From an uncultured virus (IMG/VR IMGVR_UViG_3300030433_003054) (lineage: Duplodnaviria > Heunggongvirae > Uroviricota > Caudoviricetes), in the IMG/VR virus record IMGVR_UViG_3300030433_003054: DNA of 64,000 bases. One strand, 5' to 3'. Position 1 is the stretch's first letter, and every line of letters begins with the position of its first letter. The notes beneath the pieces were generated by a model, which searched no databases, was not told the origin of the DNA, and worked only from the letters and a program-made list of their open reading frames with translations. This document shows, one piece after another, positions 1 through 64,000 of the stretch. The translations under genes were made by a program, and so were the position numbers.

Positions 1-289
1 CGTAGTATTTTTTACGGGCCTCCCGTACAGCGATGTAAAAATCGCTGTACTGAGGAAGAGTAGATTCAATCCACTCTATATCAATGAGAGAGAGCTTGTT
101 CGCCTCCTCAAAAGTGTGTACCAAATCCCACTCAGGTTCATTGGGAATAAGAGTCTGAAATGGTGTAGATGGTTCTCTGTTGAGCAGTAGAAGGGCAACA
201 TCATTAGCAGCTTCGGTGACAGAGGTATAGACCTGAGTGTAAGTAGGTAGATCGATGTAGATCGTGTCTGAAAGAAATTTAATCATCAT
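1..289 (-). CDS. Hypothetical protein, truncated at window start
   Basis: Translated by hand: MMIKFLSDTIYIDLPTYTQ..., open to the edge. G-rich RBS upstream; starts just after the stop of 296..634. Confidence 0.65.
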   Translation of the reverse strand, partial: MMIKFLSDTIYIDLPTYTQVYTSVTEAANDVALLLLNREPSTPFQTLIPNEPEWDLVHTFEEANKLSLIDIEWIESTLPQYSDFYIAVREARKKYY

Positions 290-295
290 TACCCC

Positions 296-634
296 CTATG
301 ATACACTGTTTGGGAGTATAAGATTGCGCAACCCATTCATTACCGTCTGAAATTTCAGACGTTCGTTGGCAAAAAATTCCTTCTCATCTCTCATCTCTGT
401 GTAGAGGATATCGGCTACGATCCATAAAATATCAGACTCTGTAAGCAGATAATTTTTGAAAAAGGGAGCGATACCTTCGCCCTCCTCCATATCATAGATG
501 TAGCCCTTGACGGTGCGTCGTGCACCTTCAAATAGGGTTTCCCCTTTTTCAAGGCTGTAATATCCTTCACTGACCATAAATTGTAGGTATTTTTTGAATT
601 CTTGTATTTCAATGTGAATTTCATATTCGTTCAT
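296..634 (-). CDS. Hypothetical protein (112 aa)
   Basis: ORF with GGAG RBS upstream, in the transcription unit of the promoter at about 795-848. Confidence 0.75.
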   Translation of the reverse strand: MNEYEIHIEIQEFKKYLQFMVSEGYYSLEKGETLFEGARRTVKGYIYDMEEGEGIAPFFKNYLLTESDILWIVADILYTEMRDEKEFFANERLKFQTVMNGLRNLILPNSVS

Positions 635-636
635 GT

Positions 637-750
637 TTATTCTCCAATGTTTTTAGCAATAGTGATGATGGCAATAGTGCATGAGAGCACCATAAGAGTG
701 TAAAGCGAAGGCTTTACAATAAAGGTGGCGATAAATAAAAGTATCTCCAT
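637..750 (-). CDS. Small hydrophobic peptide (37 aa)
   Basis: Translated by hand: MEILLFIATFIVKPSLYTLMVLSCTIAIITIAKNIGE. GGAG RBS; first ORF after the promoter cassette; below the ORF-track cutoff. Confidence 0.55.
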   Translation of the reverse strand: MEILLFIATFIVKPSLYTLMVLSCTIAIITIAKNIGE

Positions 751-848
751 GAGATCTCCAATGAATTTTTGACGTGGGGATAGTCCCCAGTCCCTTATAT
801 CAATAAGGTTTACTACCTGTCAACACTTTTATGATGTATTTTCATAAA
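751..848 (-). promoter_or_regulatory. Operator-promoter-hairpin-RBS cassette, copy 1
   Basis: Minus strand: TTTATGA-N7-TCATAAA, 4 bp, TTGACA-GGTAGTAAACC..., a -10-like TATAAG, hairpin GGGGA-CTA-TCCCC, then ATTGGAG RBS. Confidence 0.75.
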
Positions 849-922
849 AAATTCATAAAAAAATCATAAACATTTATGGAATTCATAAAAAAATCATAAA
901 CAATTCATAAAAAAATCATAAA
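828..922. repeat. Array of seven direct TCATAAA heptamers, mostly 11 bp apart (iteron- or operator-like)
   Basis: TCATAAA starts at 842, 853, 864, 883, 894, 905 and 916. Inverted copies TTTATGA at 828 and TTTATGG at 873. Confidence 0.85.
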
Positions 923-1175
923 GTCGGAGACATTTAGTGACAAATGGGTAGGAGATTACAAGAATTGTAAGTATTCTTTTTTTAGACTTAAAATTTGCTT
1001 TTTTTATATATAAGGGGTTATGCTCCCCACAGGAGCATTAACCCCATATATAAAAAAAGTTATAATTATATGTTACATAGTGGTTATTGTGATTCGTCGG
1101 AGGAGCAATTGGGGTTACTAAGAATCTCAATTGCTCTTTGTATCATTGGGCCACTTTTAAAGAGTGGCCCTATTA

Positions 1176-1511
1176 CTAATGGAATTTCCGATCGTCGGAT
1201 TCGTCCAGCTTACTCCATACCTTTTCAAGATCGAATTCTGAATCCTCATCAGTGGGAGATAGCAGCATATTACCCACAAATGGTACTAGATCGAATCCCC
1301 GACTTGATACGATAAACCCTATGATAGGCTGACCGCCTATTTCCACAACAGCACGTTTGAGCTTAATTCGAGTCATACCAAATGCGACACAGATTTTAGC
1401 AACCTGATTCATCGGTTCGATGGGTAGACGGTTTAATTTTTGTACGGGTAACATATCTAGGTGCGATATAATCCATATTATTGGTTCTGATCCAGATAAA
1501 CCATACATCAT
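1176..1511 (-). CDS. Hypothetical protein
   Basis: Likely start MMYGLS at 1511, overlapping the stop of the upstream gene. Confidence 0.6.
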   Translation of the reverse strand: MMYGLSGSEPIIWIISHLDMLPVQKLNRLPIEPMNQVAKICVAFGMTRIKLKRAVVEIGGQPIIGFIVSSRGFDLVPFVGNMLLSPTDEDSEFDLEKVWSKLDESDDRKFH

Positions 1512-1795
1512 CGAATTGCCTTCTTTTGTAGGAGCTTCATTACAGATGCGCAAATATCTGAGTAGATCATCTCATGCGCTATCTCTGTGAGATTGGGGTC
1601 GTCTTGTAATTTCTGTTCGAATGTTTTGATAGCTACGATCTTACAGATCAGGGAGATTTGTATAGGTCGTGGGATATGGGTTCCCCGTATCCAGCGATAC
1701 ACACAGGGCAGAGGAAATTTCTCTTGGTCAGAAAAATTCTTCCCACTCTGATAATATGTTTCGACTTGTACACTAAACCAGTCGCTAAAATTCAT
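1508..1795 (-). CDS. Putative XRE-like helix-turn-helix protein
   Basis: Likely start MNFSDWF after GAGG. VYRWIRGTHIPRPIQISLICK resembles the XRE recognition helix and tail. Divergent from the DUF3987 gene. Confidence 0.55.
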   Translation of the reverse strand: MNFSDWFSVQVETYYQSGKNFSDQEKFPLPCVYRWIRGTHIPRPIQISLICKIVAIKTFEQKLQDDPNLTEIAHEMIYSDICASVMKLLQKKAIR

Positions 1796-1933
1796 AATTG
1801 TTGCCTCATGTTCATTGGTCAGATCTGAAAATAACATACAAGCTCTAATTATGGATTGGGAAATTAAAATATTGACACCACAATAATACATGAATAAGGG
1901 ACAATTGCCAAAAACCAACATAGGAGAATTCAG

Positions 1934-3142
1934 ATGATATCTGAGGATAGAGTCCGCTCATTTTTAGAGCTTTTACCCGTTCAATCATGGCTGAGACAAT
2001 ATGTATGTACAGCCTCCAAACTAACAACATCACCAGCCGCATACCACATAGCCTGTGGACTAGCGACACTTTCAGCCAGTGCACCATCGAATATCGGTAT
2101 CCAGTTTGCCGCTTGGCCCGTCCGAGCAAACTTTTACACAGTTCTTGTCGGACGATCAGGAGACGATCAAAAGAGTACCGCAACCCATATTGCACGATCT
2201 GTTATCAATATGGCTATTCCAGTGGTAATGCAGCCGAATCCCGTCAGTCCCGAAGGACTAGAAGAGTCCATCGGGCAGCAGAACAAACAAACCCTCATAT
2301 ATAGCGAATTTGGGTACTTTTTAACCCAAACCAAACAGGGTTACGGAGAGGGTCTTAAAACAAAGATCACCGATCTTTGGGACTGTACTCCGATTGGACG
2401 ACGCAAATCCAAGAGCGAAGATACTCTTGTCGTAAAAGATCCCCGATTGTCGATAATGGGTGCATGCGCTATGCCGTTCCTCTCCGAACACACAAACGCA
2501 GAAGATTGGAGCGGTGGCTTTCTAGGTCGATGGTTCTTTATCCATGCGCAACGAGAGAGGGTAGATTCGTTCCCAAATAGAGGGAAAAAAACTGAGGGCC
2601 TAGAAAAATTGGCTAACCAGCTTAAATCTAAATTTCAAACAGGAAATTATTTTTGTGCAGGATTGGATACAGAAGCCTTTGAAATGTGGGATCTATGGTA
2701 TAAAAACCTTGATTCCCGCAAAATGCCTAAGATCATCACAGGATTAAAGAGTCGTGCCCCAACCCATGCACTCCGAATCATACTCCTTCTTGCATTTGAT
2801 CTAGGGTATACAAGACAATATGATTGGATTATCGACACTCATCTAGTCAGCTTGGCTATTGAGATCACAGAGATGTATATAGATTCTCTCTGTTCAATCT
2901 CTGAAAATTTGGAGCCTGACGAAGAAAGCCGACTCAGGAAGAAGATTTTAGAATACTTGAAAGAGTGTGGTGGTATTGGTTCACTTGGTAATTTTATTCG
3001 CCAATACAGAACACCAGTAGCAATTACAAAAACCGCTATCGAGTGGCTATGCGTAGCAGGGTATATTCAAAAATTCGAAGCGACGAGCACTACAAAATCT
3101 GAGGGTGATCGATTCGATATCGTGATGAAGCTCATCGAATAA
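1934..3142 (+). CDS. DUF3987/YfjI-like P-loop protein (replication helicase-like) with possible C-terminal winged helix
   Basis: NFYTVLVGRSGDDQKST (Walker A-like), SPEGL, SEFG, LWDC, PRLSIMGA and GGFLGRW match this family. AGGAG RBS. Confidence 0.75.
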   Translation: MISEDRVRSFLELLPVQSWLRQYVCTASKLTTSPAAYHIACGLATLSASAPSNIGIQFAAWPVRANFYTVLVGRSGDDQKSTATHIARSVINMAIPVVMQPNPVSPEGLEESIGQQNKQTLIYSEFGYFLTQTKQGYGEGLKTKITDLWDCTPIGRRKSKSEDTLVVKDPRLSIMGACAMPFLSEHTNAEDWSGGFLGRWFFIHAQRERVDSFPNRGKKTEGLEKLANQLKSKFQTGNYFCAGLDTEAFEMWDLWYKNLDSRKMPKIITGLKSRAPTHALRIILLLAFDLGYTRQYDWIIDTHLVSLAIEITEMYIDSLCSISENLEPDEESRLRKKILEYLKECGGIGSLGNFIRQYRTPVAITKTAIEWLCVAGYIQKFEATSTTKSEGDRFDIVMKLIE

Positions 3143-3170
3143 CGAAACCCTAGAAAAAGAAAATAGGAGA

Positions 3171-3198
3171 GAAAGGGAGGTTTATGAACCTCCCTTTC
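3171..3198. terminator. Hairpin terminator between convergent genes
   Basis: GAAAGGGAGGTT-TATG-AACCTCCCTTTC, perfect 12-bp stem. Confidence 0.7.
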
Positions 3199-3225
3199 AA
3201 AATTCTAACACACAGAGAAATGCTT

Positions 3226-3546
3226 TTATAGACTACGGTAGGTCTGAACCATGCCATAAACAGTCATTGCCGCACCACCCAGTTGAAGAGCTTGCTTTTG
3301 TGTCAGTGGCACTTTTTTAGCGATCTTCTTTTTAGAACCCATGTAAGTACCAGCGACTATCATAGCTATACCAGCCGCACCGATCAATGAATCGGTTTTC
3401 ATACCGTAAATTCCCTTAAAAAACTCAACGGGTGTATTCATCAGCTTAGTCGTATCCAGTGCGCCATATGTAGCAGCATTGGGGACAGGATAGTAAGAAA
3501 ATTGTGATGGGGTGTGAGCAGGGTCGAGATAGCCTTGTCTATACAT
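3226..3546 (-). CDS. Small membrane protein (two hydrophobic segments)
   Basis: LIGAAGIAMIVAGTYM and LQLGGAAMTVYGMV. GGAG RBS. Confidence 0.7.
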   Translation of the reverse strand: MYRQGYLDPAHTPSQFSYYPVPNAATYGALDTTKLMNTPVEFFKGIYGMKTDSLIGAAGIAMIVAGTYMGSKKKIAKKVPLTQKQALQLGGAAMTVYGMVQTYRSL

Positions 3547-3575
3547 ATGTACTCCGTATGATAATTGTCATTTTT

Positions 3576-3604
3576 ATTATGCACCTCTCCATGAAAATGC
3601 GCAA
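3576..3604 (-). promoter_or_regulatory. Sigma70-like promoter
   Basis: TTGCGC-17 bp-CATAAT upstream of 3546. Confidence 0.5.
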
Positions 3605-3617
3605 TTGTCACAAGTGA

Positions 3618-3977
3618 CTACTTTTTAATCCGATCTTTCTTGATTGCAGTATCCAGCAACCGCCTCATAAATTCGCTTTTTGTAAAACTTTGCTTCTTTG
3701 CCATGCGAATAAGACGTGCTTCCTCCGATCTAGTCATTGTAACAACGACTTTTTGTGTTCTTCTCTCTTCTATGGGGAGCTTCTTTCTTCCAGCTTTACT
3801 CTTTCTTCTCTTTTTTTTAGGTTTATTCTCTATTGGCTCTTCGGGCCGTTCAAATTCCTCTTTTTCAGGGGCCTGATCATGGGCCTGATCATAGACCTGA
3901 CCGTATGAAAAAGGAGAACGAATTGTAGATTTTTTTTTAGGATTTTGGTGCTTTTTAATCTGACGTAAAATAGCCAT
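3618..3977 (-). CDS. Ribbon-helix-helix DNA-binding protein (MobC/CopG-like C-terminus)
   Basis: GRKKLPIEERRTQKVVVTMTRSEEARLIRMAKKQSFTKSEFMRRLL is a typical RHH pattern. Confidence 0.7.
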   Translation of the reverse strand: MAILRQIKKHQNPKKKSTIRSPFSYGQVYDQAHDQAPEKEEFERPEEPIENKPKKKRRKSKAGRKKLPIEERRTQKVVVTMTRSEEARLIRMAKKQSFTKSEFMRRLLDTAIKKDRIKK

Positions 3978-4096
3978 CTATACTCTCTTTTTGTGGTGTC
4001 GATAATCATATTAACATATCCGACAAATTTTTAAAAATATTGAACATTGCTCAGGACTGTATATTTTAGGAGTGACACAAAAACAGCGGGGATTTT

Positions 4097-5956
4097 ATGA
4101 GCAAAGATCGCACAGGAAGAGATGAAGAGCTATTTGATATTGGCTTCGGTGATGGAGAGGACGACAATGAGCTTGTCGAGTATGATGGAACTGAAATATT
4201 ACCCGAATCTCCTCATATAAAACGACAGAGAAGATCAAGGTCACGACGTACAAACGTGCATGGTTCCGAAGCTATGTTTGTGGAAGGCAGATCGATATCG
4301 CCTCCCCTGTTTGCCGAAGCATCTAATTTTCCTGAATGTACCCAAATGAGGGTTTGGAAAATGGAAAATGGACAACCCGTCGGATTGGGAACCATATCGT
4401 CAACAGCCACCGAAGAGGATTTGATTCACGAATTCCGTAGTGCCATGCCGACCGATGGAGAAAGAAAGGGAACATTTAAGATTCGTCCTCTTGATATCAA
4501 TGGCACAGAGCTAGGTCAGGAATTCACAAAGATTATCTCAGCGCACCATGCAGCACTCAAAAAACAAACCAGTGGGGGGAGTCCAGCGGGATCTATGGGG
4601 AACGTACCCCAAGAGATGATACAAATGCTCAGACAAACCCTAGAAGCCTCTCAAAGATCGCTTGAAGAGGAGCGCAGGAGAACCCAATATTATATGCAGG
4701 AGATAGCTAAGGAGCGAATGAACCTAGCAAACCAAACAGCCGAAGGGGTACAAAGTATCTCTGAACGCATGATGAGAGCAGATGCTGAACGTACTGAATT
4801 AATGCTCAAACAGGAACGTGAACGTAACAGGCAGTCACAAGACAATATGGCTTCCTTCTTTCAGAGTAATATAGAAATTTTACAAGGGGAGAGAGAACGG
4901 GCCGCAACATTGGCAGATCATCAGGCTAAACGGGATCAAACATTTTATGAAAAGATGATGGAGAGAGAGGCTTTTCAGCGACAAAAAGATCGGGAAGATT
5001 CAAGAGCGCACCTTGAACAGATGCGCCAAGAATTCCAATTAAAGATGCAGGAAGAGCAATTAAGAAGGGAACGTGATCGTGAAGATTGGGAGAGACGAAG
5101 GCAAGCTGAACAAGACGAATACGAACGCAAAGAACGTGTACGACTCAGAGAATTAGAGGAGCAAAGAGCTAGGGATTTGGCCGAAAAGAAAGAGAGAGAA
5201 GCATATCGCCAGCGAGAACATGAAATTCGATTGGAGGAAATGAAGCTCCAAGCTCAACGGGACAGAGAACATCAGGAACGCATGATGCAATTACAAATGT
5301 TAGCGACCGACAAAGAGCAGGCAGGAAGCACCAAAAATGTAATTAAAGACCTTGTAAAAACGATGCGTGAATTCGGATTGGAGCCAAAAGAGATGATCGA
5401 TAGGCTTATGAATAAAGGAGATGATGGTGGAAGCTCCACAACGTCAGAGGTGCTAGGTGCAATAACCAATATCGCAGGGAGCGCATCGGAGGTTTTAAAG
5501 GAGTCCATTAAAGCAAAATCAGCCGAAAAGGTATCTAATAATGCACCCTATGTTCCACCGTCGATGATGATAGATCAAATGCCCGATATGGATATGCAGC
5601 ATCATCTGAGACAAAGAGAAATGGCGAAATTGCCACAGCAACAGCAACAGCAACCCGTTGAACAGCCAGCTATTCCACAGCGACCACAAACCAAATTAAA
5701 CCTTTTTGATCAAAAAAGAGTCAGAAATGCAATGCGTAAATTGGTGCAAAATCTCCGTAGTCACACAGCCGATTTGTGGGAGGGCCTAATTACACAGGCG
5801 ATCACAGCAGAATTTTTGATTTTCACTTATTGCAACGACGTATCCGTCCAGTATGCGATTAAAGAGGGTGGGGGAGATGAGAAAATGGCTGAACAGGTAA
5901 TCGAACGATTGCGCAAACACCCATTAGTGCCAGAGGATATGCGTTATTATGAGTGA
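4097..5956 (+). CDS. Long coiled-coil protein (619 aa)
   Basis: Long ORF with a central E/R/Q-rich helical region. Confidence 0.8.
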   Translation: MSKDRTGRDEELFDIGFGDGEDDNELVEYDGTEILPESPHIKRQRRSRSRRTNVHGSEAMFVEGRSISPPLFAEASNFPECTQMRVWKMENGQPVGLGTISSTATEEDLIHEFRSAMPTDGERKGTFKIRPLDINGTELGQEFTKIISAHHAALKKQTSGGSPAGSMGNVPQEMIQMLRQTLEASQRSLEEERRRTQYYMQEIAKERMNLANQTAEGVQSISERMMRADAERTELMLKQERERNRQSQDNMASFFQSNIEILQGERERAATLADHQAKRDQTFYEKMMEREAFQRQKDREDSRAHLEQMRQEFQLKMQEEQLRRERDREDWERRRQAEQDEYERKERVRLRELEEQRARDLAEKKEREAYRQREHEIRLEEMKLQAQRDREHQERMMQLQMLATDKEQAGSTKNVIKDLVKTMREFGLEPKEMIDRLMNKGDDGGSSTTSEVLGAITNIAGSASEVLKESIKAKSAEKVSNNAPYVPPSMMIDQMPDMDMQHHLRQREMAKLPQQQQQQPVEQPAIPQRPQTKLNLFDQKRVRNAMRKLVQNLRSHTADLWEGLITQAITAEFLIFTYCNDVSVQYAIKEGGGDEKMAEQVIERLRKHPLVPEDMRYYE

Positions 5957-6485
5957 AATAAGAATAGACGTAGGCAGCGCAACAATTGTCGTCAATGGTG
6001 ATTATCACCTCCAAATTAAGGACAACACGATCTTTATCTCCTCATCTCAATTTGATGAGGAGATAAAGCCTCTCAAATCCCCTAAGAGTGCACCAAAGCA
6101 TGAAAAGGTAAAGGAGCCATACTATGATCAAGAGCGACTAAGATCGGGGTCGGAGGCTCTATATGGACTGATTGAAACATGGAAAATGGGATTTGATATA
6201 AAGGGAGCCACACAGCCCGATAGAGTACAAGCTCTCAGGACGTGCATAGCTCATAATGGAGATCAATTGTTATTGTTTCTTCGGTATTCGAAGGGCCTGA
6301 CCAATGCGATTTTAAACCTGTTTCCTCCTCTCCCAGCGGCAGAGGAGATTCAGAAGGTTGATCATAGCAAATACATACGCAAATTAGCCTGTAATATTGC
6401 TCAGGTATCTAGCCTTGTCGCACCTGAGATAACAGATTTTTTAGAACCCCACTCAAACTACCTACAACAGAAATTTTATTGGTAA
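5949..6485 (+). CDS. Hypothetical protein
   Basis: Overlaps the upstream stop; GAGG RBS. Confidence 0.7.
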   Translation: MSEIRIDVGSATIVVNGDYHLQIKDNTIFISSSQFDEEIKPLKSPKSAPKHEKVKEPYYDQERLRSGSEALYGLIETWKMGFDIKGATQPDRVQALRTCIAHNGDQLLLFLRYSKGLTNAILNLFPPLPAAEEIQKVDHSKYIRKLACNIAQVSSLVAPEITDFLEPHSNYLQQKFYW

Positions 6486-6497
6486 GGACACAACAAC

Positions 6498-6908
6498 ATG
6501 AATAACGACGAATACATTTGCGCTCTCAGTGGATTAGCACCAAAAGAGAGTGACTATATAGATGGCAATGATGAATTGGAAGATTTGCCTCTAAATTGGA
6601 CGAGAATAACCATACAAACCCGAAAAGAGAACCCTAAATATGATCTCCTTTTAGCGGTCAAGTCAGTGATGAGAACGCAATTGGAAGAGCAAATTGATGA
6701 TGAATTGCCCAGCGAACAAAAAGAATTAGCAAAAGCCTCTATTGCATTACAGGTCGATGCTCAATTTGCCGCCATAGCTCCTGAAATACCGCAATTCCTC
6801 ATAGATGAGAGAGTGACCTATGTTAGCGACGTGTCAGGCGACAAAGAGCTTAAAGAAGCATGGGAGAACCTATTACAAAACTTAGATCTGACCAGTGAAG
6901 AGGAATAA
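6498..6908 (+). CDS. Hypothetical acidic protein
   Basis: ORF with AAGGA RBS, same operon. Confidence 0.7.
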   Translation: MNNDEYICALSGLAPKESDYIDGNDELEDLPLNWTRITIQTRKENPKYDLLLAVKSVMRTQLEEQIDDELPSEQKELAKASIALQVDAQFAAIAPEIPQFLIDERVTYVSDVSGDKELKEAWENLLQNLDLTSEEE

Positions 6909-7108
6909 TGCCACTATATGAGTATAAGTGCTCAAAGTGCGGCCATGAGGTCGAGTTATTGCAAGGGTACGACGGTAAAGCACCCAAATGTAATAAATGC
7001 AATGAACGCACTATGAAGAGGCAAATATCAAGGAATAGCTTCTCTCTTAAAGGGTCGGGGTGGTACAAAGATCACTATGGACTCAAAAAGCAAAAAGGGG
7101 ACTCATAA
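6908..7108 (+). CDS. FmdB-family zinc-ribbon protein
   Basis: MPLYEYKCSKCGH...CNKC...FSLKGSGWYKDHY family signature. Confidence 0.85.
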   Translation: MPLYEYKCSKCGHEVELLQGYDGKAPKCNKCNERTMKRQISRNSFSLKGSGWYKDHYGLKKQKGDS

Positions 7109-7117
7109 AGAGTCCCC
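7092..7117 (-). terminator. Terminator of the GGGGACTC...GAGTCCCC family
   Basis: Minus strand GGGGACTCTTTATGAGTCCCC followed by TTTTT. Confidence 0.75.
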
Positions 7118-7140
7118 TATAATAGCCTTGTATCAGTCAG

Positions 7141-7428
7141 TTATTCGATAGGTCTTAAACATTGAGATGGTACATCACACTCAGGCAAATTCACCTCTTT
7201 TCTTAATTCGTTCCAACGGGCCTGAACTTTTTCATTTATTTTTTGAGAGATAAAATTTCGTACATCGATCAATTGAGTTTCAGGAAGATGCTGTAACTCA
7301 GATGGTGATATTCCCAAATGAGCAAGTGCGGGTATTGTGTATTTCAATTGCAATCCAGCATTTTTAGAGAGGGTCTGACAAATGTCTATATGTACTTTTT
7401 CTAAGCGAACTTTTGTAATATTTTTCAT
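7141..7428 (-). CDS. Hypothetical protein (cassette gene)
   Basis: Likely start MKNITK at 7428 after ATTGGAG. The longer track start lies inside the promoter hairpin. Confidence 0.65.
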   Translation of the reverse strand: MKNITKVRLEKVHIDICQTLSKNAGLQLKYTIPALAHLGISPSELQHLPETQLIDVRNFISQKINEKVQARWNELRKEVNLPECDVPSQCLRPIE

Positions 7429-7530
7429 GGGTAGCTCCAATGAGATTTGACAAGGAGAGATTAATCTCTCCTGCATACCTTAAAGCATGGTTTACTACCT
7501 GTCAACACCTTTATGATTTTTTTTCATAAA
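7429..7530 (-). promoter_or_regulatory. Operator-promoter-hairpin-RBS cassette, copy 2
   Basis: TTTATGA-N7-TCATAAA (7510-7530), TTGACA-GGTAGTAAACCATGCTT-TAAGGT, hairpin AGGAGAGA-TTAA-TCTCTCCT, ATTGGAG. Confidence 0.8.
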
Positions 7531-9575
7531 GACTTTTCTTTACCCACTAATTCTAGCAAGCTCCAATCGGCTTTATCGGCTGCGCTTCCTGATTCCCAAC
7601 GTATTTTATCCACGTCAGAGAGCGATTTTTTCTTATCTCCACCTTTTCGAGAACCACCCAATGTCGTCTTGGTGGCAAAGTATGTAGGTCTTAATCCCTT
7701 ATCTTTCAGTGCCGCATACGTTGTTCCCTCTTCGGAGTCCAGCGAATAGGTGACAAATAGATTCTTCATCTTTGGGTCGCCTCTTCCTAGCAACGGCACG
7801 AGATCCATAACCCGACTAGTCAGCATAGATGATGCACCTAATATTGTTCCGTCTGATGCAACCCTAGTCAATTCCACAACATTATTAGGGTCTAATCCTT
7901 CTCTTGGATCTCTATCCCACCGTCCAGTAGGAGTATTGACCGTTGCAACGGCTCCAATCCTCCCATCTGTATCCATTACAGCAATTGCCATCATTAAACC
8001 CCTCATATTGATATTTGGGAGTGCTGAGTGGTGTTTCGCTATGTATTCCTGCGCAAAGCTCTTAGGCACGTTTGTGATAATATAGCGATCTTCTTTGCCA
8101 GCTAAAAATCTTCCTACTGCATCGACCAATAGTGCATATGTTTCGATGGGGAATCCATATTTTTCAGGTGGTTCCAGCACTTTGAATTTAGGATATGTTT
8201 TTTCTAGCTTATCAATACGTTTTTTGAGATGATCACACGATATGGTTTTACCCTGTTTCGAAGCCTCCCATCTTTTGCGACGACAATCTTTATACTCTTT
8301 TTTGAGTTGTACAAGCTCTTCATCTATCGGCTTAGTGATTTTTCGATATTCTTTTAATCTAAACTCTTCGTCTGTTTCTCTATCCTGTGTGATTTTATTT
8401 AATCGTTTGATGATACGTTCATATTTTTTCATCACACTCTTTTTAATTTCGGTGTACTTTTTAGTGGTCAGCTTGGCCCCCCCAGCTTGATCTGCTATTT
8501 TCCCCAATACAGCGATCTGTATAGCGATGCTTTCAACGTCAGAGAGATAAAACAGATGTTCATTGAGGAGGGTTAGCAATTTCCATCGTATTGTCAACGG
8601 CAATTTTGTACCGTCTGCTTTCTCCTTCGGTATATAAAATTCAGAGAGTACGAATTCTTTTGTGAATTGCGGATCAAGTTCCCGATCAATAAAAACTGAT
8701 TCATCTAAAATAGCGATGATCTCAGAGTAAGACGGTGTTCCGTACCCATACAGTGTATCCATATCGAAATTATCAAAGAGGAATAGACTATCGACAATTC
8801 TTTTTGCGGCTTTAAACGGGTCGTATTTAAAATCTCTCTTTCTGAGTTTTCGTCGTGCTTTTTTGCCGCCCGTCCCTTTTGTGGGATCATCACCTAATTT
8901 GCTAAATTGCTCAAACCGACTCAGACCACGTTCTTTTAGATTCTCCTCATCTCCAAATCTCTGAGAGAGAGCTTGTATCATCATTTTTTGTTCAGGATAT
9001 ATCGTCTTATCTTTCAATCGCTTGTAATACCTGATAAAAGGAGCCTTGTTTATGAGGAGCCAGTTTAAGGCTCCTCTATACGTTCCTTGACCTTTTGTCG
9101 TATCTCTCCATGATGGTTTTTGTTTACCGTCCTGATCTACTCCACGATCAGAATCTAAAAAATCATCTAGGTCAGAGATATCATGTACTTTTAAACCTGC
9201 CTCTTCCAATGCTTCTTTATAGAGCTTTGATCCGATGAAAAGAACATTTTTACCTTTTTTCCCCCATGTTTTTTTAAAGAGAGGGACTATATCGCTCAAT
9301 CGTACCTCATGCGAATCGATCTTTTTTTTAGAGTCAGGAACGATCACTTTATTGTATGGCTCAATTTCTTTTGTGATGGGTATAATACCATGTTTAGCTG
9401 ATACAACATAGGTAGGAAATGGGTCTTGTTCACCAGTTGAACGATACCATTGGCCGAAAATCTGACATAAACCATTAGTATATAAATCCCATACTTGGGT
9501 CTTATAATTTCTTTTATTCGCACCACACTGTATGAGGAGAGGATATTTGTATATACCGATTTTCATTTTTTCCAT
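7524..9575 (-). CDS. Multidomain protein: N-terminal DUF6884/YaaA-like domain and C-terminal XF1762/Mom-like GNAT domain
   Basis: N-terminus LIQCGANK..LYT..VVSAKHGII..IEPYN. C-terminus AQEYIAKHHS..VATVNTP..VELTRVA..SMLTS..VTYSLDSEEG..YAAL..K.RWE. Confidence 0.65.
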   Translation of the reverse strand: MEKMKIGIYKYPLLIQCGANKRNYKTQVWDLYTNGLCQIFGQWYRSTGEQDPFPTYVVSAKHGIIPITKEIEPYNKVIVPDSKKKIDSHEVRLSDIVPLFKKTWGKKGKNVLFIGSKLYKEALEEAGLKVHDISDLDDFLDSDRGVDQDGKQKPSWRDTTKGQGTYRGALNWLLINKAPFIRYYKRLKDKTIYPEQKMMIQALSQRFGDEENLKERGLSRFEQFSKLGDDPTKGTGGKKARRKLRKRDFKYDPFKAAKRIVDSLFLFDNFDMDTLYGYGTPSYSEIIAILDESVFIDRELDPQFTKEFVLSEFYIPKEKADGTKLPLTIRWKLLTLLNEHLFYLSDVESIAIQIAVLGKIADQAGGAKLTTKKYTEIKKSVMKKYERIIKRLNKITQDRETDEEFRLKEYRKITKPIDEELVQLKKEYKDCRRKRWEASKQGKTISCDHLKKRIDKLEKTYPKFKVLEPPEKYGFPIETYALLVDAVGRFLAGKEDRYIITNVPKSFAQEYIAKHHSALPNINMRGLMMAIAVMDTDGRIGAVATVNTPTGRWDRDPREGLDPNNVVELTRVASDGTILGASSMLTSRVMDLVPLLGRGDPKMKNLFVTYSLDSEEGTTYAALKDKGLRPTYFATKTTLGGSRKGGDKKKSLSDVDKIRWESGSAADKADWSLLELVGKEKSL

Positions 9576-10174
9576 TATTTCATTAGTTTTGTAACTAATA
9601 CATATCCCGATCCAATCACAGCGACACCTGCCGACATGAGGGCAATATTACGGGTCAATGGCTTTTTTTGATACATACCTACAAAAAGAGGAATCATAGG
9701 CAATACAAATCCTGATGCACCTTTAAGACCCTCCATAATCCCAGAGGAGAATATTTTTGATGCGGTGTAATATATACCGATGGAACCCAATGTACCTACT
9801 ATCGCTCCATATCCCTTCGGTTTGACCTTTTTAGCAAGCATTTTTTCTAGCGAATACCCAGCTACACTACCCACCAACATTAGGGAAGAGAGAAACAATC
9901 CTGTTTTAAATGCACTCCCTGAGTCCACAGAACCTAATACGTCAATACCCTTTTGATGTAATGATGGTGGCTTATTGTATCGACTCATGTAGGGCGCAAC
10001 GTCCATACGATGAGAATAATCCTGCCATTGCTCATTGTGCATATGGGATAGGTCTATATTTTGATTAACTAGTGGTGTTTTTTGATGTATGGGTCGGGCC
10101 TGTGGCTTAGATGCTGCATCTGCTTGGGCCACGTCGTCAGCTAAATAATCGACACTTTGATCAGGACTAAACAT
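9575..10174 (-). CDS. Multi-pass membrane protein
   Basis: About four hydrophobic segments in the C-terminal half. Confidence 0.7.
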   Translation of the reverse strand: MFSPDQSVDYLADDVAQADAASKPQARPIHQKTPLVNQNIDLSHMHNEQWQDYSHRMDVAPYMSRYNKPPSLHQKGIDVLGSVDSGSAFKTGLFLSSLMLVGSVAGYSLEKMLAKKVKPKGYGAIVGTLGSIGIYYTASKIFSSGIMEGLKGASGFVLPMIPLFVGMYQKKPLTRNIALMSAGVAVIGSGYVLVTKLMK

Positions 10175-11069
10175 TTTTTATTCTCCATTTGGTAAAGGCT
10201 TTATCTAAAACTTGTCTTAATTCTCTTTTATATGGCTGTTTATTTTTACCTAGCATTTCCCATGCTTCGTCTTGACTGACCCAATAAAGATCGTCGGTTT
10301 CCATCATCTCAATATCGTCGTCCTCAGACAACGGAGATACTAGATAAAATTTTTGCTTTGTACCAGCCAATGATACATCTGACACAAAATCGACTAATTT
10401 TGTATCAAATCCTGTTTCTTCTTTGATCTCTCTGTGTAGTGCTTCGTCTAGGGATTCTCCCCCCTCGACTGTACCACCGTAAAACTCCCAGCGAATACCC
10501 TTATAGCGATTTTTAGGTGCTCTGATCAGTACATACCCTTCATCGTCAATCATCACAGCTTGTACCGACAATTTATAGGGAGCAATGCGCTTCCTTCTGA
10601 TTCGTCTTTTCGGTATGGTATCTCTTGGATTTGGTTGCTTAGGACGTTCAATTTGCTTGACGGGTTGATGTATTGGGAGGATATCTAATGGGTTTCGATA
10701 TGTTCTCTGTTCGGTCGCCCCGTTTTGATATGAGTTTGGAACGTGTGAAGGTTCATCGTGATCATCTTCGGATTCGTACTCGTCCAATTCCTCATCATCT
10801 AGGTAATGGATTTGAGATTCTTCCTCCAATTCATCATAGGACTCTGAATATTCCTCTGACTCTTCCTGTGAATCCTCTTGTGAATTAGCGAATAAGTAGC
10901 CTAGTGAACTTGTTCTTCTAGGATTCTCAGTATGTATTTCCGCAACAGCACCACGTCTTTTCGCCTTGATATTGAATTGATCCCTGACCTTTTCAGCCTG
11001 AGCACGATCTTCGTATGCACCAATATCCCCGACTATTTTATTCCCACGTTTGAGTTTTATACGCAACAT
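10167..11069 (-). CDS. NUDIX hydrolase with long acidic/basic N-terminal extension
   Basis: Nudix box GGTVEGGESLDEALHREIKEETG. Confidence 0.85.
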   Translation of the reverse strand: MLRIKLKRGNKIVGDIGAYEDRAQAEKVRDQFNIKAKRRGAVAEIHTENPRRTSSLGYLFANSQEDSQEESEEYSESYDELEEESQIHYLDDEELDEYESEDDHDEPSHVPNSYQNGATEQRTYRNPLDILPIHQPVKQIERPKQPNPRDTIPKRRIRRKRIAPYKLSVQAVMIDDEGYVLIRAPKNRYKGIRWEFYGGTVEGGESLDEALHREIKEETGFDTKLVDFVSDVSLAGTKQKFYLVSPLSEDDDIEMMETDDLYWVSQDEAWEMLGKNKQPYKRELRQVLDKAFTKWRIKNV

Positions 11070-11167
11070 CTATTGACCTATAAGCAATGAACGGTTAAAC
11101 TAGATTTGAACATCTCCAATGTTCAATTTTTGGCAATGCAATGGGGCGCACTAATGCGACCCCATTC

Positions 11168-11704
11168 TTATTTTTCTGAGAAGGTTTTTTTATACCACAC
11201 AGTTGAAACATCATTCGCCTTTATAGGGCCACCACCAGCCCATGTTTTACATGTACGATCTGACCTACATTTAAATGCGTGTGGCCAGCAATATCCGAAA
11301 ACACCCTTATCAGATAAACCCTCCTTATCATAGCTGTCAGGATTTGGAGGCAAACAGGATTGCATCTGAGGGGATACATCGAAAAAACTACAATTGGCAC
11401 ACCTCATTGTCTTAATTTCTTCAATAGTTTCTTGGGTAGGCTCTCGTCGCCATACCTGAGCTAACCGACTCCAAAATTTTTGTGATGGAAGAGCGGGATT
11501 AGGTGGCCCGTACATAAAATCATCTATGGCAATTTGACGATTATTTGTATTAAGCCCAATATCTGTTGTGGCAGGAGGGCAGCCGAAATTGGGATTCGGT
11601 TTATCATTACCATTGATCTTTTTATCTTTTGCGCTCTCTCCCTCACGTTTCGAATAGAGCCATGCACCAACGGCCCCGAAAAAGAGGATATCAACAAATT
11701 TCAT
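11168..11704 (-). CDS. N-terminally anchored cysteine-rich phage protein (HiPIP-like Cys pattern)
   Basis: Hydrophobic N-terminus; CPPAT..N..NR..AI...YGP.NP, RCANCSFF, GYC..FKC..RTC..W. Confidence 0.65.
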   Translation of the reverse strand: MKFVDILFFGAVGAWLYSKREGESAKDKKINGNDKPNPNFGCPPATTDIGLNTNNRQIAIDDFMYGPPNPALPSQKFWSRLAQVWRREPTQETIEEIKTMRCANCSFFDVSPQMQSCLPPNPDSYDKEGLSDKGVFGYCWPHAFKCRSDRTCKTWAGGGPIKANDVSTVWYKKTFSEK

Positions 11705-11705
11705 T

Positions 11706-13925
11706 TCATTTTTTCCATGTTCGCTGTTTTTCTATTTTATTATATACTCTCTTTGGGAGCTTGTTAGCAAGATCATTGTCACTTGTGAAAAAGGTTTTAC
11801 CCCCGACAAGGAAGCTATTGACCCTTGCATATCCCCATGATTCAGGGGTTTGAGCAGGTCTGTGTCCACCACTAGCCCATGCACCCACACCACGATCAAA
11901 AACGTCTTTGAGCACCGATTCAGGGACTTTATCACCATAGTATTTTGATGCAGCTTTACTCTTGTCTTTCAAATCTCCATCGAATCCTCTTTTATGCGCT
12001 TCGACGGTATAAGGGGATTTGCGACTCTTTTTGTTTTGATCGGTGATAAACGGTCTATATAGCTGATCCATAACCTTTTGAGGGAATTTAGATTCGTCGC
12101 CATACTTTTCCAGAGCTTTATCATATTCGATTCGTCGACTCTCAATCTCTTTAATCCGTTTTTCAAGCTCTTTGCCTTCGTACCCTGACAAATATTTCTG
12201 AGGAATTTTTAGGCCCCTTTTATCTCTGACAACAGGATTCTTTTTGCAATACGCACAATGCTTTTTAATGATACCGCCAGCCATGCGCTCTTTTCCGCCT
12301 CCGTTGGGGAGTGGGTGATCGCTGTAATTGTCACCATACCGATGTATTACAATAGACCGACCTTCGATCTCAGAGAGCTTTAAACGTGGTGCATATAGTG
12401 TCTGATTTGACTCTCCATAATCGTCAGCAAAGATTCTAGGCAAATCCCCCTTGTGTCCGTTACCTGTGGGGGAACCATGATAACCAGCATTATCGGGATC
12501 ATAGTGCGAACCAGCACTCCCACCTGATATCCACTTGTCACCCTTTTTAGAGGGTGACAGATCCCCATACTCATGGATATGCGTACCATGATAGCCTTGT
12601 GGCAATTGAGATAGTGATGTATCTATTCTTAGGCCCTGATTGGTATCTGTCAGTATAACGTGACCAATCTTTTCATGGATACCCTGTGACGATAAAAAAT
12701 GAATCGGTACGGTCAGGCTTTTAGTAGGATTACTTTTAGGACTCTGTTCTAATTTATAGATGTTCAATATCTCAGACGGAAAATCTTTAACTGTTGATAA
12801 ATATTCTATCTTCTGTTCCTCGTCGGGTAGCCATTCCAATTCTTCGATATCCTCTTCGGATAGATATTGAGCAATATCTATGAGAGGAATTGTATTATCG
12901 TGTTCGCTCAGACCCACCTCTTCCACACGTTCAATAAAATCATCATTTTCTGAATCTTCGTACTCTTCTACGATTTTTTTAATAGCTCCATACCGATGGG
13001 AGCCTGTTAGCAAATTTCCTTCACCTAGACTTAAAAGTGGTCTACCGACCCAACCATTTTGTAATAACGATTTGATGATGGACTTTAATTTACTTGTATC
13101 ATCTACCTGATGAGGAGGTTCCATCATAACTATATCATGCGACGATACAAATTCCGCATCTTCATTGTACGATGGATTCGCAGCGAATAGTTGTAATTGA
13201 GTAGTCAGGGAACGCATGATATCTCTTCTCTTTTTTACCAATGCAAATCCACGTCGTGTCGGTTTCACCTCCCATATGGTGACACCTGAGATGCCATGAG
13301 GACGGGTTTTGACCACTTGGAGATACTTAGCTTTGATTGCTTTGGTAATCCCGTCACTTTTAGGTCTTTGTTCTGACCCAATCACGACTGTGGGTTCCTT
13401 GTCCTCCCTATCTCTGACCGCAAAAACCACCTCTTGAACCATATCTTCATCTAGGTCTGTAAGATACGGATCTTTGGGTGTAAAATCGAAGGATAATTGA
13501 GTGGGTGGATTCGATACATATCTTTTCCATTCCAGTGACGATAAAGGAGCTTGGGTATCCAGCCATTTCTTTAATCGTTTCGGGGACGGAGAATAGGCCC
13601 ATGCAATTAAACCTAAATGCCGACGGGTAGGTTCTCCCTTCGGAGTCCACCCCGTTGAATATGTATCATTGGCCCTCATCTGTTCTAGGTGACGTGCAAT
13701 AAATTGGTTACGTCGATCTGACCACGTTTCGTGATTGTTTCGTCCAGTAAGACGTTTTTTCATTTTCGATATCGATCCATTGGAGGCTATATAAGCCTCC
13801 ACAAATCCTTCTTTGGTCTGTTTCGAAGGCTGTACACCTCTTGCAACCTCAGATACATGATATCGATCCATTGCAGGAACAGAACGTAAAACATCATTGA
13901 GAGAGAGCCAATTGTATCTCATCAT
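11706..13925 (-). CDS. Five-module polyprotein including ParB-like, Cu/Zn superoxide dismutase and DUF5824-like domains
   Basis: PTRRHLGLIAWAYSP module; LLTGSHRY (ParB-like); SOD ligands HGTHIH, GSHYDP, YHG, GHKGDL, VIH, ERM; RGVGAWASGGHRP..SWGYARVNSF (DUF5824-like). Confidence 0.8.
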   Translation of the reverse strand: MMRYNWLSLNDVLRSVPAMDRYHVSEVARGVQPSKQTKEGFVEAYIASNGSISKMKKRLTGRNNHETWSDRRNQFIARHLEQMRANDTYSTGWTPKGEPTRRHLGLIAWAYSPSPKRLKKWLDTQAPLSSLEWKRYVSNPPTQLSFDFTPKDPYLTDLDEDMVQEVVFAVRDREDKEPTVVIGSEQRPKSDGITKAIKAKYLQVVKTRPHGISGVTIWEVKPTRRGFALVKKRRDIMRSLTTQLQLFAANPSYNEDAEFVSSHDIVMMEPPHQVDDTSKLKSIIKSLLQNGWVGRPLLSLGEGNLLTGSHRYGAIKKIVEEYEDSENDDFIERVEEVGLSEHDNTIPLIDIAQYLSEEDIEELEWLPDEEQKIEYLSTVKDFPSEILNIYKLEQSPKSNPTKSLTVPIHFLSSQGIHEKIGHVILTDTNQGLRIDTSLSQLPQGYHGTHIHEYGDLSPSKKGDKWISGGSAGSHYDPDNAGYHGSPTGNGHKGDLPRIFADDYGESNQTLYAPRLKLSEIEGRSIVIHRYGDNYSDHPLPNGGGKERMAGGIIKKHCAYCKKNPVVRDKRGLKIPQKYLSGYEGKELEKRIKEIESRRIEYDKALEKYGDESKFPQKVMDQLYRPFITDQNKKSRKSPYTVEAHKRGFDGDLKDKSKAASKYYGDKVPESVLKDVFDRGVGAWASGGHRPAQTPESWGYARVNSFLVGGKTFFTSDNDLANKLPKRVYNKIEKQRTWKK

Positions 13926-14680
13926 GCCCTACTCGTTAGATACCATGCACCTAAAACTAGGGGAATACCGATAAGCAGAGCAGTATTACCATAACGATAT
14001 CGTTTTACCAATTTTAAAAACTCTGTCCAGTTAAAGGTTTCTCCCATATCATAGTGACACGATCCACCCCCAGCTTTACCCTGTAAATATGGATTCGATG
14101 GTGTGATTCTAGGTTGATTGCCGCAGGAACCAGTATGAGCATGGCCGAATATATGTTGTCGGTCTATGGGGATATCGTATCTTTTAGAGATATCGGCCAC
14201 CAATTTAGCTAACGAATCGATCTGTACTTTGGAAAATCCAATATTCTCCTGAATACTTTTACCGACTTGAATTTTACCAGCATTAGAGTATCCATCGGGC
14301 CTGACTGTGAATCCAGCAACCTCTATACCAATAGTCCAATCATTTGCGCTTGATCCACCATGCCATGCGATATCTTTTTCTAGCACCATCTGAATCACCG
14401 TTCCGTCACGTTCCACTCCAAAATGAGCACTAGCACCACGTTCAGGATCAACAAGTGTAGGAATACCACCGTCCCAGCCTTCGGTAGTATGTAATACAAT
14501 CCCCTTTATATCATTCTTTGTTCGGGAGGCAGTTTCATAATTGGGAGATGGAGCGAAGAGGTAGCCATCATCACTAGGGCCGATAACATATTGCAAGCTC
14601 CGTTCTTTTCCCCGTTCAAAATTCCGTACTTGTCGATCTGATAAGTCTTTTCCGACTCCTAACCATTTTTTTTCGTTCAT
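13922..14680 (-). CDS. N-acetylmuramoyl-L-alanine amidase (Amidase_2) with C-terminal membrane anchor
   Basis: IVLHTT, SAHFGV, AWHGG, TIGIEV, IFGH motifs; ends ALLIGIPLVLGAWYLTSRA. Confidence 0.85.
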   Translation of the reverse strand: MNEKKWLGVGKDLSDRQVRNFERGKERSLQYVIGPSDDGYLFAPSPNYETASRTKNDIKGIVLHTTEGWDGGIPTLVDPERGASAHFGVERDGTVIQMVLEKDIAWHGGSSANDWTIGIEVAGFTVRPDGYSNAGKIQVGKSIQENIGFSKVQIDSLAKLVADISKRYDIPIDRQHIFGHAHTGSCGNQPRITPSNPYLQGKAGGGSCHYDMGETFNWTEFLKLVKRYRYGNTALLIGIPLVLGAWYLTSRA

Positions 14681-15252
14681 TTTTTACCTCTTAAAAAGAA
14701 AATACCCGCCACAACACCAGCGATGAGTAATTTGGTCAATACCGATGATTTGACGGACTGTAATAATTCATTGCTGATAGAATCGACGATTTGGGTGTAG
14801 CTCGATTTAGGATAGTGTACACCATCTGAACCGATTTTAGGTGTATATTGCATGATATCAATATATTTAATTTTAGAGGGTAGATTATCCCTCAGCCAAT
14901 TATGCGTCCACAAATGCCGTTTTTGCACTCCCTCATCGGTAGCATAAAAGGGAGATATCCACACAACCCGTCGATTATTTGCTTCGATAAGGTTTAGGAA
15001 TTCATCGACTCTCTCTTTATATTTTGCATCTGATAGATAATGATTGTTGCCTCCCAGCGACACAATAATGATATCGGGATTCTGACTCAAACCATATTCA
15101 AGATCGGTCGGATCTCTATTGTACGAATAGGTGGCCCAGCCAATATTAGATACAGCATCAACAACATCATATCCATTGTCCATTAAAAGATCAGAGATCA
15201 TGGGAAATGTTATTTTTGTGTGGCTATCGCCAATGAGCATTACTTTTTTCAT
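14677..15252 (-). CDS. SGNH/GDSL hydrolase with C-terminal membrane anchor
   Basis: IGDSH, LGGNN and DGVHY blocks; ends LLIAGVVAGIFFLRGKK. Likely start MKKVML. Confidence 0.8.
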   Translation of the reverse strand: MKKVMLIGDSHTKITFPMISDLLMDNGYDVVDAVSNIGWATYSYNRDPTDLEYGLSQNPDIIIVSLGGNNHYLSDAKYKERVDEFLNLIEANNRRVVWISPFYATDEGVQKRHLWTHNWLRDNLPSKIKYIDIMQYTPKIGSDGVHYPKSSYTQIVDSISNELLQSVKSSVLTKLLIAGVVAGIFFLRGKK

Positions 15253-15254
15253 TT

Positions 15255-16271
15255 TTACCCCAATACGATTACAAATTCGATGCGCAGTAAGCACTGTGGT
15301 GTCGATGTAGACCCATTGGCCCCGTTTAATTTACCCAGTCGTACCACCGCATTATTAGAGCTTGTGGGAGGTGTCAGTGTAGCCTCTCCGCTCGTCGTCG
15401 ATAAATAAATTGTTTTACCGTTGTCAGTAGTAAGAGGAGCAGTAGAAAATTTTATATTAATCTGTCCAGCCGTCACGACCTGAATCGTATCACCCTGTAC
15501 ACCGCTTGTATTTGCCACTCCTATGCACTCACCATCATCAGCAGTAGTACTTGACGATTTTATTACTCTCCCAGCGGTCAGGCCCGAATCACTAGATGTT
15601 ACAAACCTGAGAATATCGCCTATGGCGATACTCTCATCAGCAACATATTCACTGATATTGTTTTGAGATGTGGCAGCATCATTCGCATTGGTTCCGATGT
15701 ACCTGAATCCCATTACATAAGGATCGGATACTGACCCCTTAAAATCGTCAGATAAAAGAAGAATCCCCTGTGCGTAATTCCAAATCCACCCCACAGTTTT
15801 ATTTTGTCCTGTACCCGTTGTTCCGTCGGTAGTGGTGATCTGTGTACCCGTCGTCGCAGGATCTCCATCATATAAAACGATGGAATACCCAATAGATGCA
15901 GCACCACTAGATTGGGGTACAAGCTGAGGCTGTAACCAATTGTCTAGTATTGCTGACGTTGGATCGTTGTACGTTGTATATGCAATGTACGTCGAATTGT
16001 TTGTACCAGCGACGGGAGTAAGACGCACCGCACTAGATGTTTGGGATAGATCGGAAATAATTGTGGGATTATTCGATGCGTTTGTACGGGCCACCGCTAA
16101 CGATGATGCAGCAGGGATCAACGATAACTGTGTAAGGATTTTCGTGCCATTGAGCAGAAAAGCAAACGGATTGCGGCTCTCATACCATTGTGCGATAGGA
16201 TTCGCATCTAGTACATTAGCCGCCAGTGCTTTACTATTGAGATTTATTCGCTCTTGGTTAGAAAAACCCAT
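15255..16271 (-). CDS. Putative virion structural protein with C-terminal cement/decoration-like (DUF2190-like) domain
   Basis: Ser/Thr-rich. C-terminus IAIGDIL..CIGVA..IYLS..G..T.TPP..LG resembles the C-terminus of 28842..31010. Confidence 0.6.
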   Translation of the reverse strand: MGFSNQERINLNSKALAANVLDANPIAQWYESRNPFAFLLNGTKILTQLSLIPAASSLAVARTNASNNPTIISDLSQTSSAVRLTPVAGTNNSTYIAYTTYNDPTSAILDNWLQPQLVPQSSGAASIGYSIVLYDGDPATTGTQITTTDGTTGTGQNKTVGWIWNYAQGILLLSDDFKGSVSDPYVMGFRYIGTNANDAATSQNNISEYVADESIAIGDILRFVTSSDSGLTAGRVIKSSSTTADDGECIGVANTSGVQGDTIQVVTAGQINIKFSTAPLTTDNGKTIYLSTTSGEATLTPPTSSNNAVVRLGKLNGANGSTSTPQCLLRIEFVIVLG

Positions 16272-16276
16272 TTTAA

Positions 16277-17248
16277 TTAGTCCTCTTGCATCGCTTGTAC
16301 CAATAAGCCATAAGCAACAGCATTATATGGATCTCTTGCTTGTCGGATCTCTGATATCTCAAATGGCAACCGCTTGGAGGATACCACGTTTTTAAAAAAT
16401 TCAAGGAAATTGCCAGCTTTTGAGGTTCCACCCGATACGACAATTGGGATTGGTTTGGAGAACACCATTTGCAATTTATTCTTCTGAAATTGCTTTGTCA
16501 CCATAGATAAAGAGTATTCGATAAGCTCTTTATAGTAAAAGCTCAAAGCCTCCTCTATTCGGTTTTGAGGGGCCAATAGATCAATACCCTGTTCCTTCGT
16601 CAAGCATACCGAAGCTTGACTCTGACCAGTCGCCATCGAAGCTCCTTGATCTATCCAGTCACCACCACGTTCAACAGAAAAAGCCATGCACTCAATAGAC
16701 AAATTCGCCAATGCGATATTTGTCATTCCTGAACCAAAAGAAAATGCAATGCCCGTAAAATTCTCTCTTGAACACTCAGAAAAGATTATTGCCATCGCTT
16801 CATTCGATGGAATTGCCTTGTATCCTATATCTGACACAATGCGCTCAAATAGCCTTTTATGATAAATGGTATCCCTAGATGGATTGTCAATGGGTGCTGA
16901 GGGAATTGAGAAATAGCATGGTTCGTTGGGCTGTGGATCGCCTAGAATACTTTTTATCATGTATGCAAGAACGTCCACCGCTCCTATCTCATTGGGAGAT
17001 ACCAACCCTTTTGATAGGGGCCGTCTGACCTCACGACCGAACATGTTTGCCATCTCTAATGCCGCATCAGAGAGAATCAAAATCTCATCATCTGTTTCGA
17101 CAAAATCCGCACCACTCAATTTCAGTAGCTTTTTAGAGGATTTGGGGAGGGAGAGAAACGCATCACGAATTCTTGACGTGACTGTTTTTGACCCCTCCTT
17201 TTTTGCCATAACAATATTCATGGTTCCTATATCTAGCCCTTTTGCCAT
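16277..17248 (-). CDS. Actin-like ATPase (MreB/MamK/ParM superfamily)
   Basis: Phosphate-1 GLDIGTMNI, RRPLSKG, NEAMA, phosphate-2-like FSFGSGMTN, adenosine motif VVSGGTS, AVAYG. Confidence 0.85.
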   Translation of the reverse strand: MAKGLDIGTMNIVMAKKEGSKTVTSRIRDAFLSLPKSSKKLLKLSGADFVETDDEILILSDAALEMANMFGREVRRPLSKGLVSPNEIGAVDVLAYMIKSILGDPQPNEPCYFSIPSAPIDNPSRDTIYHKRLFERIVSDIGYKAIPSNEAMAIIFSECSRENFTGIAFSFGSGMTNIALANLSIECMAFSVERGGDWIDQGASMATGQSQASVCLTKEQGIDLLAPQNRIEEALSFYYKELIEYSLSMVTKQFQKNKLQMVFSKPIPIVVSGGTSKAGNFLEFFKNVVSSKRLPFEISEIRQARDPYNAVAYGLLVQAMQED

Positions 17249-17886
17249 TATTCTTTATCCTTTAATCTCTTTAATGTTTCGCTTGCCTCCGAAACATTGG
17301 TGTTTGCTGTGTGTTGTTCTGTTCGGATTCTCCCGACCAGTGTAGTTCCCATTCTTGACGGTATAAATGTTGGGGTAGGTGCATCACAAATATCGTCCGA
17401 TGGTATTGGCTCAGAGATATTATTAAATTCGATGCGTTGTAACCTATTGTCTATTTCATGGAGTAAAATTTGTCGATGTTGTGCCAATTTGCGATCGATA
17501 AGCTCTGATATCTCCTCAATAGTGATTGAAGAGCCAACCTGAGATATTTTCGGATCACGATCTTTTTTTTCGTCTAGGACGACTTTTTTTATCGTGTGAA
17601 AAATATCCTCCAATTGTGCAATAAGAATTATCGCATCTCTCTCTTCTATTGCATATGCGACCGTAGCATGGCCCTTATTTATTTTGACCCTACTTTTGTG
17701 ACCAATCTTAATGAAGAGCTTGTCTTTACCAATCCATTTATCCCGATCTCCCATGTATCCACAAAAGGATTCAATTTGGTCGGCTGAGAAGAAAAAGCTA
17801 TCGACACGATTTTCCGTCGTGCGTATGGATAGAGCGCATGTATCCTCATGTACGGATACCATAAAAATAGAAGAGTAGGTGATCAT
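17248..17886 (-). CDS. Hypothetical protein coupled to the actin-like gene
   Basis: Stop overlaps the actin start by one base; helical C-terminal half. Confidence 0.65.
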   Translation of the reverse strand: MITYSSIFMVSVHEDTCALSIRTTENRVDSFFFSADQIESFCGYMGDRDKWIGKDKLFIKIGHKSRVKINKGHATVAYAIEERDAIILIAQLEDIFHTIKKVVLDEKKDRDPKISQVGSSITIEEISELIDRKLAQHRQILLHEIDNRLQRIEFNNISEPIPSDDICDAPTPTFIPSRMGTTLVGRIRTEQHTANTNVSEASETLKRLKDKE

Positions 17887-19670
17887 GAGAAAGAAACCGT
17901 TATTGTGTCAATTTTAATGCGTGAATCATTGATCCGTATGCGCATGTAAAAGCCATCTTCGCATACAAATCCTCCGAAGGTACAATTTACGGTATTTCCA
18001 GAGCTAGAACCCTCCCTTATTTGTCCGTTGGTCACACCATCATCGAAGGTAGCGAAATTGTATAAAGCACCATGTATGTTCAAAAAATATGGATTCGTTG
18101 GCCCTGTGTTTCCCCCTGTGGAGCTTGCAATCTTAGATATAAATATTTCAAGGTCACTATTGGCTAGGTCTGTGGTCGCATTGGAGATAAAATCTCCTGA
18201 AAATACGATAGTGAATCCTGCCCTAGATGATCCCGATGAGTCTACAATCGTGCGATAATAATTCGATGCTGCTGTAAGGGAGCTATAATCAGGGTTCGCA
18301 CCGCCTGTGTTTGGGGAATATGCTGAAAAATCTGCATTGGTGCTACCGTTAGATAGAGTGGCCGTTGACGGTATCATAAGTTTGCCACCTAATATTAAAG
18401 CCTCACCTGATACAAGAGAATTGGTACTATTCCAATTCCCACCTGTTGCACCACCATTAAAACCGCTATCCTGCCTCCGACTCTCATCATCGAACCTCTC
18501 GATCAGATCGGTCGATGTTGTGCCATATGTATCTATGAGAATAGACGATGAAGAGGAAGCAACAGACGATCCATTGGCCCATGTATCCCTAGCCTGTGCC
18601 GATATCGAAGCTCCTGTCCCTCTGTATCTAAAATTTGAGGAAGATATCGAAGCATCTGTTTTTTGATATGATGCACCCGTATTATCAAATGCATTAGTCC
18701 ACCCCGTAAAATTTGCGCTCCCTGAACCGAAGGGGCTTTGATTCAGATTGGGTATCCCATAATTCGCAAACGTGATCGACAAATTATTAGATGTTCGGGC
18801 TGTGTTGCGATTGAGATTGTCAATGGCTGTAACATCGACCGTAAATTGGGAACCTGTGTTGTAATACTCTATACCTGAGAGATGTTTTGTGACCACCGAT
18901 CCACTTGTTTCAGCTATTGAGGCTGTACCGACACTAGGTGTATTGGGATTAGTATCGTAAAAAACATCACTCTGAGTATATGTATAGGTTCCGCTGCCAT
19001 CAGTGGTCGTATCAACAGTTTGAGATACGACAACATGATATCGTCCACCCTGACGGGATATCCCCGTAAAAAGAGTCGATAGGTCAACGGTTACAGTAGG
19101 AATAGCCTTAAAACGTGTCGTATCGGCTGCATATGAAGATATTGTGATGGAGATATTACCACTCCCATAGCTGCCATTTCCCGTTATTGCTGTGGTCGTG
19201 TGTGACTCTAATGAGGTTGTTCCGTCAGCATCATAGACTGTCACAGTCATAGTGCTATCTCCCCCAAATCCTGTACATTGATTGGTCGTTGTAAATGTTG
19301 CTGTACCATTGAGAGAGGAGCTTCGATTCGATGCGGCCCACCCATTCGTTGAAAATGGATTGCCCTCTGCTGTGGGTGTCGATATTCGGGCCGTACTCCT
19401 AGATATGGATTCTGACACAAAAGCAATGGTCGTGCCGTCCTGCGTATTAAAATGGCTAGCAAATTGGGGAGGCGGTATGTAAATTTGAACGATACCTACA
19501 CCACCTGAGAGTACTTGTACATCAGCACCGATAAAATTCATTACCGTCACGTTGCTATCAACAGTCACCCCTTCGTCTTGTATTTCTAAACTGGAAGATG
19601 AAGATCCCCCTGAGCCACCTGTGATAGAGGCTCCAAGCGCAAAAGGATATTTGGTGGGTAGGTATTTCAT
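17883..19670 (-). CDS. Ser/Thr/Gly-rich putative virion structural protein (595 aa)
   Basis: Beta-strand-rich, low-charge composition typical of fibre, spike or surface proteins. Confidence 0.65.
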   Translation of the reverse strand: MKYLPTKYPFALGASITGGSGGSSSSSLEIQDEGVTVDSNVTVMNFIGADVQVLSGGVGIVQIYIPPPQFASHFNTQDGTTIAFVSESISRSTARISTPTAEGNPFSTNGWAASNRSSSLNGTATFTTTNQCTGFGGDSTMTVTVYDADGTTSLESHTTTAITGNGSYGSGNISITISSYAADTTRFKAIPTVTVDLSTLFTGISRQGGRYHVVVSQTVDTTTDGSGTYTYTQSDVFYDTNPNTPSVGTASIAETSGSVVTKHLSGIEYYNTGSQFTVDVTAIDNLNRNTARTSNNLSITFANYGIPNLNQSPFGSGSANFTGWTNAFDNTGASYQKTDASISSSNFRYRGTGASISAQARDTWANGSSVASSSSSILIDTYGTTSTDLIERFDDESRRQDSGFNGGATGGNWNSTNSLVSGEALILGGKLMIPSTATLSNGSTNADFSAYSPNTGGANPDYSSLTAASNYYRTIVDSSGSSRAGFTIVFSGDFISNATTDLANSDLEIFISKIASSTGGNTGPTNPYFLNIHGALYNFATFDDGVTNGQIREGSSSGNTVNCTFGGFVCEDGFYMRIRINDSRIKIDTITVSFS

Positions 19671-19671
19671 A

Positions 19672-20004
19672 CTAAATTACATTGGTACAAACATAGGTAA
19701 TATTTACAGTTATAGAGCCTGCATTGGTGGAATAGACTAGATTAAAACTACGATCGGCCCTGACTGATCTAGTGCCACACGTCAAATTAAAGCTCTTTGT
19801 CGGCAATATTTCAGTCGATGATGCTGCTGGGAGGGGATTTGCGGGATCAGCCACACCCTCAGCGAAGAGTACTTTATTTGTGGCATCGGGATTAGTGATC
19901 ACTATTGTGTGACAGTTATCGGGAACGTTTATTGCTGCCTCTACTGTGGTGGTATTCGTCGCACTTGCTGACGTTGACTCCACCGTTTTGATTGATATTG
20001 CCAT
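19672..20004 (-). CDS. Small beta-rich putative structural protein
   Basis: AGGAG RBS; first gene of the structural-type operon. Confidence 0.65.
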   Translation of the reverse strand: MAISIKTVESTSASATNTTTVEAAINVPDNCHTIVITNPDATNKVLFAEGVADPANPLPAASSTEILPTKSFNLTCGTRSVRADRSFNLVYSTNAGSITVNITYVCTNVI

Positions 20005-20030
20005 TGTATATCTCCTAAATATCGTTTACA

Positions 20031-20059
20031 ATAATAGCCGATATCGCACTAAATTACAA
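20031..20059 (-). promoter_or_regulatory. Sigma70-like promoter
   Basis: TTGTAA-17 bp-TATTAT upstream of 20004. Confidence 0.45.
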
Positions 20060-20074
20060 TGAGCACTACTGACA

Positions 20075-20950
20075 ATGAATTTAAAGAAAATTTTAACATA
20101 CAATAAAAGCACTAGCTCAAAATATGGTTGGACTCCTAGATGGTTTGGCTGTGATGAGTTTAATGAGGAGCTTGTGCATCAGGTCATCTCTTATCAAAGA
20201 GAGCATGGTTTATCTCCCGATGGTATGGTTGGATCTTCGACACACAGGAGAATATACCTAGAACGCATGGAAGATATGATCAGCTTAGAAGATGAGCAAG
20301 GTACGGGATCTCATATTGTATATGCTGGCAATTTCCTTCCTATCGAGTGGGATCAGGTAATACTATGGAACGATGGTAATGGACTAGCTGCGAAAAAAGG
20401 AAATTACAGAGAGAGTAAGACCCTTCGAAAACCATCTATTTTTGTGAATCATTGGGACGTTTGCCTAACGTCCCAAATGTGTCAGAGAGTATTAGACCAA
20501 CGTAACATATCCGTTCACTTTTTGATATCAGCAAGGGGTGTAATATATCAAACAATGGATATAAATGATATCGGGTATCATGCTGGGAATTCCAATAGAT
20601 ACTCTATTGGTGTGGAGATATGTAACCCGTACTATACCAAATACGATTCATGGCACGTCAAGAACGGGCTACCTCTCAGGCCCCGATGGAAGGGTGTTGT
20701 AAGAGGAAAAGAACTAGAAGAGCATCTAGGATTTTATGATGTTCAGATTCAGGCTGCACAAGCTCTGTGGAAGGCGATTGCTGACGCATGTGATATTCCT
20801 CTGCGCTGCCCTCTTGTTGACGGCAAAATGAGCGATAGGTTATATGAACCTGCATTGAATGGGTGGAAGGGATTTGTACATCACTATCATCTGACCAATC
20901 GCAAAATAGATTGTGGTGGTTTCGACCTTCAAAAATATTTAGGGAAATAA
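20075..20950 (+). CDS. Endolysin-like amidase (PG-binding_1 plus Amidase_2)
   Basis: YQREHGLSPDGMVGSST (peptidoglycan binding); VNHWD, SVHFLI, YHAG, SIGVEI, HHYH..KIDC. Confidence 0.85.
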   Translation: MNLKKILTYNKSTSSKYGWTPRWFGCDEFNEELVHQVISYQREHGLSPDGMVGSSTHRRIYLERMEDMISLEDEQGTGSHIVYAGNFLPIEWDQVILWNDGNGLAAKKGNYRESKTLRKPSIFVNHWDVCLTSQMCQRVLDQRNISVHFLISARGVIYQTMDINDIGYHAGNSNRYSIGVEICNPYYTKYDSWHVKNGLPLRPRWKGVVRGKELEEHLGFYDVQIQAAQALWKAIADACDIPLRCPLVDGKMSDRLYEPALNGWKGFVHHYHLTNRKIDCGGFDLQKYLGK

Positions 20951-20951
20951 T

Positions 20952-21764
20952 ATGTACTACGGTGAATCAATAATAGACTGCGCATTGAAGCCAAACAAAT
21001 CGTATTGGTCGTGCTATAAAGAACGGTTTGTGGATTTTTATTTTGATAGTGGGTACAAACCCGAAGATTTTGCAAACGTGACGTGGCAAATAGCTGGTGC
21101 TGTAAATATCGCATTTGCCGAATATATTATCAAAAATAATATTAGTGTCGGTCAGACATTTAATGATCTACAAAGCATCACGAATTCACAGGGATTCATT
21201 AACTGGTTTTACAGAGAAACAATGTTGCTTAACAAGTATGGTGGTGGGGTTGGTATCACTAACGGCCAATGGAGAGCTATGGTGGACAATGGAGTCTCAG
21301 GAGGCTTTGGTTTTTGGATAGCTATGGGATTCTCTAATGTTCGGGAATTTTATGCTTACATGGCTGTTCTGACAGCTTGGGCCTATGGCATAACAAAAGA
21401 CAATGGATATAAAACACTGACCGAAGATTTTGTGCAAAAATATTACTATCGACCTAGTAATATCCCCGAAGCTCTGTACGAAACACCATCGAGCGAAGAT
21501 GAAAAAACGATGAGTGCATTTGGAGAAGATGTTGAAACCACTGTCTATCCGATATGGGAATATGATATAAAGCCCTATTTACAAGGATCTAAATTAGAAC
21601 GTGTACGATCTGCTGGTGACTATGAGCTTCGAAACGCAAAAGATACGGCAATGATGGCTGCGCAACACAAAGCATTTTACGACTCTGAACAAACAAATTG
21701 GCCTGCTGTCGTCTTGGGTGTTTTAGGGGCCTATCTGATAGTGGATCGATTTATTTTAGGCTAG
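20952..21764 (+). CDS. Hypothetical protein with C-terminal membrane anchor
   Basis: Ends WPAVVLGVLGAYLIVDRFILG. Confidence 0.7.
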   Translation: MYYGESIIDCALKPNKSYWSCYKERFVDFYFDSGYKPEDFANVTWQIAGAVNIAFAEYIIKNNISVGQTFNDLQSITNSQGFINWFYRETMLLNKYGGGVGITNGQWRAMVDNGVSGGFGFWIAMGFSNVREFYAYMAVLTAWAYGITKDNGYKTLTEDFVQKYYYRPSNIPEALYETPSSEDEKTMSAFGEDVETTVYPIWEYDIKPYLQGSKLERVRSAGDYELRNAKDTAMMAAQHKAFYDSEQTNWPAVVLGVLGAYLIVDRFILG

Positions 21765-22273
21765 ACCTTATCAGAGATGCTTTTAGATACATACAGACAC
21801 AATTGATCTATCCAATAGTCCCCGTTTTCTTTGAAAATATCCATATTCTCTGTTGGGATACGAATTTTTATCTCATGGTATTTACGGGTACTCTTTACAG
21901 AGGTATCGCAAATCTGAAAAAGAGAGGGATCGATATCGTCCTCTTCGTTGGTCAGATCATCTATAAAATCATGGGCTACCCTAGATGCGAAATTTTTAAG
22001 GTTATCAAAAAAGGGGCTATTAAATGGTGATGTTCCTTGTTGCTGACCGAATAAAGATCTTTGTCGTTGTGTATCAAATTCTCTCTTTTTGTCAGGGTCA
22101 GATAAGAGTCGGTATGCTTTCATTACCTGCTCAAATTTCTCTCTTGCATGAGGAGATGGATTTTTGTCAGGGTGAAGCTCTTTAACCAATTTTCGGTATT
22201 GGGTCTTTATCTCCTCATCGGTCACACCAAATGCTAGACCGAGAGTGACGTAGGGGTCAAATTGTTGTGTCAT
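21761..22273 (-). CDS. J-domain (DnaJ-like) co-chaperone
   Basis: DPYVTLGL..EIKTQYRKL..LHPDKNP..AYRLLSDP. HPD motif intact; no zinc finger. Confidence 0.9.
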   Translation of the reverse strand: MTQQFDPYVTLGLAFGVTDEEIKTQYRKLVKELHPDKNPSPHAREKFEQVMKAYRLLSDPDKKREFDTQRQRSLFGQQQGTSPFNSPFFDNLKNFASRVAHDFIDDLTNEEDDIDPSLFQICDTSVKSTRKYHEIKIRIPTENMDIFKENGDYWIDQLCLYVSKSISDKV

Positions 22274-23049
22274 AGTTTGTCTATACCTGTAAATAGATCG
22301 TCAATGGTTGGGTGTATGTATCGCTGTGTCGTTTTTAGGTCTGAGTGACCCATGAGCATCTGAATCGTCAATGGTGATACCTCTCTTTTATAGAGAGAGG
22401 TCGCAAAGGTGTGTCGCAAAACATGAGGACTAATGTTCTCCAATTCAGGATTGTCTTTTGAGATTTTAGCCGTCCACGTCCTGACACTGCTAGGTTTTAT
22501 ATGATCTTTGCGGCCCTCAAAAATCCATTTAGAGGGTTGATAATTTTTGAGGTATCGCTCTAAAAGGGTCTTTGCTGCGTTATTGAGCGGGATTGTTCTA
22601 GGCTTCTCCCCTTTACCAATGAGCTTAATAACCCATCTATCGCCAATTCTTTGTATGTTTCGCTTTTGGAGGGTGCATATCTCATTGATTCGAAAACCCG
22701 TCAACGGGAGGAGGAGAAGGATTGTTCTAAATGGTTCCCTCAGATTCTTGCATATAATGTTGTACCGTTTTAGCTGCCTGTTGGATAATCCTGCTCTCTG
22801 TATGGGTTTGATACCCTTTATTTTAGGCAACATTGCCATTGCTTTTTCTTCGCTCATACCCTTGTGCATTAATCTAAATTTGATAATGCTTCTTTTAATC
22901 ATCAGCGAATTGATAGGTTTTCGTTGCGATATTTGCTTTTCAAGCCATGATATAGGCTGTTTCATGGGTATGTTGCGATTCAAACGTGTGTATACGTCGA
23001 TTGTGGAGGGAGATAGGCCCTGTTTCATCAAAAATTGTTTAAACGTCAT
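22270..23049 (-). CDS. Tyrosine recombinase (XerC/D-like)
   Basis: TGFRINE, GKGEK.R, SPHVLRHTFAT, MGHS..TTQRY: catalytic R-K-H-R-H-Y all present. Confidence 0.9.
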   Translation of the reverse strand: MTFKQFLMKQGLSPSTIDVYTRLNRNIPMKQPISWLEKQISQRKPINSLMIKRSIIKFRLMHKGMSEEKAMAMLPKIKGIKPIQRAGLSNRQLKRYNIICKNLREPFRTILLLLPLTGFRINEICTLQKRNIQRIGDRWVIKLIGKGEKPRTIPLNNAAKTLLERYLKNYQPSKWIFEGRKDHIKPSSVRTWTAKISKDNPELENISPHVLRHTFATSLYKREVSPLTIQMLMGHSDLKTTQRYIHPTIDDLFTGIDKL

Positions 23050-23438
23050 TGTGGTAAATATCTAGGACGTGATCGCCCTGTTTTTTCGGTGGTTTGTATA
23101 TCGTTGTGATCATAATAGATCGGGAATCCAAATAATTTATAGACCAAATTATCAGCATCATCTTCGGTATGTTCTACCTTTTCGACTTGCATTAAATAGC
23201 AATGGGCTACCTCATGGGCTAATACAGCAATTTGATTTTCGGTGGGGAGGTCTGAGAGCTTGGGCGATACATATATGGTGTAACCATCTGTATAAGCGCA
23301 ATCTCTGAGATTGGGAAAAGAGGAGGGTTTTGTATCCACCTTCATAGCTATATCGATCAAATTACCTGTTGATCGATAAACGAGATGGACTAATGTTCGC
23401 ATTAAATGTTCTAGTGGCATTGTTTTTATGGGTTTCAT
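23046..23438 (-). CDS. Small zincin-like metallopeptidase
   Basis: AYTDG..IYV..VLAHEVAHC..E..AD (HEXXH plus downstream Glu). Confidence 0.7.
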   Translation of the reverse strand: MKPIKTMPLEHLMRTLVHLVYRSTGNLIDIAMKVDTKPSSFPNLRDCAYTDGYTIYVSPKLSDLPTENQIAVLAHEVAHCYLMQVEKVEHTEDDADNLVYKLFGFPIYYDHNDIQTTEKTGRSRPRYLPQ

Positions 23439-23866
23439 TATTTTACCATATAAAAATAGAGTGATGCGTGAGGAGATTCGTTAGGTTCTCCATACCAATC
23501 TTCGACGTGATACAAGCAAAATTGACCGTCGCATTTGTAAATGATACCTTCGCATGCGTCTAGCACCAATTTCAAAAGGTTGTCGCCATCGGGCCGAGTA
23601 TGTTTCGGTATCCTATCCGTACCCTTTAATGCTTTGGGCCTACGATGGACGAATATAGCCTTAATTCCCATAGCACCATGATGTAACTCTCCTTTATACT
23701 TTGGGCGAACGTATGCAGCAATCATCGCTTCGGCACGTCGAGTCCTTGTCGGTGTGTAAGCTCTATTCTTTGATACCTTCGGACGGGCCTTTGGGACAGG
23801 TGCAATGGGCACGTTGACCTCAAATATCAGAGATGGTTTCATTTTAGACATAAAAAAAGACTCCAT
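23438..23866 (-). CDS. rusA: RusA-family Holliday junction resolvase
   Basis: PVPKARP..YTP.RT and RPDGDNLLKLVLDA..IY..D.Q. Confidence 0.85.
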   Translation of the reverse strand: MESFFMSKMKPSLIFEVNVPIAPVPKARPKVSKNRAYTPTRTRRAEAMIAAYVRPKYKGELHHGAMGIKAIFVHRRPKALKGTDRIPKHTRPDGDNLLKLVLDACEGIIYKCDGQFCLYHVEDWYGEPNESPHASLYFYMVK

Positions 23867-23877
23867 TAGGAGTCTTT
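23853..23877 (-). terminator. Hairpin followed by a U-tract
   Basis: Minus strand AAAGACTCC-TAAT-GGAGTCTTT followed by TTTT; overlaps the annotated rusA start region. Confidence 0.5.
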
Positions 23878-23908
23878 ATATATCATGGTTTGAATTATTG
23901 AGCTTGAT

Positions 23909-24919
23909 CTATCCGCTCCAATTTTTAAGAGATGCTAACTCAGGCAATAACCATGATTTACCACACGATTTTTGATGATTACAAAAAGCCCGTCCATGCT
24001 TTTTGTGAAAAGATGTTGCATCGCTCCGTCCACAGGACGGACATTTCCATTTTTGCCAGAAAGTACCCCTGACTAGACGAGCACCCATAAATTCAGCAAA
24101 TTTTTGTCGTGCACCAGCGCAGGCATTGAGAGAGGCAATTCGACGGGTACGATCGTCTGTGTGCATTGGGTGTGCTGATCTCTTATGAGTGCTTTTGAAT
24201 TGATCATCTAGGAATTTTACACTCTTATCGTACTGTATCTCTGAAAACCGCTCCTGAACCTTATCGAATGGGTCTAGCCAGTTAGCACCTTGTCGCCAGT
24301 CACAACGCATATGAGGAGTTTTATAGCAACAATTGTAGGTCGATGCTTTATTGAATAGAGCTTGGGTATCGGGTGTGTCACAAAATGTACGCATAAATGT
24401 TGATTGGGAGATATCGGCAAAAGCCTCAAAATAGGCTACGGGAATAGGTTTAGCCATCGGGAATATCACTCTAAATTTCTCTTTGTCACCAGCTACATGA
24501 GAATAGGAGGTGTGCATAATATAGAGAAGATCGCTCTTTTCACAAAAATCCTTTACACGATCATAAGTGACTTTATTGTCGTCCACGTCCCACACCATCA
24601 TTGTGATGTATTCCACCTTTTCTTTTAACCGTCGATTCTCCTTGAATATGGCAGGAGCGAAGCATTTTTGAGATGCTTTCTCCCAATCCCTCCACTGATC
24701 TTCTCCGTCCCAGTGTTCAGCAATTCGCTGAGGTACAGCGATATGCTCCACCAATTGCATAAAAGAGAGATTTGTTCGATACCCATACTTTTGCATGGTG
24801 TGACCGAAAAATGTAGCCTCCCATTTTTGATCATAGGTGTTACGGGAATTTTTAATATACTCAAATCCCAATTTCTTATCTCTTGGGAGAACTTGTGGTG
24901 GTTTGGGCAACTTTTTCAT
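23909..24919 (-). CDS. AEP/PrimPol-like primase with C-terminal zinc finger
   Basis: FAPAIF..R, WDVDD, HTSYSH..KFRVIFP; C-terminal CPSCG..CNH..SC. Confidence 0.7.
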   Translation of the reverse strand: MKKLPKPPQVLPRDKKLGFEYIKNSRNTYDQKWEATFFGHTMQKYGYRTNLSFMQLVEHIAVPQRIAEHWDGEDQWRDWEKASQKCFAPAIFKENRRLKEKVEYITMMVWDVDDNKVTYDRVKDFCEKSDLLYIMHTSYSHVAGDKEKFRVIFPMAKPIPVAYFEAFADISQSTFMRTFCDTPDTQALFNKASTYNCCYKTPHMRCDWRQGANWLDPFDKVQERFSEIQYDKSVKFLDDQFKSTHKRSAHPMHTDDRTRRIASLNACAGARQKFAEFMGARLVRGTFWQKWKCPSCGRSDATSFHKKHGRAFCNHQKSCGKSWLLPELASLKNWSG

Positions 24920-25563
24920 CGTGCACCCCCATATCCAATCTCTACTAGTCCAGCACCAACCTGAGAGAGAGTAAAATCATCTTTTAGGTTGGTCTTGTAT
25001 GCGTTGTATATAGACTTTGCGGCCCGTTCTGAGAGAAATTGAGACAAAGAGAAATTTCTCTTTGTACCGCTGTGATCTTTTGCATTGGTATCGACAACCT
25101 GTACCATACAGACACGACCCACAAAGACTTTAAAGCTCTCTTTTACCGCCTTGATCTCCTTTTTTAGCTCTTCCATCTTCTTATAGTATTCCAGCATCGA
25201 ATCTGTACCTTGTACGGGATACTCTAAAAAAGAGTGCGAAACAAGCTCAATCTCTTGTGCGCTGAGTTTGCCTGATAAGATAAAGCCCTTCCAGCCCTCC
25301 TTCTCTCTCTCCTTTATAGAGTCGATTTTGTACTGAGGAAATGGGTACACTCCGAAGGGGTGGAATAGCTGAATACGACGTGGATATACATGCTCTCTAA
25401 ACTCTATATCCATGCGAAAAGATGTTGCTATGGTTCTAAGACCGTTCCATCTCTCCACACTAAAAACATCGACCTCTCCGATTGGAGCACGAAAAATACC
25501 GCTCAAAAGTGCGTCAGGAAGCCCACACTCTCTTGTTTTTGAAAAATCTAATTGCCTTCGCAT
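24916..25563 (-). CDS. Hypothetical protein
   Basis: AGGAG RBS; first gene of the primase-RusA-recombinase operon. Confidence 0.7.
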   Translation of the reverse strand: MRRQLDFSKTRECGLPDALLSGIFRAPIGEVDVFSVERWNGLRTIATSFRMDIEFREHVYPRRIQLFHPFGVYPFPQYKIDSIKEREKEGWKGFILSGKLSAQEIELVSHSFLEYPVQGTDSMLEYYKKMEELKKEIKAVKESFKVFVGRVCMVQVVDTNAKDHSGTKRNFSLSQFLSERAAKSIYNAYKTNLKDDFTLSQVGAGLVEIGYGGAR

Positions 25564-25594
25564 AAAGTCTCCTATGTAAATTTATGGCAATTAG

Positions 25595-25624
25595 TCCTTA
25601 TCATTGTGGTTTACTACATGCAAA
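25595..25624 (-). promoter_or_regulatory. Degenerate member of the conserved promoter family
   Basis: TTTGCA-T-GTAGTAAACC-ACAATGA-TAAGGA. Shares the GTAGTAAACC spacer but lacks the operator palindrome. Confidence 0.5.
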
Positions 25625-26053
25625 CTATTTTTTAAGTACTAGGAATCCACCCACAGCAACAGCCAGTAGTATATATGGGTTAAACCCCTTCTTTTTCCAT
25701 TGTGTCGCCAATAGTCCATCTATGATATTGGCGGCATCGAAGGCTTTGACCTTCCTAGCTGAATCAGCGATATTTTTCAGTCCTTTTCGCAACACATCGG
25801 AATTGGGCGACTCTTCGGTAATCAGTAAGATGGAATCCTGATCTCCTCTTGGCAATTCTTTATCATACGTTTGCGATACCGCATCATAGGTTCCTTCCCA
25901 ATCCTCTTCGATCATTAAGATCAAGATTATACCTAATCCTCTACGTTTTTCTTTGTCTTTATCGGCTATAAGAGCATCGAGTGAAGGATAATCCCTTATA
26001 AGCCGACTTTTATATACCTCATATTTATTTACAGGTATTTCTGAATAATACAT
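25625..26053 (-). CDS. Hypothetical protein with C-terminal membrane anchor
   Basis: Ends FNPYILLAVAVGGFLVLKK. Confidence 0.7.
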   Translation of the reverse strand: MYYSEIPVNKYEVYKSRLIRDYPSLDALIADKDKEKRRGLGIILILMIEEDWEGTYDAVSQTYDKELPRGDQDSILLITEESPNSDVLRKGLKNIADSARKVKAFDAANIIDGLLATQWKKKGFNPYILLAVAVGGFLVLKK

Positions 26054-26392
26054 TTATTTCTCCATTTTCAAATCGATCATATCTAATTTTTTCTGTAAAG
26101 AGCCTAAGATTTGGTGCTTTTCATTTTCGCATTTTTCTCTAATGCGATCCATTTCTTTGCGATACTCCTCTTTCTCATTTCTAAGCTGTTCGATAACGGA
26201 GGAATAACGATTGCGTATCTCCTCAATGCTCTTTTCTCTCTTTTGTTCGTACTGATCCCTATCCTGCTTTATTTCTAGTCGATAGGCTTCGTTCTGTTTA
26301 TTTTGAGTCCACCAGTTGTAAAGTAAAAAAGCAAGGAACGGGCTATTTGTAGCCAGATTTAGCCATAGATCGTGATAGGTCGAGGCTTCCAT
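26054..26392 (-). CDS. BhlA-like holin candidate (N-terminal TM plus coiled coil)
   Basis: LATNSPFLAFLLYNWW followed by a charged coiled coil; adjacent to the lysozyme. Confidence 0.55.
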   Translation of the reverse strand: MEASTYHDLWLNLATNSPFLAFLLYNWWTQNKQNEAYRLEIKQDRDQYEQKREKSIEEIRNRYSSVIEQLRNEKEEYRKEMDRIREKCENEKHQILGSLQKKLDMIDLKMEK

Positions 26393-26992
26393 CTATGATC
26401 TCCTCATAAACAAATATAGTCCCAGTGATGCAACACCTAGCAAAATCAACGCATTGGGAGAGGTACTTTTACTCCCATCTAAAAACATTTGGGCCTCAAA
26501 AAGCCTTCTCTTTTTGAGTCCTGCTAGTTCTACACCCTTCGATGATACGGGGCCGCCAGCTATTGCATCTGCTGTTTCAGCCCACTTTTTTTGATTGGCA
26601 AATTCTACGGCTTTTTTAAAAGAGGAATTTCCCGATCCAGTATTAAACATCATCAAAAACAACGCATCATATTGTTTTTGAGAGAGCTTGACGGTCAGCT
26701 TTTTATTGAGGATATTCTCTCTTTTAGCGATATCCTCTTCAAAAATCGCCAATATCTGATCTAATGGCAAATCATACCCATCTCTAAAATGGTTCGCATA
26801 TTTTTCACACTCATTTTTCCATGAGGCATAAACGACGTGACCGATACCAATAGTCGGTGTTCCCTGAGCCGAATAACAGTCCACCAGTCCCTTTCTTTTT
26901 TCGGAGCTTGTGGCCAGATCATCATAAACTCTTGGAATTACACCTTCCATCTCTTTTAATATCTCTCTTCCCGATTGAGAAAATCGCATCAT
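26393..26992 (-). CDS. GH24 phage lysozyme with C-terminal membrane anchor
   Basis: EMEG..VYDD..TPTIGIGH, LSQKQYDAL..FNTG, GLKKRRLFEA; ends LILLGVASLGLYLFMRRS. Confidence 0.85.
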   Translation of the reverse strand: MMRFSQSGREILKEMEGVIPRVYDDLATSSEKRKGLVDCYSAQGTPTIGIGHVVYASWKNECEKYANHFRDGYDLPLDQILAIFEEDIAKRENILNKKLTVKLSQKQYDALFLMMFNTGSGNSSFKKAVEFANQKKWAETADAIAGGPVSSKGVELAGLKKRRLFEAQMFLDGSKSTSPNALILLGVASLGLYLFMRRS

Positions 26993-27417
26993 AGCCTCCT
27001 ATCAAATATTTCGATGCACTCTTTTTGCTTCTTCTCATCTTCGTTGGCGCATATAGTAATAATGGACTTTTTATTCATCACGTTGCTAATCTCTTCGCAC
27101 TCTCCATTGCCGCCCGTCTTTGCATCGACACCACGAGAGAATTGCAAACAGGCTAGGTATCGACACAGCATTGCCTGATCTTCGCTCTCCCATCGGGACT
27201 CTGTATCTTTTGTCTTGTCAGGACTACACAGAGGCATGATGAGATCTAGGTTTGTCAATTGGTGTATGATCTCTTGCTGTTTTTGAGACGTTTCGTCTTT
27301 TATGATGATTGGTACGGGTTCTTTTTTTTCAGTGGCTTTGGATATACCAAAGCCAACACCGCCCCCAATTATGAAGGCGATCACTCCAATTAATATTTCC
27401 ATTCTAATTTCCTTCAT
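26989..27417 (-). CDS. N-terminally anchored Cys-containing protein (spanin-like position)
   Basis: ILIGVIAFIIGGGVGFGI TM segment; six Cys; directly upstream of the lysozyme. Confidence 0.6.
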   Translation of the reverse strand: MKEIRMEILIGVIAFIIGGGVGFGISKATEKKEPVPIIIKDETSQKQQEIIHQLTNLDLIMPLCSPDKTKDTESRWESEDQAMLCRYLACLQFSRGVDAKTGGNGECEEISNVMNKKSIITICANEDEKKQKECIEIFDRRL

Positions 27418-27688
27418 TGTTCAAACACATTTTTTCTTTGGTTTGTGGAAGAGTATCGATCTCTACTTTGCATCTAGTTTCAATCCAAACATGCGCCCCA
27501 CATGAGAGGGGCTTGTTCGGTCGGTACACCACACGAGCAATTTCATTGCCGTTCGTGTCCAGTAGCCTAGCGGTGTGCCCGTACTCATTTGAATTATAGG
27601 TCTTACACGTTAGAACAGGATCACACGTTCCGTTTTTCCTATTTGATTTTATTTTGTGTTGGTTCACATGTATTATTGTCTTTTTCAT
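27404..27688 (-). CDS. Conserved phage hypothetical protein
   Basis: IIHVNQH.I..NRK.G..PV.T.KTY..N.Y.H..Y.P.KPLSCGA.VWIET, a pattern I recall from marine phage proteins. Likely start MKKTII. Confidence 0.7.
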   Translation of the reverse strand: MKKTIIHVNQHKIKSNRKNGTCDPVLTCKTYNSNEYGHTARLLDTNGNEIARVVYRPNKPLSCGAHVWIETRCKVEIDTLPQTKEKMCLNNEGN

Positions 27689-28119
27689 TTGCTCAAATTC
27701 CGTCTGATATGATCTCTTGTTTTGATCCACTCAGGATCGGAATCCCATTGATCTAACAAATCCCAAACCTCTTGTGCTGTGGATTCGAATTTTACCATTC
27801 TTTCCCGCATCTCAGGGCCTAATCGTGGATCATCGAATCCATATCTCTTCTTTAAGAGATCATATTTTTCTATCTGTTTTCTTTGGTTTTCTTCTTGCTC
27901 TCTTCTCTTTTTCTCTTCTCTTTTCTTTCTAGCTCTATACGTTGACCACTTTTCTTTGAAAAACCCTTTACCTTTACACGCAAAGCATACCCCTCCCATT
28001 CGGTGTTTAAACGCACGAATAGTACCTGTGCCAGCGCATTTGTCACAGGTTATTATTCTCCATGTTGATATATGCTTAAAGCGGTCTTTTAGAGATTTTA
28101 TGATAACAAGCTCATTCAT
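27685..28119 (-). CDS. Zinc-finger protein (CxxCxGxG twice) with N-terminal shared tag
   Basis: CDKCAGTG and CFACKGKG; N-terminus MNELVIIKSLKDRF. Confidence 0.7.
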   Translation of the reverse strand: MNELVIIKSLKDRFKHISTWRIITCDKCAGTGTIRAFKHRMGGVCFACKGKGFFKEKWSTYRARKKREEKKRREQEENQRKQIEKYDLLKKRYGFDDPRLGPEMRERMVKFESTAQEVWDLLDQWDSDPEWIKTRDHIRRNLSK

Positions 28120-28453
28120 CTTCGCCTTCGTCAATATCGATTGGCTCAGAGTGGGATTCCATCACACGACCAGCGGAATCCGCTAAATAAGAGAAAGCTG
28201 AACCAGCGAACGCATAGGTGATACCTTCGACCAAACTTGCATTGAGTTTGCCTGTTTGAGCTAACTCAGCACCCTTTTTGAGTCCATAGGCTAGATAACC
28301 TGAGTGGAATCCTGTGCAATATGTACAATCTAGCATCTTATCTAGGTATTTATTTTTGCCTCTAAGAAATTCGGCTTTTTGCTGTAATCCGAACGTAATT
28401 CCATATCCAGCTAGTAAAATTATTAAATCTTCCATGTTCTTATCCTTTTTCAT
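28112..28453 (-). CDS. DUF1360-like membrane protein
   Basis: TM, then R..ML.CTYCTGFH, then TM segments. Confidence 0.6.
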   Translation of the reverse strand: MKKDKNMEDLIILLAGYGITFGLQQKAEFLRGKNKYLDKMLDCTYCTGFHSGYLAYGLKKGAELAQTGKLNASLVEGITYAFAGSAFSYLADSAGRVMESHSEPIDIDEGEDE

Positions 28454-28746
28454 TTTCTCCGACTCCCCTTCGTCTTTCTCCGTCCCGATTTTGTGGGAAT
28501 TAAACGACAACAGCTTGTCTTTGCGGTCTTTGAAAAAACCTCTATGGTGTCAGGGATTCCATCTTCATCACAATCGAACCCTAGATCTAGTTTTATGTTA
28601 TTGAGTGCGTCGGTAATGAGTTTGTATTCGCTACGCATATCAGGGGAGGCAATACCACTTGTTATCGCTTTGTGTAGGGTATTGTGCCTCTGAATCGCTT
28701 CTCCTAGACCCATTGCCATACTTTTTCTAAAAAATGTATCACCCAT
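28450..28746 (-). CDS. Hypothetical protein
   Basis: AGGAG RBS; contains DCDEDGIPD. Confidence 0.7.
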   Translation of the reverse strand: MGDTFFRKSMAMGLGEAIQRHNTLHKAITSGIASPDMRSEYKLITDALNNIKLDLGFDCDEDGIPDTIEVFSKTAKTSCCRLIPTKSGRRKTKGSRRK

Positions 28747-28779
28747 CTATATCTCCTTTTTTCCTGTTTATGATAACAT

Positions 28780-28816
28780 AAAAAATGGCCCGAAGGGAGG
28801 GCAATCCCTTCGAGCC
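28780..28816 (-). terminator. Rho-independent terminator
   Basis: GGCTCGAAGGGA-loop-TCCCTTCGGGCC then ATTTTTT, downstream of the 722-aa gene. Confidence 0.7.
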
Positions 28817-28841
28817 TGACACAACAAACATTGGAGATATG

Positions 28842-31010
28842 TTATCCAATTTCCATGATGAATTGTGGAGCTAGAACCATTGCAGAGGTACTTGTGGCAT
28901 ATCCGACAAGGTACACAATATCTCCCGATGAGCTTGGAGGTGTGGCTGTAAGCCCCCCCGCAGTGCCACTAGCATAAAGTTTTTGTCCAGCAGTCAGTCC
29001 ACTTAGACCTGTGATATTACCCACCTGAGCCACAGATATATCCGAACCGTCAACATTAACACAAACACCTAGAACACGACAAGTAGCCTCAGCATTTGCA
29101 TCAGCTTGGATTGCCTGACCACTAGCATTGATCGCTACAACATCGCCAGCCGACAAAGCCCCACTTGAACCGTCTGTAAGGGTAGTTATTTGCTGATAAG
29201 CAACGACGGTATTATCTACATATGCTTTGATAGACTGTTGTGTCGCCAGTCCATTTTCATCATCGGCAGACATATCGTCTTGATCATAGATCGCATCGAC
29301 ACGAGTAGCCCCGTCGCCTGATGTTCCGAAACGTAATCCTTTTGTTGCACTATCGTCTAGTTGTACCAATTCAGAAGCAACGATTGTCGATGAATCTATG
29401 GCTAGAACGGTAGTACTAGCAATCTGTAATGTGTGATTACTAGCAGCATCTAGTAAAATATCAGCAGCAGAATTAAGCTCAATACCACCACTATTAGTAA
29501 CGGTTTCCAGTTTGAGCGCATTGGCAGATGTACCTTCTGAGCTTATGAGTAGGTGTGCGTCTTGATTACCAGTGACCTTGATTTGGAGATCATCATCGGT
29601 AGCAGCAGCAGCCTTAGAGATCACGTTAGCGACTCCGTCAGCTTGATCAAAAGAGATAGACCCGTCAGAACCATCTAAAATTATGTACTGAACCGTATTT
29701 GCAGTATTTGAAATAGCTAATTGATTGCCTCCATAAACAGCAGCACCACCCGAATCAACACCCCAAATACGGGTTCCAGCGATTTGAGTATCTACATTGT
29801 CGTCAGCATCTAAGACGATGTTACCCTCACCAGCAATATTAGCATTGTTCGCTTGTATAGTAAGGGCTTTATTCGATCCATCATTTGCGTCCATCTGAAT
29901 AGTCATAGCATCGTCAGAATCAACGGTCATTAGACCAGCGGATCTCAGGACGACTTGACCACTTGTAGCTGTTTGGAGAGTAAGATTTTGTCCAGTGGAG
30001 GTAATACTAGATGCAGCACCCGAAGCTCCGACGACAAATGAATCGACAGCGGTAGTACCACCGATGGAAACAATACCATTTCCACCACTAGAACCCTGAA
30101 CAGAGAATCCTTGTGCGTCTTGTGAAAGAGTGAAAGAGATAGGGCCAGATGCGTCAGTGGTAATAGTATTTCCCGATGGTGCATCATAGGCTTCTTGGAG
30201 TGTGTTTGCCGCACCAACCTCTGAATAGGTGGCAAAATCACTATCGGCTGACCCTGTTGCTGATTGTAGTACACCAGCATTTGAGGAGCGAAGAGCCATA
30301 AGATTAACTTTGCGAATTGTCACAGCGGTGGACGTACTTTCTGTTTCGCTTGTCACGTCTAGGAGAGCGAATTTAGCATTAACAGTATCGGGAGAGGTTA
30401 ATGTATCCGATTTGAATTCTACGGTTCCAGCAGATGTATTAGTATCGACTACATAAATACCATCATTGTCTGAATTTGTTGTTCCGCTAATTTGTACGAT
30501 ATCTCCATCGGTAAATGTACCCGACGGAATTCCCGAAGCAGTGGAAGCGACGACCTTAGCACGATCTGTTGAGGTTCCCGCAGTGAACGTCAGATTATTT
30601 GTGGTGGTATTGATCAATACCCCTGAGTTTGTTGCTTGATAATTGAACGTTAATCCTGTCTGTTCGTATGATGTACCAACGTATCCAAAATTCAGGTCAA
30701 GGAAATTATCTTTAACTAATACTTGCTCTTCGTCTTGGGATATCAGTGTGCCAGATACAGTAAGATTGCCTGTAATAGATGAATTACCGACAATCGAAGC
30801 ACCACCAGCTTGAATATCTAGTCCACCAGCGACAGCAGTTATTCCACCAGCCGTAGCCGTCACACCGCCAGCCGTAGCGGTTACACCGCCCGTCGTTGCT
30901 GTAAGACCCTCCGCAACAGTGATATCACCATCTACTGAAAGGGTATCCCCTGATGCAACAGTTGTATTTCGATAAGCGGCATCATCATACCCTATACCTT
31001 TAATAGCCAT
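28842..31010 (-). CDS. Putative virion fibre/spike protein (722 aa) with C-terminal cement-like domain
   Basis: Thr/Ser/Gly-rich; heptad repeats TATAGGV; GNLTVSGT..VKDNF..LN and LATQQSIKAYVD motifs typical of phage fibres. Confidence 0.7.
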   Translation of the reverse strand: MAIKGIGYDDAAYRNTTVASGDTLSVDGDITVAEGLTATTGGVTATAGGVTATAGGITAVAGGLDIQAGGASIVGNSSITGNLTVSGTLISQDEEQVLVKDNFLDLNFGYVGTSYEQTGLTFNYQATNSGVLINTTTNNLTFTAGTSTDRAKVVASTASGIPSGTFTDGDIVQISGTTNSDNDGIYVVDTNTSAGTVEFKSDTLTSPDTVNAKFALLDVTSETESTSTAVTIRKVNLMALRSSNAGVLQSATGSADSDFATYSEVGAANTLQEAYDAPSGNTITTDASGPISFTLSQDAQGFSVQGSSGGNGIVSIGGTTAVDSFVVGASGAASSITSTGQNLTLQTATSGQVVLRSAGLMTVDSDDAMTIQMDANDGSNKALTIQANNANIAGEGNIVLDADDNVDTQIAGTRIWGVDSGGAAVYGGNQLAISNTANTVQYIILDGSDGSISFDQADGVANVISKAAAATDDDLQIKVTGNQDAHLLISSEGTSANALKLETVTNSGGIELNSAADILLDAASNHTLQIASTTVLAIDSSTIVASELVQLDDSATKGLRFGTSGDGATRVDAIYDQDDMSADDENGLATQQSIKAYVDNTVVAYQQITTLTDGSSGALSAGDVVAINASGQAIQADANAEATCRVLGVCVNVDGSDISVAQVGNITGLSGLTAGQKLYASGTAGGLTATPPSSSGDIVYLVGYATSTSAMVLAPQFIMEIG

Positions 31011-31042
31011 TTTTTACTCCATGATAATAAAATCTCATTATT

Positions 31043-31071
31043 ATTATGGAGCACTGACCTAAAAAGTGCAA
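31043..31071 (-). promoter_or_regulatory. Sigma70-like promoter
   Basis: TTGCAC-17 bp-CATAAT upstream of 31010. Confidence 0.5.
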
Positions 31072-31087
31072 CGATCACAATTGATCT

Positions 31088-31228
31088 CTATATCGACCCC
31101 TTAAACATCTCTTTAATAGCCGATCTTAGAGCAATCTTTTGTATGAGGATATAGATGAGCTTGGCATCGGACTCATCTATATTTAGAAGGAGTTTATCGA
31201 TTTGATTTTTCGATGCTCCATAGCGCAT
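31088..31228 (-). CDS. Possible 46-aa peptide
   Basis: Translated by hand: MRYGASKNQIDKLLLNIDESDAKLIYILIQKIALRSAIKEMFKGSI. Fills an intergenic gap. Confidence 0.35.
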   Translation of the reverse strand: MRYGASKNQIDKLLLNIDESDAKLIYILIQKIALRSAIKEMFKGSI

Positions 31229-31244
31229 TAAAATTCTTCTTATC

Positions 31245-31700
31245 CTACTCTTCATCATCATCTCTATTTTGATATTTCAGAATATTGATAAAATCTTCTC
31301 CTTCAACGTATGGATAATCGGTTTCAAGAGGTGATTCATTGCCATCATCACTATCCATATCGTCACTAATTGGATCATGTAGCCACGATTTACAGAGGGC
31401 CGCTAGACAATATGTAATGATCCGAAGAGAACACACAGCCATATCTTCGTGACTCATTAATGGACGAATAAACTCAGCATTGGCATCGAAATTCTGAGAG
31501 TTTTCAACGTATACGCATAGCCTCTCCATCAATGGGCCGTCAACGTCTAGCCATAAATGAAGGTTTTTAAGCAATTCGATATATAGCTCAGATTTTAAAT
31601 TCATTGTGTCAGGATCAACGAATTCACCCTCAACAGGGCAATTTAGATCGACAAATGTATCCACTACTCTTTTAACAAATCTCATTAAAAACGGATTCAT
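31245..31700 (-). CDS. Hypothetical acidic protein
   Basis: Likely start MNPFLM, overlapping the exonuclease stop. Confidence 0.65.
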   Translation of the reverse strand: MNPFLMRFVKRVVDTFVDLNCPVEGEFVDPDTMNLKSELYIELLKNLHLWLDVDGPLMERLCVYVENSQNFDANAEFIRPLMSHEDMAVCSLRIITYCLAALCKSWLHDPISDDMDSDDGNESPLETDYPYVEGEDFINILKYQNRDDDEE

Positions 31701-32287
31701 ACGGCCCCCAGTATATACGGCAAAGATTTTATTCTTACATAGGATCTTCTTAGTATACCCATACGGGAGATTTGTCGCCAAAATTTAAAAACGTCCCATG
31801 CGTCTTGAAATGCACTATGGTGTTTGTGCACCTTCCAGCCTAGAAAACGTCTGATCTCATCGAACCCTAGACTTTTCAGGCCCATTGGTACAAGGTGTTC
31901 AAACGCAATTGCATAAGTATCGACTGTTCGCCTTGCATTTAGTGAAGCTCCATGATCTTTATACAAACGTGACAAAAATCCTAGATCGAACTTTACATTG
32001 TGACCAATCCATACTCCCCTATCCTGAGTAAAAAGCCTGATCTTTTCGTATGCTTCTTCTTGTGTTATCGCATCGCTCCATTTTTCAGGACTGTACCCAT
32101 TGACAGCTTGTGCCTGTGGGTGGACGGGAACCCCATCGGGATCTACCTTAGATTGAATAGAGGTAGCATACCCGTTGTGATACCTGACAATGCAAAATTC
32201 TATGATTTTGTCGTTGTGGGATAATCCTGTGGTTTCTACATCTATAAAATAGATCGGTCTATTCCTCATTTTCATCTGAATCATCAT
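31697..32287 (-). CDS. DEDDh 3'-5' exonuclease (DnaQ-like)
   Basis: FIDVETTG, GHNVKFD, HSAFQD. Confidence 0.9.
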   Translation of the reverse strand: MMIQMKMRNRPIYFIDVETTGLSHNDKIIEFCIVRYHNGYATSIQSKVDPDGVPVHPQAQAVNGYSPEKWSDAITQEEAYEKIRLFTQDRGVWIGHNVKFDLGFLSRLYKDHGASLNARRTVDTYAIAFEHLVPMGLKSLGFDEIRRFLGWKVHKHHSAFQDAWDVFKFWRQISRMGILRRSYVRIKSLPYILGAV

Positions 32288-32519
32288 AATACCCTTTTAT
32301 CTTTGGCCAGCCTTTAATATATTGGCCCGACCGTACTGTGTTGTAATCTATCCATTCTAGGGCCTCATCATAGGATAGGCCCAATTCTAAAAATCCTTCG
32401 ATAAGAAGCTCATAGTCGTATAAAACAACCTCTTTAAAACCAATGATCGCTTTGTCGTGGACTTTTCTAGGTTCTAACAATATGCTTCCTTTGGGTATTT
32501 CAACACCATTTATTTTCAT
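32259..32519 (-). CDS. Conserved phage hypothetical protein
   Basis: AIIG..V.YDY..YDEALEWIDYNT..P pattern. Confidence 0.7.
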   Translation of the reverse strand: MKINGVEIPKGSILLEPRKVHDKAIIGFKEVVLYDYELLIEGFLELGLSYDEALEWIDYNTVRSGQYIKGWPKIKGYYDDSDENEE

Positions 32520-32533
32520 TCTTTAACCCATAG

Positions 32534-32559
32534 AAAAAGGTACTCTTTTAAAGAGTACC
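32534..32559 (-). terminator. Terminator, variant of the repeated hairpin family
   Basis: Minus strand GGTACTCTTTAAAAGAGTACC followed by TTTTT. Confidence 0.65.
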
Positions 32560-32579
32560 CAATAAAAATACTGCTTGTG

Positions 32580-33302
32580 TTATACCAGTGCTAAATTGCG
32601 ATCTTTGATATCAGATATGAACTTGGTGATATTTGTAGCTGTTCTGATACCGTTGGCAACACTATCTAGGTGCGCTCCATAGGTCAACGCATTGTACACT
32701 CCCCATAGAGTCTTATCTCCCTCAAACTCTTTGAAAGGAGGCTTTTTCCAGTGTTCCATCGCTTTTAAGTAGGAGCGATGAGGAATAATATTAGACCCTA
32801 GTGCTGACCCGACAATCATAGAACCTTGACGATCTGTGATGTTGACGGTCTTTATATCTTTGATCCATTTAATAGCTGACAAATATCGTACAAGAGCCTG
32901 TTGTTTCATTTTATCAACAAGGATATCCAAATCTCTTATCGCATTGGGAGTGTGTTTTCTGAAAAGCATCATCTCTCCATGTACACACAAATTGGAACAG
33001 ATATAAACCCCTGCACCAGAAACAAACGCAACACTCCGACTTTTATCATAACAGGAACGTACACCCATCATAAAGGGGTGATCACCTTTACCAGTATCGA
33101 AAAAGAGGGTGATAAAAGCTCTTTGGCCGTTCTTAGTGGTTTTGATATTGTTTTGTATGAGCTTGAATCCTAGATCTTCTCCCATACTTTGTGCTGTATC
33201 ATAAAGATAGCGGTGGGAAATGCTTTTATAGGTGTCTGTGCTTGGTGGTGGTTCGCAAAGATCCAATATCCCCGCATCAGTGATTAATTTATTGGCTACC
33301 AT
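32580..33302 (-). CDS. DUF932-family protein
   Basis: TYKSISH, RSCYDKS, ICSNL, RKHT, TLWGVYNALT. Confidence 0.75.
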   Translation of the reverse strand: MVANKLITDAGILDLCEPPPSTDTYKSISHRYLYDTAQSMGEDLGFKLIQNNIKTTKNGQRAFITLFFDTGKGDHPFMMGVRSCYDKSRSVAFVSGAGVYICSNLCVHGEMMLFRKHTPNAIRDLDILVDKMKQQALVRYLSAIKWIKDIKTVNITDRQGSMIVGSALGSNIIPHRSYLKAMEHWKKPPFKEFEGDKTLWGVYNALTYGAHLDSVANGIRTATNITKFISDIKDRNLALV

Positions 33303-33766
33303 TTTTTCTTCTCCATGTTTTTAATGATGGCTTTGATTAGAACAAGTCGTTGACCTGCTGTAAAAGAGCTTAGATTTGCAATCTTCTGTATAGAACCGAT
33401 GATATCCTCATCTTTATTGGATTCGGTTTCGGAGCTTGTATCGTCTACATCACGATTATTACATGTTGCTTGATCTAGGTTGATCGCTCTTTCAGAGATA
33501 TCTTCGCCTGTAATGAGTGCTCGTGCTCTTCTGCGCATCTCAGGAGATAATTCAATCCTAGCCACTCTGCTTGAAATCCCTGTCCCTGTGTTGATATCAT
33601 TTTCTAAAAGATATTGTGTGTATTGGTGATAATGCTTTGTGGCTGTTCTCAGTTTGAGTCTTTTAGGCTCTGTGTCAGAATCCTGTGTGTTCCACGATTT
33701 GTTATAGACCTTAGCTGTGTGCTCAGAGAGATTTTTTACCTGTACTAGATATTTTTCAAAAGTCAC
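33296..33766 (-). CDS. Hypothetical protein with integrase-like N-terminal helices
   Basis: MTFEKYLVQVKNLSEHTAKVY resembles the recombinase N-terminus. Confidence 0.65.
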   Translation of the reverse strand: MTFEKYLVQVKNLSEHTAKVYNKSWNTQDSDTEPKRLKLRTATKHYHQYTQYLLENDINTGTGISSRVARIELSPEMRRRARALITGEDISERAINLDQATCNNRDVDDTSSETESNKDEDIIGSIQKIANLSSFTAGQRLVLIKAIIKNMEKKKW

Positions 33767-33767
33767 T

Positions 33768-33998
33768 TTATTTACTCCTATGTTGTTTTGAATTTGGGCA
33801 TGTATTCCAATGAGGGATAGCGGTGTCTTTAATTACACCCATAGCTTTTTCCCCTGTGTTGACGTAGTGTTTCAGAGAGTAGTTTAAGACTACTCTCTTC
33901 TCGATGCTATTGGCATCTATCGGCATCATTTTTCCTGATTCGATCATGCGAACCCAATAAATATCGGCCCCACATGATTTACACTTACTCTTCTTCAT
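33768..33998 (-). CDS. Small zinc-binding phage protein
   Basis: CKSCGADIYW..GK.MPID..PHWNTCP. Confidence 0.75.
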   Translation of the reverse strand: MKKSKCKSCGADIYWVRMIESGKMMPIDANSIEKRVVLNYSLKHYVNTGEKAMGVIKDTAIPHWNTCPNSKQHRSK

Positions 33999-34332
33999 AT
34001 TTGTTCTCCTCTGAGCTATCATTGCTTATAGTTCTATTGTATAGCTTCCAGTGTAAGTACATGGGGAATCCGACGTTTCTAGGGTTTACGTCCATGATGA
34101 TACGGCTGTATACTGCGGCTGTTAATGGATCTTCCATATCACAATATTGCTTTATATATTCGCATACCTTGACTCCCGTTCCTTCGATATCAACCTCTTT
34201 GTCGTGATCGTCGGGGTTTCTAGGACTTGCCATGAAAAAGAAAGCTGAACAGTGACCAGCATAAAATCCTGCGGCAACATCATCATACAGAGTTTCAATC
34301 TCTGTTTTAGGTTTGAGTGAATATCTACTCAT
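33985..34332 (-). CDS. Hypothetical protein, paralog of 34337..34657
   Basis: Shared MSxYxxKPK..EGTG..C....C..D.LT..Y......P pattern. Confidence 0.7.
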   Translation of the reverse strand: MSRYSLKPKTEIETLYDDVAAGFYAGHCSAFFFMASPRNPDDHDKEVDIEGTGVKVCEYIKQYCDMEDPLTAAVYSRIIMDVNPRNVGFPMYLHWKLYNRTISNDSSEENKYEEE

Positions 34333-34336
34333 AGTT

Positions 34337-34657
34337 TTAGTCCTCCTTAGACTCTGTGTAATATCTCCAATCCTCTTCCTCAGATAGCACTTGGGATTCG
34401 GGATCTAGGTTTAAAAGCAAATCGTGATATATGCGATAGGTTAGATCATCATCTAAATTGCAATGCTCTTCCATCTTTCTGCATATAGTTCGACCTGTAC
34501 CCTCAAATCGTGTTGCAAGCTCCTTGTTCGAATCCTTATCGACGATGAGGAGATAAAAAAGAGGATCATCGGGGTGTTCAAAGCTGTCACACCCGACAAA
34601 AACCTTTTTCTGCCTAGATTTAGGTTTTACTCTGTATTCGCTCATTGGCGGCTCCAT
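34337..34657 (-). CDS. Hypothetical protein, paralog of 33985..34332
   Basis: Same shared pattern. Confidence 0.7.
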   Translation of the reverse strand: MEPPMSEYRVKPKSRQKKVFVGCDSFEHPDDPLFYLLIVDKDSNKELATRFEGTGRTICRKMEEHCNLDDDLTYRIYHDLLLNLDPESQVLSEEEDWRYYTESKED

Positions 34658-34783
34658 TTTCTGTTCAGTGGCCCCCTATCAGAAATAGGGGAGAATAGGC
34701 ACATTGACCCATAAATTAGTATAACGTGAAAATGATATATTTTCACTTTACAAAAAATTAGGGCGGTCAGTTTTTGTCTGCAC

Positions 34784-34809
34784 AAAAAAAGCACCCATAA
34801 AAGGGTGCT
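34784..34809 (-). terminator. Rho-independent terminator
   Basis: Minus strand AGCACCC-TTTTAT-GGGTGCT followed by TTTTTT. Confidence 0.7.
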
Positions 34810-34864
34810 GAAATTTTGAGCAAAGTGTATGAGTGTACGACTTTCTGTTATTTTTCTTAAATTT

Positions 34865-36874
34865 TTAAGCCTTCTCAGGATAGAGCAAGTGTAAAACCGA
34901 AGATGATAATCTCAGGCCCCTAGATGTGAACCATTTCTGCCAATTCTGTTTGTGATGCTTGACCAAATAGACACCTGCTAGGAGATTACCTATCACCTCT
35001 TTTATATTAAACCCATGTAAATAAAAAGCTAGGTTATCGGATTCAGTCCACCCTAATTTTCGCTTTAAAGACAAAGAGGGAGTATACCCTTCTCCATCTC
35101 TGTAAAAAGTGTAAAGCTCTCCATCAATCATCACACCTTTCAGAGTAACATCTTTCTCCTCTCCATACTCTTTAATAGTAAGAGTACTTACTTTGTGGGC
35201 CTTTATATCTTTATGCTTGGCACTAAACTCTTTGAACGTGGGAATTGGCTCAGGGACTTGTGCTAGGTCTTTAAAAAACTTGTCTTGTGTGTCGGGATAG
35301 CTGAATTGGTTTCTGTATCTATCGACAAGCCTCTCAAACAGTGTTTCAATCGACTCATCGGGGGAGAATCCCAATGTTGTGCTTCTTGAATATGGGCCTG
35401 CGCCCTTAATCGGCTCATCTAATGTAAATATTGTTTTTCGCTCTGGTTCCCATTCACTCTCATATGGAACCTCTGAAAATGAATACTTGCTATCTCCATA
35501 AACAGGATCGTGAAATACAAGCTCATATTTTGTCGGGCTTAGTTTGTTCACTGTGTAGGTTGGATAGGGAATAGTCTGTTGCATACCCTTGTATGCTTTA
35601 CGTCCTTCCCGACTGACGAAATTTCTTTCTGCCTTAAAAATACCCCTTCTCTTTATCAGGCTAGACTTAGTGGGAGTCGTCTTTGTGGCCCATTCCTCTA
35701 CTGGGCCTATTGGTTCATTGGTCAGTTCAAAATAAATATCGGTCTGCTTACCTCTTGGAATCTCAGTGTAATTCCCTGCGTATATATGAGGAATTACTTT
35801 GACCTGACGTACCAATAGCGCATCATCTTTGGCCCCGACCACCATATAGCCTGTGATGGGCCAAATTCCCTTCTTAGCCTGAGTCACCTTGTACTTGGTG
35901 TCTTTATAGAATTTGGTTCCTACGGGATACGCATTTTCATTAGCTAACTGTTCAAGGATATCAGTCACCCCTTTAAATGTACCTTCACTTTTTTGCTTGA
36001 ACCATCTATGATAAACCACTTCGGGTGTAAATTCTCCATCTATATAGATTCGTGCGGGAAATTGATAAAAATACGTTCCCCGATCGTTCATTTTGTGAAC
36101 GATCTGTTGTTTATATGTAATCTCTGAGCCAAATATCGTTCCTGATAGTGACATGTTGCGGTTTTGAGTGTCGTATCGGCCTAGCTTCACGTCGTCTAGG
36201 AGTAAGAGCTTCGCTGTTGTTTTTACAACATCATCAAAAATCTCTTTGTTAGCTCTTTTCCTCAGTAGCTTTTCTCTCCCGTCCGAATCCCGTTCATTCC
36301 ACTTTGATACCAATAACTGTTCCCGTCCGAATATATCTTTATCCTCAGCCACCTTTTTTACAAGACCGATGATGTATTCTCTATCGGCTTTCATAAGCAT
36401 CTGAATAACTGGTTCAAAAGCCTGTATGATTACATTTCTAAAATTCCTGACTCTTTCTATAAGAGTCAGGGGAGCTTGTGGTTTTGATTCGGGCTGTGCC
36501 ATTGCCTCAAATCGCAACGGCAATTGCTCGACAATCATCTTTTCAGTCTTATTTAACTCTTCAATAGGGGGATTCTCTAATTCTTCTACCGCTTCGACTA
36601 CAAGCTCTCTCGCCTCTTTACCTAATCCCTCAGCAATGAGATTTTTAGCATTTACATCTACATAGAGCTTGCCACCTGAAAAGTTTTTGTTGTACCATGA
36701 ATTACTTTTCTGCGTACCATCTGATAGAAGCACATTGCTAACATTACCTGTGCGATAAAAATCTACCTGCATATCTAATAGGTCGTGAATATCTATATAG
36801 ATACGATGCAAATCTCCTCTTTTCCACTCTTTGCCCTCTAAAATAGATGGGTCTATATCTTCAATTAAAATCAT
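34865..36874 (-). CDS. Large multidomain hypothetical protein carrying the shared tag
   Basis: Likely start MILIED at 36874 after ATTGGAG; internal EKMIVEQLPLRF. Confidence 0.75.
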   Translation of the reverse strand: MILIEDIDPSILEGKEWKRGDLHRIYIDIHDLLDMQVDFYRTGNVSNVLLSDGTQKSNSWYNKNFSGGKLYVDVNAKNLIAEGLGKEARELVVEAVEELENPPIEELNKTEKMIVEQLPLRFEAMAQPESKPQAPLTLIERVRNFRNVIIQAFEPVIQMLMKADREYIIGLVKKVAEDKDIFGREQLLVSKWNERDSDGREKLLRKRANKEIFDDVVKTTAKLLLLDDVKLGRYDTQNRNMSLSGTIFGSEITYKQQIVHKMNDRGTYFYQFPARIYIDGEFTPEVVYHRWFKQKSEGTFKGVTDILEQLANENAYPVGTKFYKDTKYKVTQAKKGIWPITGYMVVGAKDDALLVRQVKVIPHIYAGNYTEIPRGKQTDIYFELTNEPIGPVEEWATKTTPTKSSLIKRRGIFKAERNFVSREGRKAYKGMQQTIPYPTYTVNKLSPTKYELVFHDPVYGDSKYSFSEVPYESEWEPERKTIFTLDEPIKGAGPYSRSTTLGFSPDESIETLFERLVDRYRNQFSYPDTQDKFFKDLAQVPEPIPTFKEFSAKHKDIKAHKVSTLTIKEYGEEKDVTLKGVMIDGELYTFYRDGEGYTPSLSLKRKLGWTESDNLAFYLHGFNIKEVIGNLLAGVYLVKHHKQNWQKWFTSRGLRLSSSVLHLLYPEKA

Positions 36875-36946
36875 TAAATTCTCCAATGTTGACAATAGGG
36901 AAATATCCCTATGCAATCATAATGAAGGGTTGACACCTTGTCAACC
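36875..36946 (-). promoter_or_regulatory. Near-consensus sigma70 promoter with 5' hairpin and RBS; palindrome over the -35 box
   Basis: TTGACA-17 bp-TATGAT, hairpin ATAGGGA-TATT-TCCCTAT, ATTGGAG. GGTTGACA-CCT-TGTCAACC at 36928-36946. Confidence 0.75.
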
Positions 36947-37043
36947 TCAAAAAGAGGACGACAAACTATGTTCGATGCTATTATATCCTATCTCTTTGTG
37001 ATTTGATATCATGGGGAGCCGTCAATTCCGATCACAAAGAGGT

Positions 37044-37592
37044 TTATATCTCCACGTCGGATTCGACCTCATTACCCCATGCGTCCCAATTCTCCACTCT
37101 CTCTCGTGCAAATAGCTCTATTTTGTTTTGAGTAGGAAACATTTGCTCTATGCGTTTGCGTACCTCTTTGGGCTTCTCTGAGTGTTTACCTCTCATCTTT
37201 GATAAGAATTGACGGACGTTCCTAGCTCCTCTTGGCTGTGGTATTTTACCCCCTTTCTTTTTACCAATTAAACAAATCTCAATCTGGCTCATTGTATAAA
37301 AACTAGGGTTCACACGTTGTTTGTCCCATACAAATCCGATGGTGGCCCAATTGAATCCCCATGCTTTCATTAACTCTATTGCTACATCTAGGTGTGGGGA
37401 GCTTGACCACATGAATATCAAGCAATCATCGCTACATAATGATGGGACTTTGAGCTTCTTCATATCCTTTATGCTCATTGTCGGATAGTGCGTTTTTGCG
37501 CCCCCTGTGTTGGGTTTTCCTTTACCTGCATGTTGGGTCTGATTCTTATAGCTCCATGCTGGGTCAGCATAGATAATTTGATACTTTTTCAT
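37044..37592 (-). CDS. MT-A70-family adenine methyltransferase
   Basis: IIYADPAW, HYPTMS, FMW, AWGF, FVWDK, HSEKP, IELFAR, WDAWGNE. Confidence 0.9.
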   Translation of the reverse strand: MKKYQIIYADPAWSYKNQTQHAGKGKPNTGGAKTHYPTMSIKDMKKLKVPSLCSDDCLIFMWSSSPHLDVAIELMKAWGFNWATIGFVWDKQRVNPSFYTMSQIEICLIGKKKGGKIPQPRGARNVRQFLSKMRGKHSEKPKEVRKRIEQMFPTQNKIELFARERVENWDAWGNEVESDVEI

Positions 37593-37919
37593 TTACCACT
37601 CCACCATATCTATGTAATCATCATGCGAATGGTATTTATCCACTATCTCCTCGTTTAAAGAGAAAGTATAGAGCCACAAATCCGCTAATTCAGAATATCG
37701 GTGCATAGATTCTCGAACAAAACCTATCGACCAATATGGAACCTCTTCACTGGTTGTAATGCAATAGTGTGTAGTTCCATCATTTAAAGTCACTCCTCCA
37801 TCGTTCATTACTTTTATAGATGGATCGATCTTTTCAAGCACCTCTTCTACCTCTTCGATTGTTGTGTAGTGCTCGAAGGGGCCTCCATCATCGACCCATT
37901 GTACACCATATTTATACAT
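37593..37919 (-). CDS. Hypothetical protein
   Basis: AGGAGG RBS; abuts the MT-A70 gene. Confidence 0.7.
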   Translation of the reverse strand: MYKYGVQWVDDGGPFEHYTTIEEVEEVLEKIDPSIKVMNDGGVTLNDGTTHYCITTSEEVPYWSIGFVRESMHRYSELADLWLYTFSLNEEIVDKYHSHDDYIDMVEW

Positions 37920-37933
37920 AATTATAACCTCCT

Positions 37934-39199
37934 TTATAGTGCAAAAATGCTTTTAAATTCGCCTTCCTGCAAAGATATACCGTAATTTCTTATGGGATAT
38001 TTTGCCTTTAAACGGGGTCTATTTTCCGCAAATACTCCCCAATCTACTTTATGATGATAACGGCCCCATTTTTCAACAATCCTTACAACATCGGGGTGTT
38101 GCTCTTTAAGAGATTGAGCGAATTTGAGTCGCCTATCGCCATCAACATACACTGTATCGGTATTTCCACCCTTGCATCGCTGGGTAGTCACTTTATCAGC
38201 TAGAAACATCTGAAAATTGAGAGTGGAATAACCTGCTTTCAGGAACCTGATATTTAGATCGGTATCCTCATTGTATCGACCCCTCCATAATTCACCATCT
38301 ATTTTAATCTTTTCATTGAGGGCCTTATTCATAAGAGTCACCGAATAAACCCTTGTATTGACAACATAGGGAGATGATTTGTCGGTCGGCTTACAAAAAC
38401 CTAGTTTGTTCATACCTGCAAGCGCAATATTTGAATATCGCTCAGTGTAATCCTCTATTGCCGCAAAGATCGCACCGCTCTTACACCTGCATGATTCGTT
38501 ATTGGTCAGGATATAAAAGTAGCGGATATTATCGTCAAGGAGCCAATATTTAGGCTCCTGACAATGTTCATTGACCCAATTTCGCACTGGTATAGAGGAG
38601 CTTGTCGTGGTATCAAAACCCCCAATCAAAACTTTGTCGCCCCAATTTTTATACAGATCAGCTTCGCTTGGTTCGATTACTATTCGATAGTCCACACCCA
38701 TAAAATCAAGAGTTTTAGCCGTCAAGCACTCAGGACGGCCCTTCGATATAATATAGACGGGGTACTTAGGTTTGATACCTGTATCATCTACCCATAGCTT
38801 ACTAGATAAGCTCTGTTTATCTAATTTAGGATACCAAATAGCCTTAGTCCTATTCGTGATCGGTTGTTCAAAAATCTCGCTCAGGGCCTTTATAGAGAGA
38901 TTGGTGTGCAATATAGTTTTACTGTATGGATACACCTTTTTAGAGGAGTAATGGGGCATACCCTCCCAATTAAACTCAGATATATCGATCTCACTCTCAT
39001 TGTTCTGTAATTTCGATTCTTTGATATACTGGGTTCGGGTATTTCCAAATAGGTCAGGATCATGATCAAGGATATAGAGATGGCAATTTCGGAGGAGAGA
39101 TAGCCCCAATTTCTCAGAAAGTTTGTCAATATCTGACTGATTTTCAAACCTTATGTTTATTTCTCTTTGGTGCATTTCACAAATTCCTGTATATGGCAT
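37934..39199 (-). CDS. GREB1/TAGT-like GT-A glycosyltransferase with extra N-terminal domain
   Basis: YPVYIISKGR, IVIEP.E, VRNW, WLLDDNI, NTRVYS, WRGRYNEDTDL, GGNT, RYHH.VD. Confidence 0.75.
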   Translation of the reverse strand: MPYTGICEMHQREINIRFENQSDIDKLSEKLGLSLLRNCHLYILDHDPDLFGNTRTQYIKESKLQNNESEIDISEFNWEGMPHYSSKKVYPYSKTILHTNLSIKALSEIFEQPITNRTKAIWYPKLDKQSLSSKLWVDDTGIKPKYPVYIISKGRPECLTAKTLDFMGVDYRIVIEPSEADLYKNWGDKVLIGGFDTTTSSSIPVRNWVNEHCQEPKYWLLDDNIRYFYILTNNESCRCKSGAIFAAIEDYTERYSNIALAGMNKLGFCKPTDKSSPYVVNTRVYSVTLMNKALNEKIKIDGELWRGRYNEDTDLNIRFLKAGYSTLNFQMFLADKVTTQRCKGGNTDTVYVDGDRRLKFAQSLKEQHPDVVRIVEKWGRYHHKVDWGVFAENRPRLKAKYPIRNYGISLQEGEFKSIFAL

Positions 39200-39471
39200 G
39201 ATAAAAGCAATTGATCTCTTGTATGCGTATATGGAGTCTGTGGATTTTTTGCTTTGTTCAGGGCCACCGCCAATCGCTCTTTATTGGTCGCTGACGGCAA
39301 CCTCTCACCCTTTAACCATAAAGACATAGTGGACTTAGACACACCGATTCTACGGCCTAATTCGGCCTGTGTGATACCGTTTATGCTCATCTGTTGTCGG
39401 AGCCACAAACAGAACTGGGGTATCTTTTGAGGATTTGGAAGAGGTAAATAAGTATTGCCTGTTATTTTCAT
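39157..39471 (-). CDS. XRE-family helix-turn-helix regulator
   Basis: GITQAELGRRIGVSKSTMSLWLKGERLP. Confidence 0.85.
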   Translation of the reverse strand: MKITGNTYLPLPNPQKIPQFCLWLRQQMSINGITQAELGRRIGVSKSTMSLWLKGERLPSATNKERLAVALNKAKNPQTPYTHTRDQLLLSCHIQEFVKCTKEK

Positions 39472-39474
39472 ACC

Positions 39475-39837
39475 TCACCTCGCTAGACGCAACAATAATA
39501 AAACCCCTAATGATGCACCTATAAGAAGGGGTATTTGGGAGCTTTTTAAAGCTGACTGGGCCGCTTTCTTTGTTGCTGCACCTGTTTTCGGTGCTCCTGA
39601 ATCGGATAGTCCTGATGGAAAATCGACAACGAATAACGATAAAACGGATTCGTAACATCGTTTCTCATCATCACCGCAAAATTGGAATATTTGATCTATC
39701 AAATCCCTGCCTCTGATAAGAGCATCGACAGAGATTGTATCTCCTCCTCTCTCTTTTGTGGCTTCCTCTATGATTTTCCCATAAGCCTGCTTGTATTGCT
39801 TCGCTTTCAATAATTTTTTAAGCTCTGATTCGAACAT
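39475..39837 (-). CDS. Hypothetical protein with C-terminal membrane anchor
   Basis: AGGAG RBS; ends IPLLIGASLGVLLLLRLAR. Confidence 0.7.
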   Translation of the reverse strand: MFESELKKLLKAKQYKQAYGKIIEEATKERGGDTISVDALIRGRDLIDQIFQFCGDDEKRCYESVLSLFVVDFPSGLSDSGAPKTGAATKKAAQSALKSSQIPLLIGASLGVLLLLRLAR

Positions 39838-39868
39838 TTTTTCTCCTGTTTTTGATCATTATATATCA

Positions 39869-40465
39869 CTATCTGCGTAAAACTTGAAAAACCTCTGTGG
39901 GTATGTATCCCTTAACAAGGTGGTGTTTCCCCGATATCAGGTAATCGTTGGCGCACTCTAATAGGGCCTGATCATCATGGTATATCTCTGCATCTATGAG
40001 TTTGGCCGTCTTCCAATATCCCATAGGGGTCATGGTTCGTATTACTTGCTTCGCTGCTGTGCGACCACTGCGATATTGTCGTGCTTTTCTGTTCGCATCG
40101 GGGTTAGCCTCCAAGACGCATGAGGACGCATACCCTCTCATGTAATGCACCCCTGTTTGTCGATGCTCTAAATGGCCCATACCATGATCTATATAGATGC
40201 TGGACGAATCACTAGATGTACTCTCTAATAACTCTCCCGTCGCTACCTGAATATCGGCTACCGACACTGGCACACCATTCGCATTTACTCCCCTCATATC
40301 AGCGACGTTCTTTATGAGATTCGCAAAATCATGTTGACGCATGAGCTTGTGGGATTCAGATTTTATATCCTCCCATGTTCGATCTCTCTCAAAGAGAATC
40401 CCCTGTTTATCGCCATGAGTGTTAATATTTCGTACATAACAAAACCTAGAATTCGGTATTTTCAT
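39869..40465 (-). CDS. Hypothetical protein
   Basis: Likely start MKIPNS after GGGGGA. Confidence 0.7.
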   Translation of the reverse strand: MKIPNSRFCYVRNINTHGDKQGILFERDRTWEDIKSESHKLMRQHDFANLIKNVADMRGVNANGVPVSVADIQVATGELLESTSSDSSSIYIDHGMGHLEHRQTGVHYMRGYASSCVLEANPDANRKARQYRSGRTAAKQVIRTMTPMGYWKTAKLIDAEIYHDDQALLECANDYLISGKHHLVKGYIPTEVFQVLRR

Positions 40466-40543
40466 TAGTCCCCCTTTTGACAAGTTTACATTTAGTAAAT
40501 ATGTAAATATTACTCATTGCCAAAATTTTTTCAAGGAGATCTA

Positions 40544-41173
40544 ATGTATTTATTTGATATGAGTAAATATCCTAAAAAGGAGAAGAAAAAAATGAACATG
40601 GTGCGTATATTGGGGAGCACTGCGCACTCCTCAGATGAGAGAGAGGAGCTTGATTTTTATGCTACCGATCCAAATTCTTTAAATATGTTCCTAGACACCA
40701 TCAAAAAAGATGGTGTCAGCATAAACAAAAACGTATGGGAAAATGCTTGTGGAGATGGTGCTTTAAGCAATGCTCTTAAAAAACGTGGCTATAACGTCCT
40801 CTCATCGGATATCGTGCAACGTGGCTGTGCTGATTTTACAATGGATTTTACGATAAAAGCACCCATCATGCAATTTCTAGGGGATATCGTCACGAATCCC
40901 CCATATAAACATGCAACAACATTCATACGCAATTCTATACAGTCTGTTGCCGCTGGTTCAAAAGTTATCATGTTTTTGAGGCTCCAATTCGTTGAGGGTA
41001 AAGCTAGGAAGGCTTTGTTTAATGAATTCCCCCCCAAATACATCTACGTTCATTCAAGTCGCCAAAATACCTATAAAGGCGGCACTCACAACAACAAATC
41101 ATCAGCCGTCTGCTTCGCATGGTTCATCTGGGAAAATGGGTGGACGGGTGACACAACATTAAGGTGGATATAA
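40544..41173 (+). CDS. Amino-(N6A/N4C) DNA methyltransferase, phage type
   Basis: DFYATDP, WENACGDG, SSDI, IVTNPPY, FLRLQFVEG..R, FAWFIW. Confidence 0.85.
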   Translation: MYLFDMSKYPKKEKKKMNMVRILGSTAHSSDEREELDFYATDPNSLNMFLDTIKKDGVSINKNVWENACGDGALSNALKKRGYNVLSSDIVQRGCADFTMDFTIKAPIMQFLGDIVTNPPYKHATTFIRNSIQSVAAGSKVIMFLRLQFVEGKARKALFNEFPPKYIYVHSSRQNTYKGGTHNNKSSAVCFAWFIWENGWTGDTTLRWI

Positions 41174-41177
41174 AACC

Positions 41178-41522
41178 ATGAAAGCCATTACAAAAAGCGA
41201 TCTGACTCAATCAGAGATTCTAGGTCTTACAGCTAAGGGAGAAGATTCAAAAGACTATGTTGCCTTCGATATCGTGGCAATGGGCCTTGAATTACAGCCC
41301 CAAATACTCAAAGTCAAGGATTCAGAGGATAGCGACACACAACACAATTGCCTATTGGCTGTGATGCCGTTCCCCCTGCCTATCGACAAAAAGATACTGC
41401 AACAAAATCAGCTTATCGTACCGAACATGAGCGCAAATAGCCCCATACAAAAAGCACTGGGAGATATCCCCTACATACGCATTGTCGTTAAAAAAGAATC
41501 AGTCGTGGAGTCGTTAAAATGA
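41178..41522 (+). CDS. Hypothetical protein
   Basis: ORF in the same operon. Confidence 0.65.
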   Translation: MKAITKSDLTQSEILGLTAKGEDSKDYVAFDIVAMGLELQPQILKVKDSEDSDTQHNCLLAVMPFPLPIDKKILQQNQLIVPNMSANSPIQKALGDIPYIRIVVKKESVVESLK

Positions 41523-41983
41523 GAATACTATCTGAAAAAGCAAAAAATCAAAAATGCTGCAAATGCGATAAGCAAGCTGTTCATATCGTTTCGCATGATG
41601 ATAAAATCTTTTACGTTTGTGAATTTCATAAGCCGTCACAAATCACCATGCTTCGGGCCGATGGTCACATTGCTAACCTGAAAGGCAAAGAATACGTCCT
41701 ATATGCTGGATTGCTAGATATGGCCCACAGAAACGGTTTAAAGGCGATGGAGTGTGAAATTATGGAGCTTGATAAGACGAATCAATTTTGCCTTATCAAA
41801 GCCACCGTTACAGGCGATCGTGGTACATTCGTTGCGCATGGGGACGCATCACCTGAGAACACTGGTAAAATGGTATTGAGCGCATATATTCGCATGGCTG
41901 AGACAAGAGCATATGCACGATGTTTGAGGCTCTATTGTGGAATCGGTATGACCTGTCGTGAAGAGTTGCCACCCCAAAGCTAG
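41519..41983 (+). CDS. Rad52/Sak-like single-strand annealing protein with N-terminal zinc finger
   Basis: KGKEYVLYAGLL..AH, GDASPEN, IRMAETRA.AR.LR...GIG...EE. Confidence 0.65.
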   Translation: MRILSEKAKNQKCCKCDKQAVHIVSHDDKIFYVCEFHKPSQITMLRADGHIANLKGKEYVLYAGLLDMAHRNGLKAMECEIMELDKTNQFCLIKATVTGDRGTFVAHGDASPENTGKMVLSAYIRMAETRAYARCLRLYCGIGMTCREELPPQS

Positions 41984-42010
41984 ACACACAAAATACTGGT
42001 ATATTGAACT

Positions 42011-42040
42011 GAGAGAGATTTTTAAAATCTCTCTCTTTTT
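42011..42040 (+). terminator. Hairpin followed by a U-tract
   Basis: GAGAGAGATTTT-T-AAAATCTCTCTC followed by TTTTT. Confidence 0.55.
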
Positions 42041-42052
42041 ATTGGAGTAATA

Positions 42053-42604
42053 ATGGATACAAACCCCTTCTCCCGATTCTTTGTGGAATACAAAAAGATT
42101 GGAAAAAGAATAGTCCTGACCCACAACGAACAACGAATTTGTAAGTACATTGCAAGGGAGAGATACGAATTTGCCCGAAAACATAACTATAAGAATAAGA
42201 TACCTAAAAAGGGTGATGGGTATGCACTGACCGACCTGAACGGCTACGGAGGTGAATTTGCCTTTTGCAAGCTCTTTAATCTCTATCCTGACCTATCCAC
42301 AGAGCTTCATAAAGACTCAGTATACGATTGTACGATGTATGAGGACTGGAAGATCGATGTAAAGACCACACACTATGAACGGGGCCACCTATGCGTAGGA
42401 GAGTGGATCAAACGCAAAGAAGGACTAGATGCGTTTGCTCTAATGATCGGAAAATTCCCTCAGTACCAATTTAAGGGGTTTATCAGCAAAGAAAGAGGAA
42501 CATCTAGCAAATATCTGAAAGATAAGGGTATGGGACTAGCTTATTTTATCCCTCAGCACGATCTAATGGAGTTTGATATGCTGTATCTGAACGACTTTAC
42601 ATAA
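42053..42604 (+). CDS. PD-(D/E)xK nuclease-like protein
   Basis: G..GEFAF..YD......IDVKTT. Confidence 0.65.
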   Translation: MDTNPFSRFFVEYKKIGKRIVLTHNEQRICKYIARERYEFARKHNYKNKIPKKGDGYALTDLNGYGGEFAFCKLFNLYPDLSTELHKDSVYDCTMYEDWKIDVKTTHYERGHLCVGEWIKRKEGLDAFALMIGKFPQYQFKGFISKERGTSSKYLKDKGMGLAYFIPQHDLMEFDMLYLNDFT

Positions 42605-42610
42605 GGGCTA

Positions 42611-42715
42611 TTTATGATTTATTTTCATAAAATGGTTGACAACCTGTAAACCATGCTTTAAGGGTTTAGGGAGAGCAATTTCGCTCTCAGCTAAAAATCA
42701 TTGGAGTACAGCTTT
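42611..42715 (+). promoter_or_regulatory. Operator-promoter-hairpin-RBS cassette, copy 3
   Basis: TTTATGATTTATTTTCATAAA-ATGG-TTGACA-ACCTGTAAACCATGCTT-TAAGGG, hairpin GAGAGC-AATTTC-GCTCTC, ATTGGAG. Confidence 0.8.
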
Positions 42716-43099
42716 ATGAAAAAAGCACTAATAAAGCAATTGGTTATAGAAGCCATTGAAGCCACTAAGAACAATGAGGGTCACACTGACTTTGCTGGAT
42801 ACAATAACGGTGTTGTTAAAAACGTGATCATCTATGCCCACGAAAACAGCAAGCACTTTGCAAAAGGTAAAATCGGATTCTTCTACAAATCATGCAAAGT
42901 TTTTGAAACCTATCAGGGGCCTGATACCCGTCGATGCGAAATTATGACCTTTGATATCAGCCTCCTAGATTGTGACGATGAGCCTTGCAAAGAGGTATAC
43001 GTCGATTTGGAAGATGATTTTGACGGTAAAAGCGATTATTGGGCCGATAAAAAAGCTATGGCTCAAAGTGATCGTGAATTCTTTGACTACTGGACTTAG
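42716..43099 (+). CDS. Hypothetical protein (cassette gene)
   Basis: Likely start MKKALI after GGAG. Confidence 0.7.
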   Translation: MKKALIKQLVIEAIEATKNNEGHTDFAGYNNGVVKNVIIYAHENSKHFAKGKIGFFYKSCKVFETYQGPDTRRCEIMTFDISLLDCDDEPCKEVYVDLEDDFDGKSDYWADKKAMAQSDREFFDYWT

Positions 43100-43112
43100 A
43101 GGGGGTTTGAAA

Positions 43113-43379
43113 ATGAAAAAGTTATGGTATTACACTATCGGTCAGGTAAAATTTGAGGCTACACTCACCAATTTGAGGGAGCTTTTGCCTGAGAAAGCAA
43201 ATGATAAGCCTGTAAAGCTCAGAGTTGAAAAGCTAGACAGCAATTGGCAAATTGACTGGACTGACGATATTCCTGTGGAATGGGTCAACGAAAACTCCTC
43301 TCTTGGAGAGTGGCCCTATTGCACCAATATACCCAAAAGGATACGCACTCAGATCGAAAAGGCACTTGCTAAAAAGTAA
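43113..43379 (+). CDS. Hypothetical protein (cassette gene)
   Basis: Likely start MKKLWY after GAGGGGG. Confidence 0.65.
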   Translation: MKKLWYYTIGQVKFEATLTNLRELLPEKANDKPVKLRVEKLDSNWQIDWTDDIPVEWVNENSSLGEWPYCTNIPKRIRTQIEKALAKK

Positions 43380-43404
43380 TTTACAAGCTCATATCCACAC
43401 CATC

Positions 43405-43430
43405 GGGGACTCTTTAAAGAGTCCCCTTTT
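43405..43430 (+). terminator. Terminator, perfect 22-bp palindrome
   Basis: GGGGACTCTTTAAAGAGTCCCC followed by TTTT. Confidence 0.8.
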
Positions 43431-43448
43431 ATGTTTCTAGGAAGGTGG

Positions 43449-43547
43449 TTTATGATTTATTTTCATAAAATGGTTGACAGGTAGTAAACCGCCCTTTAAA
43501 GTATGTAGGAGAGCAATTTGCTCTCTTGCTAAAAATTTGGAGATACC
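43449..43547 (+). promoter_or_regulatory. Operator-promoter-hairpin-RBS cassette, copy 4
   Basis: TTTATGATTTATTTTCATAAA-ATGG-TTGACA-GGTAGTAAACCGCCCTT-TAAAGT, hairpin GAGAGCAA-T-TTGCTCTC, TTGGAG. Confidence 0.8.
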
Positions 43548-44477
43548 ATGTCACTTTTTACACCCTCAGAGCTTACACTTGATCTTCTCACTTGCATGTC
43601 GCTAAAAGATGTATTTCATTACATCAAAGATATGAACGAAGCTAACGACAAAGAGATCAAAACCCTTAAACATGAGAACATTGGACTCAAAGACGACAAA
43701 AAAGCTATGGCTCAAATCATGGAAGAGCGGGCCGAACAAAGCGCACAGACCGTTCGTGATCTTACTGAACAAATTGATTTTCTGACGCAACGTGTTTCTG
43801 ACCTCAGAGAAGATAGGCTTAGACTAATCAAGGCTGACGAAGCTCAAAGAGAAGAGATCAAACGTCAAGAGATGGTTATTGCCTCTCTCAGAGGAGAGAT
43901 ACGTTCTTTGAACAAAGATATAGAGCGCACCAATATTTCAAAAGATCGATTTTCTAATCATATCCTCTCTCTCAATGAAGAGCTTGCTACCCTCAAAGAT
44001 GAGCTTTGTGAATACAGAGAGAATAAGTACAACAAGCCACAGCCACAGCCACAGCCTGAGCCACAGCCTCTTACTCCTGAGAAGGCATGGGAGAACTTTA
44101 AACAAGGTATAAAAGCCATGCAAAATCGTTGCCTCATGGCGGCAATGAAATATCGGGAGTGTGGTGGAGAAAGGGGGGTTCCTGTTTATCCATCTTCAAA
44201 ACCCGTATGGCAATGTTGGAGTGCGCATCATGGCGATGATAACGATTGGTTCGGTGGAGAGGGTAAACCTTCAAAAGATGATATCCTTGATCATTTTCAG
44301 GGCCTGATTCTAATGAGATTGGTCTTTAAACACCCCGAATATGAATCTGAGACTGAGCTACTTGTCGGATTCAATGAAGGAGAATGGGAGAAAACATTTA
44401 CGATCCATGATCATTTTGATTTTAGCTCTAATCCGAAGGACGATATCGTATTTGATGTATTTGACTTTGATTCTTAA
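43548..44477 (+). CDS. Coiled-coil hypothetical protein (cassette gene)
   Basis: N-terminal coiled coil, PQPQPQPEPQP linker, globular C-terminus. Confidence 0.75.
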   Translation: MSLFTPSELTLDLLTCMSLKDVFHYIKDMNEANDKEIKTLKHENIGLKDDKKAMAQIMEERAEQSAQTVRDLTEQIDFLTQRVSDLREDRLRLIKADEAQREEIKRQEMVIASLRGEIRSLNKDIERTNISKDRFSNHILSLNEELATLKDELCEYRENKYNKPQPQPQPEPQPLTPEKAWENFKQGIKAMQNRCLMAAMKYRECGGERGVPVYPSSKPVWQCWSAHHGDDNDWFGGEGKPSKDDILDHFQGLILMRLVFKHPEYESETELLVGFNEGEWEKTFTIHDHFDFSSNPKDDIVFDVFDFDS

Positions 44478-44500
44478 TCCTAAAAAGCAAGCTCATTATC

Positions 44501-44526
44501 GGGGACTCTTTAAAGAGTCCCTTTTT
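44501..44526 (+). terminator. Terminator, near-identical to 43405
   Basis: GGGGACTCTTTAAAGAGTCCC followed by TTTTT; same flanks (CAAGCTCA upstream, TTTTATGTTTCTAGG downstream). Confidence 0.8.
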
Positions 44527-44545
44527 ATGTTTCTAGGTTTAGGCT

Positions 44546-46327
44546 TTATCCCAATGGAAGCCGTTTTTTTCTTTTCAGACCACCACGATAATTTCTCATG
44601 CGGTGCTTATCACTGGCTACGGGCCTACCCACAATGCACGTCAAGTCAGGGGCCACCTGAACGTATCGTATGGATCGCTTTTCAAATGCTTCGGCTACCT
44701 TAGTCGATATAAATACCCTGCTCTCTTTTGAGTCCATAGAGAGCATTTTAAAACCCTTCCTACGGATACCTTTCAGGATTTGAGGTATCGACCACGATTC
44801 AACACCAAAGAGAATACCACGAACATATTTAGGGTCGGGGAGCTTGGGGAGAGGAGCCGATACAGAGGGGTGATCTTTTAGCCTCTTTGCAAGGCTGTGT
44901 AGGGGCTTCATGCGCACCCAATAATCATAGTCCCTAGATAACACCTTCTCTTCTATATCTTCGCTTCCTATATGCTTCTGGACGACTTTTCGTTTTCGCT
45001 CCACGATATCGTATATTCTCTGATCAATGGTATCCGATACAGTCATGTACCACATCTTTGTCGGTTTTGTCTGACCTATCCGTCTGATTCGATCTTCGGC
45101 CTGTTCCTCTGCCGCTGGTGTGTAAAATCGCTCTAAAAAACAAAGATTCGTTGCTCTTGTCAGGGTGATACCTTCGATAGCGGCACGACTACCGATAAAA
45201 CAGTCTATCGCTCCTCTCTGAAAATTGTCGATCGCTAATTGTCTTTCTGCACGTCCTGAGCTTCCATCTATCCGAACATGGCCAATCTTCATTTTTCTTA
45301 GGCCCTCACAAAGCAAATCCAATACGTCCTGATGTTCTCCGAAAATCACGACGGGATTGCCTGAACGTGTCATTTTATAGGCCCAATGAGTACAAGCTGG
45401 TATCTTTGCTCTTCCTATGATTCTTCTGAGGTAGGAAATTTTAGTAAGATTCTCCTGACTCAATGCTGAATCCACTTTATCCCGAATTATCGTCCTCTGA
45501 GCACCATAAACTTTATGCAAATAGGCTTCGATCCAATACTCAAAATCCTTCGATGCTTCTTGATACTCCAATAATAGAGATTCATCTGCTTGTACTGGCA
45601 TCATTATTCGGGTCTTGGGTGGAACGTCGGGGGCTACCTCCTCTAAAAGCCTGCGTATCATGGGAGGGTCTTGTGTACCGATGATCATTTTAAGGGTATC
45701 CAATTCCGACTTTTCATTGATAAGCGGGGTTCCTGTCATTAAGATTTTGTGGGGGATATCTAAACTCATTAAAGCCTGAGTCCGTAAAGACTGAGGATTC
45801 TTTGCATAATGGGCTTCATCGGCAATAAGGCTCTTAAACGGCAATTTTCGTATATCCTCAATGCGATAATGTAGGAGATCCCACGATACGATTGTGAAAT
45901 GAGGAGTTTCAGGGGGTAATTTATCCTCCATTCCCTCTATTACATGAACCCTGACGTTTGAACGTATCCAAAAATAGGCTTCTCTTCTCCAATTCCAAAC
46001 AACAGAACTGGGGCATACCACCAAACAGGGGAATAGATTCTTTGCATTTTGAGCAACAGCGCATAGGGCCTGAGCGGTTTTCCCTGTGCCCATACTATCA
46101 GCGATGATTGCATTATAGTTATGCTCTTTGAGAAATGCTATCCCTTCGATCTGTGTAGGCCTTAAAGAAGGTCTGTCGCCTAGAATACGAAGCTCTTCAT
46201 GGAGCTTCGCTTTCTGACCTTTTGTAAGATTCTTCTTAGGGTTTCTAGCCTTGTCGATTTTCCGCAATTTCCTTCTCAATGCTGATCGACTTTGAGCCTT
46301 CTTTTTGCGGGAGGGACGTTTGATCAT
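44546..46327 (-). CDS. SNF2/HARP-like helicase
   Basis: ADSMGTGKT, DEAH, MTGTP, EGITLT, QAEDRIRRIGQ. Confidence 0.9.
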   Translation of the reverse strand: MIKRPSRKKKAQSRSALRRKLRKIDKARNPKKNLTKGQKAKLHEELRILGDRPSLRPTQIEGIAFLKEHNYNAIIADSMGTGKTAQALCAVAQNAKNLFPCLVVCPSSVVWNWRREAYFWIRSNVRVHVIEGMEDKLPPETPHFTIVSWDLLHYRIEDIRKLPFKSLIADEAHYAKNPQSLRTQALMSLDIPHKILMTGTPLINEKSELDTLKMIIGTQDPPMIRRLLEEVAPDVPPKTRIMMPVQADESLLLEYQEASKDFEYWIEAYLHKVYGAQRTIIRDKVDSALSQENLTKISYLRRIIGRAKIPACTHWAYKMTRSGNPVVIFGEHQDVLDLLCEGLRKMKIGHVRIDGSSGRAERQLAIDNFQRGAIDCFIGSRAAIEGITLTRATNLCFLERFYTPAAEEQAEDRIRRIGQTKPTKMWYMTVSDTIDQRIYDIVERKRKVVQKHIGSEDIEEKVLSRDYDYWVRMKPLHSLAKRLKDHPSVSAPLPKLPDPKYVRGILFGVESWSIPQILKGIRRKGFKMLSMDSKESRVFISTKVAEAFEKRSIRYVQVAPDLTCIVGRPVASDKHRMRNYRGGLKRKKRLPLG

Positions 46328-47232
46328 AACAAAAATGCTGCTGCTGCTAATACACTCATCAATAATGGGAGCTTTGATTTTGGGGGGTTTTTAAAGCGAT
46401 CTAATACCGATGTGGGAGGCAATACAATCCCTGCATCGGTAGGGGGAGGCAATGTAACGTCTGTCAATACAGCTTGTGGTACACTGGGATCAATACCCCT
46501 CATGCGGTCACAAATCGCCTTAATATTCAGGTCTATTATTGTCAGAGCATAATAATAACCAACCTGATAAGATGTACTCCTAAAAACCGTCAAGGAGGCT
46601 ACCGAATTAGGCCCCATTGTACTAACTACGGTTTTTCTTATTTTCCGCAATTCAGTCAGTCGTGATGTAAGCTCATTAGATGGCATTTGATCCACCACTT
46701 GACGGATACCACTATATTCGTCAACGGCTCCACTTATCACAGCAATTTTTTCAACGACTCTTGGATCAGCTACACCATTGGCTATATCCTGCTCTAATTG
46801 GTCGAGATATACCCCATATCCCTTCGTACTGACACTGTGTAACAGGCCCCATATCTGTGACCCCAATGCACCACCACCACTTAACGACACCACGATATAT
46901 CCTGCCTGCCATACAATCTCTGACCACTCAAATATCGTTTCCCATGTATCGTATTGTTTCTGCGCATCATCTTTTATGCGCTGGACGTGCTCTGTGTATT
47001 TGACCAATAGATTTTCTCCGATCGCTGGACTGGGATATTCTATTGCTATGCTACATTTTACAGACACCATCGAATCAAAAATCTCTTGTGCTGTTTGAGG
47101 GGATAGATCGACGGATACTGGTTTGTCCGTCAATTGTGGGCCACCTGACTCTTTTTGTGGCACTTGGGTCACTACACTGATTGGCCCTTTTCGCTGGGCT
47201 GTGAAGGATATTTGTTTATTGTACTGTGCCAT
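46324..47232 (-). CDS. Hypothetical protein with C-terminal membrane anchor
   Basis: Ends LPLLMSVLAAAAFLL. Confidence 0.7.
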   Translation of the reverse strand: MAQYNKQISFTAQRKGPISVVTQVPQKESGGPQLTDKPVSVDLSPQTAQEIFDSMVSVKCSIAIEYPSPAIGENLLVKYTEHVQRIKDDAQKQYDTWETIFEWSEIVWQAGYIVVSLSGGGALGSQIWGLLHSVSTKGYGVYLDQLEQDIANGVADPRVVEKIAVISGAVDEYSGIRQVVDQMPSNELTSRLTELRKIRKTVVSTMGPNSVASLTVFRSTSYQVGYYYALTIIDLNIKAICDRMRGIDPSVPQAVLTDVTLPPPTDAGIVLPPTSVLDRFKNPPKSKLPLLMSVLAAAAFLL

Positions 47233-50200
47233 TATTTCTCCAATAGCGATTCTTTGTGTATTTTATCATACAAACGTGTTGCTACGTCGTATTTTAAGCC
47301 TAGTTTTGATAGACCAAAATATTCTCTGATCTTTGTGTTCAACAGACGATAAAAATCCCCATGATGAGGCTTTAAAGAGATATCAGCATCAGATTTGACG
47401 AGCGATATATTTTGCATCAATCTATCGTCCAATTCTCCAAATATCTTCTTCTTCTCTAAAAGGCTCTTCATCTGTTTAAAGCCCTCTAAATTGGGAGCAA
47501 ATGGAACAAGGTCTACCGCTATCCCCTTTTTTGTGATTGACTTTTTGCGTTCCCCAAATTTAAAGAAATATGGATCATTGGGAGAGATGTTGCCCTGCCA
47601 TTGGATCTGAATACCCATTGCATCATAAAAATCCTGATGATTCGACTGTTTTTGTAACAATTTCCTGATTAGGCTGTTCATTCCTCTCATATGGCCCTGT
47701 GTTATCATCGTATTCCCAAATAATTCTCTTACCTTCTTTGTATTCGCTGCTTTAAAAGCATCACTTAGGCTTACTCCAAATGTACCTCCCCATTCAGTGA
47801 AAGCTCCATATATTATCTGTTGCTGGATATAGGGAATACCTGTTTTTCTCAATGCTGTTAAAAAGTCACCCGATAGATCATAATGAACTTTGGGTTTTTT
47901 TATCTCAAACTGAGTCAGCTTGTATCCATCATCTGTTATCGTAATTCTTTTCTTAGTCCATACAGGCATACTTTCAGTCACCACGACTACTTTATTGCTC
48001 TTTTTATCATGTATAAGCATTGGGAAGAATTGTTTCTTCTTTGCTCCTGCACCTGTTTCTGAAACAGTTAGCCCATGAGCGATAGCATTGGTGTGAAAAG
48101 CCTGCATCTTCATTTTATTGGTCAAGGATACAAACATCGTAAAATTTAAATTGGCTAGTATGGCATTTGTCGCCCGCTCTACTTGTACAGAATCGGGGCT
48201 TAATATCTTCGCATACCCATTTTTGAGGAGCCAATTGTAATAATTTTGCTTCTGTTTTCGGATATCCTTCGGCTTATCTCCTTCCTGTATGAGATAGGCT
48301 TTCAAGAGGGGTAGTGCCTCATCTCCAAAATCAAGTTTTATATCGTTTTGATAGAGAATTACATTATCCCGACCTTCGAATCTTTTAGAAGGAAATGCAA
48401 GTGCTAATCCACTAAATAGCTTTTTATCATCTTCGGCTGACTGAGTATCAGGTTCTTTAAAAATCACGTTTTCAAGCTCTGAGATTCCCTGAGTAAATGA
48501 TTCAGGGAACCCATTATGCGAATCCACGATTCGGATAGCACTCAATTCGTACCCTTCTTGTCTGACAAAAAGGTGTACACTCCTACCTAAGATGTAAAAC
48601 ATACCCTCAATTAAGGTAAAATCTCTCATATATGGTTTGTTATACATAAAAGCTCTACTGTACTGGATAGCATCAACATAATACAGAGGAGGATATACTT
48701 GGGGTGACAAGCTCTTTAAATATCGGAGCGAACTTTGAGCACGTTGCATGAGGTTCGTATCCTTATCTCTTGTCGCCTGATAAAACATCAAGGAGGTTTT
48801 GTTTATCTGACCTGCGATCTTCTCTCTTTTCTTTCTAGCAAGTTTTTCGTTGCGTTTTTTGCGTAGTATTTCTCTTTTTCTCTCAAAGTCAGCCTGATTG
48901 ACCGAAGCCAATAAAAGGAGTGTATCAGCACTGGTTTCAGTGGCCCCTACGTTGTTCACAATACGGTCTTGACTTTCAATAGCCGATACAAGCCAATTCC
49001 TTTTGCCTTGTATCGTTAAAAACATGTATTGGTCGGCTGAGTTTTTAATGAGATAGTAATAGATACCAACCGATCCATATTGGTTCCCTGAGCGAATACC
49101 ACGTCCGTTTCTCTGTGTGATGGTGGCTGGCTCCCATGCTAGATCGACGTGATGTATAGCGCATGTTCTGTGCTGCAAGTCGATACCCTCATACGCAACA
49201 GAGTTAGCTATGATGATATCATAGCGGTATCCGTTTATTTCCCTTGCTCCCGCTGTTTTAGCTGGGACGACCTGATTCTTCTTATTGAGATAGAATTTAG
49301 AGGGGAAATTAAAGTTTTTCGATACCGTTTGTCGTGATTGAGGGTCAGGCAACACCTGTGCGTTCATAATACCGATAGAATACTCAGGTACACCCGATTC
49401 TATCAACAGCCGTCTTATCATGTACTGGACGGCTATGTTTTGAATAAAGATGATGTTTCCACATGTTAAATCGCCTTCTTTGTACTTTGTATCACCTCTA
49501 ATCGAAACAATGGTTTTAATAAGGCTATCCAATTTAGAAGAGTGAAGATCGTCCTCTGAGAGCTTATCGACCGTTTTTCTTATCTGGTCAACACTCATCT
49601 TTTTGCGTTTCTTTACCTTCTTTTCGTCTGTTTCAACACCTTTATTATTATCGTCCTCATCGACTACATAGAATAGATCACGTCTTTCATAGATGATGGG
49701 ATTAATACAAATCATCAACATGTACATGATCCCTTCTAGTGGATTCATTTTCTCATCATCATCATCGGGTAATTGCATCTTCTCCTGAATCTCTTCTATC
49801 AGTGCTTTTTGAAGAGAAGAGGGGTTGATATCTATTTTGTGCTCCACTGGTTCGGGGACTTGCATTGAGTTAGCAAGCTCAGGATATTTCTTTACGACCG
49901 TTTCAAGCACCTCAAAATTAGCATAACGGTTCAAAATCTCTCTGAATTCGTCAAGGTTTTTGAACTGCTTTACCTGTGGATACTCTTGCACTTGGAGCGA
50001 AGCCGAATAAAAACTATCCTCTTCGATTGTCAGGAACCGATTGTAAAAATCGGTGCTTGACCTCAGACCGTACTGTTTAAAGATATTGGGATCAACATAT
50101 TGGAGGAGATTGTAAAATTCAATGGGACTATTTTTTGCTGGTGTGGCACTCAATAAAAATATATTGTTTCCACCATATCGTTGTTGCGCATATTCACGCA

Positions 50201-53200
50201 CCAATTCGCATCGAATATCGAGATTGTATGATGCTTTTGAGGGTTTGCCTACTCCTAAAAATTTTGGTGGGGAGTTAAAGTCAGTTTTAGGGACGAATAG
50301 ATTTTTAAAGTTTTGAGCTTCATCGACCAATAACAGGTCAACCCCGATACTCTCCCACGTCACACCCTTATCGAATTTCCTTGTCGATTTGGGAGGCATA
50401 AGCATATCTGAGATCATTGCATCTAGCGCATCTTTTTTAGCTCTTAATTCCTGTGTGCTTTTCCCTGCTCTTACTTTGTCAGCTATTTGTTTATAGATAT
50501 TGTGTTCGGCTGAGATATGTTTGTCAGCAAATTTTTTGTACGAACGTTCGGTGAATTGAGTTTTATCGAACATGGAATAAGTACACAAAGCTACATCATA
50601 AGCTCCTAATGAAAACTGCAACCATTTTCGGCCCCGATCTTCTGAGCTATCGGTTTTTGATCTTAGAATCCCGTCTGAATCTCTATACTGATTCGCTCCA
50701 ATGGTTACGACCCTCCACGACGGAATTACGTTTGCGATATCGTCTTTCCATTTAAAGAGGATTGAGTTTGGTACTAGAATAACGGGCCTCTGACACCACC
50801 CCTGCTGTTTGGCAATGGCTATCGTTGCAATACCCGTAGCGGTCTTTCCTAGACCTACATCGAAGGCTAGTAAGCCCTCTCTCATATACACCATTTTTCG
50901 GACGGCTTCGGCCTGATATGGACGCAATTTAAAGCCCGCCCAACCATTGACCACAATATCCTCTCCTAATGAAAAATCAGGCTCAATGTATCCTCTGAAT
51001 TGACGATTGTATGCATTGGTTATGAGTTCCCAATATTTCCTGTTTTGATCCGATGAGATAAAATTCAGAAAGTCATTTACCATCTGCTCTCTTAATCTCA
51101 ATTTGGCCCCATAAGTGCTTTCTGCCTTATACTCTTTCAAAGAGTTTACATCTCCCTTCCTGAACGTTGGATTAAAGATTTTGCCATTATTGTTGAGCAT
51201 ACCATACAGAACAGATTGGTACGGAGTCAGTAGGCCCGCAAATCCATCGTGCGGCTGTAATTCTGAATCGGGTATTGTCACCCATTGTTCTAGGATTTTG
51301 TCTTTATATTTGGGATCACCCGATTTTCTAGGTGGTTTACCCTTCAAATATGGCACTTTGCCACCAAATTCCTCTATTGTTTTCCTGAGTCCTCTGTCTC
51401 CTGCGGTATCTTTTCCGTATCCAATGATACCCCAACCATCTACATCATCTGCCGATTCTAATGTTTTCTTAACAAATGTATTAAAAACCTTGTTGTTTCT
51501 TAATGTAGGGTAGTATTTTCTAATTTTATCCTGAGAGGAGATATAGTATTCTTTCATCAAATGATCTAATATATCATCATTAAAGCTAAATCCCATATCC
51601 GCCCACTTGATAGCTCTTGAAGAAAGCCTCTTGCCCTTGAATATTGGGTCTTTACTTATACCCTTCCATGATGGAGTACCTTTTCGTTTTCGTGCATATC
51701 CTATTGCATCTTTAAAAGAAAGGATTAGATCACCTAATCGCACCTGAATAGCATAAGATTCACCTTTTCGTACAATTCGTGAGTCCATGAGGGGCTTTAT
51801 TTGGTCAGAGTATTTTATCCCTTTAATATATAGACCTTCATAAAAAGAATTTAGAAGCTCAATGGGTACAAAACTGCTTGACGGGAGTATCTTTTGCTCT
51901 TCCACCAAATCTCCGAAGGAAGCTAGATTCATCAATGTTTGACCCTTCTCATTGGGCTGTGTTAGCCGATCCAATTGAGCTTCATAAATGGAGTGAATCT
52001 GTTTGAGTTTCGGATTCGATGGCTTTTTACTCTTTTTCATATACTGAGAAAGAGCATCATATTTTTTCCACAAATCCCCCTCATAATAGCGCATTGAGGG
52101 TACGCATGAATAAACATCATGCTTCGCTGAGGGAGATAAACACCAACCCTTCGATGCAAGCTCTACGGCGATATCTATAAACGGTTTGTTCACTGCACCA
52201 GCCGTCTTTAAGGCGGCTTGTGCGCTTGCTTCGGTGATCTGAGGGAATTGTGTGTACTTTTGTCGATGATTGTACCATGCACCGAAAAGGAGCGGGATAT
52301 TATTTGGGTCGCCATCAAAAACGAATTGCATATCAATGGGTTTCGATACCTGACTGACAACATTTCCCGAATCGGTATATACCGATACAAACTGTTGATA
52401 GCTAGTAATATCCTCTTTTTTCAGGTCAGAGAGTTGTTTGTTTTTGTGTGGGTTCCCATATTTTTCTTTATAGGATTCCAATTTGGTTATTAGGCCCTCC
52501 CGTTCAGAAAATGCTGCTAGTCGTGACTTAGAGGTATCCAATTGAAGAGATTTTATGAATTTACGAATATCAGGAACCAGATGATATGCTGCCTGTGAAG
52601 CCTGAGTCATTTTTGCTAGGACGGACGGACTTAGAACCTTTTCTGTATAGATAAAATGTTCGGCTTCTTTCTTTTTCTTTTCGGTCGTCTTGCCGTCTTT
52701 GCGTATGATGGCAAAATCTTTGTCTTTTGCCTGATATATCGGTCGATATTCTATTGGGGGTAGGCCCTCAAATTCTCCATTATGGACGATCCAATCAAAA
52801 ACAGAGGAGTTTTTATAGGTTTTGTCTTTACTTGTTCGAAGGGTTTGATTCTGTTTTATGAGTTGGCCCAGCACCTTTTCGGGGTGTCGTGTGAAAAAAT
52901 CACCATCTAAAATATATTGATCTTCCTGTGGAACCTCTTTAAGCACTCCTCCCCTAGCCTGCATAAAAATCACGTCGATAGGAGTCGCAACATGGAAGAC
53001 TCCCGATTTGAGCTTACCTCCGACTATGGTTTTTGTGGGGAGGGTATAAGCATCTATGATATGAGCTTGCTTTAAGATCTCCTCTCTTATTTCCTTGTGC
53101 TTTGTGTCTTTTTGCCTCATTGTGGCTCTTGGGATCACCATCACACACACACCACCTTTATTGAGCATGGGGAGGCTTCGGACGATCTGATAATGTTCGG

Positions 53201-53897
53201 CCCGTTTATAGTCCACCCAATTAGGGTCTAATCTCTGTGTGTCTGTATTCCTTGTCATGTACGGAGGATTAGCAATGATAGCTGAATAGATCGCAACAGG
53301 GTCTTGTGATCTAGCAAACTCCTCAAACATCATCTGATGGGTATTTACAGTCGGATATAGTGCCATGAGAATCTTAGATGATTGGTGCGATGGTTCCACT
53401 GCGTTCCATGTAAATCCCTCCTGATAAAATGGGTCAATGAATCGCCCAATACCTGCTGAGGGTTCCAGCATTAAATATTCTTTCTTGTACTTAGGCACGT
53501 TCAACAGCTTGCTGACTTTGCCATGAATAATAGGGTGTATGGCTTTATGAATAGAATAAGTCAGGGTATAGGGTGTGTAGTATTCGTTCGTTATCGCATT
53601 TTCAGTGGCGATATACTGATCATCTGCTATTTGACGATTCCATTTACCAACATCATCGAATCCACCCCAGCCAGTGTATTTTTTAAGCTCTTCACGTTCT
53701 TTGTCTGTGATGTTTGCGCCAGTCTTTGTCGATAAGATAGAGATGGCTTTTAGGTTCGCATTTCCCCTCTGTGTAAGAGTCGTGGGGAGCTTGGGGATAG
53801 ACTGAACCTGTGTATGCACCTTCGCTTTGCCTTCCTTCTTTAAGGAGGCAAAGCGCATCGACAGTGCTTCGATTATTGTACGTTCTCTCTTGTTCAT
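47232..53897 (-). CDS. DarB-like giant protein: N6-adenine methyltransferase plus SNF2-type helicase (2221 aa)
   Basis: AN..AI..L..YTGWGG, NEYYTP, LEPSAGIGRF, NPPY; helicase AFDVGLGKT, VDEAQNFKNL, SATP..NSP.E, EGIDLQ, W.P..QRNGRGIRSGN. Confidence 0.85.
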   Translation of the reverse strand: MNKRERTIIEALSMRFASLKKEGKAKVHTQVQSIPKLPTTLTQRGNANLKAISILSTKTGANITDKEREELKKYTGWGGFDDVGKWNRQIADDQYIATENAITNEYYTPYTLTYSIHKAIHPIIHGKVSKLLNVPKYKKEYLMLEPSAGIGRFIDPFYQEGFTWNAVEPSHQSSKILMALYPTVNTHQMMFEEFARSQDPVAIYSAIIANPPYMTRNTDTQRLDPNWVDYKRAEHYQIVRSLPMLNKGGVCVMVIPRATMRQKDTKHKEIREEILKQAHIIDAYTLPTKTIVGGKLKSGVFHVATPIDVIFMQARGGVLKEVPQEDQYILDGDFFTRHPEKVLGQLIKQNQTLRTSKDKTYKNSSVFDWIVHNGEFEGLPPIEYRPIYQAKDKDFAIIRKDGKTTEKKKKEAEHFIYTEKVLSPSVLAKMTQASQAAYHLVPDIRKFIKSLQLDTSKSRLAAFSEREGLITKLESYKEKYGNPHKNKQLSDLKKEDITSYQQFVSVYTDSGNVVSQVSKPIDMQFVFDGDPNNIPLLFGAWYNHRQKYTQFPQITEASAQAALKTAGAVNKPFIDIAVELASKGWCLSPSAKHDVYSCVPSMRYYEGDLWKKYDALSQYMKKSKKPSNPKLKQIHSIYEAQLDRLTQPNEKGQTLMNLASFGDLVEEQKILPSSSFVPIELLNSFYEGLYIKGIKYSDQIKPLMDSRIVRKGESYAIQVRLGDLILSFKDAIGYARKRKGTPSWKGISKDPIFKGKRLSSRAIKWADMGFSFNDDILDHLMKEYYISSQDKIRKYYPTLRNNKVFNTFVKKTLESADDVDGWGIIGYGKDTAGDRGLRKTIEEFGGKVPYLKGKPPRKSGDPKYKDKILEQWVTIPDSELQPHDGFAGLLTPYQSVLYGMLNNNGKIFNPTFRKGDVNSLKEYKAESTYGAKLRLREQMVNDFLNFISSDQNRKYWELITNAYNRQFRGYIEPDFSLGEDIVVNGWAGFKLRPYQAEAVRKMVYMREGLLAFDVGLGKTATGIATIAIAKQQGWCQRPVILVPNSILFKWKDDIANVIPSWRVVTIGANQYRDSDGILRSKTDSSEDRGRKWLQFSLGAYDVALCTYSMFDKTQFTERSYKKFADKHISAEHNIYKQIADKVRAGKSTQELRAKKDALDAMISDMLMPPKSTRKFDKGVTWESIGVDLLLVDEAQNFKNLFVPKTDFNSPPKFLGVGKPSKASYNLDIRCELVREYAQQRYGGNNIFLLSATPAKNSPIEFYNLLQYVDPNIFKQYGLRSSTDFYNRFLTIEEDSFYSASLQVQEYPQVKQFKNLDEFREILNRYANFEVLETVVKKYPELANSMQVPEPVEHKIDINPSSLQKALIEEIQEKMQLPDDDDEKMNPLEGIMYMLMICINPIIYERRDLFYVVDEDDNNKGVETDEKKVKKRKKMSVDQIRKTVDKLSEDDLHSSKLDSLIKTIVSIRGDTKYKEGDLTCGNIIFIQNIAVQYMIRRLLIESGVPEYSIGIMNAQVLPDPQSRQTVSKNFNFPSKFYLNKKNQVVPAKTAGAREINGYRYDIIIANSVAYEGIDLQHRTCAIHHVDLAWEPATITQRNGRGIRSGNQYGSVGIYYYLIKNSADQYMFLTIQGKRNWLVSAIESQDRIVNNVGATETSADTLLLLASVNQADFERKREILRKKRNEKLARKKREKIAGQINKTSLMFYQATRDKDTNLMQRAQSSLRYLKSLSPQVYPPLYYVDAIQYSRAFMYNKPYMRDFTLIEGMFYILGRSVHLFVRQEGYELSAIRIVDSHNGFPESFTQGISELENVIFKEPDTQSAEDDKKLFSGLALAFPSKRFEGRDNVILYQNDIKLDFGDEALPLLKAYLIQEGDKPKDIRKQKQNYYNWLLKNGYAKILSPDSVQVERATNAILANLNFTMFVSLTNKMKMQAFHTNAIAHGLTVSETGAGAKKKQFFPMLIHDKKSNKVVVVTESMPVWTKKRITITDDGYKLTQFEIKKPKVHYDLSGDFLTALRKTGIPYIQQQIIYGAFTEWGGTFGVSLSDAFKAANTKKVRELFGNTMITQGHMRGMNSLIRKLLQKQSNHQDFYDAMGIQIQWQGNISPNDPYFFKFGERKKSITKKGIAVDLVPFAPNLEGFKQMKSLLEKKKIFGELDDRLMQNISLVKSDADISLKPHHGDFYRLLNTKIREYFGLSKLGLKYDVATRLYDKIHKESLLEK

Positions 53898-55873
53898 GGG
53901 ATATCCTTATCCTTATCTATTTCTTTGAGTTTGGCCCAAATCATATTGTTTAGATCTTCTTCGTCGCCACCTCTCAGGGTAAATGCGCTCTTGTTCTGCA
54001 CTAAAACATGTTCTTTACCATCATTAGCAAGCTGTAAATGAGCCTGAAACGATAGCCAATCAACAACATCATATTTATGGCCGATCCAGCTAGTTGAACG
54101 TTTATTTTTAGGTACAACAGTCACCAATTGAACGATAGAGTTATCAGCCAATTCTTCATGTTTATCCAAAATTTGACCTAATTTTATTCTTTTATCTACT
54201 GTTGTCGGATATTTGGATCGTTCATTTTCTGTTATGAGCACCATAATTACATTTCGATCAAAAATATCTTGCTCAATAGGGTATACAGACCAGTTTTTCA
54301 ATCTTTTCTTAGCGGTAGCCTTCGTTTTCTTCTTTTTCGATTCAGATAGGAGCTTCACTATATCGTCGGATATGTAAGGTTTAAGACTTTCTTGGAATCC
54401 AGCTAGGTATTGTTTCGCTTCTTCTAGGGGAACGTATATGTATTCTCTTTCCAATTTTGGGGTTGCTTTACCCTTTGACATATTTAAGTTAATGAAACCA
54501 GTTTGTGATGTTGCGATTTTATACCCAGCCTTTTTAAGATCACCTTGAATAGTTGCTTTTAGTAGTTGGGAACTATCCAATATGCGTTTCAATTTAACCT
54601 TACTAGGTATTCTTCCTGAGATGTAAGTCAGCATTAGAAAGAATATCCCGATAGGAGATTCATAGACAAATGCTATTTTTGTTGGCATTTTTTCTAGGCT
54701 TTGTACAAACTCATCGAGATTAGATATCTTTTCCTTTTTAAGGGTCAGATCATATCCCGCCTTATCTTTACTAGTCACAAAAGACGTTTTATAGACGGTC
54801 AGCTTTCCTTCCTTCGATGTAGTTTTTACCTTCGATCTAGTTTCTTTCTGTGGGGGTTTTTTATAATCCACACCTGAGTTAAAAGGTATTGTACCCCCTC
54901 CCCGATCGAACAGATCATAAAGTATTACACTACCTATTGTTGTAAATACATTTCGGAATAAGAATAGATTCTTGGCCCATGATTTGTCTGATTTTTCTGC
55001 CTCTAAGCTCATATCCCAGCCAAATAATGATTTAAGGGGATTCTCCATTTGAATCTCTAAAATCACGTTCAAGTACGTTTTGAGAGAGTCTTTAAAAGGG
55101 ACTAGGTATCTATCTTTCACCTCTTTTTTGTACTTTTTATGCTCAGGGTCTATAACAACCCGATCTATGAGATTCAAATCCGACGGCAACACCTTCGACA
55201 TGGCGAATTTATTATCTTTTTTCTTCATAACATCAGCTATTTTGAGCCTAAATAATTCAAGGAGAAAGTCTAATTGCAAAGATACTGATTCCATTTCTCT
55301 TGTGTGTGTTATGCGCTGCTTTACCGCATAGTTTTCTTTAAGGTCACTCCAAAAAGTTTTCTCTCTGAACACCATTTCGTACATCTGCACTCTGTACCAC
55401 GTCTGAGTAGTTTTATTGTATAAGACAGGTGCGTACTGTCTAGCCTCATAAATATAGATTGGTTTTTTTGTGTAATCTGTATATTTCCCATCTTTATATC
55501 GCATCTCCCATGAAAGAGGTCTTGAATCCTCTTTCATCGGAGAGTAATGAGTTTTTGCCATTGGTATAAGTCTAGGAAAATGTGTATTGTCAGGGTATTT
55601 TGCGTGAAGGAAGGCTCCCACCTGCTTCCCTATATCCTGAGAAAAAATAAGGATTTTACGGCCCTTCCTCAGAGCCAATGTGTACAATCCTAATCCCATA
55701 AGCTCATACCCACCATCTTCTAGTAAATCCACGATATCAAAATCCTCAAACAGAGGTAGGCCCTTCATATCCTGCACAAAGTCGTTGAATTCTAGTTCTA
55801 TGGTATCGCTATCTATCTCATCGAATCTAGCTTTGAGAGCTATTACAATGGTCTTTTCTTTGTCGTTCAGCAT
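53894..55873 (-). CDS. Large hypothetical protein with N-terminal shared tag
   Basis: Likely start MLNDKEKTIVIALKARF, with a TGATG overlap with the upstream stop. Confidence 0.75.
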   Translation of the reverse strand: MLNDKEKTIVIALKARFDEIDSDTIELEFNDFVQDMKGLPLFEDFDIVDLLEDGGYELMGLGLYTLALRKGRKILIFSQDIGKQVGAFLHAKYPDNTHFPRLIPMAKTHYSPMKEDSRPLSWEMRYKDGKYTDYTKKPIYIYEARQYAPVLYNKTTQTWYRVQMYEMVFREKTFWSDLKENYAVKQRITHTREMESVSLQLDFLLELFRLKIADVMKKKDNKFAMSKVLPSDLNLIDRVVIDPEHKKYKKEVKDRYLVPFKDSLKTYLNVILEIQMENPLKSLFGWDMSLEAEKSDKSWAKNLFLFRNVFTTIGSVILYDLFDRGGGTIPFNSGVDYKKPPQKETRSKVKTTSKEGKLTVYKTSFVTSKDKAGYDLTLKKEKISNLDEFVQSLEKMPTKIAFVYESPIGIFFLMLTYISGRIPSKVKLKRILDSSQLLKATIQGDLKKAGYKIATSQTGFINLNMSKGKATPKLEREYIYVPLEEAKQYLAGFQESLKPYISDDIVKLLSESKKKKTKATAKKRLKNWSVYPIEQDIFDRNVIMVLITENERSKYPTTVDKRIKLGQILDKHEELADNSIVQLVTVVPKNKRSTSWIGHKYDVVDWLSFQAHLQLANDGKEHVLVQNKSAFTLRGGDEEDLNNMIWAKLKEIDKDKDIP

Positions 55874-58800
55874 CACTTTACTACCTTGTCTGCATAGTCT
55901 TTTGAGGTTTCCTGCCATTCCTCTTCATTTCTTATCTCTTTGAGTATGGAGAGGATATATTCATACATCGCTTTTGCTGTTTCTTCAATGGGGAGAGCTT
56001 GTATCAATTGTGGAAGATTTTCTTTAAACTCATTTTTTCCCATATCGGAGTGATCAGAGATTAATAATGCTCTCTTAGATTCTATGTGCCCATCTTCTCC
56101 AAATCCCATGAAAATACTTTTAGGAGGTTGATTTGATAGGCTTGTGACGTTGTAAATAGCGACCTGATTGTACTCATTAGTCCAGATAAAGAATTTAAAG
56201 ATAAACGATCGTGCTACCAATTTACGTTCTATCTCATTGTTGCTAAAAGCCATCTTTTTAAACATAGGAATCGTTATCTTTACTTTTCCCAATTCAGACA
56301 TTCTTAAAAACCCTGATCCCTTCGGCCTAATAAAACTGACCTTGTTCTGTTTTGCGTCCAGCCAAAAATTAGCTGAAACAAACTTTTTTATATCAGCACC
56401 GTAATTATCTTTGAGAGCATCGAAAATACGTTGCATGTGCGCTGTGGTGGGGTTTTTATCATATGTTTTGCCTTTACCCCTAGATTTGGGCTTTGATTTG
56501 GGCTTCTCTTTTGCACCTGAAAAGTCCTTCATATGGTTCAGAACCTTTAAAAAGTACGTTTTAGCATTTTGTCTACGGGGAGAGATATCACCTCCCCCCA
56601 TTAAAAGGATATCTTTGTATTGCCCATCATCGATCAACACTCTTTTATTTGAACCCCATGCTTGTACTGCTGAGGTGTGACCAGCGACTGAGAAGATGGA
56701 TATTTGCATATCCATCATTCGGTAAATAGCAAAGTATTCAGTCAGTCCGTTTCGGATATGAGCATGCACATAGAGGTCAATGGGGAGCTTGGGGTGGGAG
56801 TGATGCAAAGTTACCTCTTCTTTTTCAAATCCTACATCATCTGTCCCTTCTAGCCACTTGTCTACATTGTCGTTCATAAATTCGAAAAAATCAGTATCCA
56901 GAGGCATTGCAATAAGCATTTTCAAGGAACCACTTGAATAGCCTATATTTACGGGGTCGGGATTTGCAATGTAATATCTTTGATCTGTGCCTGATCTTGT
57001 CGTTTTACATACATTTGCGTTGAATAGACGTAAATATTCGGTCACGATCGGAGTGCGCTTCTTGTGGTCTTTTGTGCGGATATAGTGTAGCCTATTCTGC
57101 ATCTTCATTACCATATCTTTGTTTTCTTTGCTTAGTCCATAGTATCCCTTATAGTGACACATGGGTGTGACTCCTAGTACCGAATCTTTATAGAATTGGG
57201 CCACCTGATCAGTATAAAAATATCTTCCACTACCTGACCCACACGCATCTTTTTTGTGTTCTCTTAATGAGTATTTTTCAGAGTAAAACGGACGTACAAA
57301 AGGGAATTTTTTACCTATATCGTATTTCCCTGCCGCCTTTATTTTTTTGTCGGCAAACTCCTTTAATGGGGTTTTAAAAGAGTAATTTTTGTCGTGTATC
57401 CATATCTTATTATTTCTGTGTGCAAATTTAGCAAAGAATTCCGATGGAACATCACAGCTTCCTACATTGGTCTTCCAACCCATTGCCTCAAAGTCTTGAC
57501 CTTCATATGTACCTTTTAATCCCCTGATATCAACATAATAGGGTTCTTCTACGTCGGTTTTAAATGGCGATTCGCTAGGCTTATCCTCTTTTTCGACTCT
57601 TCCTACCTCTACCGTCTTTTTAAAGGCATTGATAACCATATCGGGAATCCCGATCGCTTCCAATAAGTCATAAAACCTATTGAGAATCGCTGTCTTGGTC
57701 TTGGCTCCACTTTTATGTAAAGCCTTCGCCTCATTGGAACGATGTAAAAAAGCTTTTGATAGAGTCTTTTTCAAATTAAAAGAATCTCCCTCCCATAAGT
57801 AGTTTTTCCACTCATCATTTTTAAATATCTCATGGAGGGCAACAGCTACGTTGTAAAGATGGGTATTTCTAATTTTAGGGTCTTTAAAGTTTTCTTTGAG
57901 AGCATAAAGCTCTTTATATATGGTTCGATCCAGCTTGATATATCTATCCTTCTCAAACTGACGCATGCTTTGTTCTTGCAATTTAGGCATGATCTCAGTT
58001 CTGACCTCAGCATGTAGCTTTTCAAGAGCCTTTTTTACATAATCAAAGAGGTATTTTTCAGTAATAGGCTCCTCAGGAGGGTGCTCGTATTTTCTGATAA
58101 AGTAATTTTTTGTCTGTTCTAAAATCTCATTTTTACTCATAGGAGAGAGATTATCATCGAACATCTTTTTTATTTTTTCTAGGTCTGAGAGATCATCTTT
58201 AAAATTCGCTTCCAGTGATTCTATGGACTTGGATCGCATTAATTCTTTTTTCAAAGAGGATTTTTTCTCCATAATTTTGCTCAAATACTCAATGATATAT
58301 TCTCTGAACATTTGCTGCTGCTCTTCGTCTATTTCCCCCATCAGTCCCGCATCTTCTTCAATCTCTTGTACCACCGATGCGAATCTATCAGGCAATGCGT
58401 TCAAAATCAGCAATTCGATGTTTCGTGGTACGACTACTTTCATCATATTATCGACGTACCACTGAGTATAAAATGGTGATACAAATCCTGCTTTTGTCGT
58501 GTCAATAATAAGATTTTCGGACGCATTTCCTTCGTATATCCAATCTTCTATATCATTCTTAGAGCCTTTATATTTGAGTCTTGATCTCCCATGAGTAGGA
58601 TCGCCCAGCGATATTCCATACTCATCATCTGAGATTTTGAAAATCACAAACATATGAGGGGCTATTTCTTTTCGAACATTGCTCAATTCACTCTCTTGTG
58701 GATTCGATACAAGCTCCTGAGCAAGTCGGGGAGGAAGAGTGTGATTTACAAATATTGTATATGCTACCTCTCCATATTCAGAGGGATCATCTTTATCGAA

Positions 58801-60069
58801 CATTGTTGATCCCCCAAAATCTAGTCCTGTCTGTCGCTGCCCATTTGTATAGTTCTCACCTGCTTTAATGTATTTGACGATATCCTTTACACCTTTTGAG
58901 GGGTCGCATGTTTGAGTCATGCGCTTAAAGTATAGGCCCAATGCTACACCCAATTTCCCCATTTCACAAACAGGGTCAGGGCCGAACATGGACGTTTGCT
59001 GTTCGCAATCTCTTTGATAGTCAGCCAGAGCATCAGAATAGCTTTTATAGCGATTTTTGAGCATGAATTGTCTAGCTGTTTCCAGCTTGGGGAGAAGATC
59101 AAACTCTTCGAAAATTTTCCCTTTCTTTATCTTTTGATCCAGTGCTGCCAGTGATGGAAGCACTGAGATAATTGCGATCTCTTCCTTATCGCTGCCGAAT
59201 CCCTGACTAATGATCTTTGGAGGCATATATTTACCGACCAATACAGAGGTAATGATATCTAGTGCAATCGGACGTGTTGATAGGGTTATATTGTTCAATT
59301 GGGCTGCCTGTATCTCAGGCAATAGGTCTAGGATACTGTTTGTGAACGCAACATTGCCATTGATAAACCGTTCTACCGTCGATACACTCAGAGCCATCGG
59401 ATTAGCTATCTCTCCCAGCTTCGTATTCTTAGTTATACCTAAACCCCTTGCTCTTGATAGAGCTTGTCTGAGGGGTGTTTCCTTGCCTGCTGTACTCTCT
59501 TGTGATGCACCAGCTAATTGTATCGCCTCAGCAATAGATAAGGGTGTGCCGTCAGTGTGGAATACCTGCCTGACCAATAAAGAGCGAAACCCCTGCTTTG
59601 ATTGCTTATTATACACGTTGAACCATCGCTGTTCTGCTTCCTTTACATACTCCTTATACTTGGAGTCAGAGGCAATAAGGAAGGCGATTGTACGACCGTT
59701 GCCAGCTAGTACAAAGTGTTTCCCTTTATTGTCCTCCCATACAACGGGCGCACCCAACGTCGGATCACCCGATGCTACTAGCATACGGGTGGGATCAAAC
59801 TTATTGGCTATTTTACGAATCTTTGCCGATTCACCAACCGAAGATAAGTCCCTAGCCTGAAATTCTTCTAAATATTCTTTGTTTGGTTTAAAGTCAGGAA
59901 GGTTTGAGGCAATAGCCCCCCTGCGTCCATCAAGGGACGTAGGGAGGGTTTTATAGACCACCATATACTCACGACCTGCTGCATCAAATAAGGGCTGCTG
60001 TGCGGAGCACTGAGAGGGTAATACATTGAATCTATCTCTGAGTGCTTTAATAATTATTTCACTGCTCAT
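55873..60069 (-). CDS. Large polyvalent protein with N-terminal DdrB-like ParB domain (1398 aa)
   Basis: IASN..F..N..Y..E.QARD..IA..FDP.R..GAPVV..VLAGNGRT matches the DdrB-like ParB pattern. Confidence 0.7.
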   Translation of the reverse strand: MSSEIIIKALRDRFNVLPSQCSAQQPLFDAAGREYMVVYKTLPTSLDGRRGAIASNLPDFKPNKEYLEEFQARDLSSVGESAKIRKIANKFDPTRMLVASGDPTLGAPVVWEDNKGKHFVLAGNGRTIAFLIASDSKYKEYVKEAEQRWFNVYNKQSKQGFRSLLVRQVFHTDGTPLSIAEAIQLAGASQESTAGKETPLRQALSRARGLGITKNTKLGEIANPMALSVSTVERFINGNVAFTNSILDLLPEIQAAQLNNITLSTRPIALDIITSVLVGKYMPPKIISQGFGSDKEEIAIISVLPSLAALDQKIKKGKIFEEFDLLPKLETARQFMLKNRYKSYSDALADYQRDCEQQTSMFGPDPVCEMGKLGVALGLYFKRMTQTCDPSKGVKDIVKYIKAGENYTNGQRQTGLDFGGSTMFDKDDPSEYGEVAYTIFVNHTLPPRLAQELVSNPQESELSNVRKEIAPHMFVIFKISDDEYGISLGDPTHGRSRLKYKGSKNDIEDWIYEGNASENLIIDTTKAGFVSPFYTQWYVDNMMKVVVPRNIELLILNALPDRFASVVQEIEEDAGLMGEIDEEQQQMFREYIIEYLSKIMEKKSSLKKELMRSKSIESLEANFKDDLSDLEKIKKMFDDNLSPMSKNEILEQTKNYFIRKYEHPPEEPITEKYLFDYVKKALEKLHAEVRTEIMPKLQEQSMRQFEKDRYIKLDRTIYKELYALKENFKDPKIRNTHLYNVAVALHEIFKNDEWKNYLWEGDSFNLKKTLSKAFLHRSNEAKALHKSGAKTKTAILNRFYDLLEAIGIPDMVINAFKKTVEVGRVEKEDKPSESPFKTDVEEPYYVDIRGLKGTYEGQDFEAMGWKTNVGSCDVPSEFFAKFAHRNNKIWIHDKNYSFKTPLKEFADKKIKAAGKYDIGKKFPFVRPFYSEKYSLREHKKDACGSGSGRYFYTDQVAQFYKDSVLGVTPMCHYKGYYGLSKENKDMVMKMQNRLHYIRTKDHKKRTPIVTEYLRLFNANVCKTTRSGTDQRYYIANPDPVNIGYSSGSLKMLIAMPLDTDFFEFMNDNVDKWLEGTDDVGFEKEEVTLHHSHPKLPIDLYVHAHIRNGLTEYFAIYRMMDMQISIFSVAGHTSAVQAWGSNKRVLIDDGQYKDILLMGGGDISPRRQNAKTYFLKVLNHMKDFSGAKEKPKSKPKSRGKGKTYDKNPTTAHMQRIFDALKDNYGADIKKFVSANFWLDAKQNKVSFIRPKGSGFLRMSELGKVKITIPMFKKMAFSNNEIERKLVARSFIFKFFIWTNEYNQVAIYNVTSLSNQPPKSIFMGFGEDGHIESKRALLISDHSDMGKNEFKENLPQLIQALPIEETAKAMYEYILSILKEIRNEEEWQETSKDYADKVVK

Positions 60070-60070
60070 C

Positions 60071-61390
60071 TTAATCCTCTAATGCTCTGAATCGTGGTAA
60101 CAGAGCTTGTATTATCATATTATCTTTCTGCACCGAACGCATGAGGATATCTACCCTCTTATCAGATTTGGATTTGCCTTCGGAGCATAGACTTTTGTCT
60201 AGCAATCCCTTTTTCCGAAAAAGCCGATATATCGCATCAACCATATCAACAAAGTTTTGTCGGGTATTTTCCTGAATATATCGTCGTTCTTTCTTTGTGA
60301 ATTTGGTCTTTTTAACGGGCTTTTTAAAGGAAGCATTGGGATCACCAATATCTTTTCGCACCTGAGCTTGTGCCTGCTTGGTGCTTAGACCCTTCCATTT
60401 ATATTTCCCTAATTTCTCTTTCAGGCCGTACCATTCCCCCATTGCATGACGATATTGGGCTGCCCATCTATCCTCTAATGCTTTCTCTAAGCGGTTTATT
60501 GCTCCTCCCCCTTTTTTGAAATTGGTGTCAGCCCACTCTCTATTCGTTTTAATTTTTTGCCGTAAAGAAAGAGGAATTATACTGTTCTCATCTATCGGAT
60601 CAGCCCATATTGAGGACTTACAATCTCCACCACAAAGAAGAGAGAGAAAAGCTTTTGTCTTGTCCTTCGCTTTAATTACAGAGCATAGTTGAGGTTTTAT
60701 TATTGACCACAGTGTTTTGTAATACTCATTTTTATCTTTATTGAGCATTACCTCCTGAACGGATTTGCTAAATTCGTCCCATTCCCCTAAATGTGCTCTA
60801 AATTCCGTCCTATTAGGATCATTGACGTATACCAAATACCCATATTTTCTCTTAATTGCACTTGTACCAAACGATGTATTAGGGTCTTTTGCATGAGTTA
60901 ATTCGTGACGAATCACTCTTTTTAGAGAGTTCATGCTATTCCAGTACACTAATGGATCAGAGATATAAGTTCTTGCAAATGAATCTTTATGAGCATACCC
61001 ATTAACATAAACATCAATAGCCATTATTGACTTTCTTCTGTCGCCCCATGTTCTAGGGCCAGCATCATATCTTTCACCGCTTCGATGATCTTTGTATATT
61101 TCAATTCCCTGTACTCCACTAACAGGATCAAATAATTTCCATTCCTCAGTATCAGAATAAGCACTTAATTTTTTACCAATAATCCTGAATCTTTGTTCTC
61201 TTTTAGGAGTGCGCCCAGTATGAGGAGAAGAGGGTACAAAATCTTTGGAGAATAGTCTATCGTTCTCTATTCGTTCTCCTGATTCCTTCCATTCTCCAAA
61301 TATCAGACCTTCGATGTGCGCTATGGCTTCATCGAATACTGCTTGATCTTCGGGTGATAGCTTTATGGGATTAGGATTGTCTGTGTACAT
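60071..61390 (-). CDS. Zincin-like metallopeptidase (HELTH), paralog 1
   Basis: VIRHELTHAKDP..YVNDP.RTEFRAH; C-terminal IIQALLPRFRALED. Confidence 0.7.
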   Translation of the reverse strand: MYTDNPNPIKLSPEDQAVFDEAIAHIEGLIFGEWKESGERIENDRLFSKDFVPSSPHTGRTPKREQRFRIIGKKLSAYSDTEEWKLFDPVSGVQGIEIYKDHRSGERYDAGPRTWGDRRKSIMAIDVYVNGYAHKDSFARTYISDPLVYWNSMNSLKRVIRHELTHAKDPNTSFGTSAIKRKYGYLVYVNDPNRTEFRAHLGEWDEFSKSVQEVMLNKDKNEYYKTLWSIIKPQLCSVIKAKDKTKAFLSLLCGGDCKSSIWADPIDENSIIPLSLRQKIKTNREWADTNFKKGGGAINRLEKALEDRWAAQYRHAMGEWYGLKEKLGKYKWKGLSTKQAQAQVRKDIGDPNASFKKPVKKTKFTKKERRYIQENTRQNFVDMVDAIYRLFRKKGLLDKSLCSEGKSKSDKRVDILMRSVQKDNMIIQALLPRFRALED

Positions 61391-62583
61391 TAATCCTCCA
61401 AAGACTCAAATCGTTGTAACAGAGCTTGTATTATCATCTGATTTTTAGGCTTGTGAACCGAACGCATGAGAATAGCTGCCTTCTTATCAGATATCCGTTC
61501 ATACTGCGCATCATCGGATATACAAATTGAGGGGTCTAGTAATCCCTTTTTAGAAAAGAGAGAATAGATTGCATTGATCATATCGGTGTAATTATCTTTT
61601 CGATAGGCCCGTATCCGATTGCGCTCTTTCTTTGTGAATTTGGTCTTTGGCTTAGGTTTTCGCCCACCTTCTTTACGAAATTTATCTAGTTGTGCAAAAT
61701 AGACCTGTTCCCAATATTTTTTATGCTGTCCTTCATAAAAGTCGATGATGCTCTCTATCTCATCATCGTCAACCGTCGCAAAATTTTTATTGTGCACCAA
61801 ATTTCTAGCCAATTGATCGGGTACAAATCCCTCTCCTGACTCCATGTATCTGATAAATCGCTTGTTAAAATTCTTTCTGCCCTTATGATTCAACACACGA
61901 GAGCACCAGCTATCCCTTATTTTCTCCCATACATCTTTGTAATACTCATTTAAATTACGATTTGCATAAACAAACTGTATCTCTGACGTTAGATTATCCC
62001 ATTCACTCAGATGAGAGCGGAATTCTGCTCTCTTAGGATCATTGATATAGGTTCCAAATCCGAATTCATTCGAATATGCACTTGTTCCACCAGTCGCAAT
62101 CGCTTGTGTACCAATCCTCTTTTTCGTGGGGTCTTTTGCATGCGTTAATTCGTGACGGAGAGTGTTTTTAAAACCCAAATACGAATTCCAAAAAGAATAT
62201 GGCTCAAAAGTCTTTGCCCACTCAAAATCTTTTTTTTTCGGCCAGCCATTTAAATATACGAATAAGTGTAGTCTTGTGACTCTATGTGTTTCGGTTTTTC
62301 TAAATGTTTTTAATTCACCATATGTAAAGCCAAAGAGATATTTGTTCTTATTATGCTCCCTTTTAGAACCCTTTACAGTAATCGTTAAGGGAATTGGGCC
62401 TGTTCCTGCACGATCGATTATTACATCTTTCTCATAAATTAGTGTATTGGCTACTTGTCCTCTCTGAGTCGCCCATTTACCGAACATCAAACCTTCTAGT
62501 GTATCTAATATTTCATCATATATTTCTTGCTCTTTATGAGAGAGCTTTATCGGATTCGGATTTTCTACATATTGGATATTCAT
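61390..62583 (-). CDS. Zincin-like metallopeptidase (HELTH), paralog 2
   Basis: TLRHELTHAKDP..YINDP.RAEFRSH; likely start MNIQYVENPNP; C-terminal IIQALLQRFESLED. Confidence 0.7.
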   Translation of the reverse strand: MNIQYVENPNPIKLSHKEQEIYDEILDTLEGLMFGKWATQRGQVANTLIYEKDVIIDRAGTGPIPLTITVKGSKREHNKNKYLFGFTYGELKTFRKTETHRVTRLHLFVYLNGWPKKKDFEWAKTFEPYSFWNSYLGFKNTLRHELTHAKDPTKKRIGTQAIATGGTSAYSNEFGFGTYINDPKRAEFRSHLSEWDNLTSEIQFVYANRNLNEYYKDVWEKIRDSWCSRVLNHKGRKNFNKRFIRYMESGEGFVPDQLARNLVHNKNFATVDDDEIESIIDFYEGQHKKYWEQVYFAQLDKFRKEGGRKPKPKTKFTKKERNRIRAYRKDNYTDMINAIYSLFSKKGLLDPSICISDDAQYERISDKKAAILMRSVHKPKNQMIIQALLQRFESLED

Positions 62584-62599
62584 AATTTTGCCTAGAAAT

Positions 62600-62629
62600 A
62601 AAAGAGGGGAGGGAGATAACCCCCTCCCC
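62600..62629 (-). terminator. Rho-independent terminator
   Basis: GGGGAGGG stem followed by TCTTTT on the minus strand. Confidence 0.6.
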
Positions 62630-62656
62630 AAACACAAAGGAGATCTGAGTATGTGT

Positions 62657-64000
62657 TTAATAATATCTGCGTCGTCTAGCGGTATTTCGCCTAGTACGGT
62701 GACGTGGATTCGATTTTGTACCGACAATCTGCTGAAAGGTTTTGCCTTCGCTGAGGAGTTTTCGAACCTTGTCTTCCACAGCGGGAACGTCTTGGGTCTG
62801 ATATCGCTTCATGGTTTTTGCGATATTATCCACTAAGTCTTGCTGTTTTTTCTGTATCTTAACAAGCTCGGCTTTGAGTGCTCCCGTTTTACTAGCAATC
62901 ATCTTTTTCAATATAGGGCCAAATCCCTTAATGCTTTGAAAAAGGGTCAATCCATTGAGCCAATCAAAGATATCTCTATCAATTTTCTGATCTTTATTCC
63001 CCACTTTTATCGTTTGCTGTGGGTATTTAAATTTTTCATCAGGGTTTTTTTTTGAGGGTACATAAAAGTCGTATAACGGTTGCTCTGAATAGAGATGGTT
63101 ATGATCTCTGACACTCATGGGATATGCAAAGTGCATCTGTGGATTCTGTTTGAGCGAAGCCAATCCTTCGGCCCCTTTATCCAATGCTCCCACTATTCCC
63201 TGTAAGAGTCGTCTATCTTCCTCAGACAGTCCATCACTTTGAGTCGCACCGCCAGTTTGAGTCGCACCGCCAGTTTCGGGTTGACCAGTAAGTTTCTCTT
63301 CTTTGTCCTTTATTGCCTCATTCATTTTCTTTTGAAGAGTCTTAAAAGTCTTAGCTGTTGTTTTGTATCCAGCATCTTTTAGAGCTTTTTGAATAATCTT
63401 AGCGGCATCAGGATATTTGTTGCCTGAATTAATGAGTCTATCAAATGCTTTGTCTATGTAGTCCACACTAAAATCAATTTGCTGTTGATCTCCTCTTTTA
63501 ATCTTCTCATCAAGACCTTCGAAATTGTCAGCAATAGTGGTCGCATCATCTTTTGCATTTTCTAGGGTATATGATTCTTTAAACGGCTCTGCGGAGATAG
63601 TTACATAACTCTTTATTGTACTTTCCTCCCATGATGGAGTATCTTTGCTCCACATAGGAATATCAAATTTTTCCTCCACTAGATTGTAATTTTTCTCTAA
63701 TACAGATTCCAGTTTAGCCACTAGATCATCATACTTCTTTTCAGTGTTTAAAGGTTCGGTTGATTCAATAATCAAGCTGTAAGTTCCGTTTCCACCAATA
63801 GAATCACTATAAAATTGTACTACTGTTCCTTTTTTACTCACACCTTTAATTGAGGTCAGCTTAGATTCTAAGTCCTTTTCCACCTTCGAAATTAATGTTT
63901 TTGATAGCTTTTGTGACTTTTGAGGCTGTGGTGGCTGTGGTGGCTGTGGTGGTGCGACAGTTTTACCTGTTGCTTTTGCTGCGTCCCGTATAAGCTCTCT
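62657..64000 (-). CDS. Large hypothetical protein, 5'-truncated, with NP linkers and Arg-rich tail
   Basis: Frame is open to the window edge (..APPQPPQPPQP..). TGGATQ occurs twice; ends SNPRHRTRRNTARRRRYY. Confidence 0.75.
   Translation of the reverse strand, partial: RELIRDAAKATGKTVAPPQPPQPPQPQKSQKLSKTLISKVEKDLESKLTSIKGVSKKGTVVQFYSDSIGGNGTYSLIIESTEPLNTEKKYDDLVAKLESVLEKNYNLVEEKFDIPMWSKDTPSWEESTIKSYVTISAEPFKESYTLENAKDDATTIADNFEGLDEKIKRGDQQQIDFSVDYIDKAFDRLINSGNKYPDAAKIIQKALKDAGYKTTAKTFKTLQKKMNEAIKDKEEKLTGQPETGGATQTGGATQSDGLSEEDRRLLQGIVGALDKGAEGLASLKQNPQMHFAYPMSVRDHNHLYSEQPLYDFYVPSKKNPDEKFKYPQQTIKVGNKDQKIDRDIFDWLNGLTLFQSIKGFGPILKKMIASKTGALKAELVKIQKKQQDLVDNIAKTMKRYQTQDVPAVEDKVRKLLSEGKTFQQIVGTKSNPRHRTRRNTARRRRYY

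Follow-up and report, generated by a model that had tools for sequence, protein, structure and literature searches.

Asn-Pro dipeptides at the module junctions of a phage mosaic protein: a candidate cutting or delimiting signal

The closest described counterparts of the protein analyzed here are the polyvalent proteins of phages and conjugative elements, for which delivery together with the DNA and release of the domains by proteolysis were proposed, the processing being ascribed to peptidase domains within the proteins (Iyer, Burroughs, Anand, de Souza and Aravind 2017, PMC5512222). The passages of that paper on cleavage, linkers and processing name neither a junction motif nor a superoxide dismutase (SOD). 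DarA and DdrB of phage P1 are described there as anti-host proteins that are proteolytically processed and packed in the head (PMC5512222). In mimivirus, the 'ORFan' domain of R596 is attached to a redox enzyme, and it was suggested that such enzymes may be localized to virus factories or virions; the domain was reported as a novel fold with no detectable homologues as of 2012 (PMC3509050).

The window, that is, the whole stretch of 64,000 nucleotides that was analyzed, comes from an uncultured virus of the Caudoviricetes. It encodes a mosaic protein of 82 kDa, P0001, whose five modules follow one another with an Asn-Pro (NP) pair at every junction; a public collection holds an identical 738-aa protein. 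Sequence comparison and structure prediction suggest that this pair may be a so far undescribed cutting or delimiting signal of multi-enzyme phage proteins. Neither NP as a junction rule, nor phage polyproteins that contain an SOD, nor DUF5824 turned up in the open-access literature that was searched. Our favored reading, with a probability of about 0.55, is that P0001 is processed site-specifically at the N-P bond, by any mechanism, and that the modules are released. This figure includes a small share for autocatalysis.

Modules and NP placement in P0001

A script found exactly four NP dipeptides in P0001, at N139 (YVSNP), N250 (FAANP), N399 (PKSNP) and N563 (CKKNP), which bears out the preliminary description; the sites read on as NPPT, NPSY, NPTK and NPVV. 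From the composition of the protein (28 N, 42 P) 1.6 would be expected, and at least four were present in 6.9% of 5000 shuffles (P=0.07). The number of NP pairs by itself is weak, non-significant evidence; their placement is non-random. The stretch between folded units that holds each NP is only a few residues long. The preliminary description had proposed comparing the sites with mapped domain boundaries and had named an NP inside a folded domain as evidence against its idea; when Pfam, structure alignment and models were used for this, all four fell between folded units and none within one. In the full-length AF2 model, NP139, NP250 and NP399 lie in segments with pLDDT <50 (residues 124-148, 241-294 and 392-401), and NP563 lies in a block with a pLDDT of about 61. 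Residue 564 is also the exact start of several HMMER alignments to unrelated architectures. Across the ORFs of the whole window NP is mildly over-represented (59 observed, 36 expected), so part of the signal may be a compositional habit of the element in general.

The features are collected in Table 1. The five modules listed in the preliminary description were correct and could be refined: the first is R596-ORFan-like and the second is a winged helix, and the ParB-like call for the third stands at the level of a lead. The AF2 model of module 1 (pLDDT 92.2, pTM 0.89) is folded up to about residue 137, after which confidence falls. VIA-align matched it to residues 172-286 of 3td7_A with Z 13.7 (rmsd 2.3, 108 aligned residues, 23% identity), the next row having Z 3.4, and a Foldseek search of BFVD returned giant-virus proteins with TM 0.77 and 0.72. 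Its modeled fold makes module 1 a homologue of the 'ORFan' domain found at the C-terminus of mimivirus sulfhydryl oxidase R596. A protease role for this module was also considered and found no support, since it is a small helical domain whose sole clear structural relative is a non-catalytic accessory domain.

The winged-helix assignment of module 2 comes from a pLDDT of 77-91 over residues 150-240 in the full-length AF2 model, from VIA-align matches to MarR/PadR chains over 141/147-249 (Z 7-8.4) and from ESM-Atlas matches with TM 0.56-0.70. Beta-clamp-binding-like motifs lie on both flanks of this module. The consensus of such motifs is QL[SD]LF or QLxLxL, and QLSFDF and QLQLF of P0001 both match it in a flexible segment; relatives carry QLSLF, QLDLF or QLNLF at the place of QLQLF. 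Among 87 relatives the pattern Q[LIMV].[LM]F occurs 24 times, compared with 0.8 in shuffles, at fixed offsets from NP. E. coli DnaN was used as a stand-in for the host clamp. In the predicted complex the QLSFDF peptide docked in the peptide pocket of DnaN with a score of 0.71 (best of three controls, 0.07), a passing score that may reflect likeness only, as clamp-peptide complexes have already been solved. The mark applied is reached by 116 of 157 solved complexes and by 2 of 215 mismatched pairs; contacts agreed to at least 67% among runs and the partner pLDDT was at least 80.

Residues 251-399 (module 3) had no Pfam match up to E=10, ParB_N (PF02195) included. ESM-Atlas gave a feature score of 0.91 to a ParB_N cluster and TM values of 0.49-0.60 to models of ParB_N clusters over 251/254-396/399, all under the tool's bar, and the pLDDT of this part of the full-length model is 30-77. 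In module 5, Pfam places DUF5824 at 621-717 (E 4e-16 / 2.6e-17); the module is split and permuted in some relatives.

Module 4 matches Pfam Sod_Cu (PF00080) at 421-553 with 94.1 bits (curated threshold 28.9; E 1.2e-26; positions 3-133 of the 133 in the profile) and PDB 1eso_A with E 1.3e-35. Solved SodC chains align from 402/406 to 554, and VIA-align places the SOD at 397/399-556, with Megavirus SOD 4u4i as the best structural match (Z 14.7). Module 4 and 1eso_A share the same residues at H-x-H, GxHxDP, H...GHxGD, H-x-x-GDN and GGG-x-R; these include the His/Asp metal ligands and the active-site Arg. In the residue alignment, Leu and Gly stand in place of the two cysteines of 1eso_A that form the conserved intrasubunit disulfide. 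As far as alignment can tell, module 4 is an SOD variant without the canonical disulfide in which the aligned metal ligands are all present. A CxxC follows the SOD, and relative P0016 ends ...CPHCRKK-stop, exactly where the Asn of NP would come next.

Table 1. Positions in the window of the P0001 gene, its modules, junctions and motifs, and of two further genes
Feature	Positions	Strand	Basis or remark
Whole gene: 739-aa five-module mosaic protein P0001	11706..13925	-	ORF translation
Module 1, residues 1-139: compact helical domain, ends YVSN	13509..13925	-	AF2, VIA-align, Foldseek
Junction 1: N139-P140 (AAT-CCA)	13506..13511	-	model confidence falls straight after residue 140
Module 2, residues 140-250: winged helix-turn-helix, MarR/PadR-like fold (predicted)	13176..13508	-	AF2, VIA-align, ESM-Atlas
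QLSFDF, residues 143-148: beta-clamp-binding-like motif, 4 residues past N139	13482..13499	-	motif statistics, fixed offset, docking prediction
QLQLF, residues 243-247: beta-clamp-binding-like motif	13185..13199	-	starts 7 residues before N250 (6 in most relatives)
Junction 2: N250-P251 (AAT-CCA)	13173..13178	-	SOD module directly after NP in relatives without module 3
Module 3, residues 251-399: ParB N-terminal-like domain, lead level only	12729..13175	-	ESM-Atlas
Junction 3: N399-P400 (AAT-CCT)	12726..12731	-	invariant, 14/14 aligned sequences
Module 4, residues 400-563: Cu/Zn superoxide dismutase, then CxxC	12237..12728	-	Pfam, PDB alignment, VIA-align
CxxC, C557-C560, 3 residues ahead of N563	12246..12257	-	C557 and C560 invariant in alignment
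Junction 4: N563-P564 (AAT-CCT)	12234..12239	-	invariant, 14/14 aligned sequences
Module 5, residues 564-739: DUF5824-containing helical module	11709..12236	-	Pfam
SprT-like minimal zincin, 130 aa, HEVAH; candidate only	23046..23438	-	weak Pfam DUF2201_N and SprT-like matches
683-aa protein in the same gene string	7524..9575	-	tblastn; XF1762-family match

NP junctions in mosaic relatives

The comparison covered 87 non-identical mosaic proteins with 372 clustered homology breakpoints, and all 400 dipeptides were ranked by their occurrence at these points. NP ranked first, with 128 of its 238 occurrences (54%) at most 6 aa from a breakpoint, against about 11% of the sequence; 127 of the 372 breakpoints had such an NP and 245 did not, counts that are not of independent events as the relatives share ancestry. 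It was followed by YY (32/73) and by x-N dipeptides overlapping xNP. The residues ahead of the pair are commonly K/R at -2 and K/S/R/N at -1. Locus context was taken from six metagenome loci and four genome loci, with the high-GC loci L008 and L010 left out of further analysis; L007, a locus from an alphaproteobacterial MAG, gives a hint of the hosts; scans of viral contigs with P0001 and with alignment A1 found no relative.

Cutting the relatives at N-P produced fragment families of narrow length (module 1, 41 members, median 134 aa; the DUF5824 module, 40 members, 179 aa; SOD, 23 members, 164 aa), and NP connects 45 distinct pairs of families over 107 junctions. Insertion, loss and reordering of modules take place in whole P...N cassettes, exactly at NP. 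Thus P0005-P0013 are without module 3, P0004 and P0009 have an additional module of 226-228 aa that is itself bounded by NP on both sides, P0015-P0019 have the SOD straight after module 1, and P0020 and P0031 have an NP ahead of module 1. The preliminary description had proposed to check if NP persists at the junctions of homologues with shuffled modules, and the outcome was clearly positive. In the alignment that contains junctions 3 and 4, Asn and Pro are invariant at a mean column identity of 47%, and the flanks vary.

Modules that are so clearly swapped as cassettes at NP points could have left the pair as a scar, or used it as an aid, of exchange at the DNA level, a short AAYCCN junction recombining in frame with no function in the protein. 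We consider this very improbable. The shared bases would number just five to six, and in the DNA of five genes the third positions vary (CCA/CCT/CCG, AAT/AAC; AATCCA 10, AATCCT 5, AATCCG 3, AACCCA 2) and the adjacent codons differ, a variation that indicates selection at the protein level. The dipeptide is also retained where the flanking modules of two proteins share no more than about 40-60% identity.

Natural protein ends fit the ends of the cassettes. P0033 and P0045 start with Met at the position of the P of NP in others, P0054 stops directly behind its QxxLF, and an 83-aa stand-alone gene in L003 is joined through '...SNP' to the DUF5824 module in P0049. This fit suggests that the modules function independently. 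Where P is absent, a basic-basic-Asn sequence is kept at 21 of the 46 module ends that have no NP within 8 aa, a pattern suggesting that Asn matters most. Neither NP nor [KR]N is close by at 10 of 246 module ends; these module-end counts are partly circular, since the profiles were built from NP-cut fragments. In some relatives the residue after basic-basic-Asn at equivalent junctions is G, R, A, E or Q. Some NPs of relatives are intramodular (DNPLP in an SOD loop, GNPT in module 1, KNPN in module 2), and in a neighboring Nudix gene NP is kept at two places in three lineages.

Proposed cleavage at N-P and the alternatives

Our favored reading takes P0001 for a polyprotein of cargo type, encoded by a temperate marine phage-like element and made up of five autonomous modules in a row. 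Each is a cassette with Pro first and Asn last, and the R596-ORFan-like module 1 would probably serve localization or loading. Cutting the bond after Asn would release modules with an N-terminal Pro and a C-terminal Asn. The analysis shows the layout of P0001, the place of NP between folded units, its retention while modules are shuffled and its varying codons; the cut itself, its position, the enzyme and the stage of the life cycle at which it would act are inferred. Since no junction has the same fold up- and downstream, a short linear signal recognized in trans is a better fit than a reaction that depends on the fold, and a dedicated endopeptidase with Asn at P1 seems likelier than self-cleavage. 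Its gene could lie elsewhere in the element or in the host, or the activity could reside in an HExxH module, which many relatives contain.

Among the genes of the window are those for an integrase, RusA, a lysozyme, amidases and a cement-like protein, together with two giants, one a DarB-like methylase-helicase (2221 aa) and the other a DdrB-ParB protein (1398 aa). Families of capsid, portal or terminase proteins were not recognized there, so that the virion-maturation processing suggested in the preliminary description stays a conjecture. The search for proteases among its ORFs (PHROGs on 36, Pfam on 64 and NCBIfam on 21) gave weak SprT-like and DUF2201_N matches alone, all for one 130-aa protein with orthologues in L003, L005 and L007. 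A link of this zincin to the NP junctions is unsupported: the profile-profile comparison of the HExxH modules of relatives with SprT-like proteins gave E 0.043 and a probability of 1.2%, aligned around HExxH only, which is no evidence of relationship. The HExxH and ART-like stretches of relatives were noticed by eye only. Pfam scans of 10 relatives named Sod_Cu, DUF5824 and one GNAT but no PolyVal peptidase or ART family, and no peptidase at E<=0.001 in the HExxH modules. A tblastn comparison of 86 relatives with the window found no homologue of the HExxH module. In tblastn the C-terminal part of the 683-aa protein was 40-49% identical to P0026-P0030 and P0133 (E 1e-40 to 1e-46); its C-terminal module is fused to module 1 in high-GC relatives.

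That the search identified no protease in the window beyond this weak candidate favors a delimiter that is not cut. P0001 would then be a beads-on-a-string protein in which Asn-Pro breaks secondary structure and insulates the folds, or is read by a non-proteolytic partner such as a loading or unfolding machine or a prolyl isomerase. The short linkers and their low predicted confidence agree with this, as does the clamp-binding-like peptide beside NP139 (N139-F148), for which binding to the clamp is predicted while it is still internal to the uncut chain, so that cutting would be unnecessary for its clamp-binding function. The virion RNA polymerase of phage N4, ArdC and TraC1 were reported to be packaged or transferred unprocessed or full-length (PMC5512222). 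We regard an uncleaved delimiter as the main rival, though less likely than cleavage. Many sequences could make a structural break, yet N and P are invariant amid varying flanks, and the generic linker dipeptides PK, SK and KK are not enriched at breakpoints (17-18%, compared with 54% for NP). The match between natural protein ends and cassette ends, suggestive of stand-alone modules, also argues against it.

Self-cleavage would likewise account for the absent protease gene. Here the Asn side chain would attack its own carbonyl to give a succinimide, in a lyase-like reaction or slowly and spontaneously in the particle, and no protease would be needed. Asn-Pro is the bond cut in the autocleaving export-gate protein FlhB, and the same autocleavage is known from YscU/EscU and from reovirus mu1 (N42-P43); Asn-Pro is not deamidated via the usual route. 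We nevertheless judge this mechanism improbable, because known Asn lyases need a specific fold, whereas in P0001 the folds differ across every junction and the sites lie in low-confidence linkers. Spontaneous Asn-Pro cleavage in peptides takes weeks to months. Asn-Pro chemistry would be of no use to the relatives in which G, R, A, E or Q comes after RRN, and for the same reason the purely chemical lability of Asn-Pro bonds raised in the preliminary description is a poor fit.

Three other roles were considered and set aside. There is no NPGP at any of the four sites, as 2A-like skipping would need. The NPxKS before the SOD resembles sortase-B-like signals, which are of the NPKSS type, and the other junctions do not fit. 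Capping of a helix by N-P is at odds with the beta-strand or extended peptide that comes after several sites.

Cleavage at N-P stays our favored reading, and a bolder form of it can be tentatively put forward. Asn-Pro could mark the borders of all cassettes in a large, so far undescribed family of polyproteins from bacterial viruses. A new activity specific for Asn would read it, either an endopeptidase able to take Pro at P1' or an Asn-lyase chemistry that is independent of context. The phage would deliver one precursor that splits into exchangeable effectors (a clamp-targeted DNA binder, a ParB-like enzyme, a disulfide-free SOD and others), with module 1, shared with giant viruses, as the loading handle. 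If NP is cut, it would be a two-residue processing code for the multi-enzyme precursors of bacterial viruses with an unusual Asn P1/Pro P1' specificity, would aid annotation of marine-phage mosaic proteins, which are very large and for the most part unannotated, would help to find the responsible protease and could serve as a laboratory tool to separate proteins from one frame. Even uncut, NP is a practical rule for splitting mosaic proteins into true modules; here it yielded the R596 'ORFan' fold in a bacterial virus, a predicted winged helix framed by clamp-binding-like peptides and an SOD variant that lacks the canonical disulfide.

Comparison with known systems

Like the polyvalent proteins as the cited passages describe them, P0001 joins several unrelated domains (five differing folds) in one polypeptide of a phage-like mobile element with mosaic architectures, and its setting is similar in that the same window encodes the DarB-like giant and the DdrB-ParB protein. 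The hallmark domains of that group (MPTase-PolyVal, ART-PolyVal, LPD, DdrB-ParB) were not found by Pfam in P0001 or in the 10 relatives scanned. For DarA and DdrB those passages describe no NP rule, and packaging of P0001 is a proposal.

The Asn peptide lyases (FlhB/YscU, NPTH; reovirus mu1, N42-P43) undergo a maturation cleavage whose P1 residue is Asn and whose P1' residue is Pro, as proposed here. They have a single autocatalytic site in one conserved fold, whereas P0001 has four sites in variable linkers between unrelated folds, and Pfam scans and structure comparison showed no sequence or fold similarity of P0001 to these families. Reovirus mu1 is itself a virion protein. The 2A 'StopGo' peptides, with the break in ...NPG/P, are also an NP-containing signal that separates proteins of one frame, but they need NPGP and a eukaryotic ribosome.

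In retroviruses the P1 residue is hydrophobic, not Asn. Retroviral Gag is nonetheless a precedent for one precursor that gives rise to several mature proteins starting with proline (PMC8621278). It differs in belonging to a eukaryotic RNA virus and in having the aspartic protease within the same polyprotein. R596 and the Megavirus SOD, for their part, are single enzymes of eukaryotic viruses rather than NP-delimited polyproteins; the predicted fold of module 1 is that of the R596 'ORFan' domain, and 4u4i is the best structural match of the SOD module.

Asn-Pro dipeptides and the folded units of the polyprotein

The preliminary description held that the 739-aa polyprotein (P0001) has only four Asn-Pro (NP) dipeptides, N139 (YVSNP), N250 (FAANP), N399 (PKSNP) and N563 (CKKNP), which exactly separate its five modules, and a script count returned exactly four. 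Since 6.9% of 5000 shuffles reach four or more (1.6 are expected by composition), the number taken alone is unremarkable; all ORFs of the window together hold 59 NP against 36 expected. The proposed placement was borne out: each of the four dipeptides falls in a gap, a few residues long, that separates two folded units, and no unit has one in its interior.

Solved bacterial SodC chains align to the polyprotein from residue 402/406 to 554. The full-length AF2 model is weak (mean pLDDT 60.5), and its segments below 50 include 124-148 (NP139), 241-294 (NP250) and 392-401 (NP399); NP563, located between the final SOD strand and the helix that opens module 5, is surrounded by residues of pLDDT ~61. 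On this model VIA-align placed SOD at 397/399-556 (top match Megavirus SOD 4u4i, Z 14.7) and a MarR/PadR-type winged helix, module 2, at 141/147-249 (Z 7-8.4, a middling range for VIA-align); ESM-Atlas also supports the winged helix (TM 0.56-0.70 over 140-250). For residues 251-399 (module 3) ESM-Atlas gave ParB_N-type clusters (feature score 0.91, TM 0.49-0.60) and Pfam no match up to E=10, and a ParB_N-like domain is only a lead here.

Module 1 (13509-13925, minus strand), modelled alone from 40 sequences (pLDDT 92.2, pTM 0.89), has high confidence up to about residue 137 and loses it after 140. In mimivirus R596 it matched residues 172-286 (Z 13.7, rmsd 2.3 Å, 108 residues, 23% identity; next Z 3.4), and it also matched uncharacterised giant-virus proteins. 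Module 1 is clearly a structural homologue of the R596 'ORFan' domain, which PMC3509050 calls a novel fold without homologues and which, its authors propose, helps to localise the protein or to bind substrate. Given this homology, the fold is widespread among bacterial-virus mosaic proteins.

Two beta-clamp-binding-like peptides frame module 2, one beside NP139 and one beside NP250 (see the table). QLQLF has the counterparts QLSLF, QLDLF and QLNLF before NP in relatives, and beta-clamp-binding-like peptides occur in P0003-P0013, P0021, P0027, P0109, P0119, P0130 and P0171. Across the family Q[LIMV].[LM]F was found 24 times, compared with 0.8 in shuffled sequences, and it lies at set distances from NP. 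In a predicted complex with two E. coli DnaN copies, residues 139-151 lay on clamp residues 152, 172-177, 240-247, 344-346 and 362-366, with at least 67% contact agreement between runs and partner pLDDT of at least 80. Its score was 0.71 (best of three controls 0.07); in the reference sets, 116 of 157 solved complexes attain that level, as do 2 of 215 mismatched pairs. Because structures of similar clamp-peptide complexes exist and the E. coli clamp is a stand-in, the predicted docking of QLSFDF in the peptide pocket of DnaN shows likeness to clamp-binding peptides, not binding.

The SOD module retains the aligned metal ligands and Arg and has lost both cysteines aligned to those of 1eso_A (E. 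coli SodC), which would suit a reducing compartment. A CxxC after the barrel, just before NP563, is invariant; copper handling by it is speculation.

Coordinates of features in the polyprotein, the window and related loci
Feature	Position	Strand	Description
Polyprotein gene	11706-13925	-	P0001
QLSFDF	13482-13499	-	beta-clamp-binding-like; Q-L-x-[LF]-x-F shortly after NP139
QLQLF	13185-13199	-	beta-clamp-binding-like; Q-x-x-L-F, 6-7 residues before NP250
SOD module	12237-12728	-	
Sod_Cu	residues 421-553		Pfam
DUF5824	residues 621-717		Pfam
Gene run	16277-17248 (actin-fold gene)	-	actin-fold gene, cement-like protein, SGNH hydrolase, amidase, polyprotein
Gene run, further genes	7524-9575 (683-aa protein)	-	178-aa membrane-anchored protein, Nudix protein, membrane protein, 683-aa protein
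Nudix protein	10167-11069	-	L003 8523-9440; L005 8497-9489
SprT-like zincin	23046-23438	-	130 aa
Giant protein	47232-53897	-	2221 aa
Giant protein	55873-60069	-	1398 aa
Tandem paralogues	60071-61390; 61390-62727	-	439 and 445 aa
Free-standing module	L003 10045-10296		83 aa
Putative separate SOD gene	L007 7991-8614	-	

Module shuffling at NP among relatives

A word-indexed search for relatives yielded 30 proteins, and an exhaustive search 4655 at E ≤ 0.001, mostly plain SodC, of which the best 150 were examined. Our test set comprised 87 non-identical proteins of 172 gathered, matching module 1, 2, 3 or 5 at E ≤ 1e-5; P0002, identical to the query, was left out. These 87 proteins are a mosaic family in which module 1 stays constant and the cargo attached to it varies.

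Homologues keep NP at their junctions through insertions, losses and permutations of modules, as the preliminary description would have it. P0005-P0013 have no module 3, and the NP ending module 2 leads directly to SOD; P0004 and P0009 carry an additional module of 226-228 residues with NP on both sides. SOD comes straight after module 1 in P0015-P0019, with the DUF5824 module split and permuted (P0016 runs module 1, DUF5824, SOD), and P0020 and P0031 have NP directly ahead of module 1. N399, P400, N563 and P564 are invariant across 14 co-linear aligned sequences with a mean column identity of 47%.

Breakpoints were defined as sites in all-against-all BLAST where homology ends though both proteins run at least 30 residues further; clustering gave 372, each with a support of at least 2, in 84 proteins, and each of the 400 dipeptides was scored for closeness to them. 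NP ranked first on both measures of proximity, lying within 6 residues of 127 breakpoints and within 2 of 77; conversely, 128 of 238 NP occurrences were within 6 residues of a breakpoint, compared with ~11% of the total sequence. Behind NP came YY (32/73, an insertion point inside DUF5824) as well as NN, SN, KN and RN, which overlap xNP, and the common linker-type dipeptides PK, SK and KK were near breakpoints in 17-18% of cases. Against the NP reading, 245 of the 372 breakpoints lack an NP within 6 residues; many of them appear to stem from alignments that end within a module, from insertions or from truncated gene calls.

Cutting the 87 proteins between N and P gave 325 fragments (290 of at least 35 aa), with 1661 end-to-end BLAST pairs (at least 75% of both) and 2830 partial ones. 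Families formed by single linkage are narrow in length: module 1 (41 members, median 134 aa), DUF5824 (40, median 179 aa), SOD (23, median 164 aa, range 139-167) and others of 9, 8, 8 and 7 members. The 107 NP junctions join 45 distinct family pairs, and at least 9 different families lie downstream of module 1 across NP. Using profiles of ten module families, we found NP within 8 residues at 200 of 246 module ends with at least 25 residues beyond, and at 9-16 residues in 15 more; 21 had [KR]N and another residue, and 10 neither. Random positions gave NP within 8 residues in 180 of 1740. Unlike the breakpoint test, which is an independent one, this count is partly circular, since the profiles were made from NP-cut fragments. 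The sequences share ancestry, so that breakpoints, cassettes and module ends are not independent events, and the variety of neighbours across NP is a better argument than any count.

Natural protein ends fall at the same borders. P0033 begins M-KNIRVAIH and P0045 M-RRRNRKTRLVP where fused forms read NP-KKSIVVPIH and NP-RRRRNGTRLVP. P0016 ends in CPHCRKK-stop, one residue short of the Asn position at which others go on with NP, and P0054 stops right after RQIRLF, which x(1-4)-NP follows in polyproteins. In the related locus L003 an 83-aa ORF encodes on its own the module linked to DUF5824 by ...SQTRSNP in P0049, and the C-terminal module of high-GC polyproteins occurs inside the separate 683-aa gene of the same gene string. 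Such ends show the modules to be autonomous units, each starting where the Pro stands.

The 683-aa protein has DUF6884 at its N-terminus and an XF1762-family part at its C-terminus, the latter with 40-49% identity to the C-terminal module of high-GC P0026-P0030 and P0133; fusion and fission have therefore occurred within one gene string. In locus L007, on an alphaproteobacterial MAG contig, the polyprotein has a different module downstream of module 1, and a separate gene is by eye an apparent Fe/Mn-type SOD.

Junction motif, gene context and putative cleavage

Among 223 distinct NP contexts, R or K stands at -2 in 106, K, S, R and N predominate at -1, and residues downstream of P are weakly basic. 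The residue after [KR][KR]N is P (51), Q (14), R (11), E (9) or G (9); module 1 of high-GC relatives ends in RRN followed by G, A, E, Q, N or P, and KNRS or RRNRS precedes DUF5824 in some relatives. Asn with preceding basic residues is therefore the more constant element, and the marine low-GC clade strongly favours Pro after it. In the five genes with DNA sequence, the junctions are encoded by AATCCA (10), AATCCT (5), AATCCG (3) and AACCCA (2), and an origin of NP as a DNA-level scar is highly improbable.

We put the probability of cleavage at the junction NP, by any mechanism, at about 0.55. NP would represent the P1-P1' specificity of a processing enzyme acting in trans, which would read the invariant dipeptide in variable exposed linkers and prefer basic residues just before it. 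NP resembles such a specificity because it is invariant in variable linkers, spans 45 kinds of junction between unrelated folds and matches natural protein ends. Autocleavage at Asn-Pro is known for FlhB, and also for reovirus and YscU. As one route within the probability given, it is improbable here: RRN-G/R/A/E variants oppose simple Asn-Pro chemistry, and each junction is flanked by different folds, so that self-cleavage tied to one particular fold, as in FlhB or reovirus mu1, is less likely than a trans enzyme. That NP is a delimiter left uncleaved is unlikely but worth keeping in view, and a small share of probability goes to some other explanation.

The polyprotein gene sits within a run of overlapping same-strand genes, and the remaining window genes include an integrase, RusA, DnaJ, lysozyme, methyltransferases and a DUF3987 primase. 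The same gene set occurs in other lineages (L003, L005 and L007, one on an alphaproteobacterial MAG contig), and we class the window as a temperate phage-like element. Its genes include no recognisable member of a capsid, portal, terminase or prohead-protease family, so packaging of the polyprotein is an assumption. The sole protease-like gene of the window, the SprT-like zincin (HEVAH), lies beside the integrase and is kept in all three loci with a conserved C-terminal tail, IYYD..DIQT...PRPS. Many relatives carry, by eye, an HExxH module inside the polyprotein, bounded by NP on the N-side in 9/10 and on the C-side in 5/8. This module had no Pfam name in 10 relatives scanned, no homologue in the window and no significant similarity to SprT-like proteins by profile comparison.

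The Nudix protein begins with a domain of ~49 aa, which an acidic spacer joins to the Nudix domain. It keeps NP at two places in 3/3 lineages ([KE]NP then x..LG[LY]LF; Y[RK]NP then LD[IL]LPI), which suggests that NP may serve beyond the polyprotein; a third NP is KP in L005. The two giants, a DarB-like protein with Eco57I-type methylase and SNF2 helicase (7 NP against 4.7 expected) and a DdrB-like ParB protein (4 against 3.0), have no clear NP excess. The tandem paralogues share an early NPNPIKLS motif, resemble each other at the C-terminus and matched no family. The actin-fold protein (323 aa) matches the actin-fold Pfam family 'Volactin' along its entire length (E 2.7e-75), with a DIGT phosphate-loop-like motif at its start and a faint MreB-like match.

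Comparison with known systems

Open-access texts yielded no paper dealing with an NP junction rule, DUF5824 or SOD-bearing phage polyproteins. Among described classes, the polyvalent proteins in Iyer et al. 2017 (PMC5512222) come closest; domain release by embedded peptidases is predicted there, and the passages covered describe neither a junction motif nor an SOD. We rate the processing of polyproteins and polyvalent proteins as already known, and the very simple NP delimiter as new.
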